Shown here one piece after another: positions 1 through 64,000 of a stretch of 64,000 nt of DNA. The DNA comes from Patescibacteria group bacterium. Its GTDB lineage: Bacteria; Patescibacteriota; Microgenomatia; UBA1400; MFAQ01. The notes under the pieces are model-generated. The model ran no database searches, was not told the origin of the DNA, and was given only the letters and a program-made list of their open reading frames with translations. The position numbers were made by a program, and so were the translations under genes. The stretch lies in contig CALRDV010000001.1 of assembly GCA_943355005.1 (NCBI GenBank), forward strand, positions 242,059 through 306,058. Direction: 5' to 3'. Every line of letters begins with the position of its first letter. Position 1 is the stretch's first letter.

Positions 1-2294
1 ATCCTACACGCACAGAAGAGCGGGAACAACGCCGCGGACTAATCATTGGCGATGTTCAATCTGGGAAGACAGTGAATTACAGCGGTACAATTTGTAAAGC
101 CGTAGATGCTGGATTCAGAGCAGTAATTATTATGACTGGAACAACTAATGACTTGCGTAAGCAGACTCAAATTCGTCTTGATGAAGCATTTACTGGTATT
201 GATACAGGAAGTGAAACCTTAAATTTTATCGGAGTAGGACAATATAATAAGAAATTACGCCCAATTTCGTTTACTACTGTAGACAAGGACTTCAGTAAGA
301 GTGCTGCCAAGCAATTGAGTAGTGCGTTATCACAAAGCGACGGCGACAGACCTATGCTGTTCGTAATCAAGAAGAATGTTTCAGTGCTTCGTAGCTTGCT
401 TGACTGGATCAAGACACACAACCAGTACGGCGAAAATAAAATTGACGGCTCTGTACTCATGATAGATGATGAGGCAGACTACGCCTCGGTCAACACAAGA
501 GCCGCCGGAGAAGATCGTAGCAAGACCAATGCTTATATTGAAGATTTATTAAATGTGTTTCGATTCGCAAGTTATGTCGGATTCACCGCTACACCTTATG
601 CCAATGTCTTTATAGACCCTGAAACTGATGAGGCTATGGAGAAAGAAGGCCTTTTTCCCAAAGACTACATTTATGCTCTGAGTTCACCGAGCAACTACAT
701 TGGTGCTAGAAATATTTTTCCCGAACACAGCGAGTACCATAACATGCTTAGACCGATTAGTGACGGAGAAGAATACTATCCATTGCGTCACAGAAAAGAT
801 GATGATCTGGACAAGCTATCCCCCAGTTTGAAGGATGCTGTAAATACATTCCTTTTAGCAAATGTTATCCGAGACTTGCGTGATAATGTAAATACACACA
901 GATCAATGATGATAAATGTGACGCGCTTCGTAAATACGCAACAGCTTGTCCGTAAAGCAGTTAGGAGCTATGTCGATGATGTAAAGCGGTCAATTAAGAA
1001 CTATGCCTCACTTCCAACTAGACGCGCACTCCAAGATTCGAATATCAATTTACTCTTTGAAACATTCAAACAAGAATACTCTGATAATGAGTTTAGCTGG
1101 GAAGAGGTACAAGCAACACTATTCAAGTCAGTGCTCCCTATTCAGGTACTCGCGGCACACGGTGGAGGTGATGATTTGAATTACGAGGAGTACGAAAATG
1201 GTCTACGCACGATTGTTGTCGGGGGACAGCGTTTATCACGAGGCTTAACGCTCGAAGGCTTAATAGTAAGTTACCTTTACCGCAATTCGATGGCATACGA
1301 CACCTTGATGCAAATGGGGCGTTGGTTTGGCTATCGTAGTAAGTATGATGATATTTGTAGACTTTGGATGGATAAAACTAGCCAGGATTGGTATGAATAT
1401 ATTTCCGATGCAACAGACGAATTACGCGCAGAGGTTAAACGCATGCGGGATATTGAAGCAACACCTCTAGATTTTGGCTTAAAGGTTCGTAATGATACCG
1501 ACATGAGGCTTACAATTACAGCTAGAAACAAGATGCGAACTGCTAAAGAGAAATCAATTAACGTATCTCTAAGCAAGGTTTATATCGAAACGGCATTTAT
1601 GTATAACGACGCCCGAAAGAATAAAGCAAACCTGGCGGCGGTAAGTGAATTAACTAATAGTGTTACATTTGAAAAATCCGAAAAACTATATGTTGCCAAG
1701 CAAGTTGATAAGAACTTAATAATTAGGTTATTTGAGGCTATAGATATGCCAGCTACTAACGTACAATTCGATCCTCAATCCATAGCGAAATTCATTGACC
1801 AGTATGCAGGAAACGAGCTCATTGATTGGGATGTAGCCATCAAGTCTGGTGAGCACGAGGATAGTTTCATTTTACCAAATGGAATATCAATTAATCCGAA
1901 TGATCGAAAATTTGAGCTAGTTAGAGAGGATCGAGTTATCAGAATGAATCGACGCAGGTTAGGTAGTCAAGGAGATGCTAAATTTGGGCTTAGTGAATCA
2001 CAATTGGCACTAGTCAAAGAAACTATCTCAAGTAACCCGGAGCGGAATTCATCAAACATTAACGACACCGATTACTTTGCAATCAGTCGCAAGCCATTAT
2101 TGCTTATTTACTTTGTTGAACCACGTAAAGAGGTCGAAGATTATGATCGACTTGTCGATTTTGATTCGATTCCGCTAATTGGTTTTAGTGTCGGAATTCC
2201 ACCACTTGGCGACATCAGGACCAGAAGTATTAGATACCAGATAAACAGAATTCATCAAGACTTTGGTGGCATAGAGGAGTTCGAAGATGAGTGA
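1..2294 (+). CDS. Z1-domain ATPase (5'-partial). The reading frame is open from the window edge and includes a Walker A motif (GDVQSGKT, nt ~36-59) upstream of the annotated ATG. A DEAD-like MIDDEADYAS box and a Z1-like GGQRLSRGLT motif are also present.
   Basis: Motifs read directly from the translation. The frame is open to nt 1. The gene is coupled to the downstream gene by an ATGA overlap. Z1 proteins are established Dcm-associated defense-island components. Confidence 0.6.
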   Translation, partial: PTRTEEREQRRGLIIGDVQSGKTVNYSGTICKAVDAGFRAVIIMTGTTNDLRKQTQIRLDEAFTGIDTGSETLNFIGVGQYNKKLRPISFTTVDKDFSKSAAKQLSSALSQSDGDRPMLFVIKKNVSVLRSLLDWIKTHNQYGENKIDGSVLMIDDEADYASVNTRAAGEDRSKTNAYIEDLLNVFRFASYVGFTATPYANVFIDPETDEAMEKEGLFPKDYIYALSSPSNYIGARNIFPEHSEYHNMLRPISDGEEYYPLRHRKDDDLDKLSPSLKDAVNTFLLANVIRDLRDNVNTHRSMMINVTRFVNTQQLVRKAVRSYVDDVKRSIKNYASLPTRRALQDSNINLLFETFKQEYSDNEFSWEEVQATLFKSVLPIQVLAAHGGGDDLNYEEYENGLRTIVVGGQRLSRGLTLEGLIVSYLYRNSMAYDTLMQMGRWFGYRSKYDDICRLWMDKTSQDWYEYISDATDELRAEVKRMRDIEATPLDFGLKVRNDTDMRLTITARNKMRTAKEKSINVSLSKVYIETAFMYNDARKNKANLAAVSELTNSVTFEKSEKLYVAKQVDKNLIIRLFEAIDMPATNVQFDPQSIAKFIDQYAGNELIDWDVAIKSGEHEDSFILPNGISINPNDRKFELVREDRVIRMNRRRLGSQGDAKFGLSESQLALVKETISSNPERNSSNINDTDYFAISRKPLLLIYFVEPRKEVEDYDRLVDFDSIPLIGFSVGIPPLGDIRTRSIRYQINRIHQDFGGIEEFEDE

Positions 2295-3204
2295 TTTAAT
2301 TGACCGTATCAAAAAGCTTCTGGAAGACCGACCTAATGAATCGTATCAGCGATTCGACGCCGAGCATCCGTTCGATGTTTACCTAGGAACAGATCAGGCT
2401 GGCAGGAAAAGTTTATCACTCGTAATGAACGCGCGACGCGAACGTATTACATCAACCAAAACCATTAATGCACAATTCTACAAGCGAGATGACGGCAAGC
2501 TAATGCTCAGCTTCTCTCTTGAGGACGACCAGCTTAAAGACATCTTTTATAAGTTTTGTGAAGACATCATTGAGAGCACCCGTCTGAATCGTGAGGAAGA
2601 TGGTTTTGCATCCGCAGTAGAACGTTGGAATACTTGGATTAAGTTCTTCTCGAAAACATCATTACCACTTTCTGAGAATGAGATTTTAGGGCTTATAGGA
2701 GAAATTTATTTCCTGAAAAATGTCATGATTCTGAAGTATGGTCAAGACGTTGCTCTTGAATCTTATATTGGTATAGATCGGGCTCATAAGGATTTTGAAG
2801 TACACGATACTTGGTATGAAGTGAAGTCTATTCATAACGGAGTACGAACAGTTAAAATCAGCTCAATTGAACAACTCGATTCCAGTCAAGTCGGACATTT
2901 AGAGATACTTACCTTTGATCAGAGTACACCAACATACGAGGACAATATTACTCTTAATAACGTTGTCGCTGGTTTCAGAGGCTCGCTTGAAGGTAAATGG
3001 CAGTTAAAGTTTGACGAGAAGATGCGTAAATCGGGTTATATTGAAGATGAGAGATATGATGAGTACAATTATCTATTTGTTCGTGTCGAGGAATATTCAG
3101 TTGGGAACAGCTTTCCTAAGATATCTAAAGCTGAGCTACCTAATGGAATTACAAAAGCCAGTTACGAAATTGATATATCTGCATTACAAGGATTTAAGGA
3201 ATAG
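2287..3204 (+). CDS. PD-(D/E)XK nuclease-fold protein (DUF4420-like)
   Basis: A D...EVK-type motif (DFEVHDTWYEVKS). The gene sits between the Z1 and AIPR genes and is translationally coupled to both. Confidence 0.5.
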   Translation: MSDLIDRIKKLLEDRPNESYQRFDAEHPFDVYLGTDQAGRKSLSLVMNARRERITSTKTINAQFYKRDDGKLMLSFSLEDDQLKDIFYKFCEDIIESTRLNREEDGFASAVERWNTWIKFFSKTSLPLSENEILGLIGEIYFLKNVMILKYGQDVALESYIGIDRAHKDFEVHDTWYEVKSIHNGVRTVKISSIEQLDSSQVGHLEILTFDQSTPTYEDNITLNNVVAGFRGSLEGKWQLKFDEKMRKSGYIEDERYDEYNYLFVRVEEYSVGNSFPKISKAELPNGITKASYEIDISALQGFKE

Positions 3205-3206
3205 GT

Positions 3207-5306
3207 ATGAATATAGAAGAATTTCGTTCGGATTGGATTGGTGACTTACGGGTCGCAGCTGAGGCGAATCAAAGTGACCCTCACAGTGAATTTGTTATAG
3301 ATGCAGTTAACCAGTTGCAAGATGCCGAAGAAGTGGAAAATGTTGAATTAGGCTACTTTGAGGGTATTGGACCAAATAGAACCAAGTTAATTGTCGACGG
3401 CTATGCTTTTGATGCAGTTGATAAATCATGTGTCTTACTTCTCAGTGATTACTCTAACAGTGATGAGGTTCAAACGCTTACCCGAACTGATATTGATCGT
3501 TTATATAACAACATGCGCAATCTTTTAGAAGCAGCAATTAGCGGCTACATTGTTTCTAACAAATTTGAAGAGAGTAGTATTGGCTATACTTTTGCAGTTG
3601 AGGCTAAACGACTCTTCGACATTGGTGAAATATCTAAATTCAGGTTTTACATTCTCACTGATAAAAAGCTCAGCGAAACTGTAAAGAATATCCGAAAAGA
3701 TCCAATTAATGGCAAAACAGTAGACTTAAATGCATGGGATATAAATCGATTTTATCAGCTGTTTACCTCTACACAGGGCAAGGAAGAGATAGAAATAGAT
3801 GTTTCAACATTACCAGGTGGTGGTATCCCATACGTCAGTGCTGCTAAGGGAGAAGATTACTCTGCTCACCTCGCTGTTGTTCCCGGGCAGTTTCTCGCAG
3901 ATATTTACCTCCAATATGGCTCTAGACTACTTGAAGGAAATGTACGGTCATTTTTAAGTATACGCGGTAAGGTTAATAAAGCTATACGAGGTACGATCTT
4001 ACAGCACCCTGACCTATTCTTTGCGTACAATAACGGAATAGCAGCGACAGCAACGTCCATTGAAACCGCTATTGAAAATGGTGTTCATCTCATCACCAAG
4101 ATTAACGATATGCAGATAATAAATGGTGGTCAGACTACTGCCTCGATAGCCAATGCAGTAATTCAGGATAAAGCTTCGCTTGAAGAAATATTTATTCCAA
4201 TGAAGCTATCTGTCTTAAATCACGATAAAGCAAAAGATATGATTCCGAATATTTCTCGTAGTGCCAACAGCCAGAACAAAGTAGATGAAGCGGACTTCTT
4301 CTCTAACCATCCTTATCATGTGCGCATTGAGGAGTATTCACGAAGAATACTGGCTCCTCCCGTAGACGGGAATCAATATCAAACAGCTTGGTTCTACGAA
4401 CGAGCGCGCGGCCAGTATGTCCAAGAGCAGATGAAGCTTACACGTTCAGAACGAAAACGATACCAACTTAAGAACCCTAAGACGCAATTATTACGCAAGG
4501 TGGATGTTGCTAAGTTCATTAATTCGTATGAGCAAAAACCACAAATCGTAAGCCGCGGCGCTCAATTTAATATGAGAATCTTTGCGGAAGAAATAAGTTC
4601 GCGGTGGCATCCAACAGATCAGAACATTAGCTTTAATGAATATTACTATAAAAAGTTGATATCACTCGCCATTCTATTCAAATCTACTGAAAAGCTCGTA
4701 ACTTCACAACAATGGTATCAGGAAGTTAAAGCATATCGTGCAAACATAGTTACTTACAGCATTGCTGTCATTATGCATAATATAGAGAAGAAATACTCCG
4801 GAAAAACCATTAATTTTTTACGTATATGGAATACCCAATCGATAAGTTCAGAACTTGAAGCTCAGATCTTAAAGACTACCCGTGAGGTATTTGATTTCAT
4901 TACCCGTGATGATAGAACAACATTGAATGTTACTCAGTGGTGCAAGCAAGAAGACTGCTGGAAGCGTGCTCAGAGTTTTGATTTTACGTTGCTCGAAAAG
5001 TTTACAGATACTCTTATAAGTACAGGTGATGAACAAGAGGAAAAAATTATTGCACAAAAAGAGCAGAAAGTAATTAACCAGATTAGCGCAGAGATTGAGC
5101 TTGTTAAATTAGGCGCTGATTACTGGAAGAAAGTACTTTACTTTGGCAGGAATGACAGATTACTAAGCGAAATGGAGGATGGATTGCTGAGTGTAGCTGC
5201 AAATTTTGATACTACAAGCAGAATTCCGTCTGACAAACAGGCGAAATTAATTATGCAGATACGCAAACGCTTATTCGACGAAGGGCTGTCAAGGGATTTA
5301 TCATGA
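3207..5306 (+). CDS. AIPR-family (abortive infection phage resistance-like) protein
   Basis: Size and N-terminal region resemble AIPR proteins. It sits in the canonical Z1/DUF4420/AIPR/Dcm arrangement. Confidence 0.5.
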   Translation: MNIEEFRSDWIGDLRVAAEANQSDPHSEFVIDAVNQLQDAEEVENVELGYFEGIGPNRTKLIVDGYAFDAVDKSCVLLLSDYSNSDEVQTLTRTDIDRLYNNMRNLLEAAISGYIVSNKFEESSIGYTFAVEAKRLFDIGEISKFRFYILTDKKLSETVKNIRKDPINGKTVDLNAWDINRFYQLFTSTQGKEEIEIDVSTLPGGGIPYVSAAKGEDYSAHLAVVPGQFLADIYLQYGSRLLEGNVRSFLSIRGKVNKAIRGTILQHPDLFFAYNNGIAATATSIETAIENGVHLITKINDMQIINGGQTTASIANAVIQDKASLEEIFIPMKLSVLNHDKAKDMIPNISRSANSQNKVDEADFFSNHPYHVRIEEYSRRILAPPVDGNQYQTAWFYERARGQYVQEQMKLTRSERKRYQLKNPKTQLLRKVDVAKFINSYEQKPQIVSRGAQFNMRIFAEEISSRWHPTDQNISFNEYYYKKLISLAILFKSTEKLVTSQQWYQEVKAYRANIVTYSIAVIMHNIEKKYSGKTINFLRIWNTQSISSELEAQILKTTREVFDFITRDDRTTLNVTQWCKQEDCWKRAQSFDFTLLEKFTDTLISTGDEQEEKIIAQKEQKVINQISAEIELVKLGADYWKKVLYFGRNDRLLSEMEDGLLSVAANFDTTSRIPSDKQAKLIMQIRKRLFDEGLSRDLS

Positions 5307-5342
5307 GCAGCGCAAAGTAATCCCTTATGCTATTATTTATCT

Positions 5343-6638
5343 ATGCTCAAGGTAGTTGAAACATTTAGCGGTATCGGTGCTCAATCAAAAGCCCTTAAGA
5401 ATATTGGCTGTGATTTTGAGATTATCGGTACGGCAGATTGGGACATTCACGCAATTATTGCATACGATTTGATTCATAATGGTAAACAAGACCTTTCAAA
5501 GTATAAAAACAATTCTCGCAAAGAGTTGCTAAAAAATTTAGAGAGGTTCACGCTAAGTATGGATGGTAAAGCCCCAACTGACTGGAAGAACATAAAAAAA
5601 TTGAATGTAGAAGTGTTAAGAAGGCTTTGTGCTGCAATCGATAGAACCAACAACTACGTTAGTGTTACTGATATAGACGGGGCACTTTTACCAACCGAAA
5701 TGAATACTTTGACCTATTCTTTTCCTTGTCAGGACCTATCAGTTGCTCATCAATGGCATGGAAAGACGGATGGTATAGACCGAAGCGCAGCTAACCGTTC
5801 TAGTCAGCTTTGGGAGATTGAACGCATTTTGAAGGAACGTAAAGCAAGCCCAAAGCCAATGCCTAAGTTCTTGTTAATGGAAAATGTTCCGAATATTATT
5901 TCCCGGTCGCACAGCAAGAACTTTGATGACTGGAAACAATCTCTCAAAGATTTGGGGTACTATAATCGTTTTATGGTAATTAATTCAGTCAATTTTGGTA
6001 CACCGCAGGTTCGCAAAAGAGCCTATCTAATGAGTTTCTATACAGGGGGTGTCCAAAAACTCGAAGCAAAACTAGATAAGTATTTTTCTGATAATAATCT
6101 AGAGGAAGTACGTAAAAAGTCCGTAAAACTATCTAAGTTTTTGAGGATTAATTACGAAAAAGGCACTTTTAGGCAAGAGGCTGACGAGTCAGTGCCTAAC
6201 GATACTCCTTCACGGAGAGACATTTTTATGAAGAGTGTTAAATTATATGACGGCGAGAGATATTCTGATTACGTGCCTACGATCACTACAAAACAAGACC
6301 GAAGGCCATGCTCAGGTGTCATTGTATACAACAATAAGCGTATTGGTAAAAGCGCGTATAGATATCTTACGGCAAGAGAATGTCTTTTATTGATGGGATT
6401 CGTAGATAGTGATTATGAAGCACTAATTGATGGTAACTTTAAGAAGAACATATCTACAAATTTTTTCACCACGAGAAAGATCGTTAAGATGGCTGGCAAT
6501 AGCATCGTCGTTTCAGTGCTGGAAGAGGTATTCAAACAAATGATATTTGTGGACGAACACATACTTTCTAAGGCAGCTATTGAGTTGCCAGTCGAAGAGT
6601 TGCAATCAGTTGGAGAGTTTAACTTCGCTTTAGCCTAG
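5343..6638 (+). CDS. dcm: DNA (cytosine-5)-methyltransferase
   Basis: Motif I FSGIGA, motif IV PCQDLS, motif VI ENVPN and motif VIII QVRKRAY are present, followed by a target-recognition region. Confidence 0.9.
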   Translation: MLKVVETFSGIGAQSKALKNIGCDFEIIGTADWDIHAIIAYDLIHNGKQDLSKYKNNSRKELLKNLERFTLSMDGKAPTDWKNIKKLNVEVLRRLCAAIDRTNNYVSVTDIDGALLPTEMNTLTYSFPCQDLSVAHQWHGKTDGIDRSAANRSSQLWEIERILKERKASPKPMPKFLLMENVPNIISRSHSKNFDDWKQSLKDLGYYNRFMVINSVNFGTPQVRKRAYLMSFYTGGVQKLEAKLDKYFSDNNLEEVRKKSVKLSKFLRINYEKGTFRQEADESVPNDTPSRRDIFMKSVKLYDGERYSDYVPTITTKQDRRPCSGVIVYNNKRIGKSAYRYLTARECLLLMGFVDSDYEALIDGNFKKNISTNFFTTRKIVKMAGNSIVVSVLEEVFKQMIFVDEHILSKAAIELPVEELQSVGEFNFALA

Positions 6639-6656
6639 CGATACGCTACATCACCA

Positions 6657-7856
6657 ATGAAAGTTTACGAATACAATGACCTAGACATAGCTCCTCTCAT
6701 TATCGATGCTGTGTATAAAAGCAAAAGTACTCTATTTGGAGATGGGCCGCTTGGGAAATTATTGCCGAAGATTGGCAATCAAGGTGGCTTTAGGTGTGTT
6801 AAGAGACAAGATAGTAGCGGTCAAATTGCGTACATAGTTTTGTACACCTCAGGTACTGAAATAGACTGGCCAGATTCACTTGATGTAGAGACGGGTATAT
6901 GGCGTTATTTTGGTGACAACCGAACCCCAGGAAAGTCATTATATGATACTCCTGCTAAAGGGAATCGTTACTTGAGTGATATTTTTGCTAGGATCGATAC
7001 ACCAGCAGAAAGAGCTAACATACCTCCATTTCTAATTTTTCAGTGGGCTGGGAATCAATTTGACGCAAAATTCCTCGGCGTGGCTGTTCCAGGCAACCCA
7101 AATATTCCTCCCGATAAAGAATTAAATGCGATATGGAGATCAAAGAATGGAAATAGATTCCAAAATTATGAAGCTTACTTCTCAGTTATCGATACGGGCC
7201 GAGAAGAAATATCGAAAGAATGGCTAAAGCTTTTGATTAGCGATCATAAAACCAGTATTTCGTTTGCCCCAACAGCGTGGAAGCAATTTATTAAATTTGG
7301 AAGACAAGGCATAAAACCTCTTTTATCTCCAAAGGGCTCTGAAATTCCCAATAAAGTGCAACAATTACCTCAAGATTCCAGTGGTAAAAAATTATTGCAA
7401 AAGATTCGTGACTACTACAATGACAATCCCTTTGGTTTTGAATTATGCTCCACAAAGATAGTTCAAATGATGGATAATAATTTTGAATTATTTGAGTTAA
7501 CACGTCCTTGGCGTGACGGCGGGAGAGACGCAATCGGCAAATACAAAATTGGGAATAGCCATAATCCGTTATTAGTAGAATTTGCGTTGGAAGCTAAATG
7601 TTACTCTACAGAAATTTCTGTTGGCGTCAAATCAATGTCAAGGCTAATTTCTAGGTTGAAGTATCGTCAATTCGGCGTTCTTATTACTACAAGCTATGTC
7701 CATTCACAGGCTTATAAAGAAATCGTGGAAGACGGACATCCAATCCTCGTAATAAACGCTTCAGACATTGCAAACATACTAAGGGCACATGGAACCAATT
7801 ATCAAAATGTTGATACATGGTTAAGTCAGATTGATCAGGAAAACATCGAGGCTTGA
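6657..7856 (+). CDS. Putative restriction endonuclease. An unknown N-terminal domain is fused to a C-terminal Mrr-like PD-(D/E)XK core (GGRDAIG...VEFALEAK).
   Basis: The C-terminal motif resembles the Mrr/restriction-endonuclease catalytic core. The gene lies immediately downstream of dcm in the same orientation. Confidence 0.4.
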   Translation: MKVYEYNDLDIAPLIIDAVYKSKSTLFGDGPLGKLLPKIGNQGGFRCVKRQDSSGQIAYIVLYTSGTEIDWPDSLDVETGIWRYFGDNRTPGKSLYDTPAKGNRYLSDIFARIDTPAERANIPPFLIFQWAGNQFDAKFLGVAVPGNPNIPPDKELNAIWRSKNGNRFQNYEAYFSVIDTGREEISKEWLKLLISDHKTSISFAPTAWKQFIKFGRQGIKPLLSPKGSEIPNKVQQLPQDSSGKKLLQKIRDYYNDNPFGFELCSTKIVQMMDNNFELFELTRPWRDGGRDAIGKYKIGNSHNPLLVEFALEAKCYSTEISVGVKSMSRLISRLKYRQFGVLITTSYVHSQAYKEIVEDGHPILVINASDIANILRAHGTNYQNVDTWLSQIDQENIEA

Positions 7857-7944
7857 GCCTTTGTTTAGTCGTACCCGCTAGAATACATGATTTAAAACTC
7901 TGAACTTCTAAAGGTTTTCAACGCATAAGTACGCAAATTGTGCA

Positions 7945-9354
7945 CTAGGCAATAATTTCTTTCAACTTTTCCCAAATTTTCACCATTGCCAGAGTGTCTA
8001 ACCCACAGTATTTGAGCAGTGATTCAGTAGTTTTCTGTTTTGCCTCCGCATCTGTACTATGTATCATCTCCCACCACGCAATCATGGCCATATCTCCCTT
8101 ATTGATATCAAGATCGTTATAGCTTAGCTCTGGTACCATGACGGGCAAAACATTTTTAATCGACCATCGTCCCTTAAAGTCTGGGTGAAGATAATATCCC
8201 TTAGACACGATTTCCATGAGATCGAACATTCGATTGTTAATATCGACTAAAAATTCTTTGTATTCAGGGTATAACTCTCCCATTTCCTTATTTTGTCCTC
8301 CCTCAAACCCTTTATTCCAGACAATGATTGATCCTGTATCGCAAATACGGCTTCTCAGATGCTTGAGTAGGTCTTTTGCTGGATCGCCTTGCTCTCTGGC
8401 AAGATACTCTTCATGTTGAATTTCATCGTTATTATTACTGACTATATGAAGGGAATACTGGAATACCATCTTTTGGTACGGTTTATGCCCTCGATAGAGT
8501 GGCATGGCTTCGTCATAGGTTTCGTAGTCTAAGAAATATAGTGGGTATATAAGGCCCTGTAGTAGCCCTCTGACCGTAGGTTTATCCAAAAAGGGAGTCC
8601 TGCTTTGCAATACATCCACAATCTTCTGTTGTTTTGGCGTGAAGGTGAAATTTAGGTCTACGTCATTGATTGCGATGGTTTTGGCATCTTCAAGCTCACG
8701 ACGTTTCTTGGGCGTAAGGTTTGGGACATTGTAGATCGAATATGGTGGCAAATCAGGGTGACATAAATCAATGCATGGGCAACTCTTGGGACTTAGACAG
8801 TTTAGGACTGATGAATATTCATCTAACTTGATTATTCTGAGCGCATCCCTCATTTGTGCAAGTACGTTTACGGTCATTTCCTCAACATCTGTTGTAATGT
8901 CCGGTACTTTGAATAATTGTTCGATATCAAGAGAATCACCTCGAACATACTCGTCATTTAGTAGTACGAGGTGGATCTTATCCACGTTGAGTGAGTCGCC
9001 GATTACAATTGACTGGACGGTGGCATCTGGTAGATGATCCTTTTTCTCTGATGTAGAGCTTTTTATTTCGTAGATATCATAGGTATCTGTGTCTAGGTTA
9101 TGGATAATTCCATCAGCCCTAGATTGATACTCGCCTGACACGTATGTTTGTTGCCACAGTAGTTCGGCATGTTTGTATTTTGGAAGTACATATTGCGTGA
9201 GGTAGTCATGTGCAACCTTTTCAACCTGATAGCCTTGCTTCATGAGGTGCTGGTCATACGTAGATGGAGCAGTTATTTGTAGTTTGCCGTGATCCTTTGC
9301 CCATAAATGCATGGGTGCCTCGAGATATAGGAGAAAATCTGATTTCGTTAGCAT
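7945..9354 (-). CDS. DUF2779-like predicted nuclease (LYFLDYETY motif)
   Basis: The conserved YFLD(F/Y)ET motif and Cys-containing region are typical of DUF2779. Confidence 0.45.
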   Translation of the reverse strand: MLTKSDFLLYLEAPMHLWAKDHGKLQITAPSTYDQHLMKQGYQVEKVAHDYLTQYVLPKYKHAELLWQQTYVSGEYQSRADGIIHNLDTDTYDIYEIKSSTSEKKDHLPDATVQSIVIGDSLNVDKIHLVLLNDEYVRGDSLDIEQLFKVPDITTDVEEMTVNVLAQMRDALRIIKLDEYSSVLNCLSPKSCPCIDLCHPDLPPYSIYNVPNLTPKKRRELEDAKTIAINDVDLNFTFTPKQQKIVDVLQSRTPFLDKPTVRGLLQGLIYPLYFLDYETYDEAMPLYRGHKPYQKMVFQYSLHIVSNNNDEIQHEEYLAREQGDPAKDLLKHLRSRICDTGSIIVWNKGFEGGQNKEMGELYPEYKEFLVDINNRMFDLMEIVSKGYYLHPDFKGRWSIKNVLPVMVPELSYNDLDINKGDMAMIAWWEMIHSTDAEAKQKTTESLLKYCGLDTLAMVKIWEKLKEIIA

Positions 9355-9396
9355 ATAATGGCATTATAGCCCATAAGTAGCATAAGGAGGATTTTA

Positions 9397-10365
9397 GTGA
9401 ATAGATTGCCAAAAACTGCTAAATTATTACTTGAAAAGGCGCGTGATTCTGCTACACAAGCTATTTCAACATACAACGATCCTCGAAGCTGTTTTAGAAC
9501 AGGAAATTTTACCATTTTAATGATTGTTGCTTGGACGGCATTGCTTCATAGTAATTTTGAAAAAAACAAAACTAGATATTATTACAAATTGCCAAATGGC
9601 AGATATCAAATGATAGATGGTGAGCGAAAAGCATGGGATTTATTAGAATCAGCGAACCATATATTTCAGGCCAATGATCCGGTATTAAAAAATTTAGAAC
9701 TGTTTATAAGACTCAGGAATAAAATAGAGCATCGGAATTTACCAGCGCTCGATCCAGAATTAGTTGGAGAATGTCAGGCTCTCGTTCTTAATTTTGAAGA
9801 ATGGTTGTTTTTGAAATATGGTAAGGATTACTCTTTAATTAACACTATATTTATTCCCATACAACTAACTTCTTCTAGAAGATCGCTACCTAAAACAAAA
9901 ATTGAAGATAATATAATTGATTTTATACAAGGTTATCGCAATGTTCTTCAACCAGACGTAATTAACTCCCAGCAGTTTTCTTTTAAAGCATATCTTGTTC
10001 CCAAAATTGGAAATCATAGATCTTCATCTGATATGGCTATCGAATTTGTGAAATATGATGAGAGTAATCCAAGGGAGATGGCTAAATATGATAAAGCCAT
10101 TATAGCTATAAAAGAAAAGCACATTTCTGTCGCCAATCAAAACTTATATAAACCAAGTGATGTAATTAAACAATTATCTAAGCGTGGAGTTGTTATTACT
10201 ATGAATTGGCATACTAATATATGGAAAAAATATAGTGTTCGACCAAATAAAATTGACAGTAATAAAACTAATTGTAAAAGTGAATATTGTGTCTACGATA
10301 GTGCACATAACGATTATCTATACACAGATAAATGGTTAGATTTATTAGTAAAAGAGCACAAATAA
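9397..10365 (+). CDS. Hypothetical protein (possibly DUF3644-like), defense-island associated
   Basis: Long ORF with no recognisable catalytic motifs. Confidence 0.3.
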   Translation: MNRLPKTAKLLLEKARDSATQAISTYNDPRSCFRTGNFTILMIVAWTALLHSNFEKNKTRYYYKLPNGRYQMIDGERKAWDLLESANHIFQANDPVLKNLELFIRLRNKIEHRNLPALDPELVGECQALVLNFEEWLFLKYGKDYSLINTIFIPIQLTSSRRSLPKTKIEDNIIDFIQGYRNVLQPDVINSQQFSFKAYLVPKIGNHRSSSDMAIEFVKYDESNPREMAKYDKAIIAIKEKHISVANQNLYKPSDVIKQLSKRGVVITMNWHTNIWKKYSVRPNKIDSNKTNCKSEYCVYDSAHNDYLYTDKWLDLLVKEHK

Positions 10366-10436
10366 TTAAGTATTTGAAACAAATCAGAACCAGGGTAAAT
10401 GTCAATGAGTTAGAGCGTTGAGACAGCGTGCTTGCA

Positions 10437-10757
10437 CTAAAAAGTCAAAACTTTGTCGCTATCGGAAACTAAATTATAGAGATCTTCTAGTCCACCTGCC
10501 GGACATTCTTTGGCACTATTTTGCTTACGAATCATCATGCAGGTACCACAGGCAATAATTTTTCCGTTTGATTCAAGAAAATTTAGCACCTGCTTAGAGA
10601 CATTAAATTGATCAGAGCTATTCTTTTCGTATTCAACACCTTCACCAACTAAAAAGATTGAAACACTGTCACCTTTACTAAGTGACAGATTCGCTAATCT
10701 AAGCGCGTTCCAATTAGTTTCCGCAATGCTACTAGAAATAATTATTCCTAATTTCAT
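10437..10757 (-). CDS. DsrE/DsrF (YchN)-like small protein
   Basis: About 106 aa with a conserved Cys pair (IACGTC) near the C-terminus. It overlaps the upstream DUF305 gene by 4 nt. Confidence 0.45.
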   Translation of the reverse strand: MKLGIIISSSIAETNWNALRLANLSLSKGDSVSIFLVGEGVEYEKNSSDQFNVSKQVLNFLESNGKIIACGTCMMIRKQNSAKECPAGGLEDLYNLVSDSDKVLTF

Positions 10758-11383
10758 AATGATCCTTCCTCAAGCCAAGAACGCATTTGATCAATTTCCT
10801 TTTCCTGAGCTGTAATAATATTTTGACCAAGCGTCTTCATTTCCGAGCGATTTGTTCCAGAGAGAAGCATTTGTGCCATCATTACAGCCATTTGATGGTG
10901 AGGAATCATTTCTTGTAAGAAAGCTTCATCAAAGTTGGTAGAATTTTTTAATGATGTAATATCAGATGTACTACCTCCCATCATGCCGCCTTGCATCATA
11001 CCTCGTCCCATTCCCATGCCGACTGCAGAGTCTACTGGTACTTCTGCTTTATACCAGTCTTTGTACCAACCTTTCATCTGAGTAATTTCTTCAGATTGGC
11101 TTTTAATAATCGCGTTAGCAAGATTGAGTATATTAGTATTTTTGGAGCGTACCTGAGCGAGCTTTGCCATTTCAATAGCGCCTTCATGGTGTGGAATCAT
11201 CTGTTCAATAAAATGTTTATCTATAGCACTATTGATTGAAGAGGTGTTATTTCCTAGCCGGATACCCATCATTTGCATCATCCCGTAATTATTGTTATTC
11301 ACTACACTTGTTGTTAGCACAAAAGTTAATAGACTGCCTGCTAACAAACCTATGACTAGATAAAGAATTGATTGATTTTTCAT
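10754..11383 (-). CDS. DUF305 metal-resistance protein (two IPHH repeats), signal-anchored
   Basis: MIPHHEGAI and MIPHHQMAV repeats, an N-terminal TM segment and a Met/Gly-rich linker. Confidence 0.75.
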   Translation of the reverse strand: MKNQSILYLVIGLLAGSLLTFVLTTSVVNNNNYGMMQMMGIRLGNNTSSINSAIDKHFIEQMIPHHEGAIEMAKLAQVRSKNTNILNLANAIIKSQSEEITQMKGWYKDWYKAEVPVDSAVGMGMGRGMMQGGMMGGSTSDITSLKNSTNFDEAFLQEMIPHHQMAVMMAQMLLSGTNRSEMKTLGQNIITAQEKEIDQMRSWLEEGSL

Positions 11384-11427
11384 ATATTCATCATATCAGT
11401 TTTGGCTTAACAAGCATAACAATAATT

Positions 11428-11937
11428 CTATTTTTGCAAGGGTTTACTCTCCAAATATTTTTTAAGATTCTGTCCCTCCTCTTGAATATGTTTCCTCATT
11501 GCTTCGGTTTTTACAAATAGTTGAAAGATTTTATCCAATAAAGCAAAGTGGTTTCCGTATTCTACGCGGGCAGTGAGTTTGGATAACTTATCTGATATAC
11601 GCTCTATGGCAAAAGATCCCATTCCCAAGTTAAATATTGAAAGAGGAAATATTGGTTTATATTCAATAAATTCATTCTTCTTTAATTTTGAGACCGTAAG
11701 GATTAAGTAAAGCGGAAAACCACCGATTATTTCCAAAAAATGAAAAATACAACCTCGTTCATTTAAATCTTTATATAGAGTTTTACAAAAAATATGGTCT
11801 TTGGGATGCCAGACTTTATAAAGAGAATCTATTCTAGAAAGAAAATTGAATATATTCTCAGGATTTGCTTCAATAATTGTTTCTTCTTTAATGGAGATCA
11901 TATTACCAAAACCTCCAACCTTTAAGGATCCTCTCAT
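11428..11937 (-). CDS. Hypothetical protein, SRPBCC-like
   Basis: ORF only; weak fold-level resemblance. Confidence 0.3.
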   Translation of the reverse strand: MRGSLKVGGFGNMISIKEETIIEANPENIFNFLSRIDSLYKVWHPKDHIFCKTLYKDLNERGCIFHFLEIIGGFPLYLILTVSKLKKNEFIEYKPIFPLSIFNLGMGSFAIERISDKLSKLTARVEYGNHFALLDKIFQLFVKTEAMRKHIQEEGQNLKKYLESKPLQK

Positions 11938-12835
11938 AGACGCGGTATGGTTTTGGACCCACTAACCCCTTGCCATTAATAAAGACGAGTGGAGTACCGT
12001 AGACGCTAGTTTTTTCGAGTTGAATACGTCTATCGACAACTGCTGAATTCGTTTCTGGGGAGGTACTACAGGAGTTGATTGCCTCAACATCATATCCAAT
12101 GTCCTTGAGGATGGTATCAACGAATTCTTTTTTCGCAATATCGCTTTTCTCACTAGCAAAAAGCTTGTCATTCAATTGCCAGAATTTATCTGGATCTTGT
12201 TTGTAGGCACAGTAACCAATGGGGAGAAGATAGAGTGTTTCCTCTTTAACTGGGTAGTGAGCAAAGGTGTAATTGACTTTGTTTTCACTGATGAGTTGTT
12301 TTACGAGCGGATAGGCTTTTCTTGTATAATCACAGCTATAGCAACCGATTAAAACTACTTCATCTTTTGAATCAGTTTTTTGAGACGGGAAAAGACTAAG
12401 GTCAACACCTTTAAGGGTAACCTTGCTTTCATCTCCCTCACCTGTCCCACAACTGCCACCAGTTTGAGAGACTTTGTTGTTTTCACCCTTAGGGTCAAGC
12501 GCACAAAAGCCTGATTTATTGAGGCCGTTGCAACTACCATACATGTAGAAGTTAAAGAGGCCTTTACCAGTCCAAAAAATACTGGCCACTGTGGTGATAA
12601 AAAGTAGCCATGCTAACAGTTCAAAATGTTTATTGAGAAATCTAGCTGCAGCAACTGACTTGGTGAGAAGTTTACCTACGAGCTTGGCTTGCATCTTCTC
12701 TTTAAATCCTGTGTTGCAAGGACGAAAGGTGATGCGACGAAAAACACATTCATAGGCTTCCTTGGCTAATTCTCTGTAGGAAACGTTAAAGATGCCGATA
12801 ATTGAGAGAACAATAAAAGCGATAATGCAAAACAT
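11903..12835 (-). CDS. Membrane-anchored DsbA-like thioredoxin-fold oxidoreductase (CYSC active site)
   Basis: An N-terminal TM region with Cys pairs and a C-terminal thioredoxin-like region carrying a CxxC motif. Confidence 0.5.
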   Translation of the reverse strand: MFCIIAFIVLSIIGIFNVSYRELAKEAYECVFRRITFRPCNTGFKEKMQAKLVGKLLTKSVAAARFLNKHFELLAWLLFITTVASIFWTGKGLFNFYMYGSCNGLNKSGFCALDPKGENNKVSQTGGSCGTGEGDESKVTLKGVDLSLFPSQKTDSKDEVVLIGCYSCDYTRKAYPLVKQLISENKVNYTFAHYPVKEETLYLLPIGYCAYKQDPDKFWQLNDKLFASEKSDIAKKEFVDTILKDIGYDVEAINSCSTSPETNSAVVDRRIQLEKTSVYGTPLVFINGKGLVGPKPYRVYERILKGWRFW

Positions 12836-12839
12836 ATAT

Positions 12840-14042
12840 TTATAATATACTCACTACTTTTTTTAACTCACGAATAAAAACCTCTGCTTCGTTCATAGTA
12901 TTGTAAAAATAAACCGAAGCCCGTACTGACCCAGGGATTTGATGGGCGTAAAACCAGGAATGGACACAATGTTGGCCAGAGCGAATCATAATTTTTGATG
13001 TTTCGTCAAGCATAAGTGCAATCTGGTGATGGTCTTTTCCGGGAATATAAAAAGAACAGATTCCACCACGCTCTTTTGGATCGGATGGCCCAATGATTTT
13101 TAGTCCAGAGATGGTTTTTAGTTCTGTGGTTATATACTTGTTTAACATTTGTTCTTGTTGTTCTATAAATTCGAATCCAATTGTATTCAGATAATTGACA
13201 GCGGCACCAAGACCAATGATGCCGGCATAGTCTTGCAATCCTGCCTCAAATTTTTCAGGGGGTGGTAAAAACTCATGAGTTTCGTAGGTTGAAGAGGCTA
13301 CCGTGTCTCCTCCAACCATGAACGGATCTAGTTTCGTAAGGAGTGAATATTTCCCGTACAAAACTCCAGTGCCAGATGGGCCAAGCATTTTGTGTCCCGA
13401 GAAAGCGAGAAAATCTACATCAAGGTCTTGTACATCGATTTTTCGGTGAGGGACAGCTTGAGCGCCATCAAGGAGCACTAACGCGCCTGCTTTATGTGCT
13501 AACGTTATAATCTCATTGGCAGGGATCGTTACTCCATCTAGGTTCGAAGTAAATCCCAGCGACACCAATTTCACCCGGTTGTTTAGTGCCTGTTTATATG
13601 CCTCAAGATCAAAAGTGTTGTCTTCTTTGGAATAGATGATTTTGTACTCAATGCCAATTTTATCTCGCAAGACTTGCCAGGGGATAAGATTGGAATTATG
13701 TTCTTTGTCAGAGATAATCACAATATCTCCCGCTTTAAGTCCAAGCGAGTGTGCGACTAAATTGATCCCCTCGGTGGTATTTCTGGTAAACACGATCTCT
13801 TCTTTTCGCTTAGCGTGCAAAAATGTAGAAATAATCGAGCGCGCCTCTTCACATTTGTGAGTTACTTTAGCAGCCAGGTGATGCATGCTACGCCCTCCAC
13901 ATGCAGGGTAGTCTTGGTAATACTCATTTATAGCCTCAATCACCTGCTTAGGTCGCAAAGTTTGACAGGCATTGTCAAAATACACGACTTTGCAGTCGCG
14001 GAGTAATGGAAAATCCTGTCTGTGAGTATTCATATTTTTCAT
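12840..14042 (-). CDS. sufS: Cysteine desulfurase (SufS/CsdA, class V aminotransferase)
   Basis: The PLP-lysine motif SGHKMLGPSGTG and the C-terminal RSGQHC active-site Cys loop. Confidence 0.85.
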   Translation of the reverse strand: MKNMNTHRQDFPLLRDCKVVYFDNACQTLRPKQVIEAINEYYQDYPACGGRSMHHLAAKVTHKCEEARSIISTFLHAKRKEEIVFTRNTTEGINLVAHSLGLKAGDIVIISDKEHNSNLIPWQVLRDKIGIEYKIIYSKEDNTFDLEAYKQALNNRVKLVSLGFTSNLDGVTIPANEIITLAHKAGALVLLDGAQAVPHRKIDVQDLDVDFLAFSGHKMLGPSGTGVLYGKYSLLTKLDPFMVGGDTVASSTYETHEFLPPPEKFEAGLQDYAGIIGLGAAVNYLNTIGFEFIEQQEQMLNKYITTELKTISGLKIIGPSDPKERGGICSFYIPGKDHHQIALMLDETSKIMIRSGQHCVHSWFYAHQIPGSVRASVYFYNTMNEAEVFIRELKKVVSIL

Positions 14043-15943
14043 ATATTCTTAGTTTGATCAAAAGAAAATAACCGTAATCCGTTAGCAACAACTAATACGG
14101 TTACCCCCACGTCAGCAAAAATAGCTAAAGCCAGGCTACTTTTACCTAAGAGAGCTAGAGCAAGAAAAATGAACTTAACACCAATAGCTGCAGCAACATT
14201 TACTTTAATAGTTTGATTAGCGTTACGTCCTAACTTTATCAAGAAAGGAATAAGAGTCAGATTGTTATTCATGAGAGCAATATCGGCGTTTTCTACAGCG
14301 ACCTCAGACCCGATGGCTCCCATAGCTATGCCAACTGAAGCAGTTGAGAGTGAGGGAGCATCGTTAACACCATCACCGACCATCGCAACGTTTTTGTATT
14401 TTTTAACCAAGTTTTTGAGCTGAATTACTTTTTCGTCAGGCAAGAGTCTGGCATGAACCTCATCAATGCCAACTTCTTTGGCAACATAGCCAGCAGCCGA
14501 AGGATTGTCACCGGTTAGGATGACCGCTTTCACTCCATTTCTATGTAATTGTTTTATTGTTTGAGCACTCTCTGGTCTGATTTCATCAACAATTCCCAAA
14601 ACGCCTTCAATCTTGTTATCGTCGGTGACAACAATAGCAGTTTTCCCTTCCTTTTCAAATTGCTCGACAATTTTAATTACACGCTCGTCAACTTTGTGTT
14701 CTTCCATGACAAACTGAAGAGTGCCGATACAGTGATGCTTATCGACACAAACGAGACACTCACCACTAATACCTTTCCCCATAATCGCTTTGAAATTTGC
14801 ATACTCATGGTCTTTTTCTGGAAACAGTTTTGAATTCTCGATGATACTTTTGGCGATAGGGTGTTCGGAAAATGCCTCTGCGCCCGCCACGCAAGCCAGT
14901 AGTTCGCCCTTAGTGTAACCGTTAAGTGGTATGACATCAGACACCATCGGCTCTCCTTTGGTGAGCGTACGGGTTTTGTCGAAAGCAACTGCTCTGATTC
15001 GACCCATTTCTTCCAAAAATTGGCCACCCTTAATTAAAACGCCTCTCTTGGTAGCATTTCCAATGGCAGAAAAAATCGTAATGGGGGTGGAGATAACTAA
15101 GGCACAAGGACAAGCAATTAAGAGAAGGGTTAGACTTTGAGGAAACCAAGCATTGAAAGGCTGCCCAAGGATAACAACAGGTATGGCAGTAAGAAAAATG
15201 GATGCAATAAATACAACCGGGGTGTAATAAGACGCGAATTTTTCAATGAATCTAGCGGCTTGAGATTTGTGTTCCGCTGCTTGGAAAGTCAAATCTATAA
15301 TCTTGGCAAGCGTTGTGTCTTTGGAAGTCTTTGTTATTTTAATCTCCAGGTATCCCTGGCTGTTTAGTGTACCGGCATAAACCAACTCACCTTCATATTT
15401 ATTTTTTGGAAGTGGTTCGCCGGTAATAGTACTCTCATCAACCAACGACTCGCCTTTGACGACTACACCGTCAAGGGGGATATAGTCACCCGGTTTTACC
15501 ACCACAATGTCATCAATCGCAATATTTTCGATTGGAGTTTTGATTTCCTGTCCCTTAATGAGTGCCGTTTTTGGAGTTTTATCAACCAATTCCTCAAGAG
15601 CGTTTTGACTGCGGGTAATGCCAAATTCTTCCAGCGCTTCGCTAACGGCAAACAAAACTATGATAATTACCGCTTCTTCAAGCTCACCTAAGTAGATAGC
15701 TCCGAAGGTAGCTACTGTCATCAGTAAGTTGATATTAGAAAACTTAAGCCGGATTAAGCCCTGCAAACCACCAAATATGACGTCTTTCCCGAAGAAATAG
15801 ATAATGCTTCCAAAAAGGGGGTACTCTATAAACCATGGCAGGTGGTAGGAAAAAAGCGACAACAACTCCAGGGGAACTATTAAACCAAGCGCTGCAAATA
15901 GACGCTTGAATTTTGTTTCTTTAAATAATTCCGATATAAGCAT
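14039..15943 (-). CDS. P1B-type heavy-metal ATPase with no N-terminal metal-binding domain, a CPC motif, and an atypical DKTRT phosphorylation motif
   Basis: CPCALVISTP, DKTRTLT (G to R confirmed at DNA level) and VGDGVNDAPSL. Confidence 0.85.
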   Translation of the reverse strand: MLISELFKETKFKRLFAALGLIVPLELLSLFSYHLPWFIEYPLFGSIIYFFGKDVIFGGLQGLIRLKFSNINLLMTVATFGAIYLGELEEAVIIIVLFAVSEALEEFGITRSQNALEELVDKTPKTALIKGQEIKTPIENIAIDDIVVVKPGDYIPLDGVVVKGESLVDESTITGEPLPKNKYEGELVYAGTLNSQGYLEIKITKTSKDTTLAKIIDLTFQAAEHKSQAARFIEKFASYYTPVVFIASIFLTAIPVVILGQPFNAWFPQSLTLLLIACPCALVISTPITIFSAIGNATKRGVLIKGGQFLEEMGRIRAVAFDKTRTLTKGEPMVSDVIPLNGYTKGELLACVAGAEAFSEHPIAKSIIENSKLFPEKDHEYANFKAIMGKGISGECLVCVDKHHCIGTLQFVMEEHKVDERVIKIVEQFEKEGKTAIVVTDDNKIEGVLGIVDEIRPESAQTIKQLHRNGVKAVILTGDNPSAAGYVAKEVGIDEVHARLLPDEKVIQLKNLVKKYKNVAMVGDGVNDAPSLSTASVGIAMGAIGSEVAVENADIALMNNNLTLIPFLIKLGRNANQTIKVNVAAAIGVKFIFLALALLGKSSLALAIFADVGVTVLVVANGLRLFSFDQTKNI

Positions 15944-16034
15944 AATTCGATTGTAGTCCTATGACGAGAAATCATATAGCTTTATAAACTTAAATCTCCA
16001 ATATACAGATCCTTTAATTTCTCGAGCGCCTGGG

Positions 16035-16700
16035 TTAGTAATTAACGAAATACTTGATTTTTGCGTTCGTTTTCAAATCTGTAACCCATTTTTGAGCTTC
16101 GGTCTGAAACTTTTGCTGTTTGAGTTGATCGCTTAATTGCTTTCTATAATCCTCTATTTTTACATCCTTTGGGGGGCTTGTCTTATTTTCTTTAATATAT
16201 GCATCAATCTCTGCATCAGAGACAGTCACTTTATCAGCTAACAATTTCTCCAATTTTTTCTGAACGGTAATTTGTTCTCGGAGCTTTTCTTCAGTCATGT
16301 TTTGTTGAGCAAGCGCGTCTTTAAGTGTACCGCCTTGACTTGTTACTTGTGCTTCAATCTGTTTTATTTGCTCGTCTACTTCTTCTTTTGTCAAGGTAAT
16401 ATTTTGTTTCGCAAGTTCAGTATCGATGAGTTTCTGAGTAATAATGCCTTCCAAAGTCTGCTTGCCACCTTGTTTTTCAAGATCTGTGATAACGGACAAA
16501 CGGCTGATAGGGCTGCCGTTTACAATTGCTGCAACGAAAAATCCTTTGGCAAAAAATAGTCCGGTAAGGACTATGATGAGAAGTATTGCAACCATGCCGA
16601 CAATCACCAATCGTTTTGGTTTTCTCACAGTTAGAGTTAAATCGTTTGGTTCACTTACTATTCGTGGTGTCTGAATATCTGATTTTTGTATTTTTTTCAT
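16035..16700 (-). CDS. SurA N-terminal-domain-like membrane-anchored chaperone-like protein
   Basis: A TM anchor and a charged helical domain similar to the SurA_N/PpiD N-region. Confidence 0.4.
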   Translation of the reverse strand: MKKIQKSDIQTPRIVSEPNDLTLTVRKPKRLVIVGMVAILLIIVLTGLFFAKGFFVAAIVNGSPISRLSVITDLEKQGGKQTLEGIITQKLIDTELAKQNITLTKEEVDEQIKQIEAQVTSQGGTLKDALAQQNMTEEKLREQITVQKKLEKLLADKVTVSDAEIDAYIKENKTSPPKDVKIEDYRKQLSDQLKQQKFQTEAQKWVTDLKTNAKIKYFVNY

Positions 16701-16726
16701 AGGTAATATTTATACTATTTATATTT

Positions 16727-17854
16727 TTATATGCAGTCTGTTCCCAATCCTCCCACACAATTCTCAGTTGGTGGTTTACCACGCTCTGGGCATTTTTCTG
16801 AATAAATACAGGCCCTGTCGGTCACTGCCGAAAGAGTAGTGGGTGAAAGTTTAAAATTGCCGTCACTAAAGCTCAAGGTTATCCTATCTAAGTCTTTAAA
16901 CTCATATTGCCTAAAGTCTGTCGTTTGTTTATTTGCGCCCAAATACCACTCCACATTCGTCGGTAATTCTATCTTCCACGAATCTACGAGTGTCCCAAGT
17001 GTTACACCAGTCTTATGTTTATGAATTACTTCCTCGGTATCTGCATGTGAATGAATATCGGGATCTTTTTCAAAGAACTCAGGTTTAGATTGCAATAGTG
17101 TTTTCTTGCCGTTTATATACAATGCTAAATCGGCATGCTCATGCACTTTATCTCCAACTCCCTCTGCTGCAGGTTTAGGTGCTTTCAGAATCGCGGCCTG
17201 AATGAAAGTTTTAAAGTCCTCGATAGTTTTGGGATTAGGGATTTTTTCGCCATTTAAGAAAAAGGTTGGAGTGCCGTTAACGCCTAATTGTGTACCGGAT
17301 GTTTTATCTCGATTGACTCGTTCACTAACCTCTTTTGATTTTATGTCTTTCTTGTATTGATCCATATTGAGACTAATCTTTTTAGCGTACTCCTCGAAAA
17401 TAGCCGGATCAGGCTGTTGTTTCTCACCCCAAGACTGCTGGTTTTCATAGAGAATATCGTGCATTTCCCAGTATTTTCCTTGCCTACCCGCCGCTTCTAC
17501 AGCAAGGGCAGCAGGTAAACCATTTTTATGTCCTGGGAGAGGAAAATAACGGTTAACAAATCGAACTTCTGTTTTAAATTCATCTGCCAATTGTTTAACT
17601 AGAGGATAATATGCTCGACATGCTTCACATTCAAAATCAAGATATTCAACAAGGGTAACAGTGGCATCTTTATTGCCTTTGATGTAATCATCAGCGACTA
17701 CTTCAAGAAGTTTTTGCTTTTCTTCCGAAACAGGAGTTGTCCCATTGGGATTTGCGGCAGTAGAAGAATCGAATTTACTAAAATAGACAACAGCTACAGC
17801 TATGATTAAAATCGTGATCCCTATGATACTGAGTACAAATTTATCTTTTAACAT
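16727..17854 (-). CDS. DsbA-like thiol:disulfide oxidoreductase (CEAC) with a C-terminal extension
   Basis: A TM anchor and a thioredoxin fold with a CxxC motif (FECEACRAYYP). Confidence 0.6.
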   Translation of the reverse strand: MLKDKFVLSIIGITILIIAVAVVYFSKFDSSTAANPNGTTPVSEEKQKLLEVVADDYIKGNKDATVTLVEYLDFECEACRAYYPLVKQLADEFKTEVRFVNRYFPLPGHKNGLPAALAVEAAGRQGKYWEMHDILYENQQSWGEKQQPDPAIFEEYAKKISLNMDQYKKDIKSKEVSERVNRDKTSGTQLGVNGTPTFFLNGEKIPNPKTIEDFKTFIQAAILKAPKPAAEGVGDKVHEHADLALYINGKKTLLQSKPEFFEKDPDIHSHADTEEVIHKHKTGVTLGTLVDSWKIELPTNVEWYLGANKQTTDFRQYEFKDLDRITLSFSDGNFKLSPTTLSAVTDRACIYSEKCPERGKPPTENCVGGLGTDCI

Positions 17855-17918
17855 ATGACTATATGTAATAGCATTATATTATTACATTCTCCTAGTATAA
17901 ATAATTTTTCTATATTCA

Positions 17919-18323
17919 TTAACGTACATTAACAGTAAAGTCCTTCTTTTCGCTACTTCCATCGGTCATTTTAACCGTAATACTAACTTTCCATGGACCC
18001 AGCATAGTCATCTTTGCAGAAATCGAGTATCGCCCATTACCCTGAGAAGTCGCGTTGCCATTTTGTTCACCCATATCCATAGTTGTCATATTGATGTTGT
18101 ATGAAACCTTCGCGTCATTAACCACTTTTCCATTTTTATCCTTTAAATCAATCAAAAATGTAGCCGGACCAGGTTTTAGGGGGTTGGGATTTGTGGAGAG
18201 TGAAATTAATCCACTGCCATTTGTACTCGTGCCAAGCACTGAGGATGAATTGACCTTTAAACTTAAATATCCAATTGCGCCAAACATAAGTATCAAAAGT
18301 ATTAATAGTATTTTAGTGTTCAT
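17919..18323 (-). CDS. Small secreted beta-sandwich protein (YtkA/FixH-like)
   Basis: A signal peptide and about 110 aa of beta-rich domain. Confidence 0.35.
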   Translation of the reverse strand: MNTKILLILLILMFGAIGYLSLKVNSSSVLGTSTNGSGLISLSTNPNPLKPGPATFLIDLKDKNGKVVNDAKVSYNINMTTMDMGEQNGNATSQGNGRYSISAKMTMLGPWKVSITVKMTDGSSEKKDFTVNVR

Positions 18324-18337
18324 ATTATCTTCCTAAA

Positions 18338-18871
18338 TTATTCCACTTTGCAGAGAAATGGTTGATTAATTTTTTTCATCGTGTAAATAATAGCCATAAG
18401 TAATATTGCAATGCCAAGAAAACCGAACTCCTGACCTCTAAAAGGCAATATCCCCAGAACTGTAGAGGCAGAACTAAGTCCTATCAGAGAAGTTAGGACA
18501 ACTGAACCACAGGACGCACAACCAACTCCTAGTAAGCTCGTAGCTACACCAAGAAGAGATACTCCCATTTCTCGCTGAACCATGATAGTTTGACGTAAAT
18601 AGTAGATGAGCAAACTGGTTTGAATACCAGTAAGAGTGGCACTGATTATGGTGACCGTTCGGGATAGCGGAGAAAAGTTAGTTTGGATCGATCCCAACAA
18701 ACTAGTTACTAGGTTTGTTTTTTGCCAGACAGTCATGGTTTTGGAGGTCATGGTTTTAGTAATAAGATGAATATTTGGCAACCACGCGGCCAGTGCGATC
18801 ACAGTCAAGGTTACGATTGCTATAACTAGCAAATACTTAGGTTGCTGGATTATTCTAAGTAAAGTTGTCAT
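18338..18871 (-). CDS. Polytopic membrane protein with an intramembrane CASC (CxxC) motif
   Basis: Hydrophobicity profile and a single CxxC motif. Confidence 0.3.
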   Translation of the reverse strand: MTTLLRIIQQPKYLLVIAIVTLTVIALAAWLPNIHLITKTMTSKTMTVWQKTNLVTSLLGSIQTNFSPLSRTVTIISATLTGIQTSLLIYYLRQTIMVQREMGVSLLGVATSLLGVGCASCGSVVLTSLIGLSSASTVLGILPFRGQEFGFLGIAILLMAIIYTMKKINQPFLCKVE

Positions 18872-18874
18872 ATA

Positions 18875-19678
18875 TTACTGGAGAAGAGGATCAATGACAG
18901 CTTGGAAAGCAGCAAATGGTTGTGCTCCAATAAGTAAGTCGCCGTCAATCTTTCCATCACTGGTTGATTTACCGATTAAGAAAGTTGGTGTACCAGATGC
19001 TCCGGCTGCAGAACCATCAGCTATATCTTTCTTCACCTCATCTTCCATCGCTTTGTTGGATAGACAGCTAGTAAATGAGTTTGTATTTAATCCCAAATCA
19101 CTTGCAATAGTTTTGATTTTGGCGTCATCTAGTCCGTTTCCGTTAGATGTGGTTCGCTTAAAGATTTCGCCATGGAATTCAAAGTATTTTTTGTCTCCAC
19201 CTTGTTCTTTAGCACAATTTGCCGCCACCGCTTCCTTTGTGGCCATGGGATCATGAAAGGATAAGGGAAAGTCTCTAAACACTAGCTTGGCTTTACCAGT
19301 GTCGATATATTCCTTGATCAGTTTTGGATAGGTATCAGTAAAATGACGCTTACAGAAAGGACATTCATAATCTGAAAATTCAATAATGGTGATTGGAGCG
19401 TTTTTATCACCTAATATAGGATCATCATCGATACTAGCGACACCTTTAGTTGGTTGTTGTGGTTGCGCGGGAGCTGCTTTCGCCTGATCATTGGTGGGAG
19501 CTTGAGCTCCTGCGGTAACACCGCCCTCTTCTAACAATTTAACTTTAGTGGTAAGTGAACCAAGGAAGAAAGATCCAATAATTAGTAAAATTACGAGAAC
19601 TGGTGTGAGAATGGGATTGAATTTATTTTCTGTCATATTACTACAAAGTGTAGTAGATATTAAGACAGTCGTCAACAC
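18875..19678 (-). CDS. DsbA-family thioredoxin (CPFC)
   Basis: A TM anchor, YECPFCKRHF and a DsbA-like fold. Confidence 0.7.
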   Translation of the reverse strand: MLTTVLISTTLCSNMTENKFNPILTPVLVILLIIGSFFLGSLTTKVKLLEEGGVTAGAQAPTNDQAKAAPAQPQQPTKGVASIDDDPILGDKNAPITIIEFSDYECPFCKRHFTDTYPKLIKEYIDTGKAKLVFRDFPLSFHDPMATKEAVAANCAKEQGGDKKYFEFHGEIFKRTTSNGNGLDDAKIKTIASDLGLNTNSFTSCLSNKAMEDEVKKDIADGSAAGASGTPTFLIGKSTSDGKIDGDLLIGAQPFAAFQAVIDPLLQ

Positions 19679-19690
19679 TATCTAACTACA

Positions 19691-20683
19691 TCAATATTGG
19701 GAACTAAAATTTCTGAGAGATTGTTTCGACATGTGGCTTTGCATATCTAAGAGAGCCCTCTGACGGCACACTAGGGCGCAATTGTCGCTATTATCAGCAC
19801 ATAGCACAACTGCGTCACCACCTGATTCATGAAGCTCTATCGCTTTGACTGGAGTGACCATCAAGCCTACGAGAATTAGAAGCGAAATAATACTCAAGCT
19901 TAAATTTTTATAACCGATTTTATTGTAGGTAGTCTTCTGTGAATAAAGTGATTGAATCCTAGCTTCAAGGCTATCTTCAGAAATAATATCAGGGATAAAA
20001 GCAAAGTGTGGCATCGGTTCATATCTTAAAAGTTTTTTTAAGACCTCTCCGATCGACTTATTTTCACTCATTCCATATACCGCTTCAGAATCCGCATGGA
20101 TTTCCCTACCGGTACGATAAACTCTGACAAAATCTGAGATAACTGGGAAAAATGGAAATAATGATTCAATCATGCTGGCTATAAAAAGGGTTAATGAGTC
20201 TCTATGCTCCAAATGAGACTTTTCATGCCTAAGTATTACCTCAAGCTCATTCATACTCATGAGTTCAATCATCCCTGTTGATACATAAATCTTGGGGCTC
20301 GTGATGCCAAAGCAGAAAGCTTGAGGCTTATTTTGATTAATAACCGATACATGGTTAGTTAGCCCAACTTTATCCAAAAGATCCGCAAGACCTTCGTATT
20401 TATTTACCGCCTGCTTTTTAAGTCTTAGTTTAAGAGAATATATTGCGATGATAGTTTTGAGTATTTTAAACAGAGTAAATAATGCTCCAAAGAAGAGGAC
20501 TCCAACAATTATTTTTCCCAAATCACCAGGGAGATGTAGATTCAACGCATTAACCATTTCTTGACAATAATAGATACTGTGGTGAATCAGTATTTGAAAG
20601 TATTTAAATACGACAAAAAAATAACTTATCATCAAAAACGATAATAGACCGACAAAGCCTATCAAGTAATTATTTATTTTCAT
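19691..20683 (-). CDS. M56-family (BlaR1/MecR1-like) membrane metalloprotease. It lacks the penicillin-binding sensor domain and has a Cys-rich C-terminus.
   Basis: HEKSHLEHRD (HExxH), four TM segments and a C-terminal C-x6-C-x3-C motif. It overlaps the blaI-like gene. Confidence 0.7.
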   Translation of the reverse strand: MKINNYLIGFVGLLSFLMISYFFVVFKYFQILIHHSIYYCQEMVNALNLHLPGDLGKIIVGVLFFGALFTLFKILKTIIAIYSLKLRLKKQAVNKYEGLADLLDKVGLTNHVSVINQNKPQAFCFGITSPKIYVSTGMIELMSMNELEVILRHEKSHLEHRDSLTLFIASMIESLFPFFPVISDFVRVYRTGREIHADSEAVYGMSENKSIGEVLKKLLRYEPMPHFAFIPDIISEDSLEARIQSLYSQKTTYNKIGYKNLSLSIISLLILVGLMVTPVKAIELHESGGDAVVLCADNSDNCALVCRQRALLDMQSHMSKQSLRNFSSQY

Positions 20684-21125
20684 TATGTTTCTCCAAGAGT
20701 TCTAAAAAGTATTTTTTCTTTTCTTTGGGCAGCTCTTCAATTGATTCAGCAAATGAAGCGATCGCTGTATCTCCAAATGACTGAAAAAACTTATTAAAGA
20801 AGGAGCCAGCTATTGATTTGCTGTAATCCTCTTTAGAAATTTTTGGCGAGTAAAGAATGGCAAAGTCTTTATCGTTTCTTTTGAGTAAACCCTTCTCTTG
20901 AAGTCTTGAAAGTACGGTTGCAACGGTTGTGTATGCTAATTCTTTTGTTTCAGATATCTTTTTTAGTACATCACGGACTGAACATGAGTCGTTATCCCAA
21001 ACGATGTTCATTACTTCTTGTTCGAGTTCGCTCAAAGCTTTTATCTTCATATGTCTACTACAGATTGTAGAGACTACCATGAAACATATCAATAGATATT
21101 TGATAGCAGAGATTAATATCAACAA
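20670..21125 (-). CDS. BlaI/MecI/CopY-family transcriptional repressor. The likely true start is the ATG at 21050 (MKIKALSELEQ...).
   Basis: A winged-helix N-terminus typical of the penicillinase-repressor/CopY family. It is immediately upstream of the M56 gene. Confidence 0.75.
   Translation of the reverse strand: MLILISAIKYLLICFMVVSTICSRHMKIKALSELEQEVMNIVWDNDSCSVRDVLKKISETKELAYTTVATVLSRLQEKGLLKRNDKDFAILYSPKISKEDYSKSIAGSFFNKFFQSFGDTAIASFAESIEELPKEKKKYFLELLEKHNENK
21054..21077. promoter_or_regulatory. TACA/TGTA-type dyad (CTACA-GAT-TGTAG overlapping GTAG-AGA-CTAC), a putative BlaI/CopY-type operator
   Basis: Perfect palindromes read directly. They lie 4-27 nt upstream of the probable blaI/copY start. 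Confidence 0.45.
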
Positions 21126-21129
21126 GATG

Positions 21130-21173
21130 GCCCGTCCAGTCGCGATTAATTATTTATAATCGCCGTAACGGGC
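21130..21173. repeat. Nested inverted repeat (GCCCGT...GCGATTA-N8-TAATCGC...ACGGGC) between the copA stop and the blaI-like gene
   Basis: Read directly. It may be a terminator or insulator hairpin, or a second operator. Confidence 0.4.
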
Positions 21174-21196
21174 TATCTTGCCGTATTTTTTACGAA

Positions 21197-24100
21197 TTAT
21201 TTTGCTTCGCTAATTTTGAATCCTTCTTTAACAAAGTGGTAGTTATCAGCCACTGAGTTAGATTTTGCCAAGACTCCTGAAATGATCACGTCATTCCCGA
21301 AGAATCCGGAAATAGTGTCGCCTTCTTTGGTGAAAAGCTTTTCCTTCATCATCAATTGGGCTTCATCGTAGCCGATATACACTGGTGTGTATTTCTTGCC
21401 ACCAATATAGACAGTATTAAATCCATCGCTTGGGAGTTTACTAGCTAACTCCTTGGAGGAGGTGCCGTTGATCATATAAAACTGCTTTTCCATGCCTTCC
21501 GCAGTTTTGGCTAGGACTACGTTTTTATCGACCTGTACTTGACCGGTCTTTTCCTTATTTTCCATATTTGTAGGTGCGGCCATAGTAGAGCTGAACCTGG
21601 CAAACTCGATAAACAAGAAAGTGAACGCTATCATCATGACAGCTGGTGCAAACATTGAGATATAGTTCTTCTTTCCTGGCTTGTAACGGCGCAAGAGTAG
21701 TGAATTCCCTACAACTGACACAGAACTTAAAGCCATGGCAAGGCCTGCAAGCTCTGGCTTTAATACCAATCCGACGAACGAGAATATGCGTGCGGCAATT
21801 GGAATTCCGATGACGTTATAGAAGAGCGCAAAGAACATGTTTTGCTGTATCTTCTGTACGGTCGTTTTGGAAAGTTCCAATGCGTGCACAACATCCCGGA
21901 GATCATTTTTGATAATCACGATGCCACCAGTTTCCATGGCCACATCCGTGCCAGATCCCATGGCAATACCCAAATCAGCTTGAGCAAGTGCGGGTGCATC
22001 ATTAATACCATCTCCAACCATTGCTACTTTCTTACCAGCATCTTGAAGTTTTTTGACTTCATTAGCTTTGTCCTGAGGCAATACCTCTGCCAGAATGTTT
22101 GTTATGCCAACCTGAGAGGCAATGGCTTTGGCAGTTTTTGTATTGTCACCAGTAATCATCCAGACCTCGATACCCATTTTGGTAAGCATTTCAACGGCTT
22201 CTCGAGAAGTCTCCTTGACGGTATCGGCTACTCCAATGAATCCAAGAACTCCCTTTTTGGTCGCCAGAATCATGGCAGTTTTACCTTGTTCTTCCAGACG
22301 AGTGAGCTTTCGGTCGAATTTGGCTATGTCTAAGCCCAACGTATCAGTAATGAGCTTACGGTTGCCAAAGAAATACTCAACTTTTCCAATCGTTCCTTTT
22401 ACACCATGCCCTGGAATGGCTGAGAATTTATCCACTTCTTTGAGAACAACCCCTTCTTCCTGTGCATAAGAATATATGGCTTCAGCTAGTGGATGTTCAG
22501 ATTGCTTTTCGAGACTAGCCGAAATCATGAGCACTTCTTCCTCGTCAAGTTCCCCTAAGTCCTCTACATCCGTCACTTCGGGCTTGCCCTTGGTGATCGT
22601 GCCTGTTTTATCAAAAACAATAGTATTGATCTTGCTGGCACTCTCAAGAGGCTCTCCACCTTTGATGAGGATCCCATGCTCAGCACCAACCCCAGTACCT
22701 ACCATAATGGCCGTAGGGGTAGCTAGACCAAGCGCACACGGGCAAGCAATAACAATCACGGCAGTGAATGCCATAAGGGCAAATGAGAGTGGTGCCCCCA
22801 AGAAGAAGTACCAGACCACAAATGTGAGCGCAGCTATCGCGATAACGCCTGGTACAAAGTATGCAGAAATACGATCTGCTACTGCCTGAATAGGTGCTTT
22901 AGACCCCTGCGCATCCTCAACGAGGCGAATGATCTGGGATAAAGTGGTTTCCGATCCAATACGGGTTGCCATAAACTCGAAGCTACCTACTTTATTAATA
23001 GTTCCGCCGATAACCATATCATCAACATGTTTTTCAACCGGCATACTTTCTCCCGTGATCATTGATTCATCGACTGAGGAGGAACCTTTCATAATTACGC
23101 CGTCTACTGGAACCTTTTCTCCGGGACGAACCACAATAATGTCATTTTTCACAACCTGATCAGTTGGGATATCTAGAGTTTCACCATTTCGTATTACTCT
23201 GGCAGTTTTTGCCTGAAGTCCCATGAGTTTTTTAATTGCCTCACCAGTTCTTCCTTTTGCTTTTGCCTCGAGATATTTACCCAAGATGACAAAGGTGATT
23301 AAGAACGCTGCTGTTTCAAAATATAGCTCTGGAATCTTCGCTCCAGCCAATCCAATAAGAGAATTGGTGGTCGCGTAGTACTGAATAAAATTGACAGCAC
23401 TGTAAAAATACGCCACTGATGTACCTATGGCTATCAGGCTATCCATGTTAAAGGTACGCATCTTTAGAGCTGAAATCATACCTTTATAGAAGCTCGAGCC
23501 GGTAATAAATTGAACCGGAGTAGCTAAAATAAACGACACTATGCCTATATAAGGAAGAAGTGTTTTACCACCAGGCAAGAAACTAAAGAAATCAAGGAAC
23601 ATGAAATATATCATTGGGAAAGATAAGATCAGGGCAAACAAGAACTTTTTCCATTGCCCTTTGATTTCTGATAATTGACGCTTGGCTTGAGCTTGTGAAT
23701 CTTCTGAGCTGGCTAGCATTCCCTTATATCCAGCTTTTTCCACTGCTTTTATTAGATCATCAGTTTTTGCTGATCCAGTGTTATAGAGAATCGAAGCTTT
23801 TTCTGAGGCAAAATTAACTTTTGCTTCTGCAACTCCCGGAACTTTCTTTAATTGACGTTCGATAATAGATGCACACGATGAGCAGTGCATGCCTGAAATA
23901 ACTAGGCTAGTCCGTTCTGTTTTACCTGTTAGGGCAACTTGTGATACAACGCCTTCAGATGTTATGGATTGTCCAGATTCTGTTCTTTGTGCTGATCCGA
24001 AACGCAAGATTCCTTTAATTGTCCAGTGTCCATCCTCGTCTTGGCCTACTTTACCGTCAATTTCAATTTCTGGAGGAAGTGTAAATAATGGCGTTGCTTG

Positions 24101-24340
24101 CTGTGCAAGGTTCATGCCTGTTTTTCCCACGATGAGACTCTGATACCCGGCACTTTTTACCGCGTCTATAATCGCCTGATCGGTTACCTGGCCATTGGTA
24201 GTGATAATTGTTGCTTTTCCAGCTTTGTGATCGACACTCACATCTTTGATCCCCGGAAGGGAAATAAGTTCGTCTTTAATCAGCATTTCGCATGATTGGC
24301 AGTGCATTCCTTTAATATCTAAGTTGATTGTTCTTTTCAT
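21197..24340 (-). CDS. copA: Cu(I)-translocating P1B-1 ATPase CopA with two N-terminal HMA domains, plus an extra C-terminal TM helix and a C-terminal domain of about 150 aa
   Basis: GMHCQSCE and [25 protein letters not shown] and [10 protein letters not shown]. After the canonical last TM there is another hydrophobic helix ([23 protein letters not shown]) and then a Met-containing soluble domain. Confidence 0.9.
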
Positions 24341-24352
24341 ATGTTTTTTGTT

Positions 24353-24556
24353 TTAAATGGTTTTATATGGTGTATCTTTCAATACGTTATTAATTTCTTG
24401 GGCAGAAATTTCTCGATTTGCCTCGATTGCTACCAGTCCGGTTTCAATCGTAGTTTCAACATTTGTAACGCCATCCAGCCCTCCTATTCTTTTTTCAGTA
24501 ATTTTTTTACAGGCTGGGCAGGTAAGGCCTGATAATTTAATGGTTTGTTTTTTCAT
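24353..24556 (-). CDS. copZ: Copper chaperone CopZ (HMA domain)
   Basis: GLTCPACKKITE; 67 aa. Confidence 0.8.
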   Translation of the reverse strand: MKKQTIKLSGLTCPACKKITEKRIGGLDGVTNVETTIETGLVAIEANREISAQEINNVLKDTPYKTI

Positions 24557-24567
24557 AATTTCCTCCT

Positions 24568-26382
24568 TTAAATAACTTGTATTTGACCTCTTTGCATCCC
24601 CATACCACAGGTAATGTTGTATGTTCCTTTACTCGTTGGGGTAAATTCAAAGACTACTTTTTCTCCTTTGGTTAATATTTCAATCTTTTGAGTGAGCGTG
24701 GGTACCGTAATGCTTCCCATGCACCCCTGACCATCTTCCTTGGCATCAATTTCAAATCGTACAGGTTGGTTTGCCTTGACGGTAAAGGTGTTTGGCTGGA
24801 TGTCACTGCTTGCGGTGTATGTCGTTTTGATAAGTTGGACATTTCCTTGGTTGACCGTTTCGCCCGCAGGTAAATTGTTATTTTGTGCAATAACCTGCTT
24901 TTTGGCACCGCAACCACACCCTCCGCCACTAGCACTGCACGAACCCGCCGCCTGTGTATTTTGTGTTTGTGTCGTACTGGCTATTTGGGTGGTAGATGGG
25001 GCACTGCCAGTTTCATCAACTACTGTGAACGATCCGGTATACATCCCCATGAGACATGAGAAACGAATGGTGCCTGTTTCTTTGGGAGTGAACTCAAAGA
25101 CATTTTCTCCGAGCTCTAAGCTTTTACGAATACCAAGCTGTTGGGAAACAATGCTGCTGGCACAGGAATAGATATCCTTTGATGTTACTATCCATTTAAC
25201 GGGAATACCTTTTTTAATCGTGAATTTATTCGGTGAATAGCCAGATGATGCTTGAGTCATACGGACAACTTGCACCCCATTTACCATAGTGACATTTGGA
25301 TCAGACTTTGCAGTCGCCTTTGAAGTAACTGCACCAAGTACCTGTGGAACACCCAGGAGATTTAATCCATTTCCGACATTAAAAAATGCAAGCATAATGA
25401 CGACCACTCCAGCTGTTTTGAAGAATAATCTCGCGCCATTTCCCTTGACGACTGATGTTAATCCGCCAACTCCCAAGAGACCAGGTGCTGTACCGAGGGC
25501 AAACACACCCATCGTTAAAGCTCCTTGTATGGGACTACCAGTACTCATAGCAAAGAGTTGCATTGCTTGGGTAAAGCCACAGGGGAGAAAGAAAGTAGTA
25601 GCTCCCATGATAGCTGCGTTTTTATTGCTATATTCAAGTTGCGTTTTCTCAGCAATACCAAGCATCCTGGATAATCCCTTGGGAAGAGTAAAGGATACTT
25701 TTTTCAAGATAGGAAAGATGTCGATTAACTGGCCTCCAAGAAGAAGCATAACTAATCCAACGGCTACCGTTAATAAACCAAGAACTGACGTGGATAATTG
25801 AAAGAATGATCCGGCTAACCCGATAACGCCACCAAGAATGGTATATGAAATGATTCTTCCAAGATTGAAAAACAAATGCGGCTTGAACTTTTCCATACCT
25901 GTTGCATTGGGGAATTGCTCAGAAAACCGAGATGAGGCACCAAGAACTAAGCCTCCAACGAGCGCCATACACGTAGAGACGCCAGCAGTTAAACCGACCA
26001 AGAAAACAATGGGAAGGCTAGAGTAACTACCTGAGATCGACTTACTTAGATCGAAAAGTCCGACGGATTTTGCAATTAGAAATAATGCAGTGGTGATAAA
26101 GAAAGCTATACCGACATCAATGTAGTCTCTGTGATTGCGGGAAAAGAAATGAATTTTGCCGTCTTCGCCAATCGTATAACCAGCTTTTTCAATAGCTTGC
26201 TTAACTTCGTTACCATCTAACTCACAGTCGCAGTTCACATCAGCAATTCCTGTTTTATGATTCACATAAACAGACTGGACGCCACGAACTTTTTTAAGTT
26301 CATCTTCAATTAATATCTCGCATGATCGGCAATGCATTCCTTTGATTTGGATTTTTTGTTTGCTCATTGTTAGAGCATACAA
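24568..26382 (-). CDS. Fusion protein: N-terminal HMA domain, DsbD_2/TauE-like polytopic membrane domain, and two C-terminal cupredoxin-like beta-sandwich repeats (C...C-x-MGM motif)
   Basis: GMHCRSCE; a multi-TM core with an intramembrane PCG motif; two about 75-aa repeats ending in FSCLMGMYTG and ITCGMGMQRG. The probable start is the ATG at 26367. Confidence 0.6.
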   Translation of the reverse strand: MYALTMSKQKIQIKGMHCRSCEILIEDELKKVRGVQSVYVNHKTGIADVNCDCELDGNEVKQAIEKAGYTIGEDGKIHFFSRNHRDYIDVGIAFFITTALFLIAKSVGLFDLSKSISGSYSSLPIVFLVGLTAGVSTCMALVGGLVLGASSRFSEQFPNATGMEKFKPHLFFNLGRIISYTILGGVIGLAGSFFQLSTSVLGLLTVAVGLVMLLLGGQLIDIFPILKKVSFTLPKGLSRMLGIAEKTQLEYSNKNAAIMGATTFFLPCGFTQAMQLFAMSTGSPIQGALTMGVFALGTAPGLLGVGGLTSVVKGNGARLFFKTAGVVVIMLAFFNVGNGLNLLGVPQVLGAVTSKATAKSDPNVTMVNGVQVVRMTQASSGYSPNKFTIKKGIPVKWIVTSKDIYSCASSIVSQQLGIRKSLELGENVFEFTPKETGTIRFSCLMGMYTGSFTVVDETGSAPSTTQIASTTQTQNTQAAGSCSASGGGCGCGAKKQVIAQNNNLPAGETVNQGNVQLIKTTYTASSDIQPNTFTVKANQPVRFEIDAKEDGQGCMGSITVPTLTQKIEILTKGEKVVFEFTPTSKGTYNITCGMGMQRGQIQVI

Positions 26383-26390
26383 GAGCCGGT

Positions 26391-26410
26391 ATTAAGATTT
26401 TATGAAGATT
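26391..26410. promoter_or_regulatory. Island motif copy 1: ATTAAGATTTTATGAAGATT, upstream of the HMA-DsbD_2 fusion/copZ/copA operon
   Basis: Exact 20-mer shared with copy 5, 8-23 nt from the start codon. Confidence 0.6.
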
Positions 26411-26431
26411 TGTGAGGAAGATTTAAAACTT

Positions 26432-28675
26432 TCAGACAGTTATCAAGTCTTTTTCAGCTCGTTTCAGGAGTACTGCGTTTGTAGCCACGATAATTGAAGA
26501 AATACTCATAAGAAGCGCGGAAAATTCTGGGCGTAAAGTGATACCATAGCGTGGATAGAGTACCCCAGCAGCGATTGGGATTGCCAAGATATTGTAAATA
26601 CTTGCCCAGACTAGGTTTTCCTTCATTTTTCTGACTGTGGCTTTAGAAAGTCGGATTGCTCGTAATATATCGGCAGGATCTGATTTCATGAGGACCACCT
26701 TGGCCGTTTCTATGGCTACATCGGTTCCTGCACCAATTGCAATCCCAATATCGGCCTGAGCCAAAGCTGGGGCATCATTTACCCCGTCGCCAACCATGGC
26801 AGTAAATTTACCCTCTGATTGGAGTTTCTTTACATACGAGGCTTTGTCTTCCGGTAATACTTCAGCAAAAATTCTATCTATACCCAGTTCTTTCCCAATC
26901 GCTTCAGCAGTTTTTTTATTGTCTCCGGTAATCATGGCAACTTCGAGTCCCATTTCCTTCATGCGGGTAACAGCTATTTTGGCGTTTGCCTTAATTGGAT
27001 CAGAGGCAGCGGCGACACCTGCGATTTTTTTATCTACTGCAAGTATCATGATCGTTTTTCCTTCTGAGAGCAGGCGGTCAATATCAGTTTGTAAGGTTGT
27101 CGTGTCTACTTTCCAGTCATTCATGAGCCTTGTTGTACCAACAAGCACATGTTTGCCATTTACTATAGCCTCAACGCCATGACCGGCAAGGTTATTGAAT
27201 TTTTCTACCTTTGATGGAACAACAATCTTTCTTCGCTTCGCTTCCTCAAGGATAGCCATGCTTAATGGGTGAGAAGATTTGGCCTCAGCAGCACTGTCCA
27301 GCTCAATTATTTGATCCTCTGTGAAGCCTTTGGCTGCCACTACGTCGGTTATGCGAGGCTTTCCTTCGGTGAGTGTGCCGGTTTTATCCAGTACTACCGA
27401 TTGTATCTTTGATACCTGTTCAAGAGTTGGTGCATCTTTGATGAGAATGTTATGTTTCGCACCAAGTCCCGTACCTACAGCTACCGCAGTTGGGGTGGCC
27501 AACCCAAGCGCATCTGGGCAAGCAATGACGACGGTCGAGATTGCAAAAGTAAGTGCTAATAGGAGAGGTTGCCCAAGTACAAAAAACCAGACGGTAAAAG
27601 TCAAGAGTCCACCACCAACAGCCACAATTACTAAATACTTTGCAAACTGATCAGCAATTTTTTGTCCGGGGGCTTTGGAGTTTTGAGCGGTTTCTACCAT
27701 CTTCACAATTTGGGCGAGCGCTGTATCTTCTCCAACCTTAGTCGCCTTAAACTTTACAGAACCCGAGGTGTTAATTGATCCGCCAATGACAGAATCTCCA
27801 ATCGACTTGGAAACAGGTAGCGATTCGCCTGTGACGAGCGATTCGTCGATGGCAGTCTCTCCCTCGATAATCTCACCATCAACAGGCACTTTATCACCAG
27901 GTTTTAAGATCAATATGTCACCAAGCACAATACTCGCTGTTGGAACCATTGATTCCACTCCATTTTTCCATAATCTGGCTTGCGGGGGAACAAGGTTAAA
28001 TAAGGCCTGAAGTGCATCGGTGGTGCCACGACGTGACTTCATTTCCATCCAATGGCCAAAGAGGACGAAAGTGATAAGCATCGCAGCAGCTTCATAATAT
28101 GAGTCACTACTTCCAAGGAGCGTTAAAACAACACTAAATCCGTAGGCAGCCGTAATACCCACAGCGATAAGAACCGACATGCCGAGGCGAAGCGTCTTGA
28201 GCTCAAAATAGGATGAATATAAGAATAACCAACCGCTATAGAAGAATACTGGCGTGGTAAGAATAAAAAGTAACCAAGGAATAGGTAGCGGGGATGGTAA
28301 ATTCCAGCCAAACATCGTTCGACCCATTGAATAAGCAAGAATTGGGATCGTAAGAAGTAGTGCGAAGAAGAATTTGTTTCTGATATCTTCTTCCATCAGT
28401 TTCGCCATTTCTCGTCCGGCGAGTCCCGTATGATCCATACCCATGGTCATAGTCATACTCATTTTGAGTTTTTCCCAAATGGACATCTCGGACGTTAGTT
28501 TCATCGTATGAGCTTTATGTTCCGAATGACCCATCTCTTCATGGTTCATTTCAACAGGAACGAGCGTCATGCCACACTTGGGACACTTCCCTGGCTTTTC
28601 TTTCCTGATTTCTGGATGCATCGTGCAGGTATACATGGTCATTTCCATAGGTTTCATACTTACTTCATTATGCAT
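26432..28675 (-). CDS. P1B-type Cu/Ag ATPase with an N-terminal HMBD (C-x-MHPE...GKCPKCGM) and a Met-rich segment. It has an unusual CPD transmembrane motif.
   Basis: [44 protein letters not shown] (verified in DNA), DKTGTLT and GDGVNDAPAL. Confidence 0.85.
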   Translation of the reverse strand: MHNEVSMKPMEMTMYTCTMHPEIRKEKPGKCPKCGMTLVPVEMNHEEMGHSEHKAHTMKLTSEMSIWEKLKMSMTMTMGMDHTGLAGREMAKLMEEDIRNKFFFALLLTIPILAYSMGRTMFGWNLPSPLPIPWLLFILTTPVFFYSGWLFLYSSYFELKTLRLGMSVLIAVGITAAYGFSVVLTLLGSSDSYYEAAAMLITFVLFGHWMEMKSRRGTTDALQALFNLVPPQARLWKNGVESMVPTASIVLGDILILKPGDKVPVDGEIIEGETAIDESLVTGESLPVSKSIGDSVIGGSINTSGSVKFKATKVGEDTALAQIVKMVETAQNSKAPGQKIADQFAKYLVIVAVGGGLLTFTVWFFVLGQPLLLALTFAISTVVIACPDALGLATPTAVAVGTGLGAKHNILIKDAPTLEQVSKIQSVVLDKTGTLTEGKPRITDVVAAKGFTEDQIIELDSAAEAKSSHPLSMAILEEAKRRKIVVPSKVEKFNNLAGHGVEAIVNGKHVLVGTTRLMNDWKVDTTTLQTDIDRLLSEGKTIMILAVDKKIAGVAAASDPIKANAKIAVTRMKEMGLEVAMITGDNKKTAEAIGKELGIDRIFAEVLPEDKASYVKKLQSEGKFTAMVGDGVNDAPALAQADIGIAIGAGTDVAIETAKVVLMKSDPADILRAIRLSKATVRKMKENLVWASIYNILAIPIAAGVLYPRYGITLRPEFSALLMSISSIIVATNAVLLKRAEKDLITV

Positions 28676-28684
28676 GCATTTGTT

Positions 28685-29209
28685 TTATTGCACAAACTTA
28701 CAATGTCCACGAATTTTTTGTTCAAATTTCTGAGGGTCAGCGAGGTTTGAAAGCAGGATTTGATCGAGATAATCGCCAGGAGCACTTATTTCTATGACAA
28801 TATCTCCGAAATTAAAGATTTTCCCCAATATACCCTGATTAATTGTAATTGAGCGAATATTGTCTAGATCAAATGTCTTTTCAATCACACTCATAATGCC
28901 ATCTCGTTTGACAAGGTGGGCGTCGTCGATAAAGTAAGAGCTACCGATCCATTTCATAACAAATTTCAACACAAATATGACCTGAAAGATGCTCTTTCCA
29001 ATATGAAGCATCGCTAAGATAAAGATGATATATCTATGGGTATCAAAAGGTAAAACTCCTTGCAAAAAATACACTTTCATCAAAAAGAAGTTAATTATGC
29101 TGTAGATAAGGTCGGTAAAAACAAGCAGACTGACGAGCTGTATGGCTAACGTTGCTACACTCGCCCTAATTGGTTCCCTGTTTGACATAGTGTTTGTTTC
29201 TTGATTCAT
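28685..29209 (-). CDS. Membrane-flanked bacterial PH-domain protein (YdbS/bPH_2-like)
   Basis: Two TM segments followed by a bPH_2-like C-terminal domain. Confidence 0.4.
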   Translation of the reverse strand: MNQETNTMSNREPIRASVATLAIQLVSLLVFTDLIYSIINFFLMKVYFLQGVLPFDTHRYIIFILAMLHIGKSIFQVIFVLKFVMKWIGSSYFIDDAHLVKRDGIMSVIEKTFDLDNIRSITINQGILGKIFNFGDIVIEISAPGDYLDQILLSNLADPQKFEQKIRGHCKFVQ

Positions 29210-29220
29210 AAGTTACCTAA

Positions 29221-29901
29221 TTAGATATTCGCAGAGGCAGGTTTGATTATTAATCTCTGTAGTACCTGCTGGGGCGATGGGATAAATGCAGATGTACGTT
29301 TTAAGTATCGTGTATAGGAAATGCCAAACTGCTTGTACATCTCCAGTTCTTCAGTCTTTGCAAGGCGGAAGTATCTCCATATAAGAACCGGCGCCATGAG
29401 TAACGTGATAAGTGTCGGCCACTGCACAAGAAATCCAAGGATGATGAGGATGAAAGCTAAATACTGAGGGTGTCGAATATATGTATAAATTCCGGACGTT
29501 GCTAGTTTTTGTCTTTTTTGAGCTTTGTACAATATCTCCCACGCATTAGCCAGGAGAGAGAATCCGCCAATAATAAGGGCATAACTGATGATATGAAGGA
29601 TGCTAAAGTGTGGATCACCCTTGATTCCTAAAAGCGTATTGAGGATGTGACCATTATCATGGGTGAAATCTAAACCAAGTTTTTTACCAAAAAATGATGT
29701 TAATAAATATATTGTGAGCGGGAAGCCATACATTTCTGCAAATAAGGCAACGATAAATGCCCCGAAGGTATGATATGTTCGCCAATCTGTTTTTGTTCTT
29801 GGCTTAAACGAACTTTTTAAGAAATAGAGAAATATACCGATATTGAGAAAAACGAGTAACCAGTTTCCATAGTCATACATATATCCGCAGTCTAGCAACA
29901 C
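29221..29901 (-). CDS. Isoprenylcysteine carboxyl methyltransferase (ICMT/PEMT)-family membrane methyltransferase
   Basis: YIRHPQY motif and a multi-TM segment. Confidence 0.6.
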   Translation of the reverse strand: MLLDCGYMYDYGNWLLVFLNIGIFLYFLKSSFKPRTKTDWRTYHTFGAFIVALFAEMYGFPLTIYLLTSFFGKKLGLDFTHDNGHILNTLLGIKGDPHFSILHIISYALIIGGFSLLANAWEILYKAQKRQKLATSGIYTYIRHPQYLAFILIILGFLVQWPTLITLLMAPVLIWRYFRLAKTEELEMYKQFGISYTRYLKRTSAFIPSPQQVLQRLIIKPASANI

Positions 29902-29947
29902 ATGTATGAAGAAATCGTGAGCTTAGGATTAATTCCGGGTGAAGAAA

Positions 29948-30046
29948 TTACTTTCCATTTTCTTCAAGAACTAAATCCATGCCACATTTTGGGCACTTAC
30001 CCGGCTCATCTTCTCTCACTTCCGGATGCATTGAGCAGGTATACAT
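29948..30046 (-). CDS. 32-aa free-standing heavy-metal-binding-domain mini-protein ([32 protein letters not shown])
   Basis: ATG..TAA ORF starting 2 nt after the DUF305 stop. It is about 70% identical to the N-terminal HMBD of the ATPase at 26432-28675. It is below the ORF-track length cutoff. Confidence 0.5.
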
Positions 30047-30048
30047 AT

Positions 30049-30696
30049 TTATTTATTCCAATTGGCAAGCCATGATCTCATCATTTCTATTTCACGAGTT
30101 TGAGCAGTGACAATATCGTCTGCTAGTTTTTTCATTTCAGGACGAGTCGTGCCATCCTTTAACATGCTTGCCATCATCACGGCCATTTGATGGTGTGGAA
30201 TCATGTCTTCAACAAAAGCGCGGTCAAAATCTTGAGCATCTTCTAGTCGTGTTGCGTCTGAGTCGTTGCCCATCATTCCCATATGCATGGAGGACGTGCT
30301 ACCCATCATGCCGTGCTGGTTCATGACTGCTCTGCCTGTAGGTAGGTCTTTCCCAAACCAAGATTTGTACCAAGATTTCATCTGGTCGATTTCTTTGCCT
30401 TGAGAATCAATTATGTTCTCTGCCAGCTGTTTTACTTCCGGAGTCTTAGCCTTTGTTTGAGCGAGCTTAGCCATGGTAATGGCATCCTCGTGATGAGGGA
30501 TCATTTGCTCGATAAAGTGGGCGTCAAGCTGGGAAGATTGCGTATTATTTGACTGATTAAAAGAAGAGAATCCCATCATTCGCATCATGCCGTAATTATT
30601 TGACCGGACACCTGAAGATATACTCAACCAGACCAGTACACCGCCGATAATCACACCTACAAATCCATACGTTATGTTATTATTTTTCATGTTCAC
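30049..30696 (-). CDS. DUF305 metal-resistance protein (second paralog)
   Basis: MIPHHEDAI and MIPHHQMAV repeats and an N-terminal anchor. Confidence 0.75.
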
Positions 30697-30767
30697 CCTC
30701 CTTAAGTTTCCAGATATAACAAGTCTTATCCCATCATACTACACGGGAGGAAATATGTTTCAAAGAG

Positions 30768-31157
30768 CTATTTAACAATGAGCGTGCCATTACCCATATT
30801 ATTTGCACAGTGCATCCTAAATTGTCCTGGTTTATCTGCAATAAATTCCAGCACATTACTTTCCGGGGTTATGTCTTTGCTTAATTCATAACCATCAATA
30901 ATAAGTCTACCCATGGATCCGGTGAGTGTGTTTGAATCTGCTTCGATTCTCACTTTTGTACCTAATTTTACCTTGACTGTTTTTGGTGTGTAATCGCCGT
31001 TTTGTAGGCTGGACAGTTTAATAGTTGTTAATTCATCTGTTTGAACAACATTATTTTGAGTATCTGTTTTCAGGTCAACTGGACTTGTCTGTTTCCATAT
31101 AATGAAGCCGGAAATAATTAGTACTACTACGATGATGAGCGGTTTATTTATTTTCAT
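30768..31157 (-). CDS. Secreted or anchored cupredoxin-like single-domain protein (RMHCANNMGNG)
   Basis: A signal anchor and a beta-sandwich homologous to the C-terminal repeats of the protein at 24568-26382. Confidence 0.5.
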   Translation of the reverse strand: MKINKPLIIVVVLIISGFIIWKQTSPVDLKTDTQNNVVQTDELTTIKLSSLQNGDYTPKTVKVKLGTKVRIEADSNTLTGSMGRLIIDGYELSKDITPESNVLEFIADKPGQFRMHCANNMGNGTLIVK

Positions 31158-31181
31158 ATAATTAATTTTACCGATTTAGTT

Positions 31182-31201
31182 ATTAAGAATTTATGAAGAT
31201 A
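31182..31201. promoter_or_regulatory. Island motif copy 2: ATTAAGAATTTATGAAGATA, upstream of the cupredoxin-like gene
   Basis: 18/20 match to the consensus. Confidence 0.55.
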
Positions 31202-31204
31202 GAG

Positions 31205-31432
31205 CTAGTGCTTATGTCCGCCATTTCGCATCATTAATATATGCATGAGTGGGCATGCTAGTATTGCTCCAAAGTACACCACATTTGTTAGTGGTACTGC
31301 GAATACTTTAACTGCTATTAATATCACCACAGCTACTCCTAGGCATATAAGCAGCCATTTTGTCTTTTTTTGAGTATTCTCATTGGTTGAATGATCCATT
31401 TTTGAATGATCCATATCTAACCTCCTTACCAT
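31205..31432 (-). CDS. DUF2933-like small membrane protein (ACPLMHILMMRNGGHKH)
   Basis: One TM segment and the C-terminal CPLMH..MM..GH motif typical of metal-island DUF2933 proteins. Confidence 0.5.
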   Translation of the reverse strand: MVRRLDMDHSKMDHSTNENTQKKTKWLLICLGVAVVILIAVKVFAVPLTNVVYFGAILACPLMHILMMRNGGHKH

Positions 31433-31449
31433 GATTATAGAAAAGACCA

Positions 31450-31469
31450 GATTAAGAAAGTATGAAGAT
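31450..31469. promoter_or_regulatory. Island motif copy 3: ATTAAGAAAGTATGAAGATT, upstream of the DUF2933 gene
   Basis: 17/20 match. Confidence 0.55.
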
Positions 31470-32929
31470 TAGGACTTGGCTTTCAGAGGAAGCGATATGG
31501 TGACGTGTGTTCCCTTACCGACTTTGCTTGCTATTGAAATAGTGCCACCGTGGGACTCTATGATTCCTTGAGCAATTGCGAGTCCAAGACCTGAGCCAAG
31601 TGTTTTAGCAGTTTTTGACCCACGATAGAAACGGTCGAATATATGGGGTAGGTCTTTTTCTAGAATGCCATTGCCTGAATCAATAACTTCAACCACCGCC
31701 TCACTGTTTTTGGTACGCAGAAAAATAGAAATTGTCTCATTCTTCGGCGTATATTTCACTGCGTTATCGAGGATATTAAGAATTGCGCGGGAAAGTTTGT
31801 CTTCTGATCCGGTAACCTGAATGCCTTCGGCAATATGACTTTTGACCGTGATATGTTTTTGAGCGGCTAGTTTGACGGCAATATCTTTCAGTTCCACAAG
31901 TACAGCCGTAAGATCAGTTTGTTGATTCGTACTTATTGCCTTGTCGGCGCCGATCCACGCTAAATCGAGAATGTTTCTGATCGTAGTAGACAATCGATTG
32001 ACATCGATAAGTGTTTCTCCAAACGCATTTTTATATTCCTCATTCGTGCGTTTTTTTGACAACGCTAACTCAATTTCTCCTTTTAACGTAGCTACTGGTG
32101 TTTTCAGTTCATGGGCAACGTCACCGATAAATTGACGTTCTCTTTTAAAAGATTCGTGAAGTCTTTGGAGTAATTCGTTAAACGTTACTGCAAGTTCTGA
32201 CACTTCATCTTCGGTATTGGGAACAGCTACGTGTCGATTCAAATCTTGGCTAGTAATTGATTGGAGGTCTGAAGATATCTTCTGAATCGGTTGTAAGGCG
32301 CTTTTTGCCAGTAAATAGCTCCCGATTATTGCAGGGATTGCGATAAGGAGATAAACCGCGGTCAGAGTCAAAATCAGGCTTTTGAAGGAGTCGTAGATTG
32401 CATCAACCGGATCACCCATAAAAATAAGACCGTTCGATTCACCATTTTGTATTATGGGGAATACGCCAATCCGGAGTGTTGTTGTGCCAATACGGCGTTC
32501 TACAAAGGTAGGTTTTATGATATTACTGGACTTTTCAATAAGGTCTTTAAGTATAGTATTTTCGTCCGCTCCGACTTGAGAACTGCCCGTAATTTTCCCG
32601 GATTTGTCGGTAATAAGGACGAGCATTCCCGGCATTTCCATAAATTGCTGACTAATAATTCCTTGGTTAAAAACTCCTTGAGCCATGCTCGGCTGTTCAT
32701 CTCCCACCATCTTCGTTAGCGTTTCTGCATGGGCAATGATCGAACGGTCTGTTTGGTTAAGAAGTGTCTGCTTGGTGATGTAGAAAAATACGGCAAAAAC
32801 AATAGCTGTACTGACAAAGAAAGCAATTGAATACCAAAGTGTTAGACGAAATCGGATTGATTTTTTATTCATGTTATCCAATCTTATACCCCACGCCGTG
32901 AACGGTCTGGATAAGCTTAACCTTTGCAC
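31469..32929 (-). CDS. Sensor histidine kinase (two TM segments, periplasmic domain, HAMP, HisKA, HATPase_c). The likely start is at 32872.
   Basis: H-box VAHELKTP and G1/G2 boxes (DSGNGI, GSGLGLAIA). Confidence 0.85.
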   Translation of the reverse strand: MQRLSLSRPFTAWGIRLDNMNKKSIRFRLTLWYSIAFFVSTAIVFAVFFYITKQTLLNQTDRSIIAHAETLTKMVGDEQPSMAQGVFNQGIISQQFMEMPGMLVLITDKSGKITGSSQVGADENTILKDLIEKSSNIIKPTFVERRIGTTTLRIGVFPIIQNGESNGLIFMGDPVDAIYDSFKSLILTLTAVYLLIAIPAIIGSYLLAKSALQPIQKISSDLQSITSQDLNRHVAVPNTEDEVSELAVTFNELLQRLHESFKRERQFIGDVAHELKTPVATLKGEIELALSKKRTNEEYKNAFGETLIDVNRLSTTIRNILDLAWIGADKAISTNQQTDLTAVLVELKDIAVKLAAQKHITVKSHIAEGIQVTGSEDKLSRAILNILDNAVKYTPKNETISIFLRTKNSEAVVEVIDSGNGILEKDLPHIFDRFYRGSKTAKTLGSGLGLAIAQGIIESHGGTISIASKVGKGTHVTISLPLKAKS

Positions 32930-33539
32930 CGGTATCTACTTTTTTCCTGAGAGTGCCGACAAACACATCAACCACGTTACTCATACCATCAAAATTGTAA
33001 TCCCAGACATGCTCGATAATCATCGTACGTGATACGACTTCTCCCTTATGGCGCATAAGGAGCTCAAGAACCGCAAATTCTTTCGGGGTGAGGGTGATAG
33101 CCTTATTCGCTCTTTGCACACTGTGTTTTAGTGGATCGAGAATAAGATCATTTTCAGACAAAATCGGTGATATATCCTGATGACTGCGGCGAATGAGGGC
33201 GTGTACTCGTGAGCGAAACTCAACGAAAGAGAATGGCTTGGTTATATAGTCGTCAGCACCGCTATCAAGTCCGGCGACTTTATCTTCTAATGTAGATTTA
33301 GCGGTGAGCATAAGCACAGGGGTCTTAATACTCTTTTTACGCAGTTCTTTACACACTTGTAGACCGTCAAGTTTGGGAAGCATGATATCGAGCACAATAA
33401 GGTCGTACTGCTCACTTTCGGCCAAATATTGACCTTCTTCACCGTCAAATGCTTGATCAACAGCAAAGCCGTCCTCGATAAAACCCTTTTTGATGATATT
33501 GGAGAGACGACGTTCGTCTTCGACAATTAAGACTCTCAT
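32874..33539 (-). CDS. OmpR-family response regulator (REC domain plus winged helix)
   Basis: MRVLIVEDE...DIMLPKLDG...; C-terminal trans_reg_C domain. Confidence 0.9.
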   Translation of the reverse strand: MRVLIVEDERRLSNIIKKGFIEDGFAVDQAFDGEEGQYLAESEQYDLIVLDIMLPKLDGLQVCKELRKKSIKTPVLMLTAKSTLEDKVAGLDSGADDYITKPFSFVEFRSRVHALIRRSHQDISPILSENDLILDPLKHSVQRANKAITLTPKEFAVLELLMRHKGEVVSRTMIIEHVWDYNFDGMSNVVDVFVGTLRKKVDTGAKVKLIQTVHGVGYKIG

Positions 33540-33550
33540 GAATCTATTAT

Positions 33551-33580
33551 ATTAAAAATTCATGAAGAAATCATTAAGAC
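33551..33580. promoter_or_regulatory. Island motif copy 4: ATTAAAAATTCATGAAGAAA plus a third half-site (TCATTAAGAC), upstream of the response-regulator gene
   Basis: Three AAGA-type half-sites at about 11-bp phasing. Confidence 0.5.
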
Positions 33581-33592
33581 TCGGTTTTAGGT

Positions 33593-33859
33593 CTACTTTT
33601 TTAGAAAGCTGTTATAGCTTGCGGCAAAGAGATAACCAGCAACCCACGCGGACGCGACCGCCGATATTAGCCCCACGATAAAGTTCCCTGTTGATATGCT
33701 CCAAGAGCCAATCGTGAGCCCATGGAACCAGGATTGTGCAATAGACATCATAAGATCAGGAAATAGACCGACCAACAGTCTACATACTACGTAGATAATA
33801 CCGACCGTTGTTGCGGCTGCGTTTGCTGTGGTCATAGGATTATGTTTCATGATGTTCAC
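33593..33859 (-). CDS. Small membrane protein, unknown
   Basis: ORF with two hydrophobic helices. Confidence 0.25.
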   Translation of the reverse strand: MNIMKHNPMTTANAAATTVGIIYVVCRLLVGLFPDLMMSIAQSWFHGLTIGSWSISTGNFIVGLISAVASAWVAGYLFAASYNSFLKK

Positions 33860-34358
33860 CTCCCTCTATACGAATAAAATATTTTTGCGTTCCGTAGAGC
33901 ATTTGTTGGACACACCATTTGGCATACCATCCGCTTAACAGCTTGCCAAGCCAGACGAAAGATTTTGGCAATTCATAGTCAATGGATACGGTAAGCTTAG
34001 AGCCCGAGCCATCAGGTTCAATTTCTACTTTCATCTGATACTGACCGATGATGAGAAGCTTTGGAGTGCCGACTGTTTTCCAAACCTTACGGTGTGGTGG
34101 AACATGCTCAGTTACCACTTCGTCCAGCGATATATAGATTCCAAACACTTTGCCGTCCATTTTGATATGAGATCCTACAGCCTTCCCTTTAAGCTCATCA
34201 ACATAGGTGTTCATTTTGCCGCCACCCATCATTGGACTTGCGGTATTCATGTGGGAGGAAAATTTATTATGGTCGTCGATATAATCAAATACTTCAGAAG
34301 GGGCAGCTAAAATCTTTGCGCTTTCACTATATGTGCGAACCTTCGATTGTGATGTCAT
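33840..34358 (-). CDS. SRPBCC-like hypothetical protein
   Basis: Weak fold-level resemblance. Confidence 0.35.
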   Translation of the reverse strand: MTSQSKVRTYSESAKILAAPSEVFDYIDDHNKFSSHMNTASPMMGGGKMNTYVDELKGKAVGSHIKMDGKVFGIYISLDEVVTEHVPPHRKVWKTVGTPKLLIIGQYQMKVEIEPDGSGSKLTVSIDYELPKSFVWLGKLLSGWYAKWCVQQMLYGTQKYFIRIEGGEHHET

Positions 34359-34361
34359 AGG

Positions 34362-34664
34362 TTAGGACTTATCTAGTTCTTTAATCATAATATCAGGAAT
34401 TTCCCCAATAGTGGATGTTGATAGTCGGTAATACATATTTTTCCCATCCCGTCTTGACGTTACTATGCCTACATTTTTTAATACCATGAGATGTTGTGAA
34501 ATATTTGATTGTCGATACTTCATGAAACTAACGAGCTCGTGCACATTTAATTCTTGCTTTCTCAGTAGCGACACTATGTTAAGACGCTTAGCATTAGCAA
34601 AGGCCTTAAAGATTTGCAATTCCTTTGTAAACATTACTGAAGTCATATGACTTAGACTCCACAT
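34362..34664 (-). CDS. ArsR/SmtB-family transcriptional regulator with no Cys residues
   Basis: A winged HTH typical of ArsR. There is no canonical Cys metal site. Confidence 0.7.
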   Translation of the reverse strand: MWSLSHMTSVMFTKELQIFKAFANAKRLNIVSLLRKQELNVHELVSFMKYRQSNISQHLMVLKNVGIVTSRRDGKNMYYRLSTSTIGEIPDIMIKELDKS

Positions 34665-35626
34665 CCACCACCTTGTTTAGGTGGTTGTTGTATAAGGCCT
34701 TTATCAGCTAACCATTGCTTGGCACTTTGCCAACCGGAAGCAGAAGAATAGTCTTTGCTTAATAAGGTTTTCGCATCAATATCTTTGAATGACTTACCCT
34801 CTTTGTTCTGAAAGTAGAGCGCCAAATCGTAATAATTGCCAGGGAACCAGAATGCATTCACATATTTAGCAGCTTCATACATTTCTTTTTCGGTTGCGCC
34901 ATTACTGGCCATGAGTTGCAGTACTCCTAAAAGTGCCATCCCGTGATTGCAGTCTGGAAATGCGGTCGAATTATTACAGCACGGTCTATAGATGTTTGAG
35001 GCCACCTGCTCAACTAATGCTTCCTGTTCTTTTGTAAGCGGAATGAGGGTAGATTTAGAGTAATAGTTCATGGCATTTCCCTTTGAGAGACTCCAACCAC
35101 CGGTTGAAGCAAAGTTGCCGGCACCCTCTTTGCCACCATATTTGATCATTTCTCCTTCATCTAAAATCTTAGATTTGTTAGCCAGCCCTACCGCCCAGAA
35201 GTAATTAAGGAGAAAATATGAATTCTCTCGAGTAATGGATATTGTCTCATCTGAACCTTTTGAGAGTATCAGCTCTTGCTCTGGAGTGAGTGGTTGATTG
35301 GACTTTTCATAAGTGTTTTTAAACTTGTCCGGATCGATAACTCCCATTGCAATCATTTTCGGACCGAGCTGGCCATAACTAGCATTAATTTTGAAGCCTG
35401 AAACAGGATTTACTTCGTCAAATACGTTGTCTTTATTTGCAGTCGATACTTGTGTTGTAGTTGATTTACTCACTGACTTAAACCCATTTGCTCTCCATAT
35501 TGATAACTTTGGGGCAAGTAAGACGGCTGCAAGAACAGTATTGGCTACGACACTGACGAGAAGGATTGGGAATAATTTATTTTTCACCTTGGCCTCCTTT
35601 GTAGCGCAGCAGTTTATAAAAGGCAT
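34652..35626 (-). CDS. Secreted Cys-containing protein of unknown function
   Basis: A signal anchor, CC/CN..C motifs and a C-terminal GGGCGV. Confidence 0.3.
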   Translation of the reverse strand: MPFINCCATKEAKVKNKLFPILLVSVVANTVLAAVLLAPKLSIWRANGFKSVSKSTTTQVSTANKDNVFDEVNPVSGFKINASYGQLGPKMIAMGVIDPDKFKNTYEKSNQPLTPEQELILSKGSDETISITRENSYFLLNYFWAVGLANKSKILDEGEMIKYGGKEGAGNFASTGGWSLSKGNAMNYYSKSTLIPLTKEQEALVEQVASNIYRPCCNNSTAFPDCNHGMALLGVLQLMASNGATEKEMYEAAKYVNAFWFPGNYYDLALYFQNKEGKSFKDIDAKTLLSKDYSSASGWQSAKQWLADKGLIQQPPKQGGGCGV

Positions 35627-36404
35627 ACAGGACTATTCCAAACACTGCCAGGTCAACCAGTGGGTTTTGGAAATATTTGGCGATCTCAAAAACAATCATT
35701 CGGATTTTTATGCTGTAGGGCTCCATCTGATTCATTTGAATCTTGCCAAGGTAATTAAAAATAGCAATCAGTATGCCTGTCAGGAAAAAGATTCCGGCTC
35801 CCAGATTTTTTAGTACCGTGTAGATTTTCTGCCTATTGGCCCCCGTGACTTTTCCAGTAGCTTTCTCATAGCACATCGACATGATAAAGAGGGGCATCAC
35901 GATACCAACGACATAGGCAAGAGATACTATTAATGCCTGGAATAGCGAAGGTGAAAGCGACGTTAACGTTACTGCGGCAAAAAGGACAGGCGCACAGCAG
36001 GCTGAGGTAAGGCCAGACATAAGGCCTAATCCAAACACACTTGCTGTATTTACTTTCTTGCCCTGTAATCCAGAGACGTGGAAAAACTGTGGCAAGTGAA
36101 AGACGGGTTTTAAGGTCATAACACCCATGAGTATCATGATGAGGGCTCCTAGATAGTAGATGGGTGTGTGATATGCATCTAAGAAAAATATAGCTGAACG
36201 AATGCCTAGCGCGATGGGAACGAGCACGAATGCGAGACCAAGCGCAAAGATAAGCGTGTAGTACATGATCCGTCCTCGTTCTTTAAAGATTGTGCCTAGA
36301 TATGAGGGCAGTAGGAACGTAATACAGCATGGGGCAAATAATGCCAAAACTCCCGCGAGGAACGAGGCCGTTAACGAGATGCCGAAGAGAAAGTTTGTAT
36401 CCAT
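35577..36404 (-). CDS. CcdA/DsbD-family membrane protein with paired Cys (PCC, ACCAP)
   Basis: Six to eight TM segments with Cys pairs in TM1 and TM4. Confidence 0.5.
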   Translation of the reverse strand: MDTNFLFGISLTASFLAGVLALFAPCCITFLLPSYLGTIFKERGRIMYYTLIFALGLAFVLVPIALGIRSAIFFLDAYHTPIYYLGALIMILMGVMTLKPVFHLPQFFHVSGLQGKKVNTASVFGLGLMSGLTSACCAPVLFAAVTLTSLSPSLFQALIVSLAYVVGIVMPLFIMSMCYEKATGKVTGANRQKIYTVLKNLGAGIFFLTGILIAIFNYLGKIQMNQMEPYSIKIRMIVFEIAKYFQNPLVDLAVFGIVLYAFYKLLRYKGGQGEK

Positions 36405-36406
36405 AG

Positions 36407-36904
36407 TTATTTGACCTTTGCCGTAATGCTAAATATCAATTTCGAGTTTGCAGGATCATTGGTCTCTACATATACTTCGCGTTCAACTAGCCCGTACACC
36501 GGCATTGAGGCTGGCCTGTAGGTTAGACGAATGGTGGCGGTATCACCTGGGGCAATTTCGGTGACAAACCCGCTCTGGGTATGCATGCTGTACTCTTTAC
36601 TGGTTTTACCTTGGTAGATAATCTGTCCGGCAGTACAGCCGCAACTTGAATTAACATTCAGGATTTGTAGTGGCTTGGTACCAGCGTTCTTAACTGTGTA
36701 GTCTTCAACTTTAACATCAGACACTTTTATCTCACCAAGATTTCTTGAAGTATTACTCGTTTCAGCCTTAGGGCGATCGGTGTCTTGCGTTGCAAATGAA
36801 GCTGTTGCAGGAGTAGGTGTCTGACCGGCAGTCAAAAGAAAAGCAATTCCAACAACCGAGGCTATAAAGACGAGCATCCAGATAATTAACGTTTTTGGTG
36901 ACAT
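36407..36904 (-). CDS. DUF1573 domain protein (CGCT motif)
   Basis: A TM anchor and SSCGCTAGQI, typical of DUF1573. Confidence 0.6.
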   Translation of the reverse strand: MSPKTLIIWMLVFIASVVGIAFLLTAGQTPTPATASFATQDTDRPKAETSNTSRNLGEIKVSDVKVEDYTVKNAGTKPLQILNVNSSCGCTAGQIIYQGKTSKEYSMHTQSGFVTEIAPGDTATIRLTYRPASMPVYGLVEREVYVETNDPANSKLIFSITAKVK

Positions 36905-36905
36905 A

Positions 36906-37199
36906 TTAGTTTATATAATTAAATGTTTTTATAAATTCAGTAATATTTTGTTGCGATTCGTCTGGTTTATGTTGTTTCTTTAATCTATTTGCTATGCAAA
37001 CCACAAGGTGATGAATGGCTAATCGGCGGTTCACATACCTCAATTGCGTCATGGCAACTACTAATTGCGTGTGTGCTAATTCCCAATCAATTCCGGCTTC
37101 CATTTGATCAATTAATTTACTGACAATATCCTTTACCAAACGTAATCTTCGGATCAATTCCTGCTTATCTAGGTCTTGAGACTTGATATTCATAGTCAA
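36906..37199 (-). CDS. Hypothetical small protein
   Basis: ORF. It is the first gene of an operon preceded by motif copy 5. Confidence 0.3.
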   Translation of the reverse strand: MTMNIKSQDLDKQELIRRLRLVKDIVSKLIDQMEAGIDWELAHTQLVVAMTQLRYVNRRLAIHHLVVCIANRLKKQHKPDESQQNITEFIKTFNYIN

Positions 37200-37216
37200 A
37201 TCGTACTCCTGCCGAT

Positions 37217-37236
37217 ATTAAGATTTTATGAAGATT
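37217..37236. promoter_or_regulatory. Island motif copy 5: ATTAAGATTTTATGAAGATT, upstream of the DUF1573/CcdA/ArsR operon
   Basis: Exact 20-mer identical to copy 1. Confidence 0.6.
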
Positions 37237-37252
37237 ACTAAGGCAGTTAAGA

Positions 37253-37273
37253 AGGGGTCTTACCCCTCTTTTT
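37253..37273 (+). terminator. Hairpin (AGGGGT-CTT-ACCCCT) plus a T-run
   Basis: Read directly. It is plus-strand oriented and lies 17 nt after motif copy 5. Confidence 0.4.
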
Positions 37274-37356
37274 GCAAGGGTTTTCGCTTCGCTTCAATAA
37301 ACTTCGTTTCACTACGCCCTTGCAAAATTTCACCCTGCTTTGGGTTCCCCTGGTAT

Positions 37357-37378
37357 GGGAAGCATGGGCATGCTTCCC
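37357..37378. repeat. Perfect 10-bp-arm palindrome GGGAAGCATG-GG-CATGCTTCCC in the non-coding region preceding the DUF2958-like gene
   Basis: Read directly. A larger IR (GCAAGGG...CCCTTGC) lies at 37274-37323. Confidence 0.4.
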
Positions 37379-37421
37379 AACTATTAATTTTCGGGAAGAA
37401 GCCAAAAGGAGGTGAGAAATT

Positions 37422-37736
37422 ATGAAACTACTTACAAAAGGACTACTAGAGAGGTTTGCCAAGCTAGGCAGACAAGAAGACAGCAGCGATCCTGTTGTGG
37501 TTGCGAAATTCTTTAACCCAACAGGCGCGGGTACATGGTACGCGACCGAATACGACCCAGAAGAGAAAATATTCTTCGGTTATGTCTCGATTTTTGGAGA
37601 CTGGAACGACGAATGGGGTTCTTTTTCTCTGGATGAGCTGGAAAGCTATCGCGGCCAGTTAGGTTTAGGGATAGAGCGAGATCTCTACTTTGGGGAAAAG
37701 AGAATTAGTGAGGTTATGCCAAAAGCAAAATTATAA
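37422..37736 (+). CDS. DUF2958-like protein (conjugative-element associated)
   Basis: FFNPTGAGTWYATEYD...FGYVSIFG...SL.ELE..RG.LGL.IERDL pattern and a strong RBS (AAAGGAGGTG). Confidence 0.45.
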   Translation: MKLLTKGLLERFAKLGRQEDSSDPVVVAKFFNPTGAGTWYATEYDPEEKIFFGYVSIFGDWNDEWGSFSLDELESYRGQLGLGIERDLYFGEKRISEVMPKAKL

Positions 37737-37746
37737 ATATTGGATC

Positions 37747-37772
37747 CACCGCGGGGCCCCAACCCCGCGGAT
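37747..37772. terminator. GC-rich hairpin CCGCGGGG-CCCCAA-CCCCGCGG
   Basis: A perfect 8-bp stem. It is intergenic if the downstream gene starts at 37797. Confidence 0.3.
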
Positions 37773-37796
37773 GGGTATTCAAGAAAGGAAAAATAT

Positions 37797-37995
37797 GATC
37801 AGAATATTACCAGTTTTTAAAGGTTACACTGTGGATATGCGGTTGCAGGAGTTTCGTAAAATTGAAATGGATAAATTGCCCGAGTTTATTCCATTCCTTA
37901 GTGATAAAGGGGCCGAATTATTTTATGAGTTCCGCCAGACGGAAGAAGGACGTAAAGAGCTGAATAGGTTCCTCGGACGAAGTGAAGATTACTAG
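37797..37995 (+). CDS. Small hypothetical protein (MIRILPVFKGY...), with an AGGAAA RBS
   Basis: ORF with an RBS. The longer track ORF reads through the upstream hairpin. Confidence 0.3.
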
Positions 37996-38018
37996 CTTAA
38001 AAGGTCTATAATAAAGGC

Positions 38019-38516
38019 ATGATTAAGAAAATAAGCCTATTGATCGTACTTTTATTGTTGGTATCTGGTGGATATAATTTCTTCACCAAACCCAACGAAG
38101 AAAATTTTAAAGCTCCTGGGAAAGACTGGGAATCAGCCAAAAAGGTAGAAGATTATTTCATTGAGCGCCTTAATATGTCCGTAGCCGAGGCAGAGCAAAT
38201 TAGATCGAAGCCAGGAGTAGACGGAACAGCAGATTTAAGGATTAGTACAGAGGTTACACTCGACGCTCTTATAGGGAATCTTTTCTATTACGGCTTTGTA
38301 CGAGACGAAAAAGCATTCAGATACGCTTTGGAACACACAAAAGACACCACGCCAAGCGATAAAGCAATTAAAGTGGGCAAGGATGGCACAATAGATACCA
38401 ACGCAGAATATAGAATTTCAGAAAACATGACTGCCTGGGAAATGGCTGATCTACTCTTGAACAAACCCGCCGGACACTTTCCATTTGATGAATATAACTA
38501 TTTCTTCATGCCGTAG
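38019..38516 (+). CDS. Secreted hypothetical protein
   Basis: A signal peptide and ORF. Confidence 0.3.
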   Translation: MIKKISLLIVLLLLVSGGYNFFTKPNEENFKAPGKDWESAKKVEDYFIERLNMSVAEAEQIRSKPGVDGTADLRISTEVTLDALIGNLFYYGFVRDEKAFRYALEHTKDTTPSDKAIKVGKDGTIDTNAEYRISENMTAWEMADLLLNKPAGHFPFDEYNYFFMP

Positions 38517-39287
38517 TTAGTCATTTTCTACTTTAACTTTGTATAACACTTCTCTTAATAAGCCTTTGGATTTTATATCCGATCTTAACGAGAGATAAAA
38601 CGATAATTCAGGACTTTGCTCTAGCTGCTTTTGAATTTGAAGGTTTGTATAGTTATATGATCTTGTATCCGGACATGCAAGGATAATTGCCGGAAAGGCA
38701 TTTTTGTTATGATCCTGCCAGTAGGCATTTTCAAAGTATTGAAAATATTGGCGGATACGTTTTCTTATCACCATTCTGGCTGGGAGTTCATCAAATACAT
38801 CGAGAAAGTAACTTTTTTTGTTCCCGTTCGGTTCTTCTATAGAAAAATAGGCATCTGGATGAGGCAATATCAGATACTTTAAACCCAGTAGATCAGTCTT
38901 AGTGTAGAAATGTAACTTTGCCCCAGTAGTTTTGACGAGCTTTACAAGGGATAAATAGCAATCTGCTATAAACAGGCAATGTTCGCGAAATTGATTTGAT
39001 AAGGTATGCTCTCTCCAGACTCTATCAAGAACCGTTAATTTAATCTGTTTAAGCTCTGGATTATCTTTTAAATATTTTCTTCCTTTAAGTCCTAGTGAAT
39101 ATACTGCGGGTAAAGTAACAGTTTTAGGGTTGTAGTAACGTCGGATATGTTCAGATGCGGTAAGTTGATCGAGCCAGATAATAATGCGATTAAATTGTTT
39201 ATGATTAAGTAATTGTTGAATATGGTTTCTATTTAAGAATCGGAATTTGTAGAGATGTAGTAGTATGTGATCTTGTTGTGTGTTCAT
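38517..39287 (-). CDS. Replication-relaxation (Replic_Relax) family protein
   Basis: N-terminal ILLHLYKFRFLNRNHIQQL, typical of Replic_Relax proteins in conjugative or integrative elements. Confidence 0.55.
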   Translation of the reverse strand: MNTQQDHILLHLYKFRFLNRNHIQQLLNHKQFNRIIIWLDQLTASEHIRRYYNPKTVTLPAVYSLGLKGRKYLKDNPELKQIKLTVLDRVWREHTLSNQFREHCLFIADCYLSLVKLVKTTGAKLHFYTKTDLLGLKYLILPHPDAYFSIEEPNGNKKSYFLDVFDELPARMVIRKRIRQYFQYFENAYWQDHNKNAFPAIILACPDTRSYNYTNLQIQKQLEQSPELSFYLSLRSDIKSKGLLREVLYKVKVEND

Positions 39288-39406
39288 GGTTGTTAGATAG
39301 TATTAATTATTCCATTCTCTTCCTTATATATAAGGAATATAGATGTAGGGATTTTGATTGTATTTAGCCTTAAGATATCGCATTTTCAGTGTAAACACGC
39401 TTACAC

Positions 39407-42316
39407 TCATAGCAATGACCCCACATCGTCGGTTGATTCAATCTTTTTAGATGATTTTTTAGTTTTTAGCTCTGATTGAACAGTTTTGCGAAGAGTTTTT
39501 TTATATACTGATGCATAGTTTTTTCTAGACTCAACAATGAGTCGTTCCACCCTGTCTTCATCCTTAATAAGCACCATTGGTAGTGTTTCTCCTGAAAACG
39601 GTTCTTCGGGCTCAACGGCTGAGAGCTTGAGATAAAATTTATACCGAGGGAGATTGACGATGTCATGCTGATCTACATACGGAGCAAATTGAGCGATCAT
39701 TAACTGTTCATCGATTGGACTTGCTGTCCTAAAACAGATTACCGTCCCTGTATTGGCCAAGATCACGTTTGTGATATTTCGATCTTCCTGCTGAGAAGTT
39801 GATTGCTCGGCAATGGTAAGGCGAAGACCAAATTTTCTCCCGCCAGATAAGAGCCTGGTGAATGAGGTGGTCGCGAAGTTCTGGAATTCATCGATAAAGA
39901 GATAAAAGGGTTTTCGCTCATTCTTGTTTGTCCTCACACGACGCATAGCCGCTTGTTGGAGTTTGGCAATGATCGTTGTGCCAAGTAACTGAGAGGTATC
40001 TTCTCCCAACTTTCCTTCGGCCAGATTACAAATTAAAATCTTACCTGAGTTGAGTATCTCGTCAAAATTAATCGTTGAGTTTGGTTGCTCAAGAATGCGT
40101 TTGGCCGTTGGAGAAAAGAGAAATCTTCCTACTCTCGCCGTCACTCCTGAAACCATTTTGACGATCTGGTAGTTGCCTGCCCTGCCAAACTCATTTTTCC
40201 AGAAGTTCTCGAGATTTTCGTCTTCAAGATTCTTTGTGACGCTTTTTTGAAATTTAGGATCATTGAGAAGGTCATAGACTGTGAATATGGTGGCATCCTT
40301 AATCGTAAAGGCCGTGTAGATGGTGTTTCTAAGGATGTATTCAATTCGGTGGGCATCGGTGTTTTCATCTTTTGAGAAAACTCGACGAAACACTGAGATT
40401 ACGCTTTCACAGACTAATTCTTTTTCCTGCTCTAGGTCGTCTTCCTTAAGCCCAGGTGTTAGCTCAAGCAGATTAACTCCAACGGGATAGCGTAAATCGA
40501 ACGGATTGAAGTAAATACAATCTCCTATGCGACTATCAGGCACCGTGGTTAACAAATCCTCTGCTAGATCGCCATGTGGATCGATAATCGCCACACCACG
40601 ACCTTTATTGATATCGTCTTTGGCCATATGGAACATGATCGTAGACTTACCCGAGCCCGTTTGACCGATGATATAGACATGGCGCGATCGATCATCATCT
40701 GTTAGACCTATGTCGGAGTCACTATTGCCGTAGGTATTCTTGCCAAAGATCACATCGAAAGCCGTATTGTTTTTAATTGATAACGGAGCCGGCAGCTCTC
40801 GACTATGAACTTTGACCATGTCTTCGATTTTCGACCCATCGGTATTAGGAAAATGATAAATGTCCGATACTTCTGAGGTTGAGAGAATTGGGTTTGCATT
40901 CAGAGATGTACTTAATGACAACTGCCGAAGCTTAAATTGCTTCAAAGCATGACTGTGACTCGATAATATCGAGTGTTTTACTACAAAGGTTTGATAAGGG
41001 CTTCCAAGCTGACCAAATGCCGCCAGAAGCCCGTTAAGCCTTGTACTGGCCTCGTCACCATTTGCCGAGACAACCAACACCCGAATCGATGTCTCAAAGA
41101 GTTTTTGATCTATTTTCTCCTTGATAATCTGGGATAGCTCTTTTTCATAGGGATTAAGTATATCCATGGGGAGAGTAATCCTTGGTGCCATTAAAAATGG
41201 CACAGACTTACCACTGGTATCGAATAGTCCAATAAACATACTGAAAACAAACATGGCGACAAACGACAATACCTTCCAAGTTGCTTGTATAAGAAACCAA
41301 ATGAGAGAAATTCCTGGTAAAGACACAAACTTCTGGAATGCACTCTTTTGAACAGCTTCCGTTAATGGTTGGCCATTATAGATACGAGAACGCAGGGATA
41401 GAATCTCAGCTATCACGTCCTTCTGGATTGATGTCAGTACTGGACTGATAACAACTTGGCAGGAGATTAGCTCACCTGGAAGTAATTTTGTCATGTTGCC
41501 GGTTAGATACGAGATAGGATCACTTTCTATGATTGTTGTTTGGGATTGAAGAGGTAGGGCAAAATGACTCGATAACTTTAATTCGATAATACCGACAGAC
41601 TTTTTATCTGCATTCTCGACCAAGGATCCAAGATAGTCGTTCATTTCACTTACCTTGATACCAGGTAGATAGGATCGAAGATTACGACTAATCGTCTCAA
41701 TAAATTTTGGTGAGGCTGCCAATACGTAGCGAATGCCTTCTTTCTTGGTGGAGACAATTTCTAGCGAATATTCGTTCTTTTGTTGAACAACGCTTTCCCA
41801 GAAGGAATGTTGTTTTGAGAGTGTGTGAAGAAGTGAGTACAGCTGCTCTGTCGCAAAAGCAGATTTATCCGTATCTGCGGGAAAGGTTAATTGGAGTAGC
41901 TTTTTTTCAGTCGCTCGTTTACCAAATTGTGACAGTATCCAGGGAATGACCACTCTCATTATCCACAGCAACAGAGATATAAGAGCAAATATAGCTATGA
42001 TGACCATAACTGGCCCTATAGTTATTAGAAGTGTGAGTTGTATTGGCGATACTTCTGGAAGTGGTAAAGATGTAAGCCAATGGTATATTTCGAGCTTCTT
42101 TGAAGTTGAAACCGGAAGCGCCATAGAAATGGAAAGTAAATACGCGTGGATATTAGAGATCTGATGATTTTGAACCTGTTGAATCAACTGCTGTAACTGA
42201 GAGTCCTGAGTGGTCATATTAACCCTCCCAGTGGCCACCAGTGGCAATATATGTGGATCGCTTGATTGTTTGTCATACCTGCCGTTACCTTCATAACTTG
42301 GGCAGGGAATTAACAA
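39407..42316 (-). CDS. FtsK/HerA-superfamily ATPase with N-terminal TM segments: putative T4SS coupling protein (TraD/TcpA-like)
   Basis: Walker A GQTGSGKST, Walker B LFIDEFQNF, two N-terminal TM helices, 969 aa. Confidence 0.6.
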   Translation of the reverse strand: MLIPCPSYEGNGRYDKQSSDPHILPLVATGRVNMTTQDSQLQQLIQQVQNHQISNIHAYLLSISMALPVSTSKKLEIYHWLTSLPLPEVSPIQLTLLITIGPVMVIIAIFALISLLLWIMRVVIPWILSQFGKRATEKKLLQLTFPADTDKSAFATEQLYSLLHTLSKQHSFWESVVQQKNEYSLEIVSTKKEGIRYVLAASPKFIETISRNLRSYLPGIKVSEMNDYLGSLVENADKKSVGIIELKLSSHFALPLQSQTTIIESDPISYLTGNMTKLLPGELISCQVVISPVLTSIQKDVIAEILSLRSRIYNGQPLTEAVQKSAFQKFVSLPGISLIWFLIQATWKVLSFVAMFVFSMFIGLFDTSGKSVPFLMAPRITLPMDILNPYEKELSQIIKEKIDQKLFETSIRVLVVSANGDEASTRLNGLLAAFGQLGSPYQTFVVKHSILSSHSHALKQFKLRQLSLSTSLNANPILSTSEVSDIYHFPNTDGSKIEDMVKVHSRELPAPLSIKNNTAFDVIFGKNTYGNSDSDIGLTDDDRSRHVYIIGQTGSGKSTIMFHMAKDDINKGRGVAIIDPHGDLAEDLLTTVPDSRIGDCIYFNPFDLRYPVGVNLLELTPGLKEDDLEQEKELVCESVISVFRRVFSKDENTDAHRIEYILRNTIYTAFTIKDATIFTVYDLLNDPKFQKSVTKNLEDENLENFWKNEFGRAGNYQIVKMVSGVTARVGRFLFSPTAKRILEQPNSTINFDEILNSGKILICNLAEGKLGEDTSQLLGTTIIAKLQQAAMRRVRTNKNERKPFYLFIDEFQNFATTSFTRLLSGGRKFGLRLTIAEQSTSQQEDRNITNVILANTGTVICFRTASPIDEQLMIAQFAPYVDQHDIVNLPRYKFYLKLSAVEPEEPFSGETLPMVLIKDEDRVERLIVESRKNYASVYKKTLRKTVQSELKTKKSSKKIESTDDVGSLL

Positions 42317-42455
42317 AGATTATATCGAACTATATCAAGTATTGAAAGAGAAGAAAAGCGCTCAATATGAGGGTAAATAAAGCGCTTGACATTATCCCTA
42401 GAGGGATAGTATATTATCTCTATAGGCATAATGATAATTTAAGAGAATACAGATA

Positions 42456-42628
42456 TGGGACGAATAAAAGGTTCAACAAATAAGACTTCTACAAGCAGAG
42501 TAATAGCTTCAACCTTATCACCTTCCGAGCGCGTTCAATTTATTGCTAATTTAATCATTGATCGAATTATTAAAGATCAAAATAACGGCAAACCACTGCT
42601 CAAGAAATTATCTATAGAACAATTATGA
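42456..42628 (+). CDS. 57-aa small ORF translationally coupled (ATGA overlap) to the serine recombinase; possible HTH/recombination directionality factor
   Basis: ATG..TGA ORF below the track cutoff. Its stop overlaps the recombinase start. Confidence 0.3.
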
Positions 42629-44409
42629 ATACAAATTTTAAACTTGATAACGCCGTCGCAGCGATTCGCATATCATCCGTTAAACAGAGTGTAGAAGGAG
42701 ATTCTCCAGAAGCTCAAAAAGAACAGATCGAGCGATACGCTCAAGCTCACAACATTCACATTAAAAAGATTTTTATATTTTTAGAGTCAGCCTCCAAAGA
42801 GCAACAACCTGTACAAGAGGCTATTGATTACTGTAAAAACCCTAAAAACGACATCCAGTTATTCGTCATTAAATCTATCGACCGATTCACCCGAGGAGGA
42901 TCATTTTTCTATGAAGAATTAAAAATGCAGCTTGATAAATGCAAAGTTAGGTTAATCGATATATACGGAGTTATCGGACAGCAACAAGTAAATACGCTTG
43001 AGCACTTAGGGCTCTCATTTAAATGGAGCGTGTACTCACCGACCAAGAAATCTGAAATGCTTGAGGCCGAACGTGCTAAAGACGAGATGCGTGACATCAT
43101 GAGTCGTATGATAGGGGCCGAAATCCGCTATTCTCGAATGGGTTACTGGGTGCGGAATGCGCCATTTGGATTTGTAAATGAAAAAATAGAAACGCCAAAT
43201 GGTAAACGAGTCATATTAAAGCCACATCCCGTAGAATCTGCTTGGATTATAAAAATGTTTGAGCTACGCTGTCGTGGGACGCTAGGCGATTATCAGATCG
43301 TTGACGAGATAAATAATCTAGGCTTCAAAACAAGAATTATGCACTTCCGAGACCCTCGTGACCGCACAAAGATTATTAAGGAAAAAGGTAGTAAAAAACT
43401 TAACATTAAGGGGTTTTGGAGATATATCAAAAACCCACTCTATGCAGGTATAAACCTCACGAGCTGGACTAAAGAAAATCCTCAAAAAGGTCATTTTGAC
43501 GGCTTGGTCTCAATTGAAACATTTAATAAAGCCAATCGAGGCAAAATATCTATTATCGAAGAAAATAATGGCATAAAGATCTACAAGAAGCGACCGCCTG
43601 AATACTTAATTAATAAAGGTGCAAGAAATCCTGATTTTCCATACAAACGCATCGTCTTATGTCCACATTGTGAGAAACCACTCTTTGGGAGTGCCTCACG
43701 GGGTCATTTGGGTAAGTATTACCCGGCATATCACTGCAACAAACGTGGCCATTACTTTAGAGTCCGTAAAAAGGACTTTGACGAGACTATTACGAAGTTT
43801 GTGAAAAACATACACCTAGCTGATGGATACTCTGATGCGTTGGTCAAAGCAGTGATTGATGAATGGGAGAAACGCCAGAAAGAGTCGAGTACAGATAATG
43901 TAAATATTGACGCCAAAATCACAGATCTAAAAGCCCAAGCGAAGCTTACGGCTGACAAAATAAAGTATGTAACGTCTGAGGTTGCTATGAAATACATCGA
44001 AGAAGAATTAGTGAAAAATGATCAAGAGATTTCAGGACTTTTGGCTGAAAAACAAAAAGCTATACAAGAAAAACCATCAGATATACACGTTGTCATGGCC
44101 TACATAAAATATTTTCTGGAACACCTAGAAGATTTGTTGATACATAGCACTGATCCTGTTGCTAAGGCATCACATTTCGGGGTACTTTTCGACCGAGCGC
44201 CGACATATCAAGAAATAGTTTCTGGAACCGGTGAATTTGCCCAATGTATCGCACTAAACGAGGTCTTTGCACTTTCAAAAACCAACTTAGTGACCCCGGC
44301 GGGAGTCGAACCCGCGATCTTTTGGATGAGAACCAAATGTCCTGGACCACTAGACGACGGGGCCGTCAGTCTACGCTCCTATTTTATCATCCCGAAGCGG
44401 GTGGACTAA
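42625..44409 (+). CDS. Large serine recombinase (resolvase N-domain, recombinase domain, zinc ribbon)
   Basis: Catalytic AIRISSVKQS, a recombinase domain and C-x2-C...H-C zinc ribbon. The C-terminal 40 codons overlap the tRNA-Glu on the opposite strand. Confidence 0.85.
   Translation: MNTNFKLDNAVAAIRISSVKQSVEGDSPEAQKEQIERYAQAHNIHIKKIFIFLESASKEQQPVQEAIDYCKNPKNDIQLFVIKSIDRFTRGGSFFYEELKMQLDKCKVRLIDIYGVIGQQQVNTLEHLGLSFKWSVYSPTKKSEMLEAERAKDEMRDIMSRMIGAEIRYSRMGYWVRNAPFGFVNEKIETPNGKRVILKPHPVESAWIIKMFELRCRGTLGDYQIVDEINNLGFKTRIMHFRDPRDRTKIIKEKGSKKLNIKGFWRYIKNPLYAGINLTSWTKENPQKGHFDGLVSIETFNKANRGKISIIEENNGIKIYKKRPPEYLINKGARNPDFPYKRIVLCPHCEKPLFGSASRGHLGKYYPAYHCNKRGHYFRVRKKDFDETITKFVKNIHLADGYSDALVKAVIDEWEKRQKESSTDNVNIDAKITDLKAQAKLTADKIKYVTSEVAMKYIEEELVKNDQEISGLLAEKQKAIQEKPSDIHVVMAYIKYFLEHLEDLLIHSTDPVAKASHFGVLFDRAPTYQEIVSGTGEFAQCIALNEVFALSKTNLVTPAGVEPAIFWMRTKCPGPLDDGAVSLRSYFIIPKRVD
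44291..44364 (-). tRNA. tRNA-Glu (anticodon CUC)
   Basis: Manual fold. The acceptor stem GGCCCCG/CGGGGUC has one G-U pair. The D-loop is AGUGGUCCAGG. The anticodon stem UUUGG/CCAAA has loop UUCUCAU. The T-arm is GCGGG-UUCGACU-CCCGC, and the discriminator is A. Confidence 0.8.
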
Positions 44410-44504
44410 GGCAAAATGAGCTTAACGGCTTAAATTGGCCAAGGAATCAATTTTTGGGCAGGAATTTAATGTATATTAGTATTTATCACTCATAAGACTA
44501 ATTA

Positions 44505-45131
44505 ATGAAAAAAACCCAGCTTTCCCCGGCCACCTATATTTTTGAGGGAAAAATCAAGACTAACTCTGGACTATTTATCATCAAAGATGAATCTCAAGAA
44601 TTCGAAGAAGATACCCCATTAGAGGGAAAATTGTTTTCCCTTATTCACTCTGGGAAAATTTTCGCCTTTATGGCGAGCCAACCAACAACCTTTGGCTTAA
44701 AAGTCAAATATGCAGGAAACAATCTATCCATCGATGGTATTAAGTTTGACGAGCACCTAGGTAGAACAAATAGGGCAGTAATTGAAGTAAAATCCGGATT
44801 ATTATCTATAGCTGATGTGTCTTATATATCTTCACCGGGAACTCACCAAATCACTTTCACCGAAAAGATTGCATCTAGGTTGTTAGCTCTTTCAGTTTTG
44901 ACAAAGCTAGTTCTTTTTGGAATCAGATTGGTAAAAAGAATAGACCCTTCACTTTTCTCAGACCATTTAGAACAAAAAAAGATAACTTTACCTGTCCCTC
45001 CTGGAAATTACAGTGTGACAGTACATTTTATAAAGGATGCCGAGTTCTTAGGGTTTATTGTTAATATCAAGAAAACCTTAGAGTCTCCACTGGCAAACAA
45101 GGTAATTTCGTCAATTAAAAAATTTGATTAA
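44505..45131 (+). CDS. Hypothetical protein
   Basis: ORF only. Confidence 0.35.
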   Translation: MKKTQLSPATYIFEGKIKTNSGLFIIKDESQEFEEDTPLEGKLFSLIHSGKIFAFMASQPTTFGLKVKYAGNNLSIDGIKFDEHLGRTNRAVIEVKSGLLSIADVSYISSPGTHQITFTEKIASRLLALSVLTKLVLFGIRLVKRIDPSLFSDHLEQKKITLPVPPGNYSVTVHFIKDAEFLGFIVNIKKTLESPLANKVISSIKKFD

Positions 45132-45145
45132 CATTTACAAAAACT

Positions 45146-45367
45146 ATGGATAAACATAAAACCAAGTATCTTGATTCGAAAGAAACCTTACTGAGGGTGC
45201 TCGATGAAATCAAGGAAATACTTGTAAAGTCGGGAACAGAACCTATTTCTGGAGAAATGCGCACTACTCTCATGGATAAATTTTCTCTTATAGATCACAG
45301 GCTTCTTGACCAATTAGACGTGGCTTCTTACGAGTATTACGAAGAAAAGCTCAAAGAGGTTAACTAG
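45146..45367 (+). CDS. Hypothetical small protein
   Basis: ORF followed by a terminator. Confidence 0.3.
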   Translation: MDKHKTKYLDSKETLLRVLDEIKEILVKSGTEPISGEMRTTLMDKFSLIDHRLLDQLDVASYEYYEEKLKEVN

Positions 45368-45400
45368 AAAAAACTAATCACGGTGGTAACCCTATAAATT

Positions 45401-45434
45401 AAAAAACCCACGGATTATCCGTGGGTATAAATTT
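45401..45434. terminator. Bidirectional rho-independent terminator (CCCACGGA-TTA-TCCGTGGG flanked by an A-run and a T-rich tract)
   Basis: An 8-bp perfect stem between convergent genes. Confidence 0.6.
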
Positions 45435-45437
45435 TGT

Positions 45438-45791
45438 CTACTTTCTGGATTTTTTGGTGGATTCACTCGCAGCAAAACCTAATGCTCCAAGCCCAAGTAG
45501 AAATCCAAAATTGTAGTTGTTCCCATCATTATGGACTTCGTATATGCCATTCTCTTCATCCATGAATACGTTGGAAAAAAGAGCCCAACCTGATAAGGCT
45601 CCATCTTCTAAACCTTCCAAAAAACCGGAAACCTTACCGGTAGATTCCAATGGCACGTTGGTAAAGGGGTTCTGGGAGGCACAAGAAGTGAGCAGTAATA
45701 GTAGTACCACAAGAGCAATTATTGTCAAAATCGGATTTTTCAAAGTCTTCTCCTTCGTCCTAATGGACACTTTTAAGGTATAAACCGACAC
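45438..45791 (-). CDS. Putative lipoprotein
   Basis: Signal peptide with an LTSC lipobox. Confidence 0.3.
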   Translation of the reverse strand: MSVYTLKVSIRTKEKTLKNPILTIIALVVLLLLLTSCASQNPFTNVPLESTGKVSGFLEGLEDGALSGWALFSNVFMDEENGIYEVHNDGNNYNFGFLLGLGALGFAASESTKKSRK

Positions 45792-45889
45792 TTTAGCTTG
45801 TCAGCTCTGGTATTTTACCACCACATTCGATTCATGCCTATAAGGGTATATAATATGCCATCAGTACTTTAGCTTATTAGGAGGTCGCA

Positions 45890-46141
45890 ATGAAACGTAT
45901 TTTCAGCATTCTCTGGCTTTTCTTGACTTTGGTATACAGCTTGGCACCATTCTGGGCCATGGTATTTGGCATCGGCGCTCTCATCTTTCTGGTAATTCTG
46001 TTTTCTGTGCCCGCAACCCCTCTTTTTTGGCCGATTGCCTTTGTCATTCTATTCCTGATTTCCCTGATTGCCTCAAACGCCCAATATGGCGGGCGATCGC
46101 ATACAACTCTTGTAGCTCCCGCTCCGGTTACAAAAAAATAA
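45890..46141 (+). CDS. Small membrane protein (two TM segments), with an AGGAGG RBS and a TATAAT box upstream
   Basis: A strong RBS at 45878-45883; a terminator follows. Confidence 0.4.
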   Translation: MKRIFSILWLFLTLVYSLAPFWAMVFGIGALIFLVILFSVPATPLFWPIAFVILFLISLIASNAQYGGRSHTTLVAPAPVTKK

Positions 46142-46163
46142 TTGACATTACTCTTCACCTAAT

Positions 46164-46187
46164 CCCGCTCTCAGTAGCGGGTTTTTT
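46164..46187 (+). terminator. Rho-independent terminator CCCGCT-CTCAGT-AGCGGG-TTTTTT
   Basis: Read directly. Confidence 0.6.
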
Positions 46188-46328
46188 GTGCCTAAATAGC
46201 CACTTACAAGACCGACCAAACTTGACAAGAACCACCTTTTCGTCTAAAATACAGATACATCTAAAGAGTTAGTTGCCTTCCGGTTTCCAGAACCCCCAGG
46301 AGCTGGTTTTTTTTGACCCTAAATTGGT

Positions 46329-46356
46329 CTTGACTTCCAGTCTGCAACCTCTATAT
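46329..46356 (+). promoter_or_regulatory. Putative sigma70-like promoter for greA (TTGACT-16nt-TATATT)
   Basis: Read directly, about 30 nt upstream of the greA start. Confidence 0.3.
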
Positions 46357-46387
46357 TAGAACGATAGTTAAATAAAATATAAAGCAA

Positions 46388-46861
46388 ATGACACAAGCTA
46401 CACAAAGAGTTCAGATGACACCTTTAGGCTACAGAGCCTTGGTCGAAGAGCTAAAAACACTAGAGACAGTCGGCCGACCCGAAGGCATTGAACGCGTGGC
46501 CAAAGCCCGCGAATTCGGTGATCTCTCCGAGAATGCCGAGTATCATTCTGCCAGAGAAGATCTCGCCGCCTTAGAAGGACGCATCGAAGAGCTCAAGGAT
46601 ATCATCAATAGAGTCAACGTTGTGGACTTAAAGAAAGCCGGCGAAGAAGAAGTTGGCATTGGCAGTGTCGTCATGGTTTCTATTAATGGTAGCCAGCACG
46701 AATTCACCATCGTTGGTGAATGGGAAGCCGACCCGGCCGCCAAAAAGATTTCTCACGAATCTCCTTTAGGAAAAGCACTTCTTGGTAAAAAAGTTGGTGA
46801 CAATGTCGAAGTCGATGCTCCCGTAGGTAAAGTCACCTACGCCATTAAAGCCGTCAAATAA
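46388..46861 (+). CDS. greA: Transcription elongation factor GreA
   Basis: An N-terminal coiled coil with the acidic tip (GDLSENAEY) and a C-terminal FKBP-like domain. Confidence 0.9.
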   Translation: MTQATQRVQMTPLGYRALVEELKTLETVGRPEGIERVAKAREFGDLSENAEYHSAREDLAALEGRIEELKDIINRVNVVDLKKAGEEEVGIGSVVMVSINGSQHEFTIVGEWEADPAAKKISHESPLGKALLGKKVGDNVEVDAPVGKVTYAIKAVK

Positions 46862-46886
46862 AATATTTAAAAAAGTATTTAGAAAA

Positions 46887-46910
46887 CCCGCTCTTAGGCG
46901 GGTTTTCTTT
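46887..46910. terminator. Bidirectional terminator AAAACCCGC-TCTTAG-GCGGGTTTTCTTT
   Basis: Read directly between convergent greA and the DUF2207 gene. Confidence 0.55.
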
Positions 46911-48679
46911 TACCAACTACCACCTCCACCTCCGCCACCTCCACCACCCGAAGAACCTCCTGAAAATCCCGAACCGCCCATTGAGGATGACGAAGAGTTG
47001 TAAGAAAGTCCAGAGGCTGCTGAGGTACTAAAGTCAGACATCGATCTGGACCAATCATTCATATTAGTCCCAAGTCCCACCGCCATATACTTTGGCGGTT
47101 CCAGATTTAATATCGCCATGTCTTTGGCCAACTTATCTATGACCCCGAGTGAAATCGCAAAAGGCAGTACTTCTTCGATAAACAAATGTTTTTCTTTAAT
47201 TTCTTCTCGCCATTTACCAAGTCGGATTGTGTCCCGCAGTCCTTTAGCTTGAAGCGACAAATTCGTACCCACTGCCGTTTTCTGGGGCATATTCCAAGCA
47301 AAGATTACAGATGAAACATAGGAAATCACAAAAAGTATCACCGGCCACGCCTCTCCAAGAAAGCCAATCGTACTTACTGTAGTTGCAAAGATTAAACAAC
47401 AAACCAAAATAGTTCCCACGAACCAATACCCACGAACATTGTTTGGATTCCCCGTGTAGAGTTTTTTATCCCGTAGCCCTTCGTTTATCATCGCTTTTAC
47501 CTTCGTCATGTGCGAATAAAAATTTCCTTTGAGATTACTAAGTTTTACGGTATCGCCGGTCTCAAATATCTTTTCCATCAAATACGTCTGGGTATTGGGA
47601 ATATTACTCGGTTCTTTTAGTTTAGAAAATAAATAATCGCTTCCAAACTTCAGAAATCCTTTAGCTTCCACCTTCTCAATCTTCAGATATTTCCTTCTGG
47701 CCAAATCAATAATCTCCGATACTACATCCTGGTTATCCACTTTTTCGTCCAGCAGTGCTCCCGCCTCACCGGGTGTTAGATTTTTGAATGGTTCATAGAC
47801 CATGGGAATATTTATTGGTTCGAATACAGGTCTCATTCTCTGAAGTTGGTCGGGATCCATATTAAAGACGTTGGGAGAATCAAATCGGAAATCTCTGCCT
47901 TTCTTATACCAGAAGAAAAACATCCCCAATCCCGGTAGGAAGAGTAAAGCAAAGGGGTAATTATTATAGATAAAGCTTGATATTCTCTCTGAAGTTGTCG
48001 GGAATACTAAGGAATTATTTTTATCCAGCTTTACAGCGACTGTAAAATTTTCACCATTATTTGTAGGCGATGTCGTAAAAGCCGTAACGGCTCCTCCTAC
48101 CCCGAAGACACAGTCCGAGGCCTCACCACCTACAGGACCGGTAAAGCACTTAGACTCGATTGTGGTAGCAAAAGGGGAAGTAATAAATACTCTCGCTTTA
48201 GAAATCGGGAACTGCCACCCCTCGCCGGTGATATCCCAATATAGTTCGTCAAATTCTTTTTGTCTGCTGATAGCTTTCGAAATCCGATAAGAAATTGTGT
48301 AAGCTCTAAGTCCTGTGAAGGTCGTATCTGGATCGCCAATTTTTATGGTTACATTGCCATCACCTCTGCTAGTTTGAAAAGGGATAGTCTCCCCTTTGTC
48401 GTTTTTGACGGAAATATCTGAAACCTTTTTACTCTCGATTATCCCGTTTTTCTTGTATTTCTCGGGAATATATCGATATATTCCATGTTTATCTATGGGG
48501 GTGAAATAATCGATGTTTTCGATGATAGAGAGTGAAGTATCCTGATTAATCGTAATATACGAATCAAATTTTTCTATTTCTTCGATACTGTAAGCGACGG
48601 GAATCTCTGCAGCCATTATCTGACGAGTAAAAAGCATTCCTGCACAGAGAAACGCAATCAAAATAATTATTCTCTTCAT
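46910..48679 (-). CDS. DUF2207-like membrane protein with a C-terminal poly-Gly/Ser tail
   Basis: A signal peptide, a large extracytoplasmic domain, TM segments and a C-terminal GGSSGGGGGGGGGGSW. Confidence 0.5.
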   Translation of the reverse strand: MKRIIILIAFLCAGMLFTRQIMAAEIPVAYSIEEIEKFDSYITINQDTSLSIIENIDYFTPIDKHGIYRYIPEKYKKNGIIESKKVSDISVKNDKGETIPFQTSRGDGNVTIKIGDPDTTFTGLRAYTISYRISKAISRQKEFDELYWDITGEGWQFPISKARVFITSPFATTIESKCFTGPVGGEASDCVFGVGGAVTAFTTSPTNNGENFTVAVKLDKNNSLVFPTTSERISSFIYNNYPFALLFLPGLGMFFFWYKKGRDFRFDSPNVFNMDPDQLQRMRPVFEPINIPMVYEPFKNLTPGEAGALLDEKVDNQDVVSEIIDLARRKYLKIEKVEAKGFLKFGSDYLFSKLKEPSNIPNTQTYLMEKIFETGDTVKLSNLKGNFYSHMTKVKAMINEGLRDKKLYTGNPNNVRGYWFVGTILVCCLIFATTVSTIGFLGEAWPVILFVISYVSSVIFAWNMPQKTAVGTNLSLQAKGLRDTIRLGKWREEIKEKHLFIEEVLPFAISLGVIDKLAKDMAILNLEPPKYMAVGLGTNMNDWSRSMSDFSTSAASGLSYNSSSSSMGGSGFSGGSSGGGGGGGGGGSW

Positions 48680-48701
48680 AAAGTTAGTATAATCGAGTCT
48701 T

Positions 48702-49289
48702 ATGAACGACGACTACCGAAAGGCCCTAAAAACTCAATTAGACGAAAAAATCTATACTCACTCTCTAGCTCTTGAGGCTTGTATGGGTGGACTTTACGAT
48801 TATTTTCAGTCAAACGGATTACTTAATGAAGATGAACCTCCCAAAGATGATTGGCTTCTCGCCGGCTTAATTCATGACATTGATTACTCGGCCGAATACA
48901 AAGAGGAACATCCGGCGCATACCAAAGAAGTTCTTGCCAAATATGGCTTAGAGCTTTCTAATACTGTGCATCACATCGTTCTTTCCCACGCTCCGGATCT
49001 CACCGGCGTCAAGCCAGTTACCAAAGCCGACTGGTCAATTTTTTGTGCCGACTCTCTTACCGGTTTAATTATGGCGGTTGCCTACGTATATCCCAGTCGC
49101 AAGCTGTCCGATGTCAAAGTCAGCTCCGTCTTAAAAAGATTTCTGAAAGAGCCAAAATTCGCCGCCGGCACTCGCCGTGATGAAGTCGCACTTTGTGCCA
49201 ATCCGAATACTCTAGACCTTTCTCTCGAAAAATTCATCGAAATTTGCTTGGTTTCCATGCAAGGGGTTGCTTCAGACCTGGGTCTGTAA
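48702..49289 (+). CDS. HD-domain phosphohydrolase-like protein
   Basis: An H...HD motif (LIHDIDY). Confidence 0.45.
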   Translation: MNDDYRKALKTQLDEKIYTHSLALEACMGGLYDYFQSNGLLNEDEPPKDDWLLAGLIHDIDYSAEYKEEHPAHTKEVLAKYGLELSNTVHHIVLSHAPDLTGVKPVTKADWSIFCADSLTGLIMAVAYVYPSRKLSDVKVSSVLKRFLKEPKFAAGTRRDEVALCANPNTLDLSLEKFIEICLVSMQGVASDLGL

Positions 49290-50088
49290 GACAATATGGA
49301 AAACCTCCAAAATGGAAAAAACAAAACCGAGCGATAGAAATAATTTTCCGGAACTATTTTCGGTTGATGCTCTAAAGCAGAAACTTCCCTCTCTTCGTGC
49401 CGAATTAATGGAAATAAGTACCAATAGTTATATCCAATCTTTCATAGCTTCACTTACAGACAACGATTTTCTTCTTATGTATTCTGAATGGTTTTTCCGG
49501 AAAAAGACTCAGGATGAAATTATGCAAAACGGTTTTATTTTCGAAATCTTAAGTCAGAGATATGTAAAGTCTGTAGAACAAACTTCTGAAATTGGTGAAT
49601 TTGTTAGGGAATCTATTATGTTTCTGAATCAATCTCAGAACAATCATAAGATGTGGAATGCGGAGAGAAGTAATCCTGATGATATCGGAATTTTGGAAAC
49701 CGAGGATACTATTTTTGTTAATCGAGTTTACGAAAGTAAGATGTCGCTTAAGGCTATGCGTCGCAGCACCTCCCAGCGTGCAGAATCTATGATTACTGTG
49801 AGGTTTATCGTGAATGCGCTAAACGGGTCGGACAACAAGATCAAGACTCGAGCCGGTTGGAAGGTCTTGGTTCAGTCGATGGAAAATATTTTTGGCCGGT
49901 GCGATCTCCCCATCGAGTTATCTACCGATTGTGCCTACTGTTATATTTTGCCGGCGGATCAAAAATATATTCAAAGTCCTTACGAGCCGATAGAGTTCCA
50001 AACCCTAAACATCCCCCTAAGCACTTCACACATCGAAAGGTTACGGTCACTTACTATTGGCTGTTTCGGGAAAAATTTCGGTATATAA
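49267..50088 (+). CDS. Hypothetical protein
   Basis: ORF only. Confidence 0.35.
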   Translation: MLQTWVCKTIWKTSKMEKTKPSDRNNFPELFSVDALKQKLPSLRAELMEISTNSYIQSFIASLTDNDFLLMYSEWFFRKKTQDEIMQNGFIFEILSQRYVKSVEQTSEIGEFVRESIMFLNQSQNNHKMWNAERSNPDDIGILETEDTIFVNRVYESKMSLKAMRRSTSQRAESMITVRFIVNALNGSDNKIKTRAGWKVLVQSMENIFGRCDLPIELSTDCAYCYILPADQKYIQSPYEPIEFQTLNIPLSTSHIERLRSLTIGCFGKNFGI

Positions 50089-50089
50089 T

Positions 50090-50315
50090 GTAGTTACAGG
50101 CAATGGGTGGCTTCCAACCATCCTGCCCCGCCAAGTCGGGGCATGCTTCCCGAGGTCACAATCGGGACGGTTCGGCCCGTCAAAGCTAAATTGAGTATTT
50201 GTTATATGGTGGCAACTATCCCGCCGAGGCGGGGTCCGATAACGCGCAATTCCTTGCGTGTTTTTTTGTAGATAAAGGGAATATTATTAATAAGTAGTAA
50301 TAAAAATAAATAAAA
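50090..50315 (+). promoter_or_regulatory. Structured GC-rich serS leader with a terminal rho-independent terminator (50243-50267): candidate attenuator or T-box-like riboswitch
   Basis: A TATAAT box at 50084-50089. Several GC hairpins sit in an otherwise AT-rich genome. There is a GGUGGCA element about 35 nt before the terminator. The terminator is CGCGCAA-TTCC-TTGCGTG plus T7. Confidence 0.4.
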
Positions 50316-51590
50316 ATGTTAGACATCAACTATATCCGTGAAAACGCAGACCTTGTAAAACTAGCTGCAAAAAATAAAAACCGCAATCCCAACGCTGTCG
50401 ATCAAGCAATTGCCGCCGACACTGAGCGCCGTAAACTCATTGTCACTGTTGAGAGTATTCGCGCCGAAAGAAATAAGCTAAATGAGCAGTTAAAGAAAGG
50501 TCGTAGTCCTGAATTGATCCAAGAATCAACCAAGCTTAAAGCGCAGCTACAAGATCTTGAACCTCAATTACGTAAAATAGAAAAGGATTTTGAGGATTTT
50601 ATGCTTCAAATACCCAATGTCCCATTTGAAGAAGTCCCTGTAGGAAAAGACGAATCAGGAAATCAAACCATTAGAACTTGGGGAGAAATCAAAAAATATG
50701 ATTTCGAACCCAAAAGTCACATCGAAATCGCCAAGAGTTTAGACATCATTGATTTCGATAGGGGTTCTAAGGTTGCCGGTTTCCGAGGCTACTTCCTCAA
50801 AGGGGATGCTGTAATGTTGCAGTTTGCTCTTATGAATTACACATTGCAAAAATTTATATCCAAAGGTTTCACACCCTTCGTTCCCCCGGTAATCCTCAAA
50901 AGACGTAACTTTGTGAATAGTGCACATTTCCCCTGGAGTGAGCAGGATGTCTACAAATTTGTAACCGAAGAAGGTGAGGATGAATACTTCCTTACAGGTA
51001 CCGCCGAGGTCCCTCTGGTTTCGTACTATCAGGACGAAGTATTAAACGAAAAAGATTTTCCCATCAAGATGATAGGCTTTTCTCCTTGTTATCGAAAAGA
51101 AGCCGGTAGTTATGGTAGAGATACTCAGGGAGTCTATCGGGTACATGAATTTGTCAAAACGGAGCAGGTAGTTATCTGTAAAAACGATGCTGAAGAGTCT
51201 CGTCGACTTCATGAGGAAATGTTGTCTTACACCGAAGAGATAGCTCAGGAACTCGGTCTTCCTTATCGCATCCTCCTCATGTGTACCGGAGACATGGGAG
51301 AACCGCAGACCAAAAAATACGACCTTGAAGCCTGGATGCCGGGGCGAAATAATTGGGGTGAGTTAGCTTCCGATTCAATCGTTACAGATTTTCAATCGCG
51401 CCGCGCCAACATTCGCTATCGAGATGCTAATAACGAAATGCAATATGTTTACATGCTAAACAATACCGCCAGCAACTCTCCTAGATGGCTAGTGGCTATA
51501 TTGGAAAATTATCAGCAGGCCGATGGCTCTGTGAAAGTTCCTGCGGTATTAGTTCCATTTATGGGTAAAGATGTCATTAAGCTTGCTTAA
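50316..51590 (+). CDS. serS: Seryl-tRNA synthetase
   Basis: An N-terminal coiled-coil arm and class II motifs (FRGY, GTAEVPL, CYRKEAGS..GVYRVHEF). Confidence 0.95.
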   Translation: MLDINYIRENADLVKLAAKNKNRNPNAVDQAIAADTERRKLIVTVESIRAERNKLNEQLKKGRSPELIQESTKLKAQLQDLEPQLRKIEKDFEDFMLQIPNVPFEEVPVGKDESGNQTIRTWGEIKKYDFEPKSHIEIAKSLDIIDFDRGSKVAGFRGYFLKGDAVMLQFALMNYTLQKFISKGFTPFVPPVILKRRNFVNSAHFPWSEQDVYKFVTEEGEDEYFLTGTAEVPLVSYYQDEVLNEKDFPIKMIGFSPCYRKEAGSYGRDTQGVYRVHEFVKTEQVVICKNDAEESRRLHEEMLSYTEEIAQELGLPYRILLMCTGDMGEPQTKKYDLEAWMPGRNNWGELASDSIVTDFQSRRANIRYRDANNEMQYVYMLNNTASNSPRWLVAILENYQQADGSVKVPAVLVPFMGKDVIKLA

Positions 51591-52632
51591 AAAATTATTA
51601 ATCCTCCTCCCCATAACTCTCTTGGTTGCCGGAGGGGCGGTGTTTGCCTTGTATAAACGTCCAACTCTTTCGTTAATCTCTCCCTTTTCCAAAGGAAAGG
51701 ACCAGTCGGAAAAAATCTCGGCAAAAGTCTCTACTTTTAATCTCGATTTTTCCAAATCAAAGACCCTTACAGCACTGGAAAATGTTCCCAGATATCTGGT
51801 CTACAATCAAGAAACCGGCTTGGTCTACTACAGTAAAGGTACGGAGATAAAGATGTCGCCGGCTTCATTTACTAAGTTGCTTTCCGCTCAAATTGCCTTA
51901 GATTTAATTCCCTTGGACACTCCCATTACCGTTACTGCCAAATCAATTGAGAAAGTTCCAACAGTCCTGGGTTTGAAGGCAGGGGAGATTCTTTCTGCTG
52001 CAGATCTTTTGCGTGGTGCAATTGCAACGAGTGCCAACGATTCTGCTCAAGCACTTGCAGATGGAGCAGCCGAAAAAGCCGGTATTTATTCTTCGGAGTT
52101 TGTTTATTATATGAATAAGAAAGCCGAGCTTTTGGGCATGACTCACTCGCATTTTGCCAATCCGGATGGTTTGGATGAACAAAATCAGTACTCAACACTG
52201 GTAGACATTTCCAGACTGGTTAATAATGTACAAAGAAATTACCCGGATATTTTAGCCGCGGGTAAATCGGACAATCAAGATATTGGTCTGGCTTCCGAAC
52301 ATGGTAAATATTATTTACCAAACTGGAACGGTCTACTGGGCATCTATCCGGGTGTTGATGGTTTAAAAATTGCATACACAGAGGAGGCGGGCTACTCTAC
52401 TATTGTTACAGCTCTTAGAGATGGTATGAAAGTGGTAGCTATTGTTTCGGGAACAGATTCTTATCTGGAGAGGGATAGAGCGGCCGCAGATTTATTGGAT
52501 GCCGCATTTTTGACCAAGGGTCTGCCTCCGGTCCGGGTTAGTACTTTGATGTTAAATAGACGCTATCAAGTCTGGGGAGATCTGGCGCGGAAAATTAGAA
52601 GCGAAATCAAGTCTCTACAGTCAGTCAATTAG
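51571..52632 (+). CDS. D-alanyl-D-alanine carboxypeptidase (S11, PBP5-like)
   Basis: SPASFTK (SxxK), SAND (SxN) and a signal anchor. Confidence 0.8.
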   Translation: MSLSLLKKLLILLPITLLVAGGAVFALYKRPTLSLISPFSKGKDQSEKISAKVSTFNLDFSKSKTLTALENVPRYLVYNQETGLVYYSKGTEIKMSPASFTKLLSAQIALDLIPLDTPITVTAKSIEKVPTVLGLKAGEILSAADLLRGAIATSANDSAQALADGAAEKAGIYSSEFVYYMNKKAELLGMTHSHFANPDGLDEQNQYSTLVDISRLVNNVQRNYPDILAAGKSDNQDIGLASEHGKYYLPNWNGLLGIYPGVDGLKIAYTEEAGYSTIVTALRDGMKVVAIVSGTDSYLERDRAAADLLDAAFLTKGLPPVRVSTLMLNRRYQVWGDLARKIRSEIKSLQSVN

Positions 52633-52633
52633 T

Positions 52634-53263
52634 ATGCCATTACAGCATTTATTCTTCCCCCAAACTCTCAAATTTCCGGACACAAAATATAACAAAAATA
52701 TTTCCATGCGTCGGTATTTTCTTCAGCCAACTCTTTATGTAGATGGGCTCATTGAGTCGGGGGATATCCTTACTCGTATCTGGAAAACTGGTATAAAACG
52801 ATTAATTCCAAGAACTTTTATTCCGAAAAAAATATTGCTGTTGGGTCTGGGTGGTGGCTCAAATACCTTATTGGTCAGCAAGCTTTATCCCAAAGCAGAA
52901 ATCACCGCCGTCGAGATAGATCCTTTTATGAAGGAAGTTGGCGAAAAGTATTTCGGCCTAAAAAAAGTAAAACATCTTCAAATAGTCATCGCCGACGCGC
53001 TTGATTATGTCAACAAGTTTACAGACAAGGATCAATACGATCTTGTACTGGTGGATTGTTTCGAGGGTAAATATATTCCCAAGAAGTTAGAAAACTTAGA
53101 TTTTATGGATAAGTTAAAAAATCATTCGCGCTACACCTTAATCAATCGTATTCATTGGTACGATCATCACGAATCAACCATGAACTTCATTAGACATTTA
53201 AACACTCGTTTTTTCTTCGTCAATGCCTACACTTTATCCAATGTCCTCATTTCCCTCGTATAA
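52634..53263 (+). CDS. Spermidine-synthase-like class I SAM methyltransferase-fold protein
   Basis: LLLGLGGGS and VLVDCF motifs. Confidence 0.45.
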   Translation: MPLQHLFFPQTLKFPDTKYNKNISMRRYFLQPTLYVDGLIESGDILTRIWKTGIKRLIPRTFIPKKILLLGLGGGSNTLLVSKLYPKAEITAVEIDPFMKEVGEKYFGLKKVKHLQIVIADALDYVNKFTDKDQYDLVLVDCFEGKYIPKKLENLDFMDKLKNHSRYTLINRIHWYDHHESTMNFIRHLNTRFFFVNAYTLSNVLISLV

Positions 53264-53370
53264 TTAATGTATGCCTATCAAACGTGTCATTCCCGACCTG
53301 ATCGGGAATCCATCTGGTAATATGTCATATTAGTCATTAATCATTTCATTTAGCTATATAATCAATTGAC

Positions 53371-56028
53371 ATGTTTTCTTTTCTAGATTCAATCCTAAAT
53401 CCCAATAAAATCGAAGTTGAAAAACTGAAGACGATTGTTGCGTCCATCAACTCACTTGAAGACTGGGCCAAAGGGCTCAAGGACGACGAGTTCAAGCCGG
53501 AAATTGCTCAAATCAAAGAAGAGCTGAAAGGTGAAAAAACTCTTGACGATGTTCTTCCTCAAGTTTTCGCCCTTACTCGTGAAGCCTCTGCCCGAACACT
53601 CGGTAAGCGGCTCTATGATGTACAGCTCATGGCCGCCACTGTTTTTCATCAGGGCAAGATCGCCGAACAAAAAACCGGTGAAGGAAAAACTTTATCCGCG
53701 GTTCCCGCCATGGTTCTAAATGCACTCACGGATGAAGGAGCACACTTGGTCACGGTCAACGATTACTTGGCTCGACGTGATGCTGGCTGGAATGGACCGA
53801 TATATCATTTTCTTGGTTTAACTGTCGGCTGTATTTTTTCCGGTCAAGGAGATTTACCGGCCGTCATCTATGACCCCGAATATACCGACTCTTCCCATTC
53901 CGACTCTCGTCTTCAGCACATGAGGCCTGCTACCCGTGCCGAAGCTTATCTCTGCGACATTACCTACGGTACCAATAATGAATTTGGTTTTGATTATCTT
54001 CGCGACAATATGGCGAAGTCTCCGGAGCAGCTTTCTCAGCGTCCTCATCACTTTGCAATTGTCGATGAGGTCGACTCCATTCTTATAGACGAAGCTCGCA
54101 CCCCTCTTATCATTTCTTCACCGGACTCCGAAGCTACCGATCAGTACTACCGTTTTTCGGAGCTTATCAAAGCACTTTCCGGAGATACTGATTTCGAAGT
54201 CGATGAGAAACAGCGTACCGCCAATCTTACCGATCATGGTTTAAGAAAGTTGGAGAAAACTTTAAATGTCGAAAATCTTTATCAGCAGGATTATCAAACT
54301 CTTCATCATTTGGAGCAGGCTTTAAAGGCTAAAACTCTTTTTATCAAAGACAGAGATTATGTGGTGAAAGATGATCAAGTAATTATTGTGGACGATCACA
54401 CAGGTCGTCTTATGTTTGGTCGTCGTTATTCCGACGGCTTACATCAAGCCATCGAAGCCAAAGAAGGTGTGAAGATTCAGCAAGAAAGTCGAACTCTAGC
54501 CACCATTTCACTCCAAAACTATTTCCGTCTTTACAAAAAATTAGCCGGCATGACAGGTACTGCCTCCACCGAAGCCGAAGAATTCAAAAAGATTTACAAC
54601 CTTGATGTCATCATTATCCCCACGAATAAGCCAAATGTCCGCGAAGACTTTACTGACATTGTTTACAAGACTCAGTCCGCCAAATACACCGCCTTGGTCG
54701 CCGAAGTAGCCGAGCTTCATGCCAAGGGTCAGCCCATTCTTATTGGTACCAAATCTATTGAGCAGAATGATGTTGTGGGTCAGTATCTGAAGAAGAAAAG
54801 AATTCCACACCAAGTTCTAAACGCCAAGAACCATGAGAATGAAGCCATGATTATTTCCGAGGCCGGTCGTCTCGGAGCAGTTACTGTTGCTACCAATATC
54901 GCCGGTCGTGGAGTTGATATTGTTCTTGGTGGTGAGACTACCGGACGAGATCTGAAAGAGTGGAAAGCGGAAGCCGATAAAGTTCGCGAAGCTGGCGGTC
55001 TCCATATCATTGGTGCCGTCCGTCACGAATCTCGTCGCATAGACAATCAGCTCCGAGGTCGTTCCGGTCGTCAAGGAGATCCTGGCTCTTCTCGCTTCTA
55101 TATTTCTTTGGAGGACGATATCATGCGCATCTTTGGAGGAGAACAGGTTGGTAAATTGATGGATTTCTTAAAAGTTCCGGACGATCAGCCGCTTGAAGCC
55201 GGCATGGTAAATAGAGCCATCGAAACAGCCCAGACAAAAGTTGAGTCCTTTTACTTTGATCAGCGAAAGCATTTAGTGGATTACGACGATGTCATGAACA
55301 AGCAGCGTAAGATTTTTTACGCCAGACGTCACAATATCCTTGCTGGTGATGCCTCAGTGCCCACTGCCCAAGTTGAGCAAGGTCTCCAAAAAGAAGTTGA
55401 ATATTTATCCGGGATTTATGCCGCCTCCGGCATAGATAAAGTCGAAGCCGACGAGATTATGAAAGGTTTCCAGAGCATTCTTCCTCTAGACCCACGTTCT
55501 GCCGATGCTTTGGAGAAAAATTTAGTCGGGAAGACAGGAGAAGAAGTCCAAGAAATATTGAATAATATTGTTTCTCAAGCCAGAACTTCTCAAAAGGAGC
55601 ATTTTGGAAAAGATGTTGTTCCTCAAGTGGAAAGATACATTCTTTTAGAAACTTACGATGAACTTTGGATGAATCACCTCGATTCTATAGATAATCTAAG
55701 AGATGGTATAGGTCTTCGTGGTTATGCTCAGAAAGATCCGTTGGTGGAATACAAGCAAGAATCTTTCTCCATGTTCGAGAGCTTACTTAATCGGATTGAC
55801 TCCACAGTCGCTCATCGCATCTTCCGGGTTCAGCTCAACGCCCCGGAGACTGCTTCCAGACCCAGACGGACAGTCGAGCAATCATCTTCCAATTCTGCAC
55901 TTCCCGGTTCGCCAAACAATCCACCCCAGACCACCATCGTAAAGGGCAATAAAATTGGCCGAAACGATCCTTGTTGGTGCGGCTCCGGCAAGAAATTCAA
56001 ATCCTGCCACTACCCCAAGCTAGGTTAA
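53371..56028 (+). CDS. secA: Preprotein translocase ATPase SecA (C-terminal zinc-binding CWCGSGKKFKSCH)
   Basis: GEGKTL Walker A, DEVDSILIDEARTPLIIS and the C-terminal Zn finger. Confidence 0.95.
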   Translation: MFSFLDSILNPNKIEVEKLKTIVASINSLEDWAKGLKDDEFKPEIAQIKEELKGEKTLDDVLPQVFALTREASARTLGKRLYDVQLMAATVFHQGKIAEQKTGEGKTLSAVPAMVLNALTDEGAHLVTVNDYLARRDAGWNGPIYHFLGLTVGCIFSGQGDLPAVIYDPEYTDSSHSDSRLQHMRPATRAEAYLCDITYGTNNEFGFDYLRDNMAKSPEQLSQRPHHFAIVDEVDSILIDEARTPLIISSPDSEATDQYYRFSELIKALSGDTDFEVDEKQRTANLTDHGLRKLEKTLNVENLYQQDYQTLHHLEQALKAKTLFIKDRDYVVKDDQVIIVDDHTGRLMFGRRYSDGLHQAIEAKEGVKIQQESRTLATISLQNYFRLYKKLAGMTGTASTEAEEFKKIYNLDVIIIPTNKPNVREDFTDIVYKTQSAKYTALVAEVAELHAKGQPILIGTKSIEQNDVVGQYLKKKRIPHQVLNAKNHENEAMIISEAGRLGAVTVATNIAGRGVDIVLGGETTGRDLKEWKAEADKVREAGGLHIIGAVRHESRRIDNQLRGRSGRQGDPGSSRFYISLEDDIMRIFGGEQVGKLMDFLKVPDDQPLEAGMVNRAIETAQTKVESFYFDQRKHLVDYDDVMNKQRKIFYARRHNILAGDASVPTAQVEQGLQKEVEYLSGIYAASGIDKVEADEIMKGFQSILPLDPRSADALEKNLVGKTGEEVQEILNNIVSQARTSQKEHFGKDVVPQVERYILLETYDELWMNHLDSIDNLRDGIGLRGYAQKDPLVEYKQESFSMFESLLNRIDSTVAHRIFRVQLNAPETASRPRRTVEQSSSNSALPGSPNNPPQTTIVKGNKIGRNDPCWCGSGKKFKSCHYPKLG

Positions 56029-56032
56029 ATAT

Positions 56033-56569
56033 ATGTCTGGAGAAACACTAGATTACTTAACTCTCGAAGAAAAGTTCAATCTACAGGAGTCAGTTTTTGT
56101 GTTTTCTGTGCCTGAACTGGTAAAAGGCTCAAAAGAAGAATTCAGAGATCCCGGAATCGATTTAATTACAAAATTAAAAAAGAGTGGGGTCAAAGTTCTC
56201 ACCCCTAGAGACATAGATTTTTCAAAATTAAAGTCAGATGCGGAGAGAGTTAAGCTCAGGGAAAAACTGGGTGGCATTTTTATCATCCCCTCTGCTGAAA
56301 TGATGAAAGAAAACGAAGACCTGGTCAAATTTTTGTTCGAGGTAAATATTGGGAATATCGGTGGTGTGGACAGAACCATATTTTTTCTAACCGAACATTC
56401 GCAAGCAAAACCACTTGGGTATCTGTCTGAATACAGAGAGTCAATCGTTGTTATGTCTTTAGTGGGTGATGAGGACTATGATTCATATCCGAGAGTTAGA
56501 ATTGCGGGTCAAGAAAAATTCACCAAATTTGTAAACTTTTACAAAGAAAAATGCCTCCAGAATAGGTAA
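56033..56569 (+). CDS. Hypothetical protein
   Basis: ORF. Confidence 0.35.
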   Translation: MSGETLDYLTLEEKFNLQESVFVFSVPELVKGSKEEFRDPGIDLITKLKKSGVKVLTPRDIDFSKLKSDAERVKLREKLGGIFIIPSAEMMKENEDLVKFLFEVNIGNIGGVDRTIFFLTEHSQAKPLGYLSEYRESIVVMSLVGDEDYDSYPRVRIAGQEKFTKFVNFYKEKCLQNR

Positions 56570-57088
56570 TTATTTTTCTAAAATCTTCCTAACTCCCTCC
56601 AAGAAACTTTTCCCTGAATTTATGTCTCCAATTTTGTGAACTCCACCTTTTGCTTTTAAATAATCCTCACTAATTTTGACATGGTCACCAATAACAACTG
56701 TTTTATCTCTAATAAATTTTAGTGGCTTTGCAAGTGTACCCGGAAGTCTGTCAGTATTGTAATCAAATTCGTAAGGTGTATTTTGTAGATTGTAAGCAAT
56801 ATTTATTGGTGCCCCGTACAAGCTAACATCTTTGTCGTCAGGAAGTACTATTAAAATATCAGCATCCATAATATCTTCTCTTAATAGGTTTAATGGTTTG
56901 TTCTTCCTAACATCATCCGCGTACTCAAGAAAACAAACATCTTCAAGTTTTTGTGGTAAAAAATAAAACAGCTTGTCATTTTGTCTTCCGGAAAATATTA
57001 TCACTACCTTTTTATCCTCAAGTAACTTTTCAAGCCCTTTAGCTTCAGCCCAAAAAGACACAATTTCTTTATCATTCAATGTTTCCAT
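56570..57088 (-). CDS. Hypothetical protein
   Basis: ORF. Confidence 0.35.
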   Translation of the reverse strand: METLNDKEIVSFWAEAKGLEKLLEDKKVVIIFSGRQNDKLFYFLPQKLEDVCFLEYADDVRKNKPLNLLREDIMDADILIVLPDDKDVSLYGAPINIAYNLQNTPYEFDYNTDRLPGTLAKPLKFIRDKTVVIGDHVKISEDYLKAKGGVHKIGDINSGKSFLEGVRKILEK

Positions 57089-57801
57089 TATCCCTCTATT
57101 TTATCACAACCTATAGCTTTGTAAATAGAAAGGCTCATGTGGTTGGGCGTATAATTCGACCCATGGGAAATTCAAGATTTGAAACAGATTGTCGTGTAGC
57201 AAGAGAAGATTATTTATCTTCTCTGAAGATTCCCACCTTCAAAGACTCCGGGATGTCCCACATTGGATATCATGAGCTACTAAGAGATCCGGCTCAAAAC
57301 AGACAAGCTCTAGAGAAAATCATCGAAAATTATCTCATGTCATTTGCCATGAATGATTCTTTGGATTTATTACTTGGTCCGGATCCGGACGCCAAAAAGG
57401 GTTCCAATTTCCCCGGGGCAGAGTGGAGAGACAGAACCATAGTCGAAGAACTAATTTATGGATCCAAAAAATTACTGGAAGGAGAATATACACCGTACAA
57501 TCTTCGTTCGGCTTCTTGCCTAATATCCGCTTATTACGATGTGTGTCAGAGAGGTATAGACGAAGCTCTGAGAAACATCGAAGACTCCAGCGTAGATGCC
57601 AAGAAGATAAGAAACAGTATCAGAAGACTAAATGTAGAGTCGAAGGAGCCGGAAACTTTAGAAGAAATTTCGGACAAAATTAGAGAAGTTGAAGGTTGTC
57701 TAACTATCGTAGATTTTAATCACTTCAGATTACTGGAAGATATAGGGAATCTTAAATTGTGTCTTCAAGCATCTCGATTCACCACGACATTGTGCAAGTA
57801 G
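57079..57801 (+). CDS. Hypothetical protein
   Basis: ORF. Confidence 0.3.
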   Translation: MFPLSLYFITTYSFVNRKAHVVGRIIRPMGNSRFETDCRVAREDYLSSLKIPTFKDSGMSHIGYHELLRDPAQNRQALEKIIENYLMSFAMNDSLDLLLGPDPDAKKGSNFPGAEWRDRTIVEELIYGSKKLLEGEYTPYNLRSASCLISAYYDVCQRGIDEALRNIEDSSVDAKKIRNSIRRLNVESKEPETLEEISDKIREVEGCLTIVDFNHFRLLEDIGNLKLCLQASRFTTTLCK

Positions 57802-60695
57802 CTGTAAATCCTCAAGGTAATATGAACTATTAAAGCTACTAGGATGACTCGATAAAAGGCTCCGGTGGCTGAGGCTGATGCCAGGAACAGGACTGTAAAC
57901 ACAAAAGCGTAAAAGAGTGGTGAGAGCATGGACAAGAAAGATTCAAACGCTCGAATAGATTTATTAATTCCCGTTGGTATCTTCGGATCCATAGGGAGAG
58001 ACATTCTTGCTACTTTCCTTTCCGGTTCCGTCACCGATACTTCCAGACCGGGAATATAAATATTTGAATAGACGGAATCTTCACTAATGGTAATTATTTT
58101 TGATGGGAAGTCATAGCTAAGTGCATCCGCCCTAATTCTGTATGTGTCCGGTTCCGGCTTTACATAATATCTTCCGGCGTTATCTGTAAAGTCTGTTGCT
58201 AGGTTTCCCGAGGGTGAGTAGAGGATTACATATGCTCCGGATATAGGTCTGTGATTGAGAGAATCAAAAACCAAACCATCACTACGGGGCTGGATAAACA
58301 TATCTCCGGCAAATAAAGCCAGTCCATTCGTCGCTAGTCTCTTTCCCCATTTACCCAAACCCTTCAAAAAGTTCAGAGGAAGACTCGCCAGACCTTTCCC
58401 CATCTCAGAATAAATAGCCAGAAAAGTTTTTAAAATCACAAAACCGGAAGTAGTTAAGCCAAAAGCAATATAAGCCAATAAAGAAATTCCGGAAACTTTG
58501 ACTCCGGTCTCAGAAATTTTCTCGGCTTTAAGAATCATCTTTGGTAGGGGGTTAGAAGCCATAAGAGTTCTCCAATCCACAGGAAGTCTGAGTTGTATCG
58601 TTTGTCCAGCCTTGACTTCTATCGAAGAGAAAGTAAAGGTGCTTACTCCGGTCGAAATTGTTATCTGGTAATTTCCATCAGCCAGATTTACCGAAAGTTG
58701 GCCGTTACTATTAGTTATTTCTCCAAAGATGTTATTAATTAAATTTGAGATTTGCTCAATCGGGTTTGCAGCCCGAATCTCCGATGTTGTGTCGGCTGAG
58801 ACACTCGTAATTAGCTCCGGAGCGCCCACTGTATTTACTTGAGTAGATGGAGGCAAGTTTGTAGTATCAAACGTAAGGCCTACTCCGCTTACAGGATTTC
58901 CATTTATATCCACAATCACTATATTAGTTCCGGATGGTAATGTGTTCGAATTTGTAGTGTCTGTGGGATCTATTGTTCCTGTGGTAGAAGGCACACTTGT
59001 TACCACCGGAACGTCTTGATCGGGAGTGGCAGTACCTGTTGGAGTAGTGATGTATGTTGGAGTAGGTGTCGAAGGGGAACTCGTAACGACAATGTTTCCG
59101 GATACAAACTTACTGTTAGACCATGGTCCCGGTACACAATCATTCATCGCCCTTACTCGAAAATAGTACTGGGTGTAAGGATCTAGACTATTTATAGTAT
59201 AGGAAATTGCTGTGCTGGACGAGCTTACGGGATGGATGACACTAAATATTTCCTGATTTTCCAAATAGCCGTAAGAAATATTGTATCCGGTGTAACTTCC
59301 TGCGATAGGGGAGAAGCTTAGTGCCACGCTTGTTCCATTTCTTGTCGCGCTATACAATTCCGGCGAGGAAATGGGAGTACTGGCGGTGCACCCGGGAGGT
59401 GGGGGGACAATGTCTGTTGGGATCTCCGTGCTTGTCGTAATGTCTGCTGTCGGAGTCGCAGTCGCTGTGGGTACGGCAGTGACAGTGAAGGAATAGCTGG
59501 GCAAAGTTCCTCCGGAATTTGTATTCGATTTGCTGTCTGTCGCCCGTATAGTCACGCTATGAGAAGCTAGTGTAAGTGGTGTTCCTACTGTACAAGTGAA
59601 AGTTTCGGACAGTTCATCAAAAGCTCCATCGTCGGCCACACAAGCGCTGTATGACCCACCATCTATCGCGTATTCTACATTTGTAAGTGTAGAGGTTGCA
59701 TCAGTCGCTGTACCGGAGAATGTCGGCGTCGTATCTGTCGTAGTATTTCCGGACAGGGGGTTTATCGTTACGGCAGCGTCTGTGGCATCAAAAGTTATTT
59801 TCAGAATTCTGGAATTATCTCCGACATACAGTGTGCCTGTGCCATAAAAACCCATGCCGTTAAAATAAGAATATGTAGGTGCGGAGGCATTGATATCTGC
59901 ACTTGTAATATTTTGTTGGAATGTTCCGCTTGCATTAAATATTTGAATCCGATTATTTCCTGAATCTGCTACAAAAATATTGCCCGTACTGTCTACCGCC
60001 ATAGCCTCCGGATAATTAAAAGCCCCACCATTTCCGGTTACCGTCATTATAAAAGTACCCGTGGGGCCAAACTTCTGGACTCTATTATTGCCGGAATCTA
60101 ATATGTATACATTGTCGCTTCCGTCTGTAGTTACAAACTGTGGTTGATTAAAGCTACCACCGGAACCCGTAATCGTATATTGGAAGGCTCCCGCAGAATT
60201 GTATTTCCATATATCATCAGCATCACCATTTCCATGAATATCAGCAACGTAAACATTTCCTGAAGTATCTACCGCGATAGTATATGCAGACGCAAACACC
60301 TTATCTCCCAAATTTGTACCTGTAATGGAAATTGGAGTTCCGGTATTGGTGTACTTAAATATCTTTCCTGTCGATTGATAATCCGCCACCAAAATATTTC
60401 CATCAAGGTCAACTGCCACTCCTAGTGCGCCCCATGGTCCAAAACTGGTTTGGAATGCTCCGGACGAGTTGTACTTTGCAATTCCATTTCCTCCGAAGCC
60501 TTGATATGCTCCTGCGTATACATTTCCACTCCCATCAGTATCAATCTGAACCACATAGTTAAGACCTGTGGTAAACGAGCTAATCGACAGAGGAGACCCA
60601 GCCCCACCCCAAGCAAAAACCTTGCTAATTGCATGCCCAAATACGAAAGTAAAAATAATTAATCCGACAAAAATCTTTTTCCAATGGCAGGTCAC
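57765..60695 (-). CDS. Large surface protein: signal peptide, NHL-repeat beta-propeller, Thr/Pro-rich linker, FN3-like domain, carboxypeptidase-regulatory-like domain, and a C-terminal multi-TM anchor
   Basis: Repeated NHL signatures (GNVYVAD, DSGNNRVQKF, DSGNNRIQIF), the FN3 pattern (YYFRVRAMN) and a hydrophobic C-terminus. Confidence 0.6.
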   Translation of the reverse strand: MTCHWKKIFVGLIIFTFVFGHAISKVFAWGGAGSPLSISSFTTGLNYVVQIDTDGSGNVYAGAYQGFGGNGIAKYNSSGAFQTSFGPWGALGVAVDLDGNILVADYQSTGKIFKYTNTGTPISITGTNLGDKVFASAYTIAVDTSGNVYVADIHGNGDADDIWKYNSAGAFQYTITGSGGSFNQPQFVTTDGSDNVYILDSGNNRVQKFGPTGTFIMTVTGNGGAFNYPEAMAVDSTGNIFVADSGNNRIQIFNASGTFQQNITSADINASAPTYSYFNGMGFYGTGTLYVGDNSRILKITFDATDAAVTINPLSGNTTTDTTPTFSGTATDATSTLTNVEYAIDGGSYSACVADDGAFDELSETFTCTVGTPLTLASHSVTIRATDSKSNTNSGGTLPSYSFTVTAVPTATATPTADITTSTEIPTDIVPPPPGCTASTPISSPELYSATRNGTSVALSFSPIAGSYTGYNISYGYLENQEIFSVIHPVSSSSTAISYTINSLDPYTQYYFRVRAMNDCVPGPWSNSKFVSGNIVVTSSPSTPTPTYITTPTGTATPDQDVPVVTSVPSTTGTIDPTDTTNSNTLPSGTNIVIVDINGNPVSGVGLTFDTTNLPPSTQVNTVGAPELITSVSADTTSEIRAANPIEQISNLINNIFGEITNSNGQLSVNLADGNYQITISTGVSTFTFSSIEVKAGQTIQLRLPVDWRTLMASNPLPKMILKAEKISETGVKVSGISLLAYIAFGLTTSGFVILKTFLAIYSEMGKGLASLPLNFLKGLGKWGKRLATNGLALFAGDMFIQPRSDGLVFDSLNHRPISGAYVILYSPSGNLATDFTDNAGRYYVKPEPDTYRIRADALSYDFPSKIITISEDSVYSNIYIPGLEVSVTEPERKVARMSLPMDPKIPTGINKSIRAFESFLSMLSPLFYAFVFTVLFLASASATGAFYRVILVALIVHITLRIYSYLHNVVVNRDA

Positions 60696-60722
60696 AATTC
60701 AGTTTAGCAATTACACTCCCTC

Positions 60723-60971
60723 TTGTATACTGTAACTATGAGGAAAATTACTTGGTTGATCCTGCTTTTTATCTTGATTACTTGGCTATCAATCTCTGCA
60801 TACTGGACCGGCACCGGGAGCTCACAAAAAATACCTCAGGAAAATCAAATCACAAGTACTCCGGCTCCCGAACCATCCGTTACTACACCGGAACTTCCAA
60901 TCTCCCCCTCGGCTACACCTTCATCAATTCCTACCGTCACTCCATCTGCCGGATCCAAACTAAAGTTTTAA
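60723..60971 (+). CDS. Small secreted Pro/Thr-rich protein
   Basis: A signal anchor and low complexity. Confidence 0.25.
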   Translation: MYTVTMRKITWLILLFILITWLSISAYWTGTGSSQKIPQENQITSTPAPEPSVTTPELPISPSATPSSIPTVTPSAGSKLKF

Positions 60972-61008
60972 ATATTTCGGAAAAAAGAAATACGAAGTAT
61001 ACTGAATT

Positions 61009-62886
61009 GTGAATGCAAAGAGTGGGCTAATAGGTTTATTTGTTTTAACTTTTTTTCTATCCGGTATTGGCATGGCTCTTTTGGTAGAGGATGACCGCAA
61101 TGATCTCTCTAGTCGCGCATCTATCGGTCTGGTAAGCAATTTATTGCCGGCCATGCCAGAAGAGAGATATCTTTCTTCGGGGAATTCCGTCGACATTAAA
61201 TACGGAGAAAAAGCAACTATCAACGTGAAGTTCAATCCCGTTTTGTGGGCACCTCCCAAGCAAGGAGATATGATTTTTTATCATCTCGGTCAGCCTGTCA
61301 CTTTTAGGATTATTCCCGGACGCGTCGATTTGATAAAACTTTCCAACATTCTTGGTCCGGACTTTACTTCTCCCAAATTCAACGAAAGTATCAAAACTCA
61401 AATTGGTCAATGGGTAATTCAGAGTTATTCCTACTCTTTTTTTGGTGCCACCAAGTTTGTAGATGTGTGGTCCGATTCTTTGGGCATTTCTCTCATTGCC
61501 GTTATGCCGGAAAAATCAGCCAGGAAGGATATTGAGGAGCTGGCAGCAGGGATTTCCATTAGTGAAACTCAAGTTAAGGGTCTGAGTACTATGGATGATT
61601 CCGCTCGCCTGGCTGCACAGGTAAGACCTTCCGTGGTTATGATTGTTGATAACTACTGTGCCGTCATCAAAACTCTAGAAAAGACTTATCCTTTTTGCCT
61701 TGCCCAAGCCGGTAGTGGTTTCTTTATAAACAAAAATGGCTATATAGCTACCAACGGGCATGTCGTTTCCAATCTTCCCGATACCACCATTCTCTTCGCT
61801 GTCGAATCTGGTTCTTTAGATAATTTTTTAATCGATTATTTTCAAGTATATTTAACTGTTATGACGGGAGCTCCGGTAGATCGTTCTGTGGTGGAGCAGA
61901 AAGTTAAGGATGCCCACAAAAACAAGGAGACTATTTATCAAATGGCTGCTTTGGTCCAGGATTTGTATAAGAAGAATCTCTTGACTATCGCGAACGCGGA
62001 GAGTCACTACTTTGTTCAGCTGGGGAATACTCCAATTCAAATTTCCAAGTCCGGAGTAAATATTGGAAAAGATATTTTGGTTGCCACCTTTATTGATGCC
62101 GATTATGCAGCACCGGACCCCATTAAGGGTTTTAATAGTTCCGACGTAGCCATATTAAAAGTCGAAGGCACTAACTACCCGGTTCTTCCTCTGGGTAAAA
62201 TTGATGATGTTAGCGTTGGCTCCGATGTCTTGGTAGTTGGTTATCCGGGCATAGTTATGGGAAGTAACAGCATGCTTTTGGATACATCGGCAAACGCGGA
62301 GCCTACTTTTACCAAAGGTGTTGTAAGTAGTTTTAAACAAGCCAAAGGAAATAAGAAGAATTTAATTCAGACAGACGCATCTATCAATCACGGAAATAGT
62401 GGGGGACCCGCCATATCCTCAAACGGTACCGTCATCGGCATTGCCACTTATGGATTAATACCGGAACAGGGAGTAGGCAATTACAACTTTCTTCGTGATA
62501 TTGCAGATCTCAAAGAACTTATGTCCAAAAATAAAATCTCTGAGACGGATAGTGAAACCTATACTGCCTGGAAAAATGGCCTCAACAATTATTGGGTTGC
62601 GTACTTTAAATACGCCAAAGGCGACTTTGATACTGTTTCCTCTCTTTACCCCACCCACCCCACTGTCGGCAAATACCTAAAAGAGACAACTGCCAAGACT
62701 GATTCAGTAGAAGATCAGACACCGGCTCTCTCTCGTACCCAGAGAAGACTCTATATCAATCTGTCCGGCGGAACCATGATTTTCTCCATCTTAATGGTAA
62801 TTATTATTTCCATTTTTAGTTTCATCGATTCCAAAAGGAGAAATGCTCCCATTAGTATCCCACCTCGTCCCATCCAAACCTTCTAA
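61009..62886 (+). CDS. Trypsin-like (S1/HtrA-type) serine protease with N- and C-terminal TM segments and no obvious PDZ domain
   Basis: TNGHVV (His), DVAILKV (Asp) and HGNSGGPAIS (Ser). Confidence 0.75.
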   Translation: MNAKSGLIGLFVLTFFLSGIGMALLVEDDRNDLSSRASIGLVSNLLPAMPEERYLSSGNSVDIKYGEKATINVKFNPVLWAPPKQGDMIFYHLGQPVTFRIIPGRVDLIKLSNILGPDFTSPKFNESIKTQIGQWVIQSYSYSFFGATKFVDVWSDSLGISLIAVMPEKSARKDIEELAAGISISETQVKGLSTMDDSARLAAQVRPSVVMIVDNYCAVIKTLEKTYPFCLAQAGSGFFINKNGYIATNGHVVSNLPDTTILFAVESGSLDNFLIDYFQVYLTVMTGAPVDRSVVEQKVKDAHKNKETIYQMAALVQDLYKKNLLTIANAESHYFVQLGNTPIQISKSGVNIGKDILVATFIDADYAAPDPIKGFNSSDVAILKVEGTNYPVLPLGKIDDVSVGSDVLVVGYPGIVMGSNSMLLDTSANAEPTFTKGVVSSFKQAKGNKKNLIQTDASINHGNSGGPAISSNGTVIGIATYGLIPEQGVGNYNFLRDIADLKELMSKNKISETDSETYTAWKNGLNNYWVAYFKYAKGDFDTVSSLYPTHPTVGKYLKETTAKTDSVEDQTPALSRTQRRLYINLSGGTMIFSILMVIIISIFSFIDSKRRNAPISIPPRPIQTF

Positions 62887-62888
62887 AT

Positions 62889-64000
62889 ATGAAAAACATT
62901 TTAATCTCAGGTGGCAGCGACGGGTTAGGGAAAGAAATAGCCAAGAAACTCTCTCCGGACAACAAGGTCATCATTCTTTCGCACAATCGGGAAAAATTGC
63001 TGTCGGTTTCCCAAGAACTTAAGTGTGATTTTGTCGAAGCCGATGTCACTGATTATTCTTCCGTAAGCACAGCCATAGAAACTGTTCTGAAAAAATATTC
63101 CAATATCGATGTTTTGGTAAACAATGCAGGAATTTGGACGGAAGGTGGATTGGAAGAAAATGAACCGGAAAAGATTAAAGAAATCCTTAATGTAAATACA
63201 CTTGGAACTATTTTTCTTTCCAAGGCAGTGATTCCGGCTATGAAGGCAAATAAGGGTGGACGGATAATAAATATCATTTCTCAAGACGGATTGAAATCCA
63301 AGAAGAATCGTTCTGTTTATTCGGCTTCCAAGTGGGCCATTACCGGCTTTACCAAATGCCTACAGGAAGATTTATCCGGCTTTCATATCGGAGTCACTGG
63401 TATCCATCCAGGCTTGATGAACACGACTCTCTTTGCTAAGCAGGGGATAAAAAGGGATTTAAGTAACTCACTTGAGCTGTCGGAGGTCGCTTCTCTCGTA
63501 GAATATGTTATAAACTTATCACCAGATACTTTCTTACCTGAAATTAGTATTAAAAATATAAACAATACAAACACTATGGATGACACATCAGCACCCAAAA
63601 CAAATTTAGATTTAAATCCGGATATGATGACGACTCAGACCAGTATTCCGGTGATAGATCCTCTTACTACGGTCGCCTCCAAATCTAGTGGGGTTATCGA
63701 TATTACTCCAGGAGTCTCAGACGCGAGTCATCCTTCAAAGGTTGAGGACATCACTCCCAAAGATTTTGGTCTAGGAGCTCCTAAGACTGAACCGGTTGTT
63801 TCCGCCCCCGCTCCAATTACTACAATTTCGGATGTCATCACTGATACAGCTGAGCCGGCAGGAATTATCGACATTACTCCCGGTGCTTCTAATACTACTA
63901 CTCAGGTAGTGACTCCGGTTGTTGGTACCGCAACAGCCGTTCCGGAAAATACCATTTCGGACACGGGAACTCACTTAGCCGACTTTGTTCCCTCAACTCC
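62889..64000 (+). CDS. SDR-family oxidoreductase (3'-partial) with a C-terminal Thr/Pro-rich repeat extension (IDITPG repeats)
   Basis: ISGGSDGLGKEIA (TGxxxGxG-like), NNAGI and YSASK. The frame is open to the window end and is absent from the ORF track. Confidence 0.75.
   Translation, partial: MKNILISGGSDGLGKEIAKKLSPDNKVIILSHNREKLLSVSQELKCDFVEADVTDYSSVSTAIETVLKKYSNIDVLVNNAGIWTEGGLEENEPEKIKEILNVNTLGTIFLSKAVIPAMKANKGGRIINIISQDGLKSKKNRSVYSASKWAITGFTKCLQEDLSGFHIGVTGIHPGLMNTTLFAKQGIKRDLSNSLELSEVASLVEYVINLSPDTFLPEISIKNINNTNTMDDTSAPKTNLDLNPDMMTTQTSIPVIDPLTTVASKSSGVIDITPGVSDASHPSKVEDITPKDFGLGAPKTEPVVSAPAPITTISDVITDTAEPAGIIDITPGASNTTTQVVTPVVGTATAVPENTISDTGTHLADFVPST

What the first reader, a model, noticed from the sequence alone, without database searches (positions are those of the whole stretch)
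19691..21173. CopY/BlaI-type repressor paired with a sensor-less M56 protease carrying a C-terminal Cys cluster, plus a TACA/TGTA dyad operator
The M56 (BlaR1-like) protein is only 330 aa and lacks the beta-lactam sensor domain. It ends in C-x6-C-x3-C, a plausible metal-sensing module. The partner is a BlaI/CopY-family repressor. The palindromes CTACA-GAT-TGTAG and GTAG-AGA-CTAC lie directly upstream of the probable repressor start at 21050. The pair sits just downstream of the copA operon. Together this suggests a metal-triggered proteolytic derepression circuit rather than an antibiotic sensor.
Basis: partly seen in the sequence, partly recalled or inferred. Interest (0 to 1): 0.55.

Follow-up and report, generated by a model that had tools for sequence, protein, structure and literature searches.

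The report
Sensor-less BlaI/M56 switch, copper-island DsbA operon
A repressor and a membrane protease of the kind that normally senses penicillin have here lost the antibiotic sensor. In a whole group of tiny uncultured bacteria they control a conserved set of envelope thiol-oxidoreductase and copper-defence genes through a well-defined DNA operator.

Summary
The window holds a 126-aa BlaI-family repressor (20670-21050, -), a 330-aa M56 protease without a beta-lactam sensor (19691-20683, -), a C-x6-C-x3-C cluster in its tail, and the dyad CTACA-GAT-TGTAG.

The dyad is a genuine operator. In 54 related loci from Microgenomates/WWE3 (candidate phyla radiation) it holds two fixed positions. One overlaps the -10 box of the repressor's own promoter.

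In other genomes the same dyad sits upstream of a multicopper oxidase, CsoR-CopA operons, HMA-DsbD_2-cupredoxin genes and CopZ-like genes. The module lies in metal islands in 35 of 41 long loci. This supports a copper-linked, proteolysis-driven derepression circuit.

The Cys triad is kept in about 75-88% of homologs. Seven loci with a one-Cys tail keep the same wiring. The invariant candidate sensor residues are C40 in the outer loop and H285, D290 and C295 in the tail.

The second palindrome is not conserved. copA in this window carries a different regulatory box and is not under this dyad.

The closest precedent is the copper-dependent PetR/PetP system of cyanobacteria. I rate this a new variant of a known kind.

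The parts
21064..21092 (-). Promoter P1 of the repressor-protease operon: -35 TTGATA (21092-21087), 17-nt spacer, -10 TACAAT (21069-21064)
   Evidence: Consensus scan, 10 of 12 matches. The same layout is found upstream of the orthologous repressors.
21056..21072 (.). Operator 1: CTACA-ATC-TGTAG(TA) dyad (core 21058-21070). It overlaps the -10 box of P1 and ends 8 nt before the repressor ATG
   Evidence: Conserved at this position in 35 loci exactly and in 9 with one mismatch, out of 48.
20670..21050 (-). BlaI/MecI-family winged-helix repressor, 126 aa. No CopY-type Cys tail. Conserved sFGDxAIASFAES around the position that aligns with the BlaI N101/F102 cleavage site
   Evidence: Pfam PF03965, 1.3e-27. 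NCBIfam scores are below all equivalog cutoffs. PDB alignments. Ortholog alignment. Public gene call of 126 aa.
19691..20683 (-). M56 zinc metalloprotease, 330 aa, three predicted TM helices, no beta-lactam sensor. Its start overlaps the repressor stop by 14 nt
   Evidence: Pfam M56/M48. H153, E154 and E194 are invariant and H157 is invariant or nearly so. AF2 pLDDT 78.6. Best solved-fold match is S. aureus BlaR1 8exq, E 3e-6.
20528..20584 (-). Predicted extracytoplasmic loop, residues 34-52 (HHSIYYCQEM...). C40 is invariant; H34, H35, Y38, Y39 and Q41 are strongly conserved and M43 is the majority residue (50/80)
   Evidence: Topology is inferred from the AF2 helices and the charge distribution.
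19694..19855 (-). Predicted extracytoplasmic tail, residues 277-330: beta-hairpin AIELHesGgDavvLC, then a helix carrying C302 and C306. The Cys cluster C295-C306 spans 19766-19801
   Evidence: C295 79/80, C302 70/80, C306 71/80, H285 75/80, D290 78/80, E283 71/80. Tail pLDDT is only about 57-63.
19647..19675 (-). Promoter P2: -35 TTGACG (19675-19670), 17-nt spacer, -10 TACACT (19652-19647)
   Evidence: In orthologous loci the -35 box is usually a perfect TTGACA.
19639..19655 (.). Operator 2: perfect 7-3-7 dyad TACTACA-CTT-TGTAGTA. It overlaps the -10 box of P2 and ends 2 nt before the DsbA-like ATG (the 11-nt core ends 5 nt before it)
   Evidence: An exact dyad is found just after the M56 gene in 43 of 52 loci.
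18875..19636 (-). Membrane-anchored DsbA-like thiol:disulfide oxidoreductase, 253 aa, CPFC active site. First gene under operator 2
   Evidence: Pfam Thioredoxin_4/DSBA. It is the next gene after M56 in 46 of 52 loci and the target at 39 of 81 metagenome promoter sites.
18338..18871 (-). Uncharacterised membrane protein, 177 aa, with invariant G-C-x-S-C-G, LP-x2-G-x-EF and a C-terminal Cys. It starts 3 nt after the DsbA-like stop
   Evidence: No Pfam or NCBIfam hit. 229 homologs, none named beyond 'hypothetical protein'. Invariant columns. Not related to DsbD_2 by hhalign.
17919..18323 (-). YtkA/FixH-like exported Ig-fold protein, 134 aa, probable last gene of the operator-2 operon
   Evidence: Pfam YtkA 1.6e-12 and FixH 2.9e-5. 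Syntenic in many loci.
16727..17854 (-). Second DsbA-like protein, 375 aa, with a promoter-like site of its own (17901-17873). Membership of the regulon is uncertain here
   Evidence: A DsbA2-like gene follows a dyad promoter at 2 metagenome sites.
21197..24340 (-). CopA-type P1B ATPase directly upstream. It is context only and is not preceded by the TACA dyad
   Evidence: Pfam. Its operon start at 26382 is preceded by a different box, TCTTCATAAAATCTTAAT, at 26391-26408.

Best explanation
This is a two-gene, proteolysis-based envelope signalling switch of the BlaI/BlaR1 type. In Microgenomates/WWE3 bacteria it has been adapted to copper-associated envelope stress.

**Off state.** A dimer of the 126-aa winged-helix repressor sits on a 7-3-7 inverted repeat, consensus (TA)CTACA-N3-TGTAGTA. 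The left half of the repeat contains the -10 hexamer (TACAAT or TACACT) of two sigma-70-type promoters. P1 drives the repressor and the overlapping M56 gene (autoregulation). P2, placed directly after the M56 stop codon, drives a membrane-anchored DsbA-like oxidoreductase, a CxxC membrane protein and a YtkA/FixH-like protein. Both transcripts would be leaderless or nearly so.

**Sensor layout.** The M56 protein spans the membrane three times. Its gluzincin protease domain faces the cytoplasm. On the outside it exposes a short loop (H34, H35, Y38, Y39, C40, M43) and a 54-residue tail (E283, H285, D290, C295, then C302-x3-C306).

**Proposed trigger and response.** I propose that the outer Cys/His/Asp surface binds copper, or another thiophilic metal, or is oxidised by copper-driven thiol chemistry. 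That event would activate the protease. The protease would cut the repressor in the conserved AIAS-FAES segment of its dimerisation domain, and the regulon would be derepressed.

**Shown here by sequence and comparison:** the parts, the operator and its two conserved positions, the regulon, and the metal-island context.

**Inferred from family knowledge:** repression by occlusion of the -10 box, cleavage of the repressor, and the membrane topology.

**Hypothesis:** the identity of the signal and the role of the cysteines.
For: **Parts and family.**
- Pfam Penicillinase_R and Peptidase_M56.
- The AF2 model's best match among solved structures is S. aureus BlaR1, E 3e-6.
- The metal-binding motif residues H153, E154 and E194 are invariant; H157 is invariant or nearly so.

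**Operator.**
- The exact 13-mer dyad occurs only at the two promoters in 64 kb.
- There are 100 exact core dyads in 662 kb of 54 related loci, against about 20 in shuffles. The flanks are strongly constrained: C at -1 in 83/89, and GTA at +11 to +13 in 84-86/89.
- The dyad lies upstream of the repressor in 44 of 48 loci allowing one mismatch, and after M56 in 43 of 52 loci.
- It always overlaps a TTGAxx-N17/18-TACAnT promoter.

**Regulon.**
- A DsbA-like gene follows M56 in 46 of 52 loci.
- Further dyad promoters sit upstream of a two-domain multicopper oxidase, CsoR (together with a CsoR-like box), HMA-DsbD_2-cupredoxin followed by CopZ and CopA, a CopZ-like gene and an ArsR-like gene.
- An independent metagenome scan found 81 promoter sites: 39 DsbA-like, 12 HMA/DsbD_2, 8 Mem177-fusion, 6 BlaI, 2 DsbA2-like and 1 CsoR.

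**Context.** Metal genes are present in 35 of 41 loci of at least 8 kb. The window itself is a metal island.

**Sensor.**
- C40 is invariant and C295 is present in 79/80.
- H285 is present in 75/80 and D290 in 78/80.
- The full Cys triad is present in 70/80.
- Every one of 111 full-length cluster representatives keeps at least one tail Cys, and 83 keep the triad.
- A paralogous M56 next to a copA operon in Collierbacteria has its own C-P-H-x3-C tail.

**Repressor.** It has no CxC motifs, and AIASFAES is over 90% conserved at the position that aligns with the BlaI/MecI N-F cleavage site.

**Precedent.** PetP, a sensor-less M56 protease, degrades the BlaI-family PetR only when copper is present. 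PetR binds GACA-N3-TGTC, which has the same 3-nt spacing (bioRxiv 10.1101/2020.07.31.226407).
Against: - There are no experimental data of any kind. The organisms are uncultured.
- The tail model has low confidence (pLDDT about 57-63, and 44 for loop residues 41-50). I could not obtain coordinates to measure Cys-Cys distances.
- Seven of 54 loci lack C302 and C306 yet keep the dyad after M56, and six of the seven have DsbA1 called next. The C-x3-C pair is therefore not essential.
- Extracytoplasmic cysteines next to a DsbA-type oxidase could simply be structural disulfides.
- In this window copA, the cupredoxin operon and the response-regulator gene carry a different box, TCTTCATAnnTTCTTAAT. 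It occurs 6 times against 0.2 expected, and the island encodes an OmpR-type two-component system. A separate copper or metal sensor may already exist, and the M56 pair may sense something downstream of metal stress.
- The one universally conserved target is a thiol oxidoreductase, not a metal transporter.
Confidence: 0.55

Rival explanations
1. The system is an envelope thiol-redox homeostasis sensor. The outer cysteines (C40, C295, C302, C306) are substrates of the DsbA-like oxidase. When disulfide formation fails, or when reductive or oxidative thiol stress occurs, the loop-tail module misfolds or changes its disulfide state. The protease is then activated and more DsbA-like protein and its membrane CxxC partner are made. 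Copper would act at most indirectly.
For: - The only target conserved in nearly all loci is the DsbA-like gene, followed by a membrane CxxC protein or a DsbD_2 protein.
- Further Cys-rich exported proteins lie under the same dyad.
- There are four conserved outer cysteines.
- A separate two-component system with its own box sits on the copA operon in this window.
Against: - In other genomes dyad promoters sit upstream of copper-specific genes: a multicopper oxidase, CsoR-CopA, CopZ and HMA proteins.
- The module is almost always embedded in metal islands.
- Conserved His, Asp and Glu next to the cysteines look more like a metal site than a pure disulfide switch.
Confidence: 0.25
2. The system is a BlaI/M56 pair that responds to an unrelated or unknown envelope cue, such as a peptide, cell-wall damage or a host-derived signal. 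The tail cysteines are only structural. This would resemble the many sensor-less BlaR-like proteins whose signal is unknown, for example CenR of C. difficile.
For: - Only about 6% of M56 proteins carry a beta-lactam sensor. Most have short, diverse tails with unknown ligands (PMC13492132).
- The tail is modelled with low confidence.
- A conserved C-terminal N-F-S motif, present in 48/80, could be a protein-binding tag.
Against: The regulon and the neighbourhood are consistently tied to copper and thiol chemistry. An unrelated cue would not explain this.
Confidence: 0.12
3. The repressor acts as a CopY-type direct metal sensor. It binds Cu(I) itself and leaves the DNA, and the M56 protein is accessory.
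For: - The repressor's similarity to CopY_TcrY equals its similarity to BlaI (51.9 against 51.7 bits).
- The half-sites are TACA/TGTA, as in the cop box (PMC5772342).
Against: - There is no C-terminal CxC...CxC. The only cysteine (C23) is replaced by Ile in the closest relatives.
- The score is far below the CopY cutoff of 121.95.
- The spacer is 3 nt rather than 2 nt.
- The repressor gene overlaps the M56 gene by 14 nt here and in nearly all loci where both are called.
Confidence: 0.04
4. It is a degenerate beta-lactam sensing BlaI/BlaR1 system.
For: Only the family membership and automatic annotations such as 'beta-lactamase regulating signal transducer'.
Against: There is no transpeptidase or PBP domain. 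The blaR1_generic score is 43.7 against a cutoff of 400. No beta-lactamase or PBP gene was found at any of the dyad-linked targets examined.
Confidence: 0.01

Closest known systems
PetR/PetP of Synechocystis sp. PCC 6803 (BlaI-family factor plus sensor-less M48/M56 membrane protease; copper-dependent degradation of PetR)
   Same: - The gene pair overlaps at the repressor stop and protease start.
- The protease ends shortly after its last TM helix and has no penicillin-binding domain.
- The repressor lacks the CopY copper-binding motif.
- The operator is an inverted repeat with a 3-nt spacer (GACA-N3-TGTC there, TACA-N3-TGTA here).
- Both are linked to copper.

Source: bioRxiv 10.1101/2020.07.31.226407.
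   Different: - PetRP controls only petE, petJ and two small genes. A review notes that it gives no copper-homeostasis response (PMC10141476). Here the regulon is envelope thiol oxidoreductases plus copper-resistance genes.
- PetP's proposed ligands are two Met residues in the TM2-TM3 loop and it has no tail. Here the candidates are an invariant Cys and two His in the loop, plus a 54-residue Cys/His/Asp tail.
- The half-site sequence differs.
- PetR also acts as an activator.
BlaI/BlaR1 and MecI/MecR1 of Staphylococcus aureus and Bacillus licheniformis
   Same: - Same repressor fold family and same M56 gluzincin membrane protease.
- TACA/TGTA half-sites.
- The repressor gene precedes the protease gene and is autoregulated.
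- The repressor segment aligned with the N101/F102 cleavage site is conserved.
   Different: - There is no extracellular penicillin-binding sensor: 330 aa against 585 aa.
- The model has three TM helices, whereas published BlaR topology describes four (recalled from the literature, not tested here).
- The spacer is 3 nt rather than 2 nt.
- The targets are not a beta-lactamase or PBP2a.
- The aligned scissile pair is S-F rather than N-F.
CopY/TcrY/CopR copper repressors of Enterococcus, Streptococcus and Lactococcus
   Same: - Same winged-helix family.
- TACA...TGTA operator half-sites.
- Control of copper-related genes.

Source: PMC5772342.
   Different: - CopY senses Cu(I) directly through C-terminal CxC motifs and has no protease partner. 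Here the motif is absent and an M56 protease gene overlaps the repressor gene.
- The cop box has a 2-nt spacer.
Other sensor-less BlaIR-like pairs: CenIR of Clostridioides difficile and BlaI/BlaR of Mycobacterium tuberculosis and M. abscessus
   Same: An M56 protease without a transpeptidase domain, paired with a BlaI-like repressor and with a small dedicated regulon next to the pair (PMC13492132).
   Different: Their signals are unknown and their regulons concern the cell wall or energy metabolism. Their tails are unrelated and mostly unstructured. No Cys-rich tail or metal context has been reported for them.
Copper-linked periplasmic thiol-oxidoreductase systems (Salmonella ScsABCD; DsbC-dependent copper tolerance in E. 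coli). Recalled from my own knowledge, not checked here
   Same: The output logic is the same: a DsbA/DsbG-like protein with a membrane redox partner (DsbD-type) is deployed against copper-induced mis-oxidation of envelope cysteines.
   Different: They belong to different regulatory families, and the membrane partner here (Mem177) has no known family.

Membership tests
BlaI/MecI/CopY winged-helix repressors (Pfam PF03965) | Penicillinase_R domain scoring above the curated threshold | tested here: met
   96.9 bits against a cutoff of 22.6, residues 6-111. PDB hits to BlaI and MecI at 1e-13 to 1e-9.
BlaI/MecI/CopY winged-helix repressors (Pfam PF03965) | Palindromic operator with TACA/TGTA half-sites overlapping the regulated promoter | tested here: met
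   The dyad overlaps the -10 box of P1 and P2. It is conserved in 54 loci. The spacer is 3 nt rather than 2 nt. Physical binding was not tested.
BlaI/MecI/CopY winged-helix repressors (Pfam PF03965) | Inactivation by cleavage in the C-terminal dimerisation domain (N101/F102 in S. aureus BlaI) | tested here: inconclusive
   The aligned position is S99-F100, inside the over-90% conserved AIASFAES. Cleavage cannot be tested with these tools.
CopY/TcrY copper repressors (TIGR02698) | C-terminal CxC...CxC (or single CxC) metal-binding motif | tested here: not met
   There is no Cys in the C-terminal half in any of 33 orthologs.
CopY/TcrY copper repressors (TIGR02698) | Score above the equivalog cutoff | tested here: not met
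   51.9 bits against a cutoff of 121.95.
CopY/TcrY copper repressors (TIGR02698) | cop box TACAnnTGTA (2-nt spacer) | tested here: not met
   The spacer is 3 nt at both window sites and at all 100 exact sites in related loci. cop box definition from PMC5772342.
BlaR1/MecR1 beta-lactam sensor-transducers | Membrane M56 gluzincin domain (HExxH plus a downstream Glu) with a BlaR1-like fold | tested here: met
   PF05569 at 54.6 bits against 31. H153, E154 and E194 are invariant and H157 is invariant or nearly so. Foldseek best hit 8exq, E 3e-6, TM-score 0.47.
BlaR1/MecR1 beta-lactam sensor-transducers | C-terminal extracellular penicillin-binding (transpeptidase-like) sensor domain | tested here: not met
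   Only 54 residues follow the last TM helix and there is no PF00905 hit. blaR1_generic scores 43.7 against a cutoff of 400.
PetR/PetP-type copper-dependent BlaI/M56 pairs | Sensor-less M56 protease whose gene overlaps that of a CopY-motif-less BlaI-family factor | tested here: met
   14-nt overlap between the two genes. Domain content. Description of PetRP.
PetR/PetP-type copper-dependent BlaI/M56 pairs | Copper-dependent degradation of the transcription factor by the protease | not testable with these tools
   This needs extracts or reconstitution. Only indirect support is available, from a copper-centred regulon and context.
PetR/PetP-type copper-dependent BlaI/M56 pairs | Regulon petE/petJ with a GACN5GTC core operator | tested here: not met
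   The operator is TACA-N3-TGTA. The targets are DsbA-like, multicopper oxidase, CsoR and HMA genes. The hosts are non-photosynthetic candidate-phyla-radiation bacteria.
PetR/PetP-type copper-dependent BlaI/M56 pairs | Closer sequence relationship to PetP than to other M56 proteins | not tested
   The PetP sequence (BAA16703.1) was not retrievable with the tools available.

The most novel reading that the evidence does not exclude
A lineage-wide extracytoplasmic copper or thiol-stress sensor of a new type exists in candidate-phyla-radiation bacteria. An M56 protease reads copper, or copper-driven cysteine oxidation, through a composite outer site. The site is built from an invariant loop Cys/His pair and a Cys/His/Asp tail. 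The protease then destroys a BlaI-type repressor and switches on a dedicated envelope regulon from leaderless promoters. The regulon comprises a DsbA-like oxidoreductase, a previously undescribed CxxC membrane protein family, a multicopper oxidase and CsoR-CopA. This would be the first BlaI/BlaR-type system shown to control metal resistance rather than antibiotic resistance or cofactor choice.
Probability: 0.45. Interest if true: 0.65.

Novelty: new variant of a known kind. Interest (0 to 1): 0.5.

Why it matters
BlaI/BlaR-type pairs are abundant, but for almost all sensor-less members neither the signal nor the regulon is known (PMC13492132).

Here comparative data alone give three things:
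- a precise operator;
- a regulon, including a conserved DsbA-like/CxxC-membrane-protein operon;
- a short list of candidate ligand residues (C40, H34/H35, E283, H285, D290, C295, C302, C306).

All of these can be tested directly in a heterologous host.

If copper is the signal, the PetRP principle of metal-triggered regulated proteolysis would extend from cofactor switching in cyanobacteria to metal and envelope-thiol defence in the candidate phyla radiation. Almost nothing is known experimentally about gene regulation in that group.

The work also flags an uncharacterised membrane protein family (Mem177) as a likely partner of extracytoplasmic DsbA-like enzymes.

Tried and rejected
1. **Longer repressor ORF.** The 151-aa TTG ORF (20670-21125) is rejected. 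The Pfam match, the ortholog alignment and public gene calls all support the ATG at 21050.
2. **Second palindrome GTAG-AGA-CTAC.** It is not conserved even in 93-97% identical relatives.
3. **Third TACAN3TGTA match at 86-96.** It lies inside a coding region and lacks the conserved flanks, so it is chance.
4. **A dyad upstream of copA or other island operons in the window.** None was found with up to 2 mismatches in intergenic DNA. A different box, TCTTCATAnnTTCTTAAT, was found instead.
5. **CsoR or multicopper oxidase homologs in the window.** None were found by tblastn; only an ArsR-like gene turned up.
6. **Mem177 as a cryptic DsbD_2/CcdA relative.** The hhalign probability is 0.5%, so this is rejected. 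It has no Pfam or NCBIfam match. Its AF2 model was too poor (pLDDT 63) to justify a fold search.
7. **Cys-Cys distances in the M56 model.** Model coordinates are not exposed, so only secondary structure and confidence could be used.
8. **Literature on BlaI/M56 and copper in Patescibacteria.** Nothing relevant was found.
Full report
**What is in the window.**

On the minus strand, copA (21197-24340) is followed by a 126-aa protein with a Penicillinase_R domain (ATG 21050, stop 20670). Next comes a 330-aa Peptidase_M56/M48 protein (20683-19691), whose start lies 14 nt inside the repressor gene.

The M56 protein carries HEKSH and has no transpeptidase domain. The cluster is followed by 24 more residues.

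The dyad CTACA-GAT-TGTAG (21058-21070) ends 8 nt before the repressor ATG. Public gene calls on the source contig give the same 126-, 330- and 253-aa proteins.

**The dyad is an operator and there are two copies.**

- The exact pattern CTACANNNTGTAG occurs only twice in 64 kb.
It starts 36 nt after the M56 stop codon, and its 11-nt core ends 5 nt before the ATG of a DsbA-like gene.
- Both dyads contain the -10 hexamer of a good sigma-70-type promoter: TTGATA-17-TACAAT and TTGACG-17-TACACT. A bound repressor would therefore occlude the -10 box.
- The ATG lies 10-13 nt after the -10 box, so the mRNAs should be leaderless or nearly so. This last point is an inference.

**Comparative test of the operator.**

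A genome scan returned 54 loci encoding relatives with 32-97% identity. Nearly all come from Microgenomates (Gottesman-, Woese-, Collier-, Roizman- and Levybacteria) or WWE3.

- These loci hold 100 exact TACAN3TGTA sites in 662 kb, against about 20 in shuffles.
- The flanks are strongly constrained: C at -1 in 83 of 89 sites, and GTA after the dyad in 84-86 of 89.
- The sites fall at two fixed places. One is just upstream of the repressor ATG: 35 exact plus 9 with one mismatch, out of 48. The other is just after the M56 gene: 43 of 52.
- Every site sits inside a TTGAxx-N17/18-TACAnT promoter.

**Regulon and context.**

- The gene after M56 is a membrane-anchored DsbA-like protein in 46 of 52 loci.
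- That gene is followed by one of two alternatives. The first is a 177-aa membrane protein with invariant G-C-x-S-C-G plus a YtkA/FixH-like protein, as in this window. The second is a DsbD_2-cupredoxin protein plus a small HMA protein.
- Additional dyad promoters in the loci sit upstream of several metal-related genes:
  - a two-domain multicopper oxidase (L006, L007, L009, L013);
  - CsoR, with a CsoR-like ATATCCC...GGGGGATAT box between the dyad and the ATG (L024, L037, L049, L051);
  - an HMA-DsbD_2-cupredoxin gene followed by CopZ- and CopA-like genes (L025, L029);
  - a CopZ-like gene and an ArsR-like gene.
- Metal genes are present in 35 of 41 loci of at least 8 kb.
- An independent metagenome scan for TTGACA-N14/15-TACTACAN3TGTAGTA gave 81 sites. 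The downstream genes were DsbA-like (39), HMA/DsbD_2 (12), a 487-aa fusion of the Mem177 domain (8), BlaI (6), DsbA2-like (2) and CsoR (1). The rest included DUF3105, BNR and Cys-rich proteins.
- The window itself is a metal island from 11.9 to 31.2 kb. It holds three P-type ATPases, DUF305, cupredoxins, CopZ and three DsbA-like genes.

**The sensor candidate.**

The AF2 model (pLDDT 78.6) has the following elements:

| Residues | Element |
|---|---|
| 5-33 | TM helix |
| 37-39 | short strand |
| 53-91 | TM helix |
| about 100-246 | protease domain |
| 258-276 | TM helix |
| 280-295 | beta-hairpin |
| 300-322 | helix |

- The best match among solved structures is S. aureus BlaR1.
- Charge distribution places the protease domain in the cytoplasm and both the 34-52 loop and the tail outside. 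This topology is inferred.
- In 80 homologs C40 is invariant. Other counts are C295 79, D290 78, H285 75, E283 71, H34 71, H35 64, C302 70 and C306 71. The full triad is present in 70 of 80.
- Among 111 full-length representatives of 50%-identity clusters, 83 keep the triad and all keep at least one tail Cys.
- Seven of the 54 loci have a one-Cys tail yet keep the dyad after M56, and six of them have the DsbA-like gene called next. The conserved core is therefore C40 plus the E-x-H...D...C hairpin, and the C-x3-C pair is an accessory.

**The repressor.**

- It scores equally for BlaI and CopY models and is below every equivalog cutoff.
- It has no C-terminal CxC motif.
- The stretch sFGDxAIASFAES is over 90% conserved. 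It aligns with the LVLN/FAKN segment of S. aureus BlaI that holds the known N101/F102 cleavage site (the cleavage site itself is from established knowledge).

**Comparison with known systems.**

- Sensor-less M56 proteins are the rule, not the exception. About 6% have a transpeptidase domain, and 96% lie next to a BlaI-like gene (PMC13492132).
- A copper-dependent member is known. PetP degrades PetR only with copper, and PetR binds GACA-N3-TGTC.
- PetRP regulates only plastocyanin, cytochrome c6 and two small genes, not copper homeostasis. Its proposed ligands are two loop methionines.
- The present family shares the principle and the 3-nt spacer. It differs in half-site, sensor surface, regulon and host lineage.
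- CopY membership fails on all three tested features. BlaR1 membership fails on the sensor domain.

**A caveat specific to this window.**

copA is not under the TACA dyad here. The operon that contains it starts at 26382 and is preceded by TCTTCATAAAATCTTAAT. This 18-bp box occurs six times in the window against 0.2 expected. Copies lie upstream of the cupredoxin operon and of the response-regulator gene of an OmpR-type two-component system at 31469-33539. The island therefore has two regulatory circuits. The M56/BlaI pair governs the thiol-oxidoreductase operon.

This keeps open the rival reading that the switch senses envelope thiol or disulfide stress, possibly caused by copper, rather than the metal itself.

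**Verdict.**

- The operator and regulon assignments are strong (about 0.9).
- Proteolytic derepression is likely by family analogy (about 0.8).
- Copper or copper-driven thiol chemistry as the signal, read by the outer Cys/His surface, is the best-supported hypothesis but remains unproven (about 0.55).
- I rate it a new variant of a known kind, of moderate interest.

Noticed in passing
window 26391-26408, 31182-31199, 31451-31468, 33551-33568, 37217-37234 (all -), 14036-14053 (+): An 18-bp box, TCTTCATAnnTTCTTAAT, occurs 6 times against 0.2 expected. Copies lie upstream of the HMA-DsbD_2-cupredoxin/copZ/copA operon, the cupredoxin operon, the response-regulator gene and a DUF1573 gene. It is probably the binding site of the OmpR-type two-component system at 31469-33539.
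   Followed up: partly
window 18338-18871 (-); also L048:8020-9483 and L091: Mem177 is an uncharacterised membrane protein family restricted to Microgenomates, with no Pfam or NCBIfam hit. Its invariant features are G-C-x-S-C-G, LP-x2-G-x-EF and a C-terminal Cys. In the operon it alternates with DsbD_2-cupredoxin, and it also occurs fused to a Cys-rich exported domain under the same dyad. It may be a redox partner of the DsbA-like protein.
   Followed up: partly
L024:4315, L037:11128, L049:2342, L051:1664: These promoters combine the BlaI-type dyad at the -10 box with a CsoR-like inverted repeat (ATATCCC-N4/5-GGGGGATAT) just before a csoR gene. This suggests dual repression of csoR-copA operons.
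   Followed up: partly
L025:334-1599 and L029:38-553; L025:~7600, L029:~7600: Collierbacteria carry a second, divergent BlaI-M56 pair directly upstream of a dyad-controlled operon that begins with HMA-DsbD_2 and continues with CopZ and CopA. Its M56 tail is C-P-H-x3-C. The main pair there has a dyad with a spacer one nucleotide shorter (TACTAC-AATA-GTAGTA).
   Followed up: partly
window 21050 and 19636; most of L001-L054: The start codons lie only 2-12 nt after the dyad, which is 7-17 nt after the -10 box. No Shine-Dalgarno sequence is visible by eye. The transcripts of this regulon are therefore predicted to be leaderless.
   Followed up: no
window 19694-19720 (last 9 residues of M56): The extreme C-terminus of the M56 family carries a conserved N-(F/Y)-(S/T) motif, present in 48 of 80. 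Its meaning is unknown; it could be a protein-binding tag or a glycosylation sequon.
   Followed up: no
L093:6149, L137:3279: Exported proteins of about 250 aa with a dense Cys motif (CEFCCG...ACGCAHSQAMRG) and no Pfam match lie under the same promoter and dyad.
   Followed up: no
window 34362-34664 (-): An ArsR-family regulator gene is followed by a Polyketide_cyc2 (SRPBCC-type) gene just beyond the two-component system. This is a third regulator in the metal island.
   Followed up: no
L001-L054 record titles: Many contigs that clearly belong to Microgenomates are deposited as 'uncultured Gammaproteobacteria' or 'Pseudomonadales', and one as 'Sulfotelmatobacter'. The record taxonomy is unreliable for these MAGs.
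   Followed up: no

What the first reader, a model, noticed from the sequence alone, without database searches (positions are those of the whole stretch)
21197..21700. CopA with an additional C-terminal TM helix and a ~150-aa Met-containing domain predicted on the opposite side of the membrane
The canonical core ends at ...LLLRRY. The ORF then continues with a 23-residue hydrophobic helix and about 150 aa of soluble sequence with several Met residues ([12 protein letters not shown]...LMMKEK). An odd number of extra helices would place this domain extracytoplasmically. If so, it could act as a built-in Cu acceptor (CusF/CopC-like) fused to the pump, which is unusual for CopA. Coordinates are minus strand; the extension is encoded at about 21197-21700.
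Basis: seen in the sequence. Interest (0 to 1): 0.55.

Follow-up and report, generated by a model that had tools for sequence, protein, structure and literature searches.

The report
CopA pump with tethered outside domain
This copper-export pump really does carry a ninth membrane helix and a small domain outside the cell; the domain belongs to an undescribed family always fused to or encoded beside such pumps in ultrasmall bacteria and archaea, and whether it binds copper is untested.

Summary
ORF 21197-24340 (-) encodes a 1047-aa Cu(I)-type P1B-1 ATPase. All known family models stop at about aa 884-889. Beyond that come a ninth hydrophobic helix (aa 892-916), a variable linker of about 23 aa that contains Met, and a domain of about 108 aa (aa 940-1047).

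It is not a frameshift artefact. Of the 120 closest CopAs, 41 carry one copy of the domain, 53 carry two and 26 keep only TM9. The tail has dN/dS of 0.08-0.24.

The domain defines a small family of 188 clusters at 50% identity, with no Pfam or NCBIfam model. In MAGs labelled Patescibacteria (CPR) it is fused to CopA. In Micrarchaeia (DPANN) and two other MAGs it is a separate protein with a membrane anchor and two copies, encoded within one gene of copA. All 25 informative loci fit this pattern.

Charge bias around the helices, the N-terminal anchor of the separate form and a co-occurring Cys pair all place the domain outside the cell.

A confident AlphaFold model (pLDDT 91) matches no CusF, CopC, cupredoxin or HMA structure. 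Its only solved neighbours, all weak, are LolC/LolE/HrtB ectodomains.

Both repeat types conserve ExxMMxxE and D-x-x-H. That fits a tethered Cu(I) acceptor or relay but does not prove one. Repeated loss of the domain shows it is accessory.

The parts
21197..24340 (-). Whole gene: CopA-type P1B-1 ATPase with a C-terminal TM9 and an extracytoplasmic domain (1047 aa plus stop)
   Evidence: Single ORF. Pfam HMA x2, E1-E2_ATPase and Hydrolase. TIGR01511 Cu subfamily scores 627 bits against a cut-off of 397. Identical to P0160 in NCBI/ENA.
23711..24340 (-). N-terminal cytoplasmic region with two HMA metal-binding domains (aa 1-210; CQSC at aa 14, CSSC at aa 153)
   Evidence: Pfam HMA, two stretches; CxxC motifs.
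21683..23710 (-). Canonical 8-helix P1B-1 core with A, P and N domains (aa 211-886): TGES 429, CPC 533, DKTGT 577, GDGIND 776, YN(x4)P 841, MALSS 869
   Evidence: Motif search. All NCBIfam ATPase models end at aa 883-889.
21593..21667 (-). Ninth transmembrane helix (aa 892-916), preceded by the basic loop KPGKK and ending in the conserved motif [11 protein letters not shown]
   Evidence: KD 2.07. In 138 fused homologues mean KD is 2.1 and net charge is +4.0 before and -0.24 after. In the motif, Glu is 87% and the final Met 91% conserved. The helix is kept even in variants without the domain.
21524..21592 (-). Variable hydrophilic linker containing Met (aa 917-939: [23 protein letters not shown])
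   Evidence: Poorly conserved columns. The lowest pLDDT in the models is at the part of the linker that was included. Most substitutions against close relatives fall here.
21200..21523 (-). Extracytoplasmic domain (aa 940-1047), of the second-repeat (D2) type, from an uncharacterized CopA-associated family. Conserved residues: K952, F954, G990, E993, A994, M997, E1000, G1007, D1008, F1014, G1015, D1032, H1035
   Evidence: Family profile search. Conservation over 195 instances. D2 HMM 115.7 bits against D1 66.2. AF2 pLDDT 91.0 and pTM 0.84. No Pfam or NCBIfam hit.
24353..24556 (-). CopZ-like single-HMA chaperone gene just upstream (conserved neighbour)
   Evidence: Pfam HMA. Same position in L028, L029 and L030.
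24568..26382 (-). Conserved upstream neighbour: HMA, about 7 hydrophobic helices (DsbD_2) and two Cupredoxin_1 domains, each with C-x-M-x-M
   Evidence: Pfam. Present just upstream of the fused CopA in most bacterial loci. Helix count and the CLMGM/CGMGM motifs.

Best explanation
The gene encodes a Cu(I)-exporting P1B-1 ATPase whose cytoplasmic C-terminus continues into a ninth membrane helix. This helix carries a flexible linker of about 23 aa and a compact alpha/beta domain of about 108 aa to the outer face of the membrane. The domain belongs to an undescribed family dedicated to CopA. Depending on lineage it is fused to the pump in one or two copies, or made as a separate two-copy protein with an N-terminal anchor from a gene within one gene of copA.

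Shown: the anatomy, the conservation, the exclusive genetic link to CopA, and sequence-based evidence for the outside location.

Inferred: the domain sits beside the pump's exit and acts as a tethered, low-affinity Cu(I) acceptor or relay. It would do so through the conserved face E993-x-x-(M)-M997-x-x-E1000 of one helix together with D1032 and H1035, possibly helped by the conserved Glu and Met at the outer end of TM9. It would take up the ion released by the pump. It would then pass it on, for example to the cupredoxin-type domains encoded in the same cluster, or release it away from the membrane. It is an accessory that modulates export, not an essential part of the transport cycle.
For: Anatomy.
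Real and under selection: tail-only hits at 1e-59 to 1e-15; 188 family clusters; 94 of 120 closest CopAs carry it; dN/dS 0.08-0.24.
Link to CopA: 18 genome loci are fused. Seven have a separate gene, either 10-14 nt after copA (L001, L002) or within one gene of it.
Outside location: K/R bias at TM9 and at the anchor of the separate proteins. 190 of 195 domains have no Cys, and 5 have exactly two at the same two columns.
Candidate ligands: E993 94%, M997 96%, position 996 Met 71%, E1000 82%, D1032 99% and H1035 89%, equally in both repeat types. There is about one His per domain, and it is the conserved one. Met makes up 3.6-4.0%.
Precedent (review PMC7558416): CopA hands Cu to periplasmic chaperones such as CusF rather than releasing it freely, and CusF binds Cu through Met and His.
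Against: No metal site was demonstrated, and I could not read model coordinates to see whether the conserved residues cluster.
M997 and A994 could be core residues of the helix. An hhalign register places them on the buried LA..L pattern of LolC/LolE.
The window's own copy has Leu at 996 and lacks the two Met between D1032 and H1035.
The fold matches no known copper chaperone.
The domain was lost repeatedly among close orthologues, with no replacement within 4 kb in two loci checked. Of the 120 closest CopAs, 26 keep only TM9, scattered through the core tree. The pump therefore works without it.
Confidence: 0.5

Rival explanations
1. The domain is outside the cell and tied to CopA but binds no metal. 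It would be a structural or regulatory ectodomain, like the single-span ectodomain subunits of other P-type ATPases or the ectodomain of MacB-type permeases. It might stabilise the pump, gate the exit, or dock a partner such as the cupredoxin-domain protein, the cell envelope or the S-layer.
For: The only solved neighbours, all weak, are LolC/LolE/HrtB ectodomains, which act in protein or ligand hand-over and not in metal binding. The conserved Ala/Met/Leu/Phe pattern could be a hydrophobic core. The domain is dispensable in many lineages. The cupredoxin-domain neighbour is conserved.
Against: Met is 96% and His 89% invariant, where a core position usually tolerates Leu, Ile or Val. Glu lies at i and i+7 on the same helix face. 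The only His of each domain is the conserved one. The same residues are kept in both repeats.
Confidence: 0.3
2. The domain is exposed on the surface and serves a role unrelated to copper, for example host or envelope interaction in these episymbiotic organisms, and merely travels with copA on mobile islands.
For: The family is reported almost only from MAGs labelled CPR or DPANN. The window's metal island lies next to relaxase, coupling-protein and recombinase genes and a tRNA gene.
Against: In 25 of 25 informative loci the domain is fused to or within one gene of a CopA. This holds in both bacteria and archaea and with different neighbours. Repeated in-frame fusion to one partner is hard to explain by hitch-hiking.
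Confidence: 0.1
3. The hydrophobic segment does not span the membrane, or forms a hairpin, and the tail is a cytoplasmic C-terminal regulatory or metal-binding domain, like the C-terminal site of Archaeoglobus fulgidus CopA.
For: C-terminal cytoplasmic metal sites exist in some CopAs (PMC7558416). No dedicated topology predictor was available here.
Against: The segment is a 20-25 aa stretch of KD 2.1 with a strong positive-inside bias. The separate homologues start with a hydrophobic anchor typical of exported proteins. There is no CxxC, and in fact no Cys at all, whereas cytoplasmic Cu(I) sites use thiolates. A few members have a co-occurring Cys pair.
Confidence: 0.05
4. Artefact: a frameshift, read-through or assembly chimera joins copA to a downstream ORF.
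For: In archaea the domain is indeed a separate gene 10-14 nt after copA, so a lost stop codon would create this architecture.
Against: The same in-frame fusion occurs in 18 independent genome loci and in 94 of the 120 closest homologues from many samples. An identical protein comes from an independent record. The junction is under purifying selection: TM9 shows 7-8 synonymous and 0 non-synonymous changes.
Confidence: 0.01

Closest known systems
CopA / P1B-1 Cu(I)-exporting ATPases (E. coli, Legionella pneumophila and Archaeoglobus fulgidus CopA)
   Same: The full core is present: two N-terminal HMA domains, TGES, CPC, DKTGT, GDGIND, YN(x4)P and MxxSS, and a TIGR01511 score above the cut-off.
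   Different: Described CopAs have eight helices and end in the cytoplasm a few residues after helix 8 (PMC7558416). This one adds a ninth helix, a linker and an outside domain. No family model covers aa 890-1047.
Extracytoplasmic copper chaperones that receive Cu from CopA (CusF; also CueP, CopC/PcoC, PCuAC)
   Same: They share the proposed role of accepting Cu(I) at the pump's outer face, and the ligand chemistry of Met, His and carboxylates without Cys (PMC7558416).
   Different: There is no sequence or fold relationship. This domain is covalently tethered or membrane-anchored rather than soluble. It occurs in organisms that, to my knowledge, lack an outer membrane. Metal binding is untested.
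Extracytoplasmic domain of MacB-type (type VII) ABC permeases: LolC, LolE, HrtB (Pfam MacB_PCD, PF12704)
   Same: These are the top Foldseek hits with two independent models (E 0.02-0.4, probability up to 0.94, TMq 0.45-0.48). hhalign aligns the IG..A....GD...V.G.L....D pattern with LolE 145-207 and puts a gap at the FFG turn. From memory, that gap corresponds to LolC's Hook.
   Different: The match is not significant: no hit at E <= 1e-3, hhalign probability below 1%, MacB_PCD found weakly in 1 of 44 members, and no PDB sequence hit with the profile. The domain is also not inserted between TM1 and TM2 of an FtsX-type permease, and it is attached to a P-type pump, not an ABC pump.
Single-span ectodomain subunits of other P-type ATPases (Na,K-ATPase beta subunit, Cdc50 of P4 flippases); from memory
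   Same: The architecture is analogous: one membrane helix plus an outside domain bound to a P-type pump, present here either as a separate gene or fused.
   Different: The sequences are unrelated. To my knowledge such partners are not described for P1B pumps. Physical association with the pump is not shown for the separate form.
C-terminal metal-binding site of Archaeoglobus fulgidus CopA
   Same: It is an extra element at the C-terminus of a CopA (PMC7558416).
   Different: That element is cytoplasmic, is an additional Cu-binding site and follows helix 8 directly. Here a membrane helix intervenes, there is no Cys, and the domain is predicted to lie outside.

Membership tests
P1B-1 Cu(I) ATPase (CopA) | Score above the curated cut-off of the copper-translocating subfamily model | tested here: met
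   TIGR01511 scores 627.3 bits against a cut-off of 397, aligned to aa 338-884.
P1B-1 Cu(I) ATPase (CopA) | Catalytic and ion-site motifs: DKTGT, TGES, CPC in helix 6 (M4), YN(x4)P and MxxSS in the last two core helices | tested here: met
   DKTGT 577, TGES 429, CPC 533, YNVIGIP 841 and MALSS 869.
P1B-1 Cu(I) ATPase (CopA) | Eight transmembrane helices with both termini in the cytoplasm | tested here: not met
   A ninth hydrophobic helix at aa 892-916 with positive-inside bias places the C-terminus outside. This is a variant architecture on a canonical core.
MacB-type permease ectodomain (Pfam MacB_PCD, PF12704) | Match to the family HMM at or above the gathering score | tested here: not met
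   No hit for the window tail. One of 44 diverse members gives E = 0.09, and P0031 gives E = 0.045 at 14.5 bits against a cut-off of 27.
MacB-type permease ectodomain (Pfam MacB_PCD, PF12704) | Same fold as solved LolC, LolE or MacB ectodomains | tested here: inconclusive
   [not shown]
MacB-type permease ectodomain (Pfam MacB_PCD, PF12704) | Inserted between TM1 and TM2 of an FtsX-type ABC permease | tested here: not met
   The domain follows a single helix at the end of a P-type ATPase, or the single N-terminal anchor of a protein of about 260 aa.
Known copper chaperone or binding domains (CusF, CopC/PcoC, PCuAC, cupredoxin, HMA) | Match to any of their Pfam or NCBIfam models | tested here: not met
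   No family hits the tail or the separate homologues, even at E <= 5-10.
Known copper chaperone or binding domains (CusF, CopC/PcoC, PCuAC, cupredoxin, HMA) | Shared fold (OB barrel, Ig-like sandwich, cupredoxin or ferredoxin-like) | tested here: not met
   None appears among the 50 listed Foldseek PDB matches (233 in all at E <= 10) for the pLDDT-91 model.
Known copper chaperone or binding domains (CusF, CopC/PcoC, PCuAC, cupredoxin, HMA) | Demonstrated Cu binding | not testable with these tools
   Only conservation of candidate ligands (E993, M997, E1000, D1032, H1035) is available.

The most novel reading that the evidence does not exclude
This family would be the first dedicated extracytoplasmic partner of a P1B copper pump that is wired to the pump itself, in organisms that I understand to lack a periplasm. 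In this reading a Met/His/carboxylate relay domain, possibly derived from the ectodomain of MacB-type ABC permeases, takes Cu(I) directly from the exit site of CopA and passes it to outside cupredoxin-type domains. The natural fusion would then be a ready-made complex for visualising how P1B pumps release their ion.
Probability: 0.35. Interest if true: 0.7.

Novelty: new variant of a known kind. Interest (0 to 1): 0.55.

Why it matters
How Cu(I) leaves a P1B pump is only partly understood. An acceptor is documented mainly for E. coli CopA and CusF (PMC7558416). I know of no equivalent partner described for organisms without a periplasm, and my searches found none.

A domain that evolution has repeatedly fused to CopA, or placed beside it, is a strong candidate for such a partner. 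It gives a one-polypeptide system for structural and transfer experiments.

The finding also names an uncharacterized domain family that current annotation hides under 'heavy metal translocating P-type ATPase' or 'hypothetical protein'. In addition, it documents a P1B pump with nine helices.

If the domain proves not to bind metal, it would still be, to my knowledge, the first ectodomain-type accessory element reported for this pump class.

Tried and rejected
1. Frameshift or separate ORF: rejected.
2. CusF, CopC, HMA or cupredoxin identity of the tail: rejected by Pfam and NCBIfam and by Foldseek.
3. Membership of MacB_PCD. My first impression from the GD...V.GV.L motif was not confirmed statistically. 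The profile found nothing among PDB sequences at E <= 10. Only 1 of 44 members gave a weak Pfam hit. hhalign against E. coli LolC and LolE gave probability below 1%. I keep it only as the nearest weak structural neighbour.
4. The Ika8/Ika4 designed-protein hit of the first small profile matched only 30 profile positions and vanished with the larger profile. I treat it as spurious.
5. Homology between TM9 and the N-terminal anchor of the separate proteins, which would show fusion by stop-codon loss: no signal above shuffled controls.
6. A relocated copy of the domain in genomes whose CopA keeps only TM9: none within 4 kb in L028 and L029, and no second copy in the window.
8. Alignment A1 was too divergent for the locus search, so I used A2.
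9. Five literature searches found no description of this architecture or domain.
10. I did not model full-length CopA, because the tool returns no coordinates and the docking of the domain could not have been read.
Full report
**1. The observation**

The minus-strand ORF 21197-24340 is a single 1047-aa reading frame. Pfam finds two HMA domains, E1-E2_ATPase and the HAD hydrolase domain. The NCBIfam copper-translocating subfamily model TIGR01511 scores 627 bits against a cut-off of 397. Every ATPase model ends at aa 883-889. The motifs of a Cu(I) pump are all present: CQSC and CSSC in the HMA domains, TGES 429, CPC 533, DKTGT 577, GDGIND 776, YN(x4)P 841 and MALSS 869.

After LLLRRY (aa 881-886) and a basic loop (KPGKK), a hydrophobic segment spans aa 892-916. 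Its Kyte-Doolittle mean is 2.07, comparable to the canonical helices. Then come 131 residues, rather than about 150, with 9 Met, 1 His and no Cys in the 161-aa tail. In window coordinates, TM9 is 21593-21667, the linker 21524-21592 and the domain 21200-21523.

**2. It is real and not a frameshift**

A search with the tail alone found other CopA C-terminal fragments with the same helix and tail, at 61-64% identity and E = 1e-58 to 1e-59. It also found two proteins of about 255 aa with a hydrophobic N-terminus followed by two tandem copies of the tail domain.

An exhaustive profile search found 188 clusters at 50% identity. Of these, 159 were below 1e-10. Most were two-copy proteins of about 250-270 aa. 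About ten were full-length CopAs of about 950-1125 aa with two copies.

Among the 120 closest full-length relatives of the window protein (67-100% identity), 41 have one copy and 53 have two. The other 26 end about ten residues after TM9. One of the 120 is an identical sequence from an independent public record.

Against three close relatives, the tail shows dN/dS of 0.08-0.24, compared with 0.02-0.03 for the core. TM9 itself has 7-8 synonymous and no non-synonymous changes. The extension is therefore translated and constrained, though less tightly than the pump.

**3. Genetic link to CopA**

A scan of one genome per species returned 25 loci. I then scanned their six-frame ORFs.
- In 18 loci the domain is part of a CopA ORF, in one or two copies.
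- In 5 loci it is a separate two-copy gene within one gene of a copA. These are three MAGs labelled Micrarchaeia or archaeon, one labelled Acidobacteriota and one labelled delta proteobacterium.
- Two short contigs were uninformative.

The two separate proteins from the first search lie 14 nt and 10 nt downstream of a copA. That makes 25 of 25 informative loci.

The fused loci come from MAGs labelled Microgenomates, Gottesmanbacteria, Doudnabacteria, Moraniibacteriota, Saccharibacteria, Peribacteria or Patescibacteria. Several other assemblies are labelled Gammaproteobacteria or Pseudomonadales. These carry the same cluster at 49-97% identity, so I doubt those labels but did not test them.

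A gene for HMA + DsbD_2 + Cupredoxin_1 lies upstream of most fused bacterial copies. In the archaeal loci, small Cupredoxin_1 genes flank the pair. This fused-versus-adjacent pattern in two domains of life is the strongest evidence that the domain works with the pump.

**4. Side of the membrane**

Described CopAs have eight helices with cytoplasmic ends (PMC7558416). A ninth span therefore puts the tail outside.

In 138 fused sequences, the loop before TM9 has a net charge of +4.0 and the stretch after it -0.24. In 62 separate proteins, the N-terminal flank has 3.2 K+R against 0.95 after the anchor. Both give the same orientation, N-in and C-out.

Of 195 domain instances, 190 have no Cys. The other five have exactly two, at the same two alignment columns. 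That is the signature of a disulfide in an exported domain. No dedicated topology predictor was available, so this remains inference from sequence.

**5. What the domain is**

No Pfam or NCBIfam model hits the tail, or any of 44 diverse members, even at E <= 5-10. A family profile finds no PDB sequence at E <= 10.

AlphaFold2 gave pLDDT 82.7 with a 9-sequence alignment and 91.0 (pTM 0.84) with 44 sequences. The fold is three beta-hairpin-plus-helix units followed by a final strand.

With both models the best solved matches are the periplasmic domains of LolC and LolE and an HrtB-type haem exporter. These matches are weak: E 0.02-0.4, TMq at most 0.48, and none at E <= 1e-3. CusF, CopC, cupredoxin and HMA folds do not appear.

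hhalign against E. coli LolC and LolE reproduces the register I had seen by eye (IG..A....GD...V.G.L....D), with a gap at the FFG turn. From memory, LolC carries its Hook at that position. The probability is below 1%. I therefore do not place the domain in the MacB_PCD family. It is the nearest weak neighbour only.

**6. Conserved residues**

Conservation was measured over 195 instances:

| Position | Residue | Conservation |
|---|---|---|
| 952 | K | 86% |
| 954 | F | 95% |
| 990 | G | 97% |
| 993 | E | 94% |
| 994 | A | 93% |
| 996 | M (Leu in the window) | 71% |
| 997 | M | 96% |
| 1000 | E | 82% |
| 1007 | G | 93% |
| 1008 | D | 87% |
| 1014 | F | 91% |
| 1015 | G | 95% |
| 1027 | T (Ser in the window) | 91% |
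| 1032 | D | 99% |
| 1035 | H | 89% |

Met is also frequent at 1033 and 1034, where the window has Asn and Tyr. The first and second repeats conserve the same set. Each domain has about one His, and it is the conserved one.

E993, M997 and E1000 lie at i, i+4 and i+7 of the modelled helix, so they share one face. This follows from helix geometry, not from coordinates. TM9 ends in F-x-E-F-A-[RK]-F-S-S-x-M, with Glu 87% and Met 91% conserved. The motif is kept even where the domain is gone.

Met plus His or carboxylate, without Cys, is the chemistry of extracytoplasmic Cu(I) sites such as CusF (PMC7558416). From memory, it is also the chemistry of the transient entry and exit sites of CopA. This makes a tethered acceptor or relay the most economical reading.

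That reading is not demonstrated. I could not inspect coordinates. Ala and Met on that helix could simply be core residues. The window's own copy has fewer Met than the family consensus.

**7. Evolution and dispensability**

The window's single copy scores as a second-repeat type, 115.7 against 66.2 bits.

I built a neighbour-joining tree of the pump core from identity distances, rooted at the midpoint. One clade is mostly two-copy forms with a few one-copy forms nested inside. In the other clade, one-copy and TM9-only forms are interleaved at eight or more places.

Two TM9-only loci have no copy of the domain within 4 kb. The domain has therefore been reduced and lost many times while TM9 stayed. 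That marks the domain as an accessory to transport. It also suggests that TM9 has a role of its own.

I could not detect homology between TM9 and the anchor of the separate proteins. The direction of the fusion or fission therefore remains open.

**8. Comparison with what is known**

The pump core is an ordinary CopA. The variant features are:
- a nine-helix topology;
- an outside domain from an unannotated family;
- the alternative separate-gene form of that domain.

Public records call these proteins only 'heavy metal translocating P-type ATPase', 'P-type Cu(+) transporter' or 'hypothetical protein'. One example is UniRef A0A0G0QRK9 from a Daviesbacteria MAG. Five full-text searches found no description of this architecture. 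A 2020 review mentions only cytoplasmic N- and C-terminal variations.

I rate this as a new variant of a known kind.

**9. Verdict**

The domain is outside, fused and linked to CopA. It is not CusF- or CopC-like, and copper binding is plausible but untested.
- The architecture and the link to CopA: about 0.9 confidence.
- The Cu-acceptor or relay mechanism: about 0.5.
- The main rival, a non-metal structural or docking ectodomain: about 0.3.

Noticed in passing
window 10754-33539, almost all on the minus strand: A dense metal-handling island holds three P1B ATPases: a Zn/Cd type without a metal-binding domain (14039-15943), the CopA studied here, and a second Cu type with an HMBD (26432-28675). 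It also holds two DUF305 proteins, four DsbA-like thioredoxins, a YtkA/FixH-like protein, a SurA_N_3 protein, a cupredoxin_1 protein and a HisKA/OmpR two-component pair.
   Followed up: partly
window 19691-21125 (-): Directly downstream of copA lie a BlaI/CopY-family repressor (Penicillinase_R, 20670-21125) and a BlaR1/M56-M48-type membrane protease (19691-20683), overlapping by 14 nt. The repressor lacks the C-terminal Cys motif that I recall for Enterococcus CopY. A protease-coupled, BlaR/BlaI-style switch may therefore control the cluster.
   Followed up: no
window 24568-26382 (-); same gene upstream of copA in L003-L022, L028, L029: The conserved neighbour has HMA, about seven hydrophobic helices (DsbD_2) and two Cupredoxin_1 domains, each with C-x-M-x-M (CLMGM 443, CGMGM 592). 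From memory this resembles the CupA Cu(I) site. An odd helix count would put these domains outside, next to the CopA tail.
   Followed up: partly
P0191-P0275; loci L028, L029: Twenty-six of the 120 closest CopAs keep TM9 with its [10 protein letters not shown] motif but stop about 10 aa later. The ninth helix seems to be selected for independently of the domain.
   Followed up: partly
[not shown]
   Followed up: no
window 38517-44409, and tRNA-Glu(ctc) at 44290-44364 (-): A Replic_Relax protein, a TrwB/HerA-like coupling ATPase and a serine recombinase lie here. The recombinase ORF runs into a tRNA-Glu gene. This looks like the edge of an integrative mobile element, and the metal island may be mobile.
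   Followed up: no
locus L024, 6535-8731: In the MAG labelled delta proteobacterium, the copA next to the separate domain gene is split over four overlapping ORFs. It is either a pseudogene or carries assembly errors.
   Followed up: no
locus L019, 11184-11582: A further lone one-copy domain ORF lies about 4.7 kb downstream of the fused two-copy CopA in a MAG labelled Saccharibacteria.
   Followed up: no
loci L003-L005, L007, L012-L014, L016-L018: Assemblies labelled Gammaproteobacteria, Pseudomonadales or Bdellovibrionales carry the same cluster as MAGs labelled Patescibacteria, at up to 97% identity to the window. The taxonomic labels of these records look unreliable.
   Followed up: no

Follow-up and report, generated by a model that had tools for sequence, protein, structure and literature searches.

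The membrane core of CcdA and DsbD has N-out/C-out topology and a cysteine in each of its helices 1 and 4, and these proteins draw electrons directly from thioredoxin. The mercury path of MerP, MerT and NmerA leads from an external metal-binding domain over membrane cysteines to a cytoplasmic HMA domain, and uptake by ILT/FTR1 permeases involves external cupredoxin-type partners, as in Fet3/Ftr1 and EfeUO. CPR bacteria are generally thought to hold few copper enzymes. The roles listed for the DsbD family include copper and mercury resistance (PMC4608589), and proteins that combine an HMA domain with DsbD_2 (COG2836) are predicted members of the CsoR copper regulon in gut Firmicutes (PMC4938975). 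Pneumococcal CupA and the MBD of pneumococcal CopA act on the cytoplasmic face (PMC7558416); the CupA ligand motif has been taken as a criterion and is absent from other PF13473 'CupA homologs' (PMC5552934). In reviews, CupA-type sites are viewed as a streptococcal curiosity inside the cell.

The fusion gene and its family

The window, that is, the whole stretch of 64,000 nucleotides analyzed, encodes a protein that joins, in this order, HMA, DsbD_2 and two Cupredoxin_1 domains, each well above its Pfam threshold:

24568..26382, minus strand: HMA-DsbD_2-CupA fusion gene; the listed ORF opens at TTG 26382 and encodes 604 aa
24568..26367, minus strand: the fusion gene with an ATG start; 599 aa, beginning MSKQK

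Translation probably begins at ATG 26367, as homologues align from residue 6 and cluster members of 99% identity are annotated with 599 aa. Residue numbers are those of the 604-aa ORF. An earlier note on this DNA had described the ORF with the same coordinates and strand, and all of the motifs it quoted were found (GMHCRSCE, LPCG, SCASS...FSCLMGMYTG and GCMGS...ITCGMGMQRG); the profile searches that it suggested returned HMA, DsbD_2 (PF13386) and Cupredoxin_1 (PF13473), all above cut-off. The AF2 model of the whole protein has a pLDDT of 87.6 and a pTM of 0.73.

The fusion architecture is present in thousands of proteins. In total, 1,171 clusters at 50% identity were identified with E<=1e-30, and the fusion was found in at least 599 species genomes, almost all from Patescibacteria, with one complete chromosome (CP006914). 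The same architecture is seen in the top 120 matches, which come from NCBI, JGI, ENA and Logan assemblies, and 21 near-identical cluster members lie on independent contigs. An assembly chimera, which the earlier note had named as a danger to its reading, or a read-through fusion is practically excluded by these clusters, species genomes and independent contigs. Over a conservation set of 135 representatives with 29-59% identity, C18, C21, C138, C268 and C407 are invariant, and C443 and M445 nearly so. Judged by its sequence matches, the fusion protein belongs to a large, unnamed, Patescibacteria-centred family of 7-TM proteins.

Domains and predicted topology

From the N-terminus, the following features were assigned:

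26167..26364, minus strand: HMA (CopZ-like) domain, predicted cytoplasmic; residues 7-72, motif GMHC18RSC21
26065..26133, minus strand: extra N-terminal TM helix, from hydropathy and AF2 helices; residues 84-106
25354..26016, minus strand: DsbD_2 (PF13386) 6-TM core; residues 123-343, 3+3 arrangement
25969..25971, minus strand: codon of Cys138, in G-x-S-T-C-M-A-L-V-G-G at the break of TM2, invariant
25579..25581, minus strand: codon of Cys268, in F-F-L-P-C-G-F-T-Q at the break of TM5, invariant
25015..25299, minus strand: CupA-type Cu(I) domain 1, predicted extracytoplasmic; residues 362-456, ligand equivalents C407, C443, M445 and M447
24910..24939, minus strand: tri-Cys linker motif C482-x6-C489-x-C491 (SCSASGGGCGCG), disordered, between the two CupA-type domains
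24571..24861, minus strand: CupA-type Cu(I) domain 2, predicted extracytoplasmic; residues 508-604, ligand equivalents C554, C592, M594 and M596

The HMA profile (PF00403) matched residues 11-70 (E 1.8e-13, 51.1 bits vs a cut-off of 24.8), AF2 gives the beta-alpha-beta-beta-alpha fold with pLDDT >90, and the PDB sequence matches of this part are HMA domains of ATP7B, CopA and CopZ. Both cysteines of the CxxC, C18 and C21, are kept in 135/135 homologues, which agrees with the cytoplasmic-type HMA domain with GMHCRSCE recognized earlier. The NCBIfam MerTP and MerA N-terminal models also match the protein in the HMA domain only; an identity as MerT or MerTP was rejected, as NF033556 matches at model positions 119-185 (the HMA part) alone, with 40.9 bits vs a cut-off of 180.

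By hydropathy and AF2, the extra helix and the 6-TM core add up to seven TM helices, and a helix ahead of the core sets the HMA domain on the cytoplasmic side. The mean number of K+R is 11.1 in the inside loops vs 1.1 in the outside loops, and inside exceeds outside in every one of the 135 homologues. Since the positive-inside rule is satisfied throughout, the HMA domain is predicted to be cytoplasmic and the CupA-type domains to lie outside the cell, in keeping with the N-in/C-out arrangement proposed before, and the reversed topology (CupA domains inside, HMA outside) was rejected by the same rule.

DsbD_2 matched residues 126-332 (E 1e-33, 117-119 bits vs 24.9, model positions 2-197 of 199). 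When the core alone was scanned against Pfam at E<=10, DsbD_2 was the sole match (E 2.3e-34), and neither TauE/SafE (PF01925) nor DsbD_TM (PF02683) was found. The DsbD_2 half of the earlier 'DsbD_2/TauE-like' description is therefore retained, but the TauE half is not, and the preceding extra helix had been missed; by the same profiles, the fusion protein is incorrectly named in databases as a 'sulfite exporter TauE/SafE family protein'. A sister sub-clade of the family does match PF02683 (E 6.5e-10, 39.1 bits vs 27.1), and several close homologues are assigned to PF02683 in precomputed annotation. The AF2 model of the core alone has a pLDDT of 86, and neither profile search nor Foldseek gave a PDB relative of it. 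In AF2, TM2 and TM5 are interrupted exactly at C138 and C268, with one cysteine in each half of the core. The earlier note had noticed the intramembrane PCG motif, which is present with C268 invariant, but not the second invariant cysteine, C138, in STC. P267 is kept in 134 and G269 in 132 of the 135 homologues, and the polar motif of the core (S/T-C, P-C-G-F-T-Q..Q and R176) in 135/135 or nearly all. In one sub-clade of the family, TM2 carries His-Cys-x-x-Met-Cys and TM5 carries PCGP.

Cupredoxin_1 was matched in two stretches (E 7.8e-23, 81 bits vs 27). Phmmer searches against the PDB related domain 1 to the CopA MBD (4F2F, 3.3e-12) and CupA (2MRY/4F2E, 9.5e-12), and domain 2 to CupA (3.2e-6) with the ligands aligned; the repeats are 32-35% identical to 4F2E/4F2F, and repeat 2 is 40% identical to repeat 1 (E 3e-15). 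With Foldseek, a TM-score (target) of 0.87 and an rmsd of 1.2 A over 93 columns were obtained for 4F2E (S. pneumoniae CupA), and 0.84 and 1.4 A for 4F2F; the pLDDT of repeat 2 is 86-97. All four Cu(I) ligands of CupA (Cys74, Cys111, Met113 and Met115) are aligned in both repeats, and their equivalents in repeat 1 are conserved in 135/135 (C407), 132/133 (C443), 129/133 (M445) and 109/133 (M447) homologues. By this alignment of ligands the repeats, which measure ~95 aa and not the ~75 aa given before, are CupA-type Cu(I) cupredoxin-like domains, and binuclear Cu(I) binding is predicted for them. The cupredoxin-like character claimed earlier is thus upheld by Cupredoxin_1, as are the conserved Cys/Met positions (invariant or nearly so in 135 diverse homologues), but the CupA-type Cu(I) identity had escaped notice.

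A classical blue-copper, CuA or nitrosocyanin cupredoxin was rejected, with NosZ, SoxA and nitrosocyanin scores far under the cut-offs and Cys2Met2 ligands without His. A filamin match (22 bits, under the cut-off of 26.9) reflects a generic beta-sandwich resemblance, and two-domain nitrite reductases and laccases, obtained with the full model in Foldseek at an rmsd of 15-19 A, reflect only the presence of two cupredoxin-like domains. The three cysteines of the linker, overlooked in the earlier reading, are kept in 111/116 two-repeat homologues; the remaining linker is variable, and the pLDDT is <50 over residues 460-496.

Gene neighbourhood

Around the fusion gene, the window contains:

24353..24556, minus strand: copZ, 67 aa, HMA, with LTCPAC and an AGGAGG ribosome-binding site, 11 nt past the fusion gene stop
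21197..24340, minus strand: copA, Cu(I) ATPase (P1B-1, CPC-type); carries two HMA domains and, unusually, one more TM helix and a C-terminal domain
26432..28675, minus strand: second P1B ATPase, directly upstream in the co-directional cluster, with HMBD and a Met/His-rich N-terminus and a CPD motif
30768..31157, minus strand: cupredoxin-like protein of 129 aa, anchored in the membrane by a hydrophobic N-terminus; Cupredoxin_1 at E 7.3e-9

The gap between copZ and copA is 12 nt, and with gaps of 11 and 12 nt on one strand, the co-operonic link of the fusion gene to both is well borne out. In a survey of fusion-copA co-occurrence, an analysis that had also been suggested, at least 60 of 66 loci had copA immediately downstream of the fusion homologue and in the same orientation, and copZ lay between them in 26 of 60. 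In this fusion-(copZ)-copA unit, the fusion gene is conserved in first place. As the most constant partner of copA in CPR bacteria, it is probably central to how they cope with copper. The second P1B ATPase is not a conserved neighbour, as a close homologue is encoded upstream in just 6/71 loci. The cluster also encodes a CopM-like DUF305 protein, a two-component system and a CopY/BlaI-like repressor. Of 80 loci, 15 have a gene for a DsbA-like thiol oxidoreductase within 6 kb, and in at least five it is the direct upstream neighbour; one is also found near the fusion gene in the present window. The CopY operator TACAnnTGTA had one match in the whole window (59676), unrelated and no better than chance, and a scan of 16-34 kb for sigma-70 promoters and terminators was uninformative, with the same counts as in shuffled sequence.

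The 129-aa protein had been regarded as a free-standing third copy of the repeat. It is an anchored Cupredoxin_1 protein, but an unfaithful copy that retains the equivalents of CupA Cys111 and Met115 alone, two of the four ligands. Its identity to repeat 2 is 27% (E 1.5e-6), it has no significant BLAST match to repeat 1, and it matches CupA with E 0.006. The 38 homologues found share an invariant triad, M82, C117 and M121 (Met/Cys/Met), and on these comparisons the protein represents a rare separate family, related to repeat 2 and with a different conserved site. It was rejected as a conserved partner, since tblastn matches elsewhere fall mostly inside the fusion's own C-terminal domain.

Possible functions and known systems

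We tentatively favour a role of the fusion protein as a transmembrane thiolate relay for Cu(I) that would work with CopZ and CopA. Cu(I) would be handed from CopZ to the fused HMA domain and, by ligand exchange, from there to the two intramembrane cysteines, which would hold it as a bis-thiolate in a core with alternating access. The external CupA-type sites would then receive it, first the high-affinity bis-thiolate S1 and afterwards the Met-rich S2; the linker cysteines would serve as a swinging arm, and the external Cu(I) may then be released, oxidised or kept off the membrane. The protein would in this way be an ATP-independent auxiliary exporter (a 'transmembrane metallochaperone') beside CopA, and its external sites may also take Cu(I) leaving CopA. 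Since a passive relay would follow the Cu(I) gradient, which points inward under copper stress, the exporter would need to be coupled to energy or to draw on a sink outside; the proton gradient is a possible drive, as in other LysE/DsbD-superfamily metal exporters.

The trans-membrane relay suggested in the earlier note, for metal or reducing equivalents, suits the anatomy: both halves of the CcdA-like core contain one invariant cysteine, and there are sulfur sites on both faces. Cu(I) is favoured by metal-binding domains with copper-type ligands on both faces, by an HMA domain without obvious use in a pure electron relay, by the conservation of the S2 Met ligands besides the Cys pair and of the tri-Cys linker, by the His-Cys-x-x-Met-Cys and PCGP of the sub-clade, which offer more ligands than a redox pair needs, and by copA directly downstream in at least 60/66 loci, with copZ between in 26. 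Against it, the nearest characterized relatives of the core (CcdA, DsbD and ScsB) carry electrons, not metals, and share its Cys positions in core helices 1 and 4 and the N-out/C-out core topology; export is already supplied by CopA, and the nearby DsbA-like genes (15/80 loci) point to thiol redox chemistry at the outer face.

The main rival is a conduit for reductant, similar to ScsB and CcdA, which we consider less likely. The intramembrane cysteines would pass electrons, not copper, from the cytoplasm outward, so that the CupA-type Cys pairs (C407/C443 and C554/C592) and the cysteines of the linker stay reduced on the oxidising outer side, where DsbA is present, and can bind Cu(I); the external pairs may also reduce Cu(II) to Cu(I) catalytically at the surface, or trap it, and the HMA domain would serve either as a gate that senses copper or as a further CxxC with a redox role. 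The core is in the DsbD clan (PF13386), with a sub-clade passing PF02683 at E 6.5e-10, and has its cysteines at helix breaks in helices 1 and 4 of an N-out/C-out core; the bis-thiolate pair is conserved more strictly than the second Met, and DsbA-like genes occur near the fusion gene, in the 15 of 80 loci as well as in the present window. In addition, Cys74/Cys111 of CupA reduce Cu(II) in vitro, the source of their re-reducing electrons not being known (PMC5646241), and the DsbD-type ScsB of Salmonella and its partner ScsC work with CueP, a Cys-containing periplasmic copper protein (PMC10907172). However, a conduit of this kind does not account for the fusion to an invariant HMA domain or for copZ next door, metal binding is suggested by the Met ligands and by the TM2 variant rich in His and Cys, no thioredoxin-fold domain is fused, and no thioredoxin neighbour was noted in a non-systematic look at the loci.

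An inward relay, resembling MerP/MerT/NmerA or reductive uptake, appears improbable. The external domains would capture Cu, perhaps reducing it first like a cupredoxin-plus-permease pair, and pass it over the Cys pair to HMA and CopZ, for copper acquisition or for clearing surface Cu(I) for ATP-driven expulsion. The LysE superfamily does include an uptake family, ILT/FTR1 (PMC4608589). The layout mirrors the mercury path from external metal-binding domain over membrane cysteines to cytoplasmic HMA, and a passive thiolate relay would go inward under copper excess, but the cluster is of resistance type (two Cu ATPases, copZ, the CopM-like DUF305 protein, the two-component system and the CopY/BlaI-like repressor), importing copper and then pumping it out would be futile, few copper enzymes are expected in CPR bacteria, and there is no homology to MerT. 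It is just as hard to credit a protein without transmembrane transfer, in which the core serves mainly as an anchor, or as an unrelated permease, surface Cu(I) is buffered by the external domains and linker, like CopM, CueP and CusF and perhaps fed by CopA, and the HMA domain separately docks CopZ/CopA or regulates: resistance clusters often encode external copper-binding proteins, as this one does with DUF305 and the free cupredoxin-like protein, but the near-total invariance of both intramembrane cysteines and of the polar motif is unexpected for an anchor, for which one helix is enough, as in CupA.

The fusion protein could possibly, though this is doubtful, found a class of copper transporters that is new and independent of ATP: a DsbD-fold core would carry Cu(I) itself, not electrons, on its two intramembrane cysteines from a fused HMA domain to external CupA-type binuclear sites, a complete 'transmembrane metallochaperone' in one chain and, throughout the candidate phyla radiation, the chief partner of CopA. 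One chain with HMA, a two-Cys CcdA-like core and external Cu(I) sites is a natural system for asking whether a DsbD fold can move metal, and it also suits asking how external copper-binding thiols stay reduced.

Compared with CopZ and the HMA domains of P1B ATPases, the N-terminus of the fusion protein is a standard HMA with MxCxxC, but it is joined to a non-ATPase membrane protein. With MerP-MerT-NmerA and MerTP it shares a thiol chain from an external metal-binding domain over membrane cysteines to a cytoplasmic HMA, whereas the membrane parts lack homology (NCBIfam MerTP, 40.9 vs 180 bits, in the HMA only), and the external cupredoxin-like fold, the Met ligands typical of Cu(I)/Ag(I) and the cop context set it apart from mer systems. 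The Firmicutes COG2836 proteins, HMA+DsbD_2(+DUF2318), have the same fusion of HMA to DsbD_2 and a predicted place in the CsoR copper regulon (PMC4938975); they are without the CupA-type domain, are described with DUF2318, and, being uncharacterized, give no mechanism. CcdA, DsbD-beta and ScsB (PF02683, DsbD clan) resemble it in the 6-TM 3+3 core with one cysteine per half in the same orientation, DsbD also in handing on to a beta-sandwich domain with a Cys pair, and the Scs system in its link to copper tolerance (PMC10907172). In contrast, the fusion protein matches PF13386 and, at E<=10, not PF02683, which a sister sub-clade does match; it has Pro-Cys in TM5 only, carries one more TM helix at the N-terminus as well as a cytoplasmic HMA, and has a predicted Cu(I) site, not a thioredoxin fold, as its external partner.

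The likeness to pneumococcal CupA and the CopA MBD lies in the cupredoxin-like fold, the four aligned Cu(I) ligands, the membrane tether and a cop operon beside copA. Pneumococcal CupA, however, is cytoplasmic with a single N-terminal TM anchor, whereas the domains of the fusion protein are C-terminal to a 7-TM region and predicted to face outward. Pneumococcal CopA has a cupredoxin MBD, but the cognate CopA has two HMA domains and none of this type, so the cupredoxin-cupredoxin pairing of chaperone and pump is absent here. The CupA-type domain is also duplicated, with a tri-Cys linker, and the family extends the CupA ligand set to >1,000 sequence clusters of ultra-small CPR bacteria, apparently outside the cell.

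The fusion protein and its CupA-type domains

Pfam searches of the fusion gene (24568..26382, minus strand) identified HMA at residues 11-70 (E 1.8e-13), DsbD_2 (PF13386) at residues 126-332 (E 1e-33) and Cupredoxin_1 (PF13473) in two stretches (E 7.8e-23; repeats 1 and 2), all far over the gathering scores. The combination of these domains in one polypeptide, described earlier from the sequence alone, was thus confirmed, and every motif quoted at that time was found in the protein. Counted from TTG, the ORF encodes 604 aa, which is the numbering used here. The true start is probably the ATG at 26367, 15 nt into the ORF (MSKQK..., 599 aa), since the alignment of homologues begins at residue 6 and, in the 99%-identity cluster of the protein, many independent contigs carry a gene call of 599 aa. 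The same cluster gives Candidatus Shapirobacteria (Microgenomates, CPR) as source.

In sequence comparisons, repeat 1 matched the N-terminal metal-binding domain (MBD) of Streptococcus pneumoniae CopA (4F2F, E 3.3e-12) and the copper chaperone CupA (2MRY/4F2E, E 9.5e-12), and repeat 2 matched CupA with E 3.2e-6. In both pairwise and five-way alignments, the four Cu(I) ligands of CupA coincide exactly with C407, C443, M445 and M447 of repeat 1 and with C554, C592, M594 and M596 of repeat 2. In CupA, Cys74 belongs to two sites, the high-affinity S1 together with Cys111 and S2 together with Met113 and Met115 (PMC7558416, PMC5646241). The AlphaFold2 model of the protein (pLDDT 87.6, pTM 0.73) superimposes on Cu(I)-CupA with a TM-score of 0.87 (rmsd 1.2 Å) and on the CopA MBD with 0.84 (rmsd 1.4 Å). 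The expectation of conserved Cys/Met positions held among 135 representatives with 29-59% identity to the protein, where C407 is present in 135/135, C443 in 132/133, M445 in 129/133 and M447 in 109/133. True CupA has been judged by exactly this ligand motif, which other PF13473 proteins lack (PMC5552934), and reviews confine CupA to a few streptococci. Repeats 1 and 2 are joined by a linker of 37 residues, which is disordered (pLDDT below 50) and variable in sequence but carries the motif S-C-x6-G-C-G-C-G (Cys-x6-Cys-x-Cys; 24910..24939, minus strand). Exactly three linker cysteines occur in 111 of 116 two-repeat homologues, so that the flexible linker bears a conserved cluster of thiols.

Hydropathy and AlphaFold2 gave seven transmembrane helices, an extra one (residues 84-106) and the six of the DsbD_2 core. 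The predicted inside loops hold 3+6+2 Lys/Arg and the outside loops 1+0+0; the family means are 11.1 and 1.1, respectively, with inside exceeding outside in 135/135 sequences. From this excess the HMA domain is predicted to be cytoplasmic and the CupA-type domains extracytoplasmic, in agreement with the orientation assumed in the earlier note. Compared with the pneumococcal CupA/CopA-MBD model, the CupA-type domains are thus predicted to lie on the opposite side of the membrane, and so placed they could not supply the cytoplasmic entry of CopA. Consistent with this, CopA of the window lacks a cupredoxin MBD and instead has two HMA domains.

Gene neighbourhood and occurrence

The fusion gene is part of a co-directional gene run of ~17 kb, listed here in the direction of reading.

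Within 30049..33539, minus strand: response regulator and histidine kinase, beginning the run, ORFs overlapping by 56 nt
Within 30049..33539, minus strand: DUF2933 protein, 75 aa, ending CPLMHILMMRNGGHKH
30768..31157, minus strand: 129-aa cupredoxin-like protein, following DUF2933
Within 30049..33539, minus strand: DUF305 protein, 215 aa, with an MHMGMMG stretch
Between DUF305 and the second P1B ATPase, minus strand: ICMT-like protein, then bPH_2 protein
26432..28675, minus strand: second P1B ATPase, directly upstream of the fusion gene
24568..26382, minus strand: fusion gene
24353..24556, minus strand: copZ
21197..24340, minus strand: copA
Within 19691..21125, minus strand: BlaI/CopY-type repressor (Penicillinase_R, E 2e-27), just downstream of copA
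Within 19691..21125, minus strand: BlaR1-like M56/M48 membrane peptidase, overlapping the repressor
18875..19678, minus strand: DsbA-like protein (Thioredoxin_4/DSBA), co-directional with the cop genes
18338..18871, minus strand: polytopic membrane protein mem177, 177 aa, with G-C-A-S-C-G, between the DsbA-like genes
16727..17854, minus strand: second DsbA-like protein (Thioredoxin_4/DSBA), last in the run

copZ starts 11 nt past the stop of the fusion gene, with an AGGAGG site in front, and copA begins 12 nt after copZ on the same strand; by all appearances the three are co-transcribed, as had been proposed. This association extends to other genomes. A CPC-type copA lies within 1.5 kb downstream on the same strand in 60 of the 66 loci with enough downstream sequence, its placement is borderline in three further loci and directly upstream in one, and a separate copZ intervenes in 26 loci. 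The genes at 30049..33539 (minus strand) represent further copper-type equipment, DUF305 being the domain found in CopM, a copper protein of cyanobacteria. Across the compared loci, the upstream neighbours are not conserved; homologues of the kinase and regulator are directly upstream in ~10 of 71, and the repressor-peptidase pair is beside the fusion gene in 5 of 80. The surroundings of the cop cluster in the window contain no cop box of the CopY type (TACAnnTGTA). The protein mem177 has no Pfam match and may be a membrane redox partner of the flanking DsbA-like proteins; homologues occur alongside DsbA-like genes in four other loci.

The 129-aa protein, taken earlier for a third copy of the repeat domain, proved to be a relative only. 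It has an N-terminal anchor and a Cupredoxin_1 domain with 27% identity to repeat 2 (E 1.5e-6), no significant similarity to repeat 1, and only E 0.006 to CupA. Equivalents of Cys111 and Met115 are retained, while Ser/Gly/Pro replaces Cys74 and Asn replaces Met113. Among its 38 matches in 5.8 billion sequences, M82, C117 and N119 are invariant and M121 is present in at least 90%, which points to a Met/Cys/Met site of another kind, probably mononuclear and unlike those of CupA, type-1 copper and CuA. Across the compared loci, the 129-aa protein is not regularly found beside the fusion gene.

The upstream P1B ATPase has an HMBD (PF19335), a Met/His-rich N-terminus and a TM4 metal site reading Cys-Pro-Asp (VVIACPDALGLATP), where CPC or CPH is usual. 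Ten of 11 close homologues from other CPR loci (≥60% identity across the motif region) also read CPD, which is thus not a sequencing error; we know of no described CPD subtype. At residues ~905-1047, CopA has an extra hydrophobic helix past the canonical last transmembrane helix and then a Cys-free domain of ~120 aa without Pfam match, which by topology would be outside the cell. The extension occurs in 20 of 80 related loci, 11 of which encode a second, separate copy just downstream of copA.

The best 120 database matches (56-99% identity), drawn from NCBI, JGI, ENA and Logan assemblies, share the three Pfam domains without exception. When 1.84 billion 50%-identity representatives were searched exhaustively with phmmer, 1,171 proteins scored E≤1e-30, and when one genome was scanned for each species, at least 599 genomes proved to contain a homologue. 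An assembly chimera, raised as a possible cause of the fusion, is ruled out by this recurrence across independent assemblies and species. The best 80 of these genomes, including one complete chromosome, belong to Microgenomates, Parcubacteria, WWE3, Berkelbacteria, Gracilibacteria and Saccharibacteria. The most frequent form is ~450 aa with a single C-terminal domain, and the two-repeat form found here (~600 aa) accounts for roughly half of the 80 loci. In one parcubacterial locus (L018, 11828..14199), a second, single-repeat copy with 36% identity and then a second copA directly follow the first fusion-copZ-copA unit, so the whole module is tandemly duplicated. Many TPA_asm MAG records titled 'uncultured Gammaproteobacteria', 'Pseudomonadales' or 'Bdellovibrionales' (loci L001, L002, L004, L007, L011, L012 and others) bear the CPR-type operon with 55-77% identity to named Patescibacteria, and these titles look like mislabels.

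The membrane core and its possible cargo

Both core cysteines are invariant, C138 in G-x-S-T-C-M-A-L-V-G-G of TM2 and C268 in F-F-L-P-C-G-F-T-Q-A-M-Q of TM5 (counting the extra helix). The surrounding polar residues S136, T271, Q272, Q275, R176 and T298 are invariant or nearly so, and both AlphaFold2 models break TM2 and TM5 exactly at the Cys. CcdA and DsbD carry a Cys in the first and fourth helices of a 3+3 core with both ends outside, and the present core shares this arrangement, with one Cys in helix 1, one in helix 4 and both ends predicted to lie outside. A sister sub-clade from CPR bacteria that shares the three-domain make-up has His-Cys-x-x-Met-Cys-Gly-Gly in TM2 and Pro-Cys-Gly-Pro in TM5, and scores over the DsbD_TM threshold. 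Neither profile searches nor Foldseek (best E 0.31) returned a relative of solved structure for the core. Named proteins among the best 120 matches carry only 'sulfite exporter TauE/SafE family protein', a name that is unsupported because the core has no TauE match in Pfam.

From the cytoplasm outwards, conserved sulfur ligands form an unbroken series: the HMA CxxC, the transmembrane Cys pair, a CupA-type S1/S2 site, the three linker cysteines and a second CupA-type S1/S2 site. Cu(I) itself may move outward along this series by ligand exchange, and we tentatively favour, with somewhat less than even confidence, a role as an auxiliary exporter that needs no ATP, or as a transmembrane metallochaperone. 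The invariant HMA and adjacent copZ, which fit metal handling only, argue for this reading, as do the conservation of Met ligands beyond the Cys pair alone, the ligand-rich TM2 variant, which resembles a metal site, and the place of the DsbD family in a superfamily in which carriers that export metals or amino acids predominate, with copper and mercury resistance among the roles listed for the family (PMC4608589). Such a relay would, however, need an energy source or external sink, and copper export is already done by CopA.

As the main alternative, the core could carry electrons, as its characterized relatives do, and hold the copper-binding thiols outside in the reduced state, or restore them once they have reduced Cu(II). 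Three points fit this role: it would provide the reductant still sought for CupA's cysteines (PMC5646241), ScsB/ScsC/CueP offers a precedent (PMC10907172), and DsbA-like genes recur. Of 80 loci, 15 have one within 6 kb of the fusion gene, and in at least five (L010, L014, L015, L024 and L045) it directly precedes the fusion gene on the same strand. This role leaves the HMA domain unexplained, and we consider it possible but rather unlikely; it and the Cu(I) relay are not mutually exclusive. An inward MerP/MerT-like relay appears improbable, and plain surface buffering with the core as anchor is equally hard to credit.

Every domain of the protein belongs to a known family. It is not demonstrably a CcdA, nor does it qualify functionally as a CupA, from which it differs in predicted location and in partner. 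In the literature searched, no paper describes the architecture, which is very widespread within one major bacterial radiation. What is new is the unstudied arrangement of known copper-handling modules, with a CupA-type site in an unexpected compartment. The nearest mention there is of COG2836, a predicted member of the CsoR regulon (PMC4938975), which likewise joins HMA to DsbD_2 but has DUF2318 in place of CupA-type domains.
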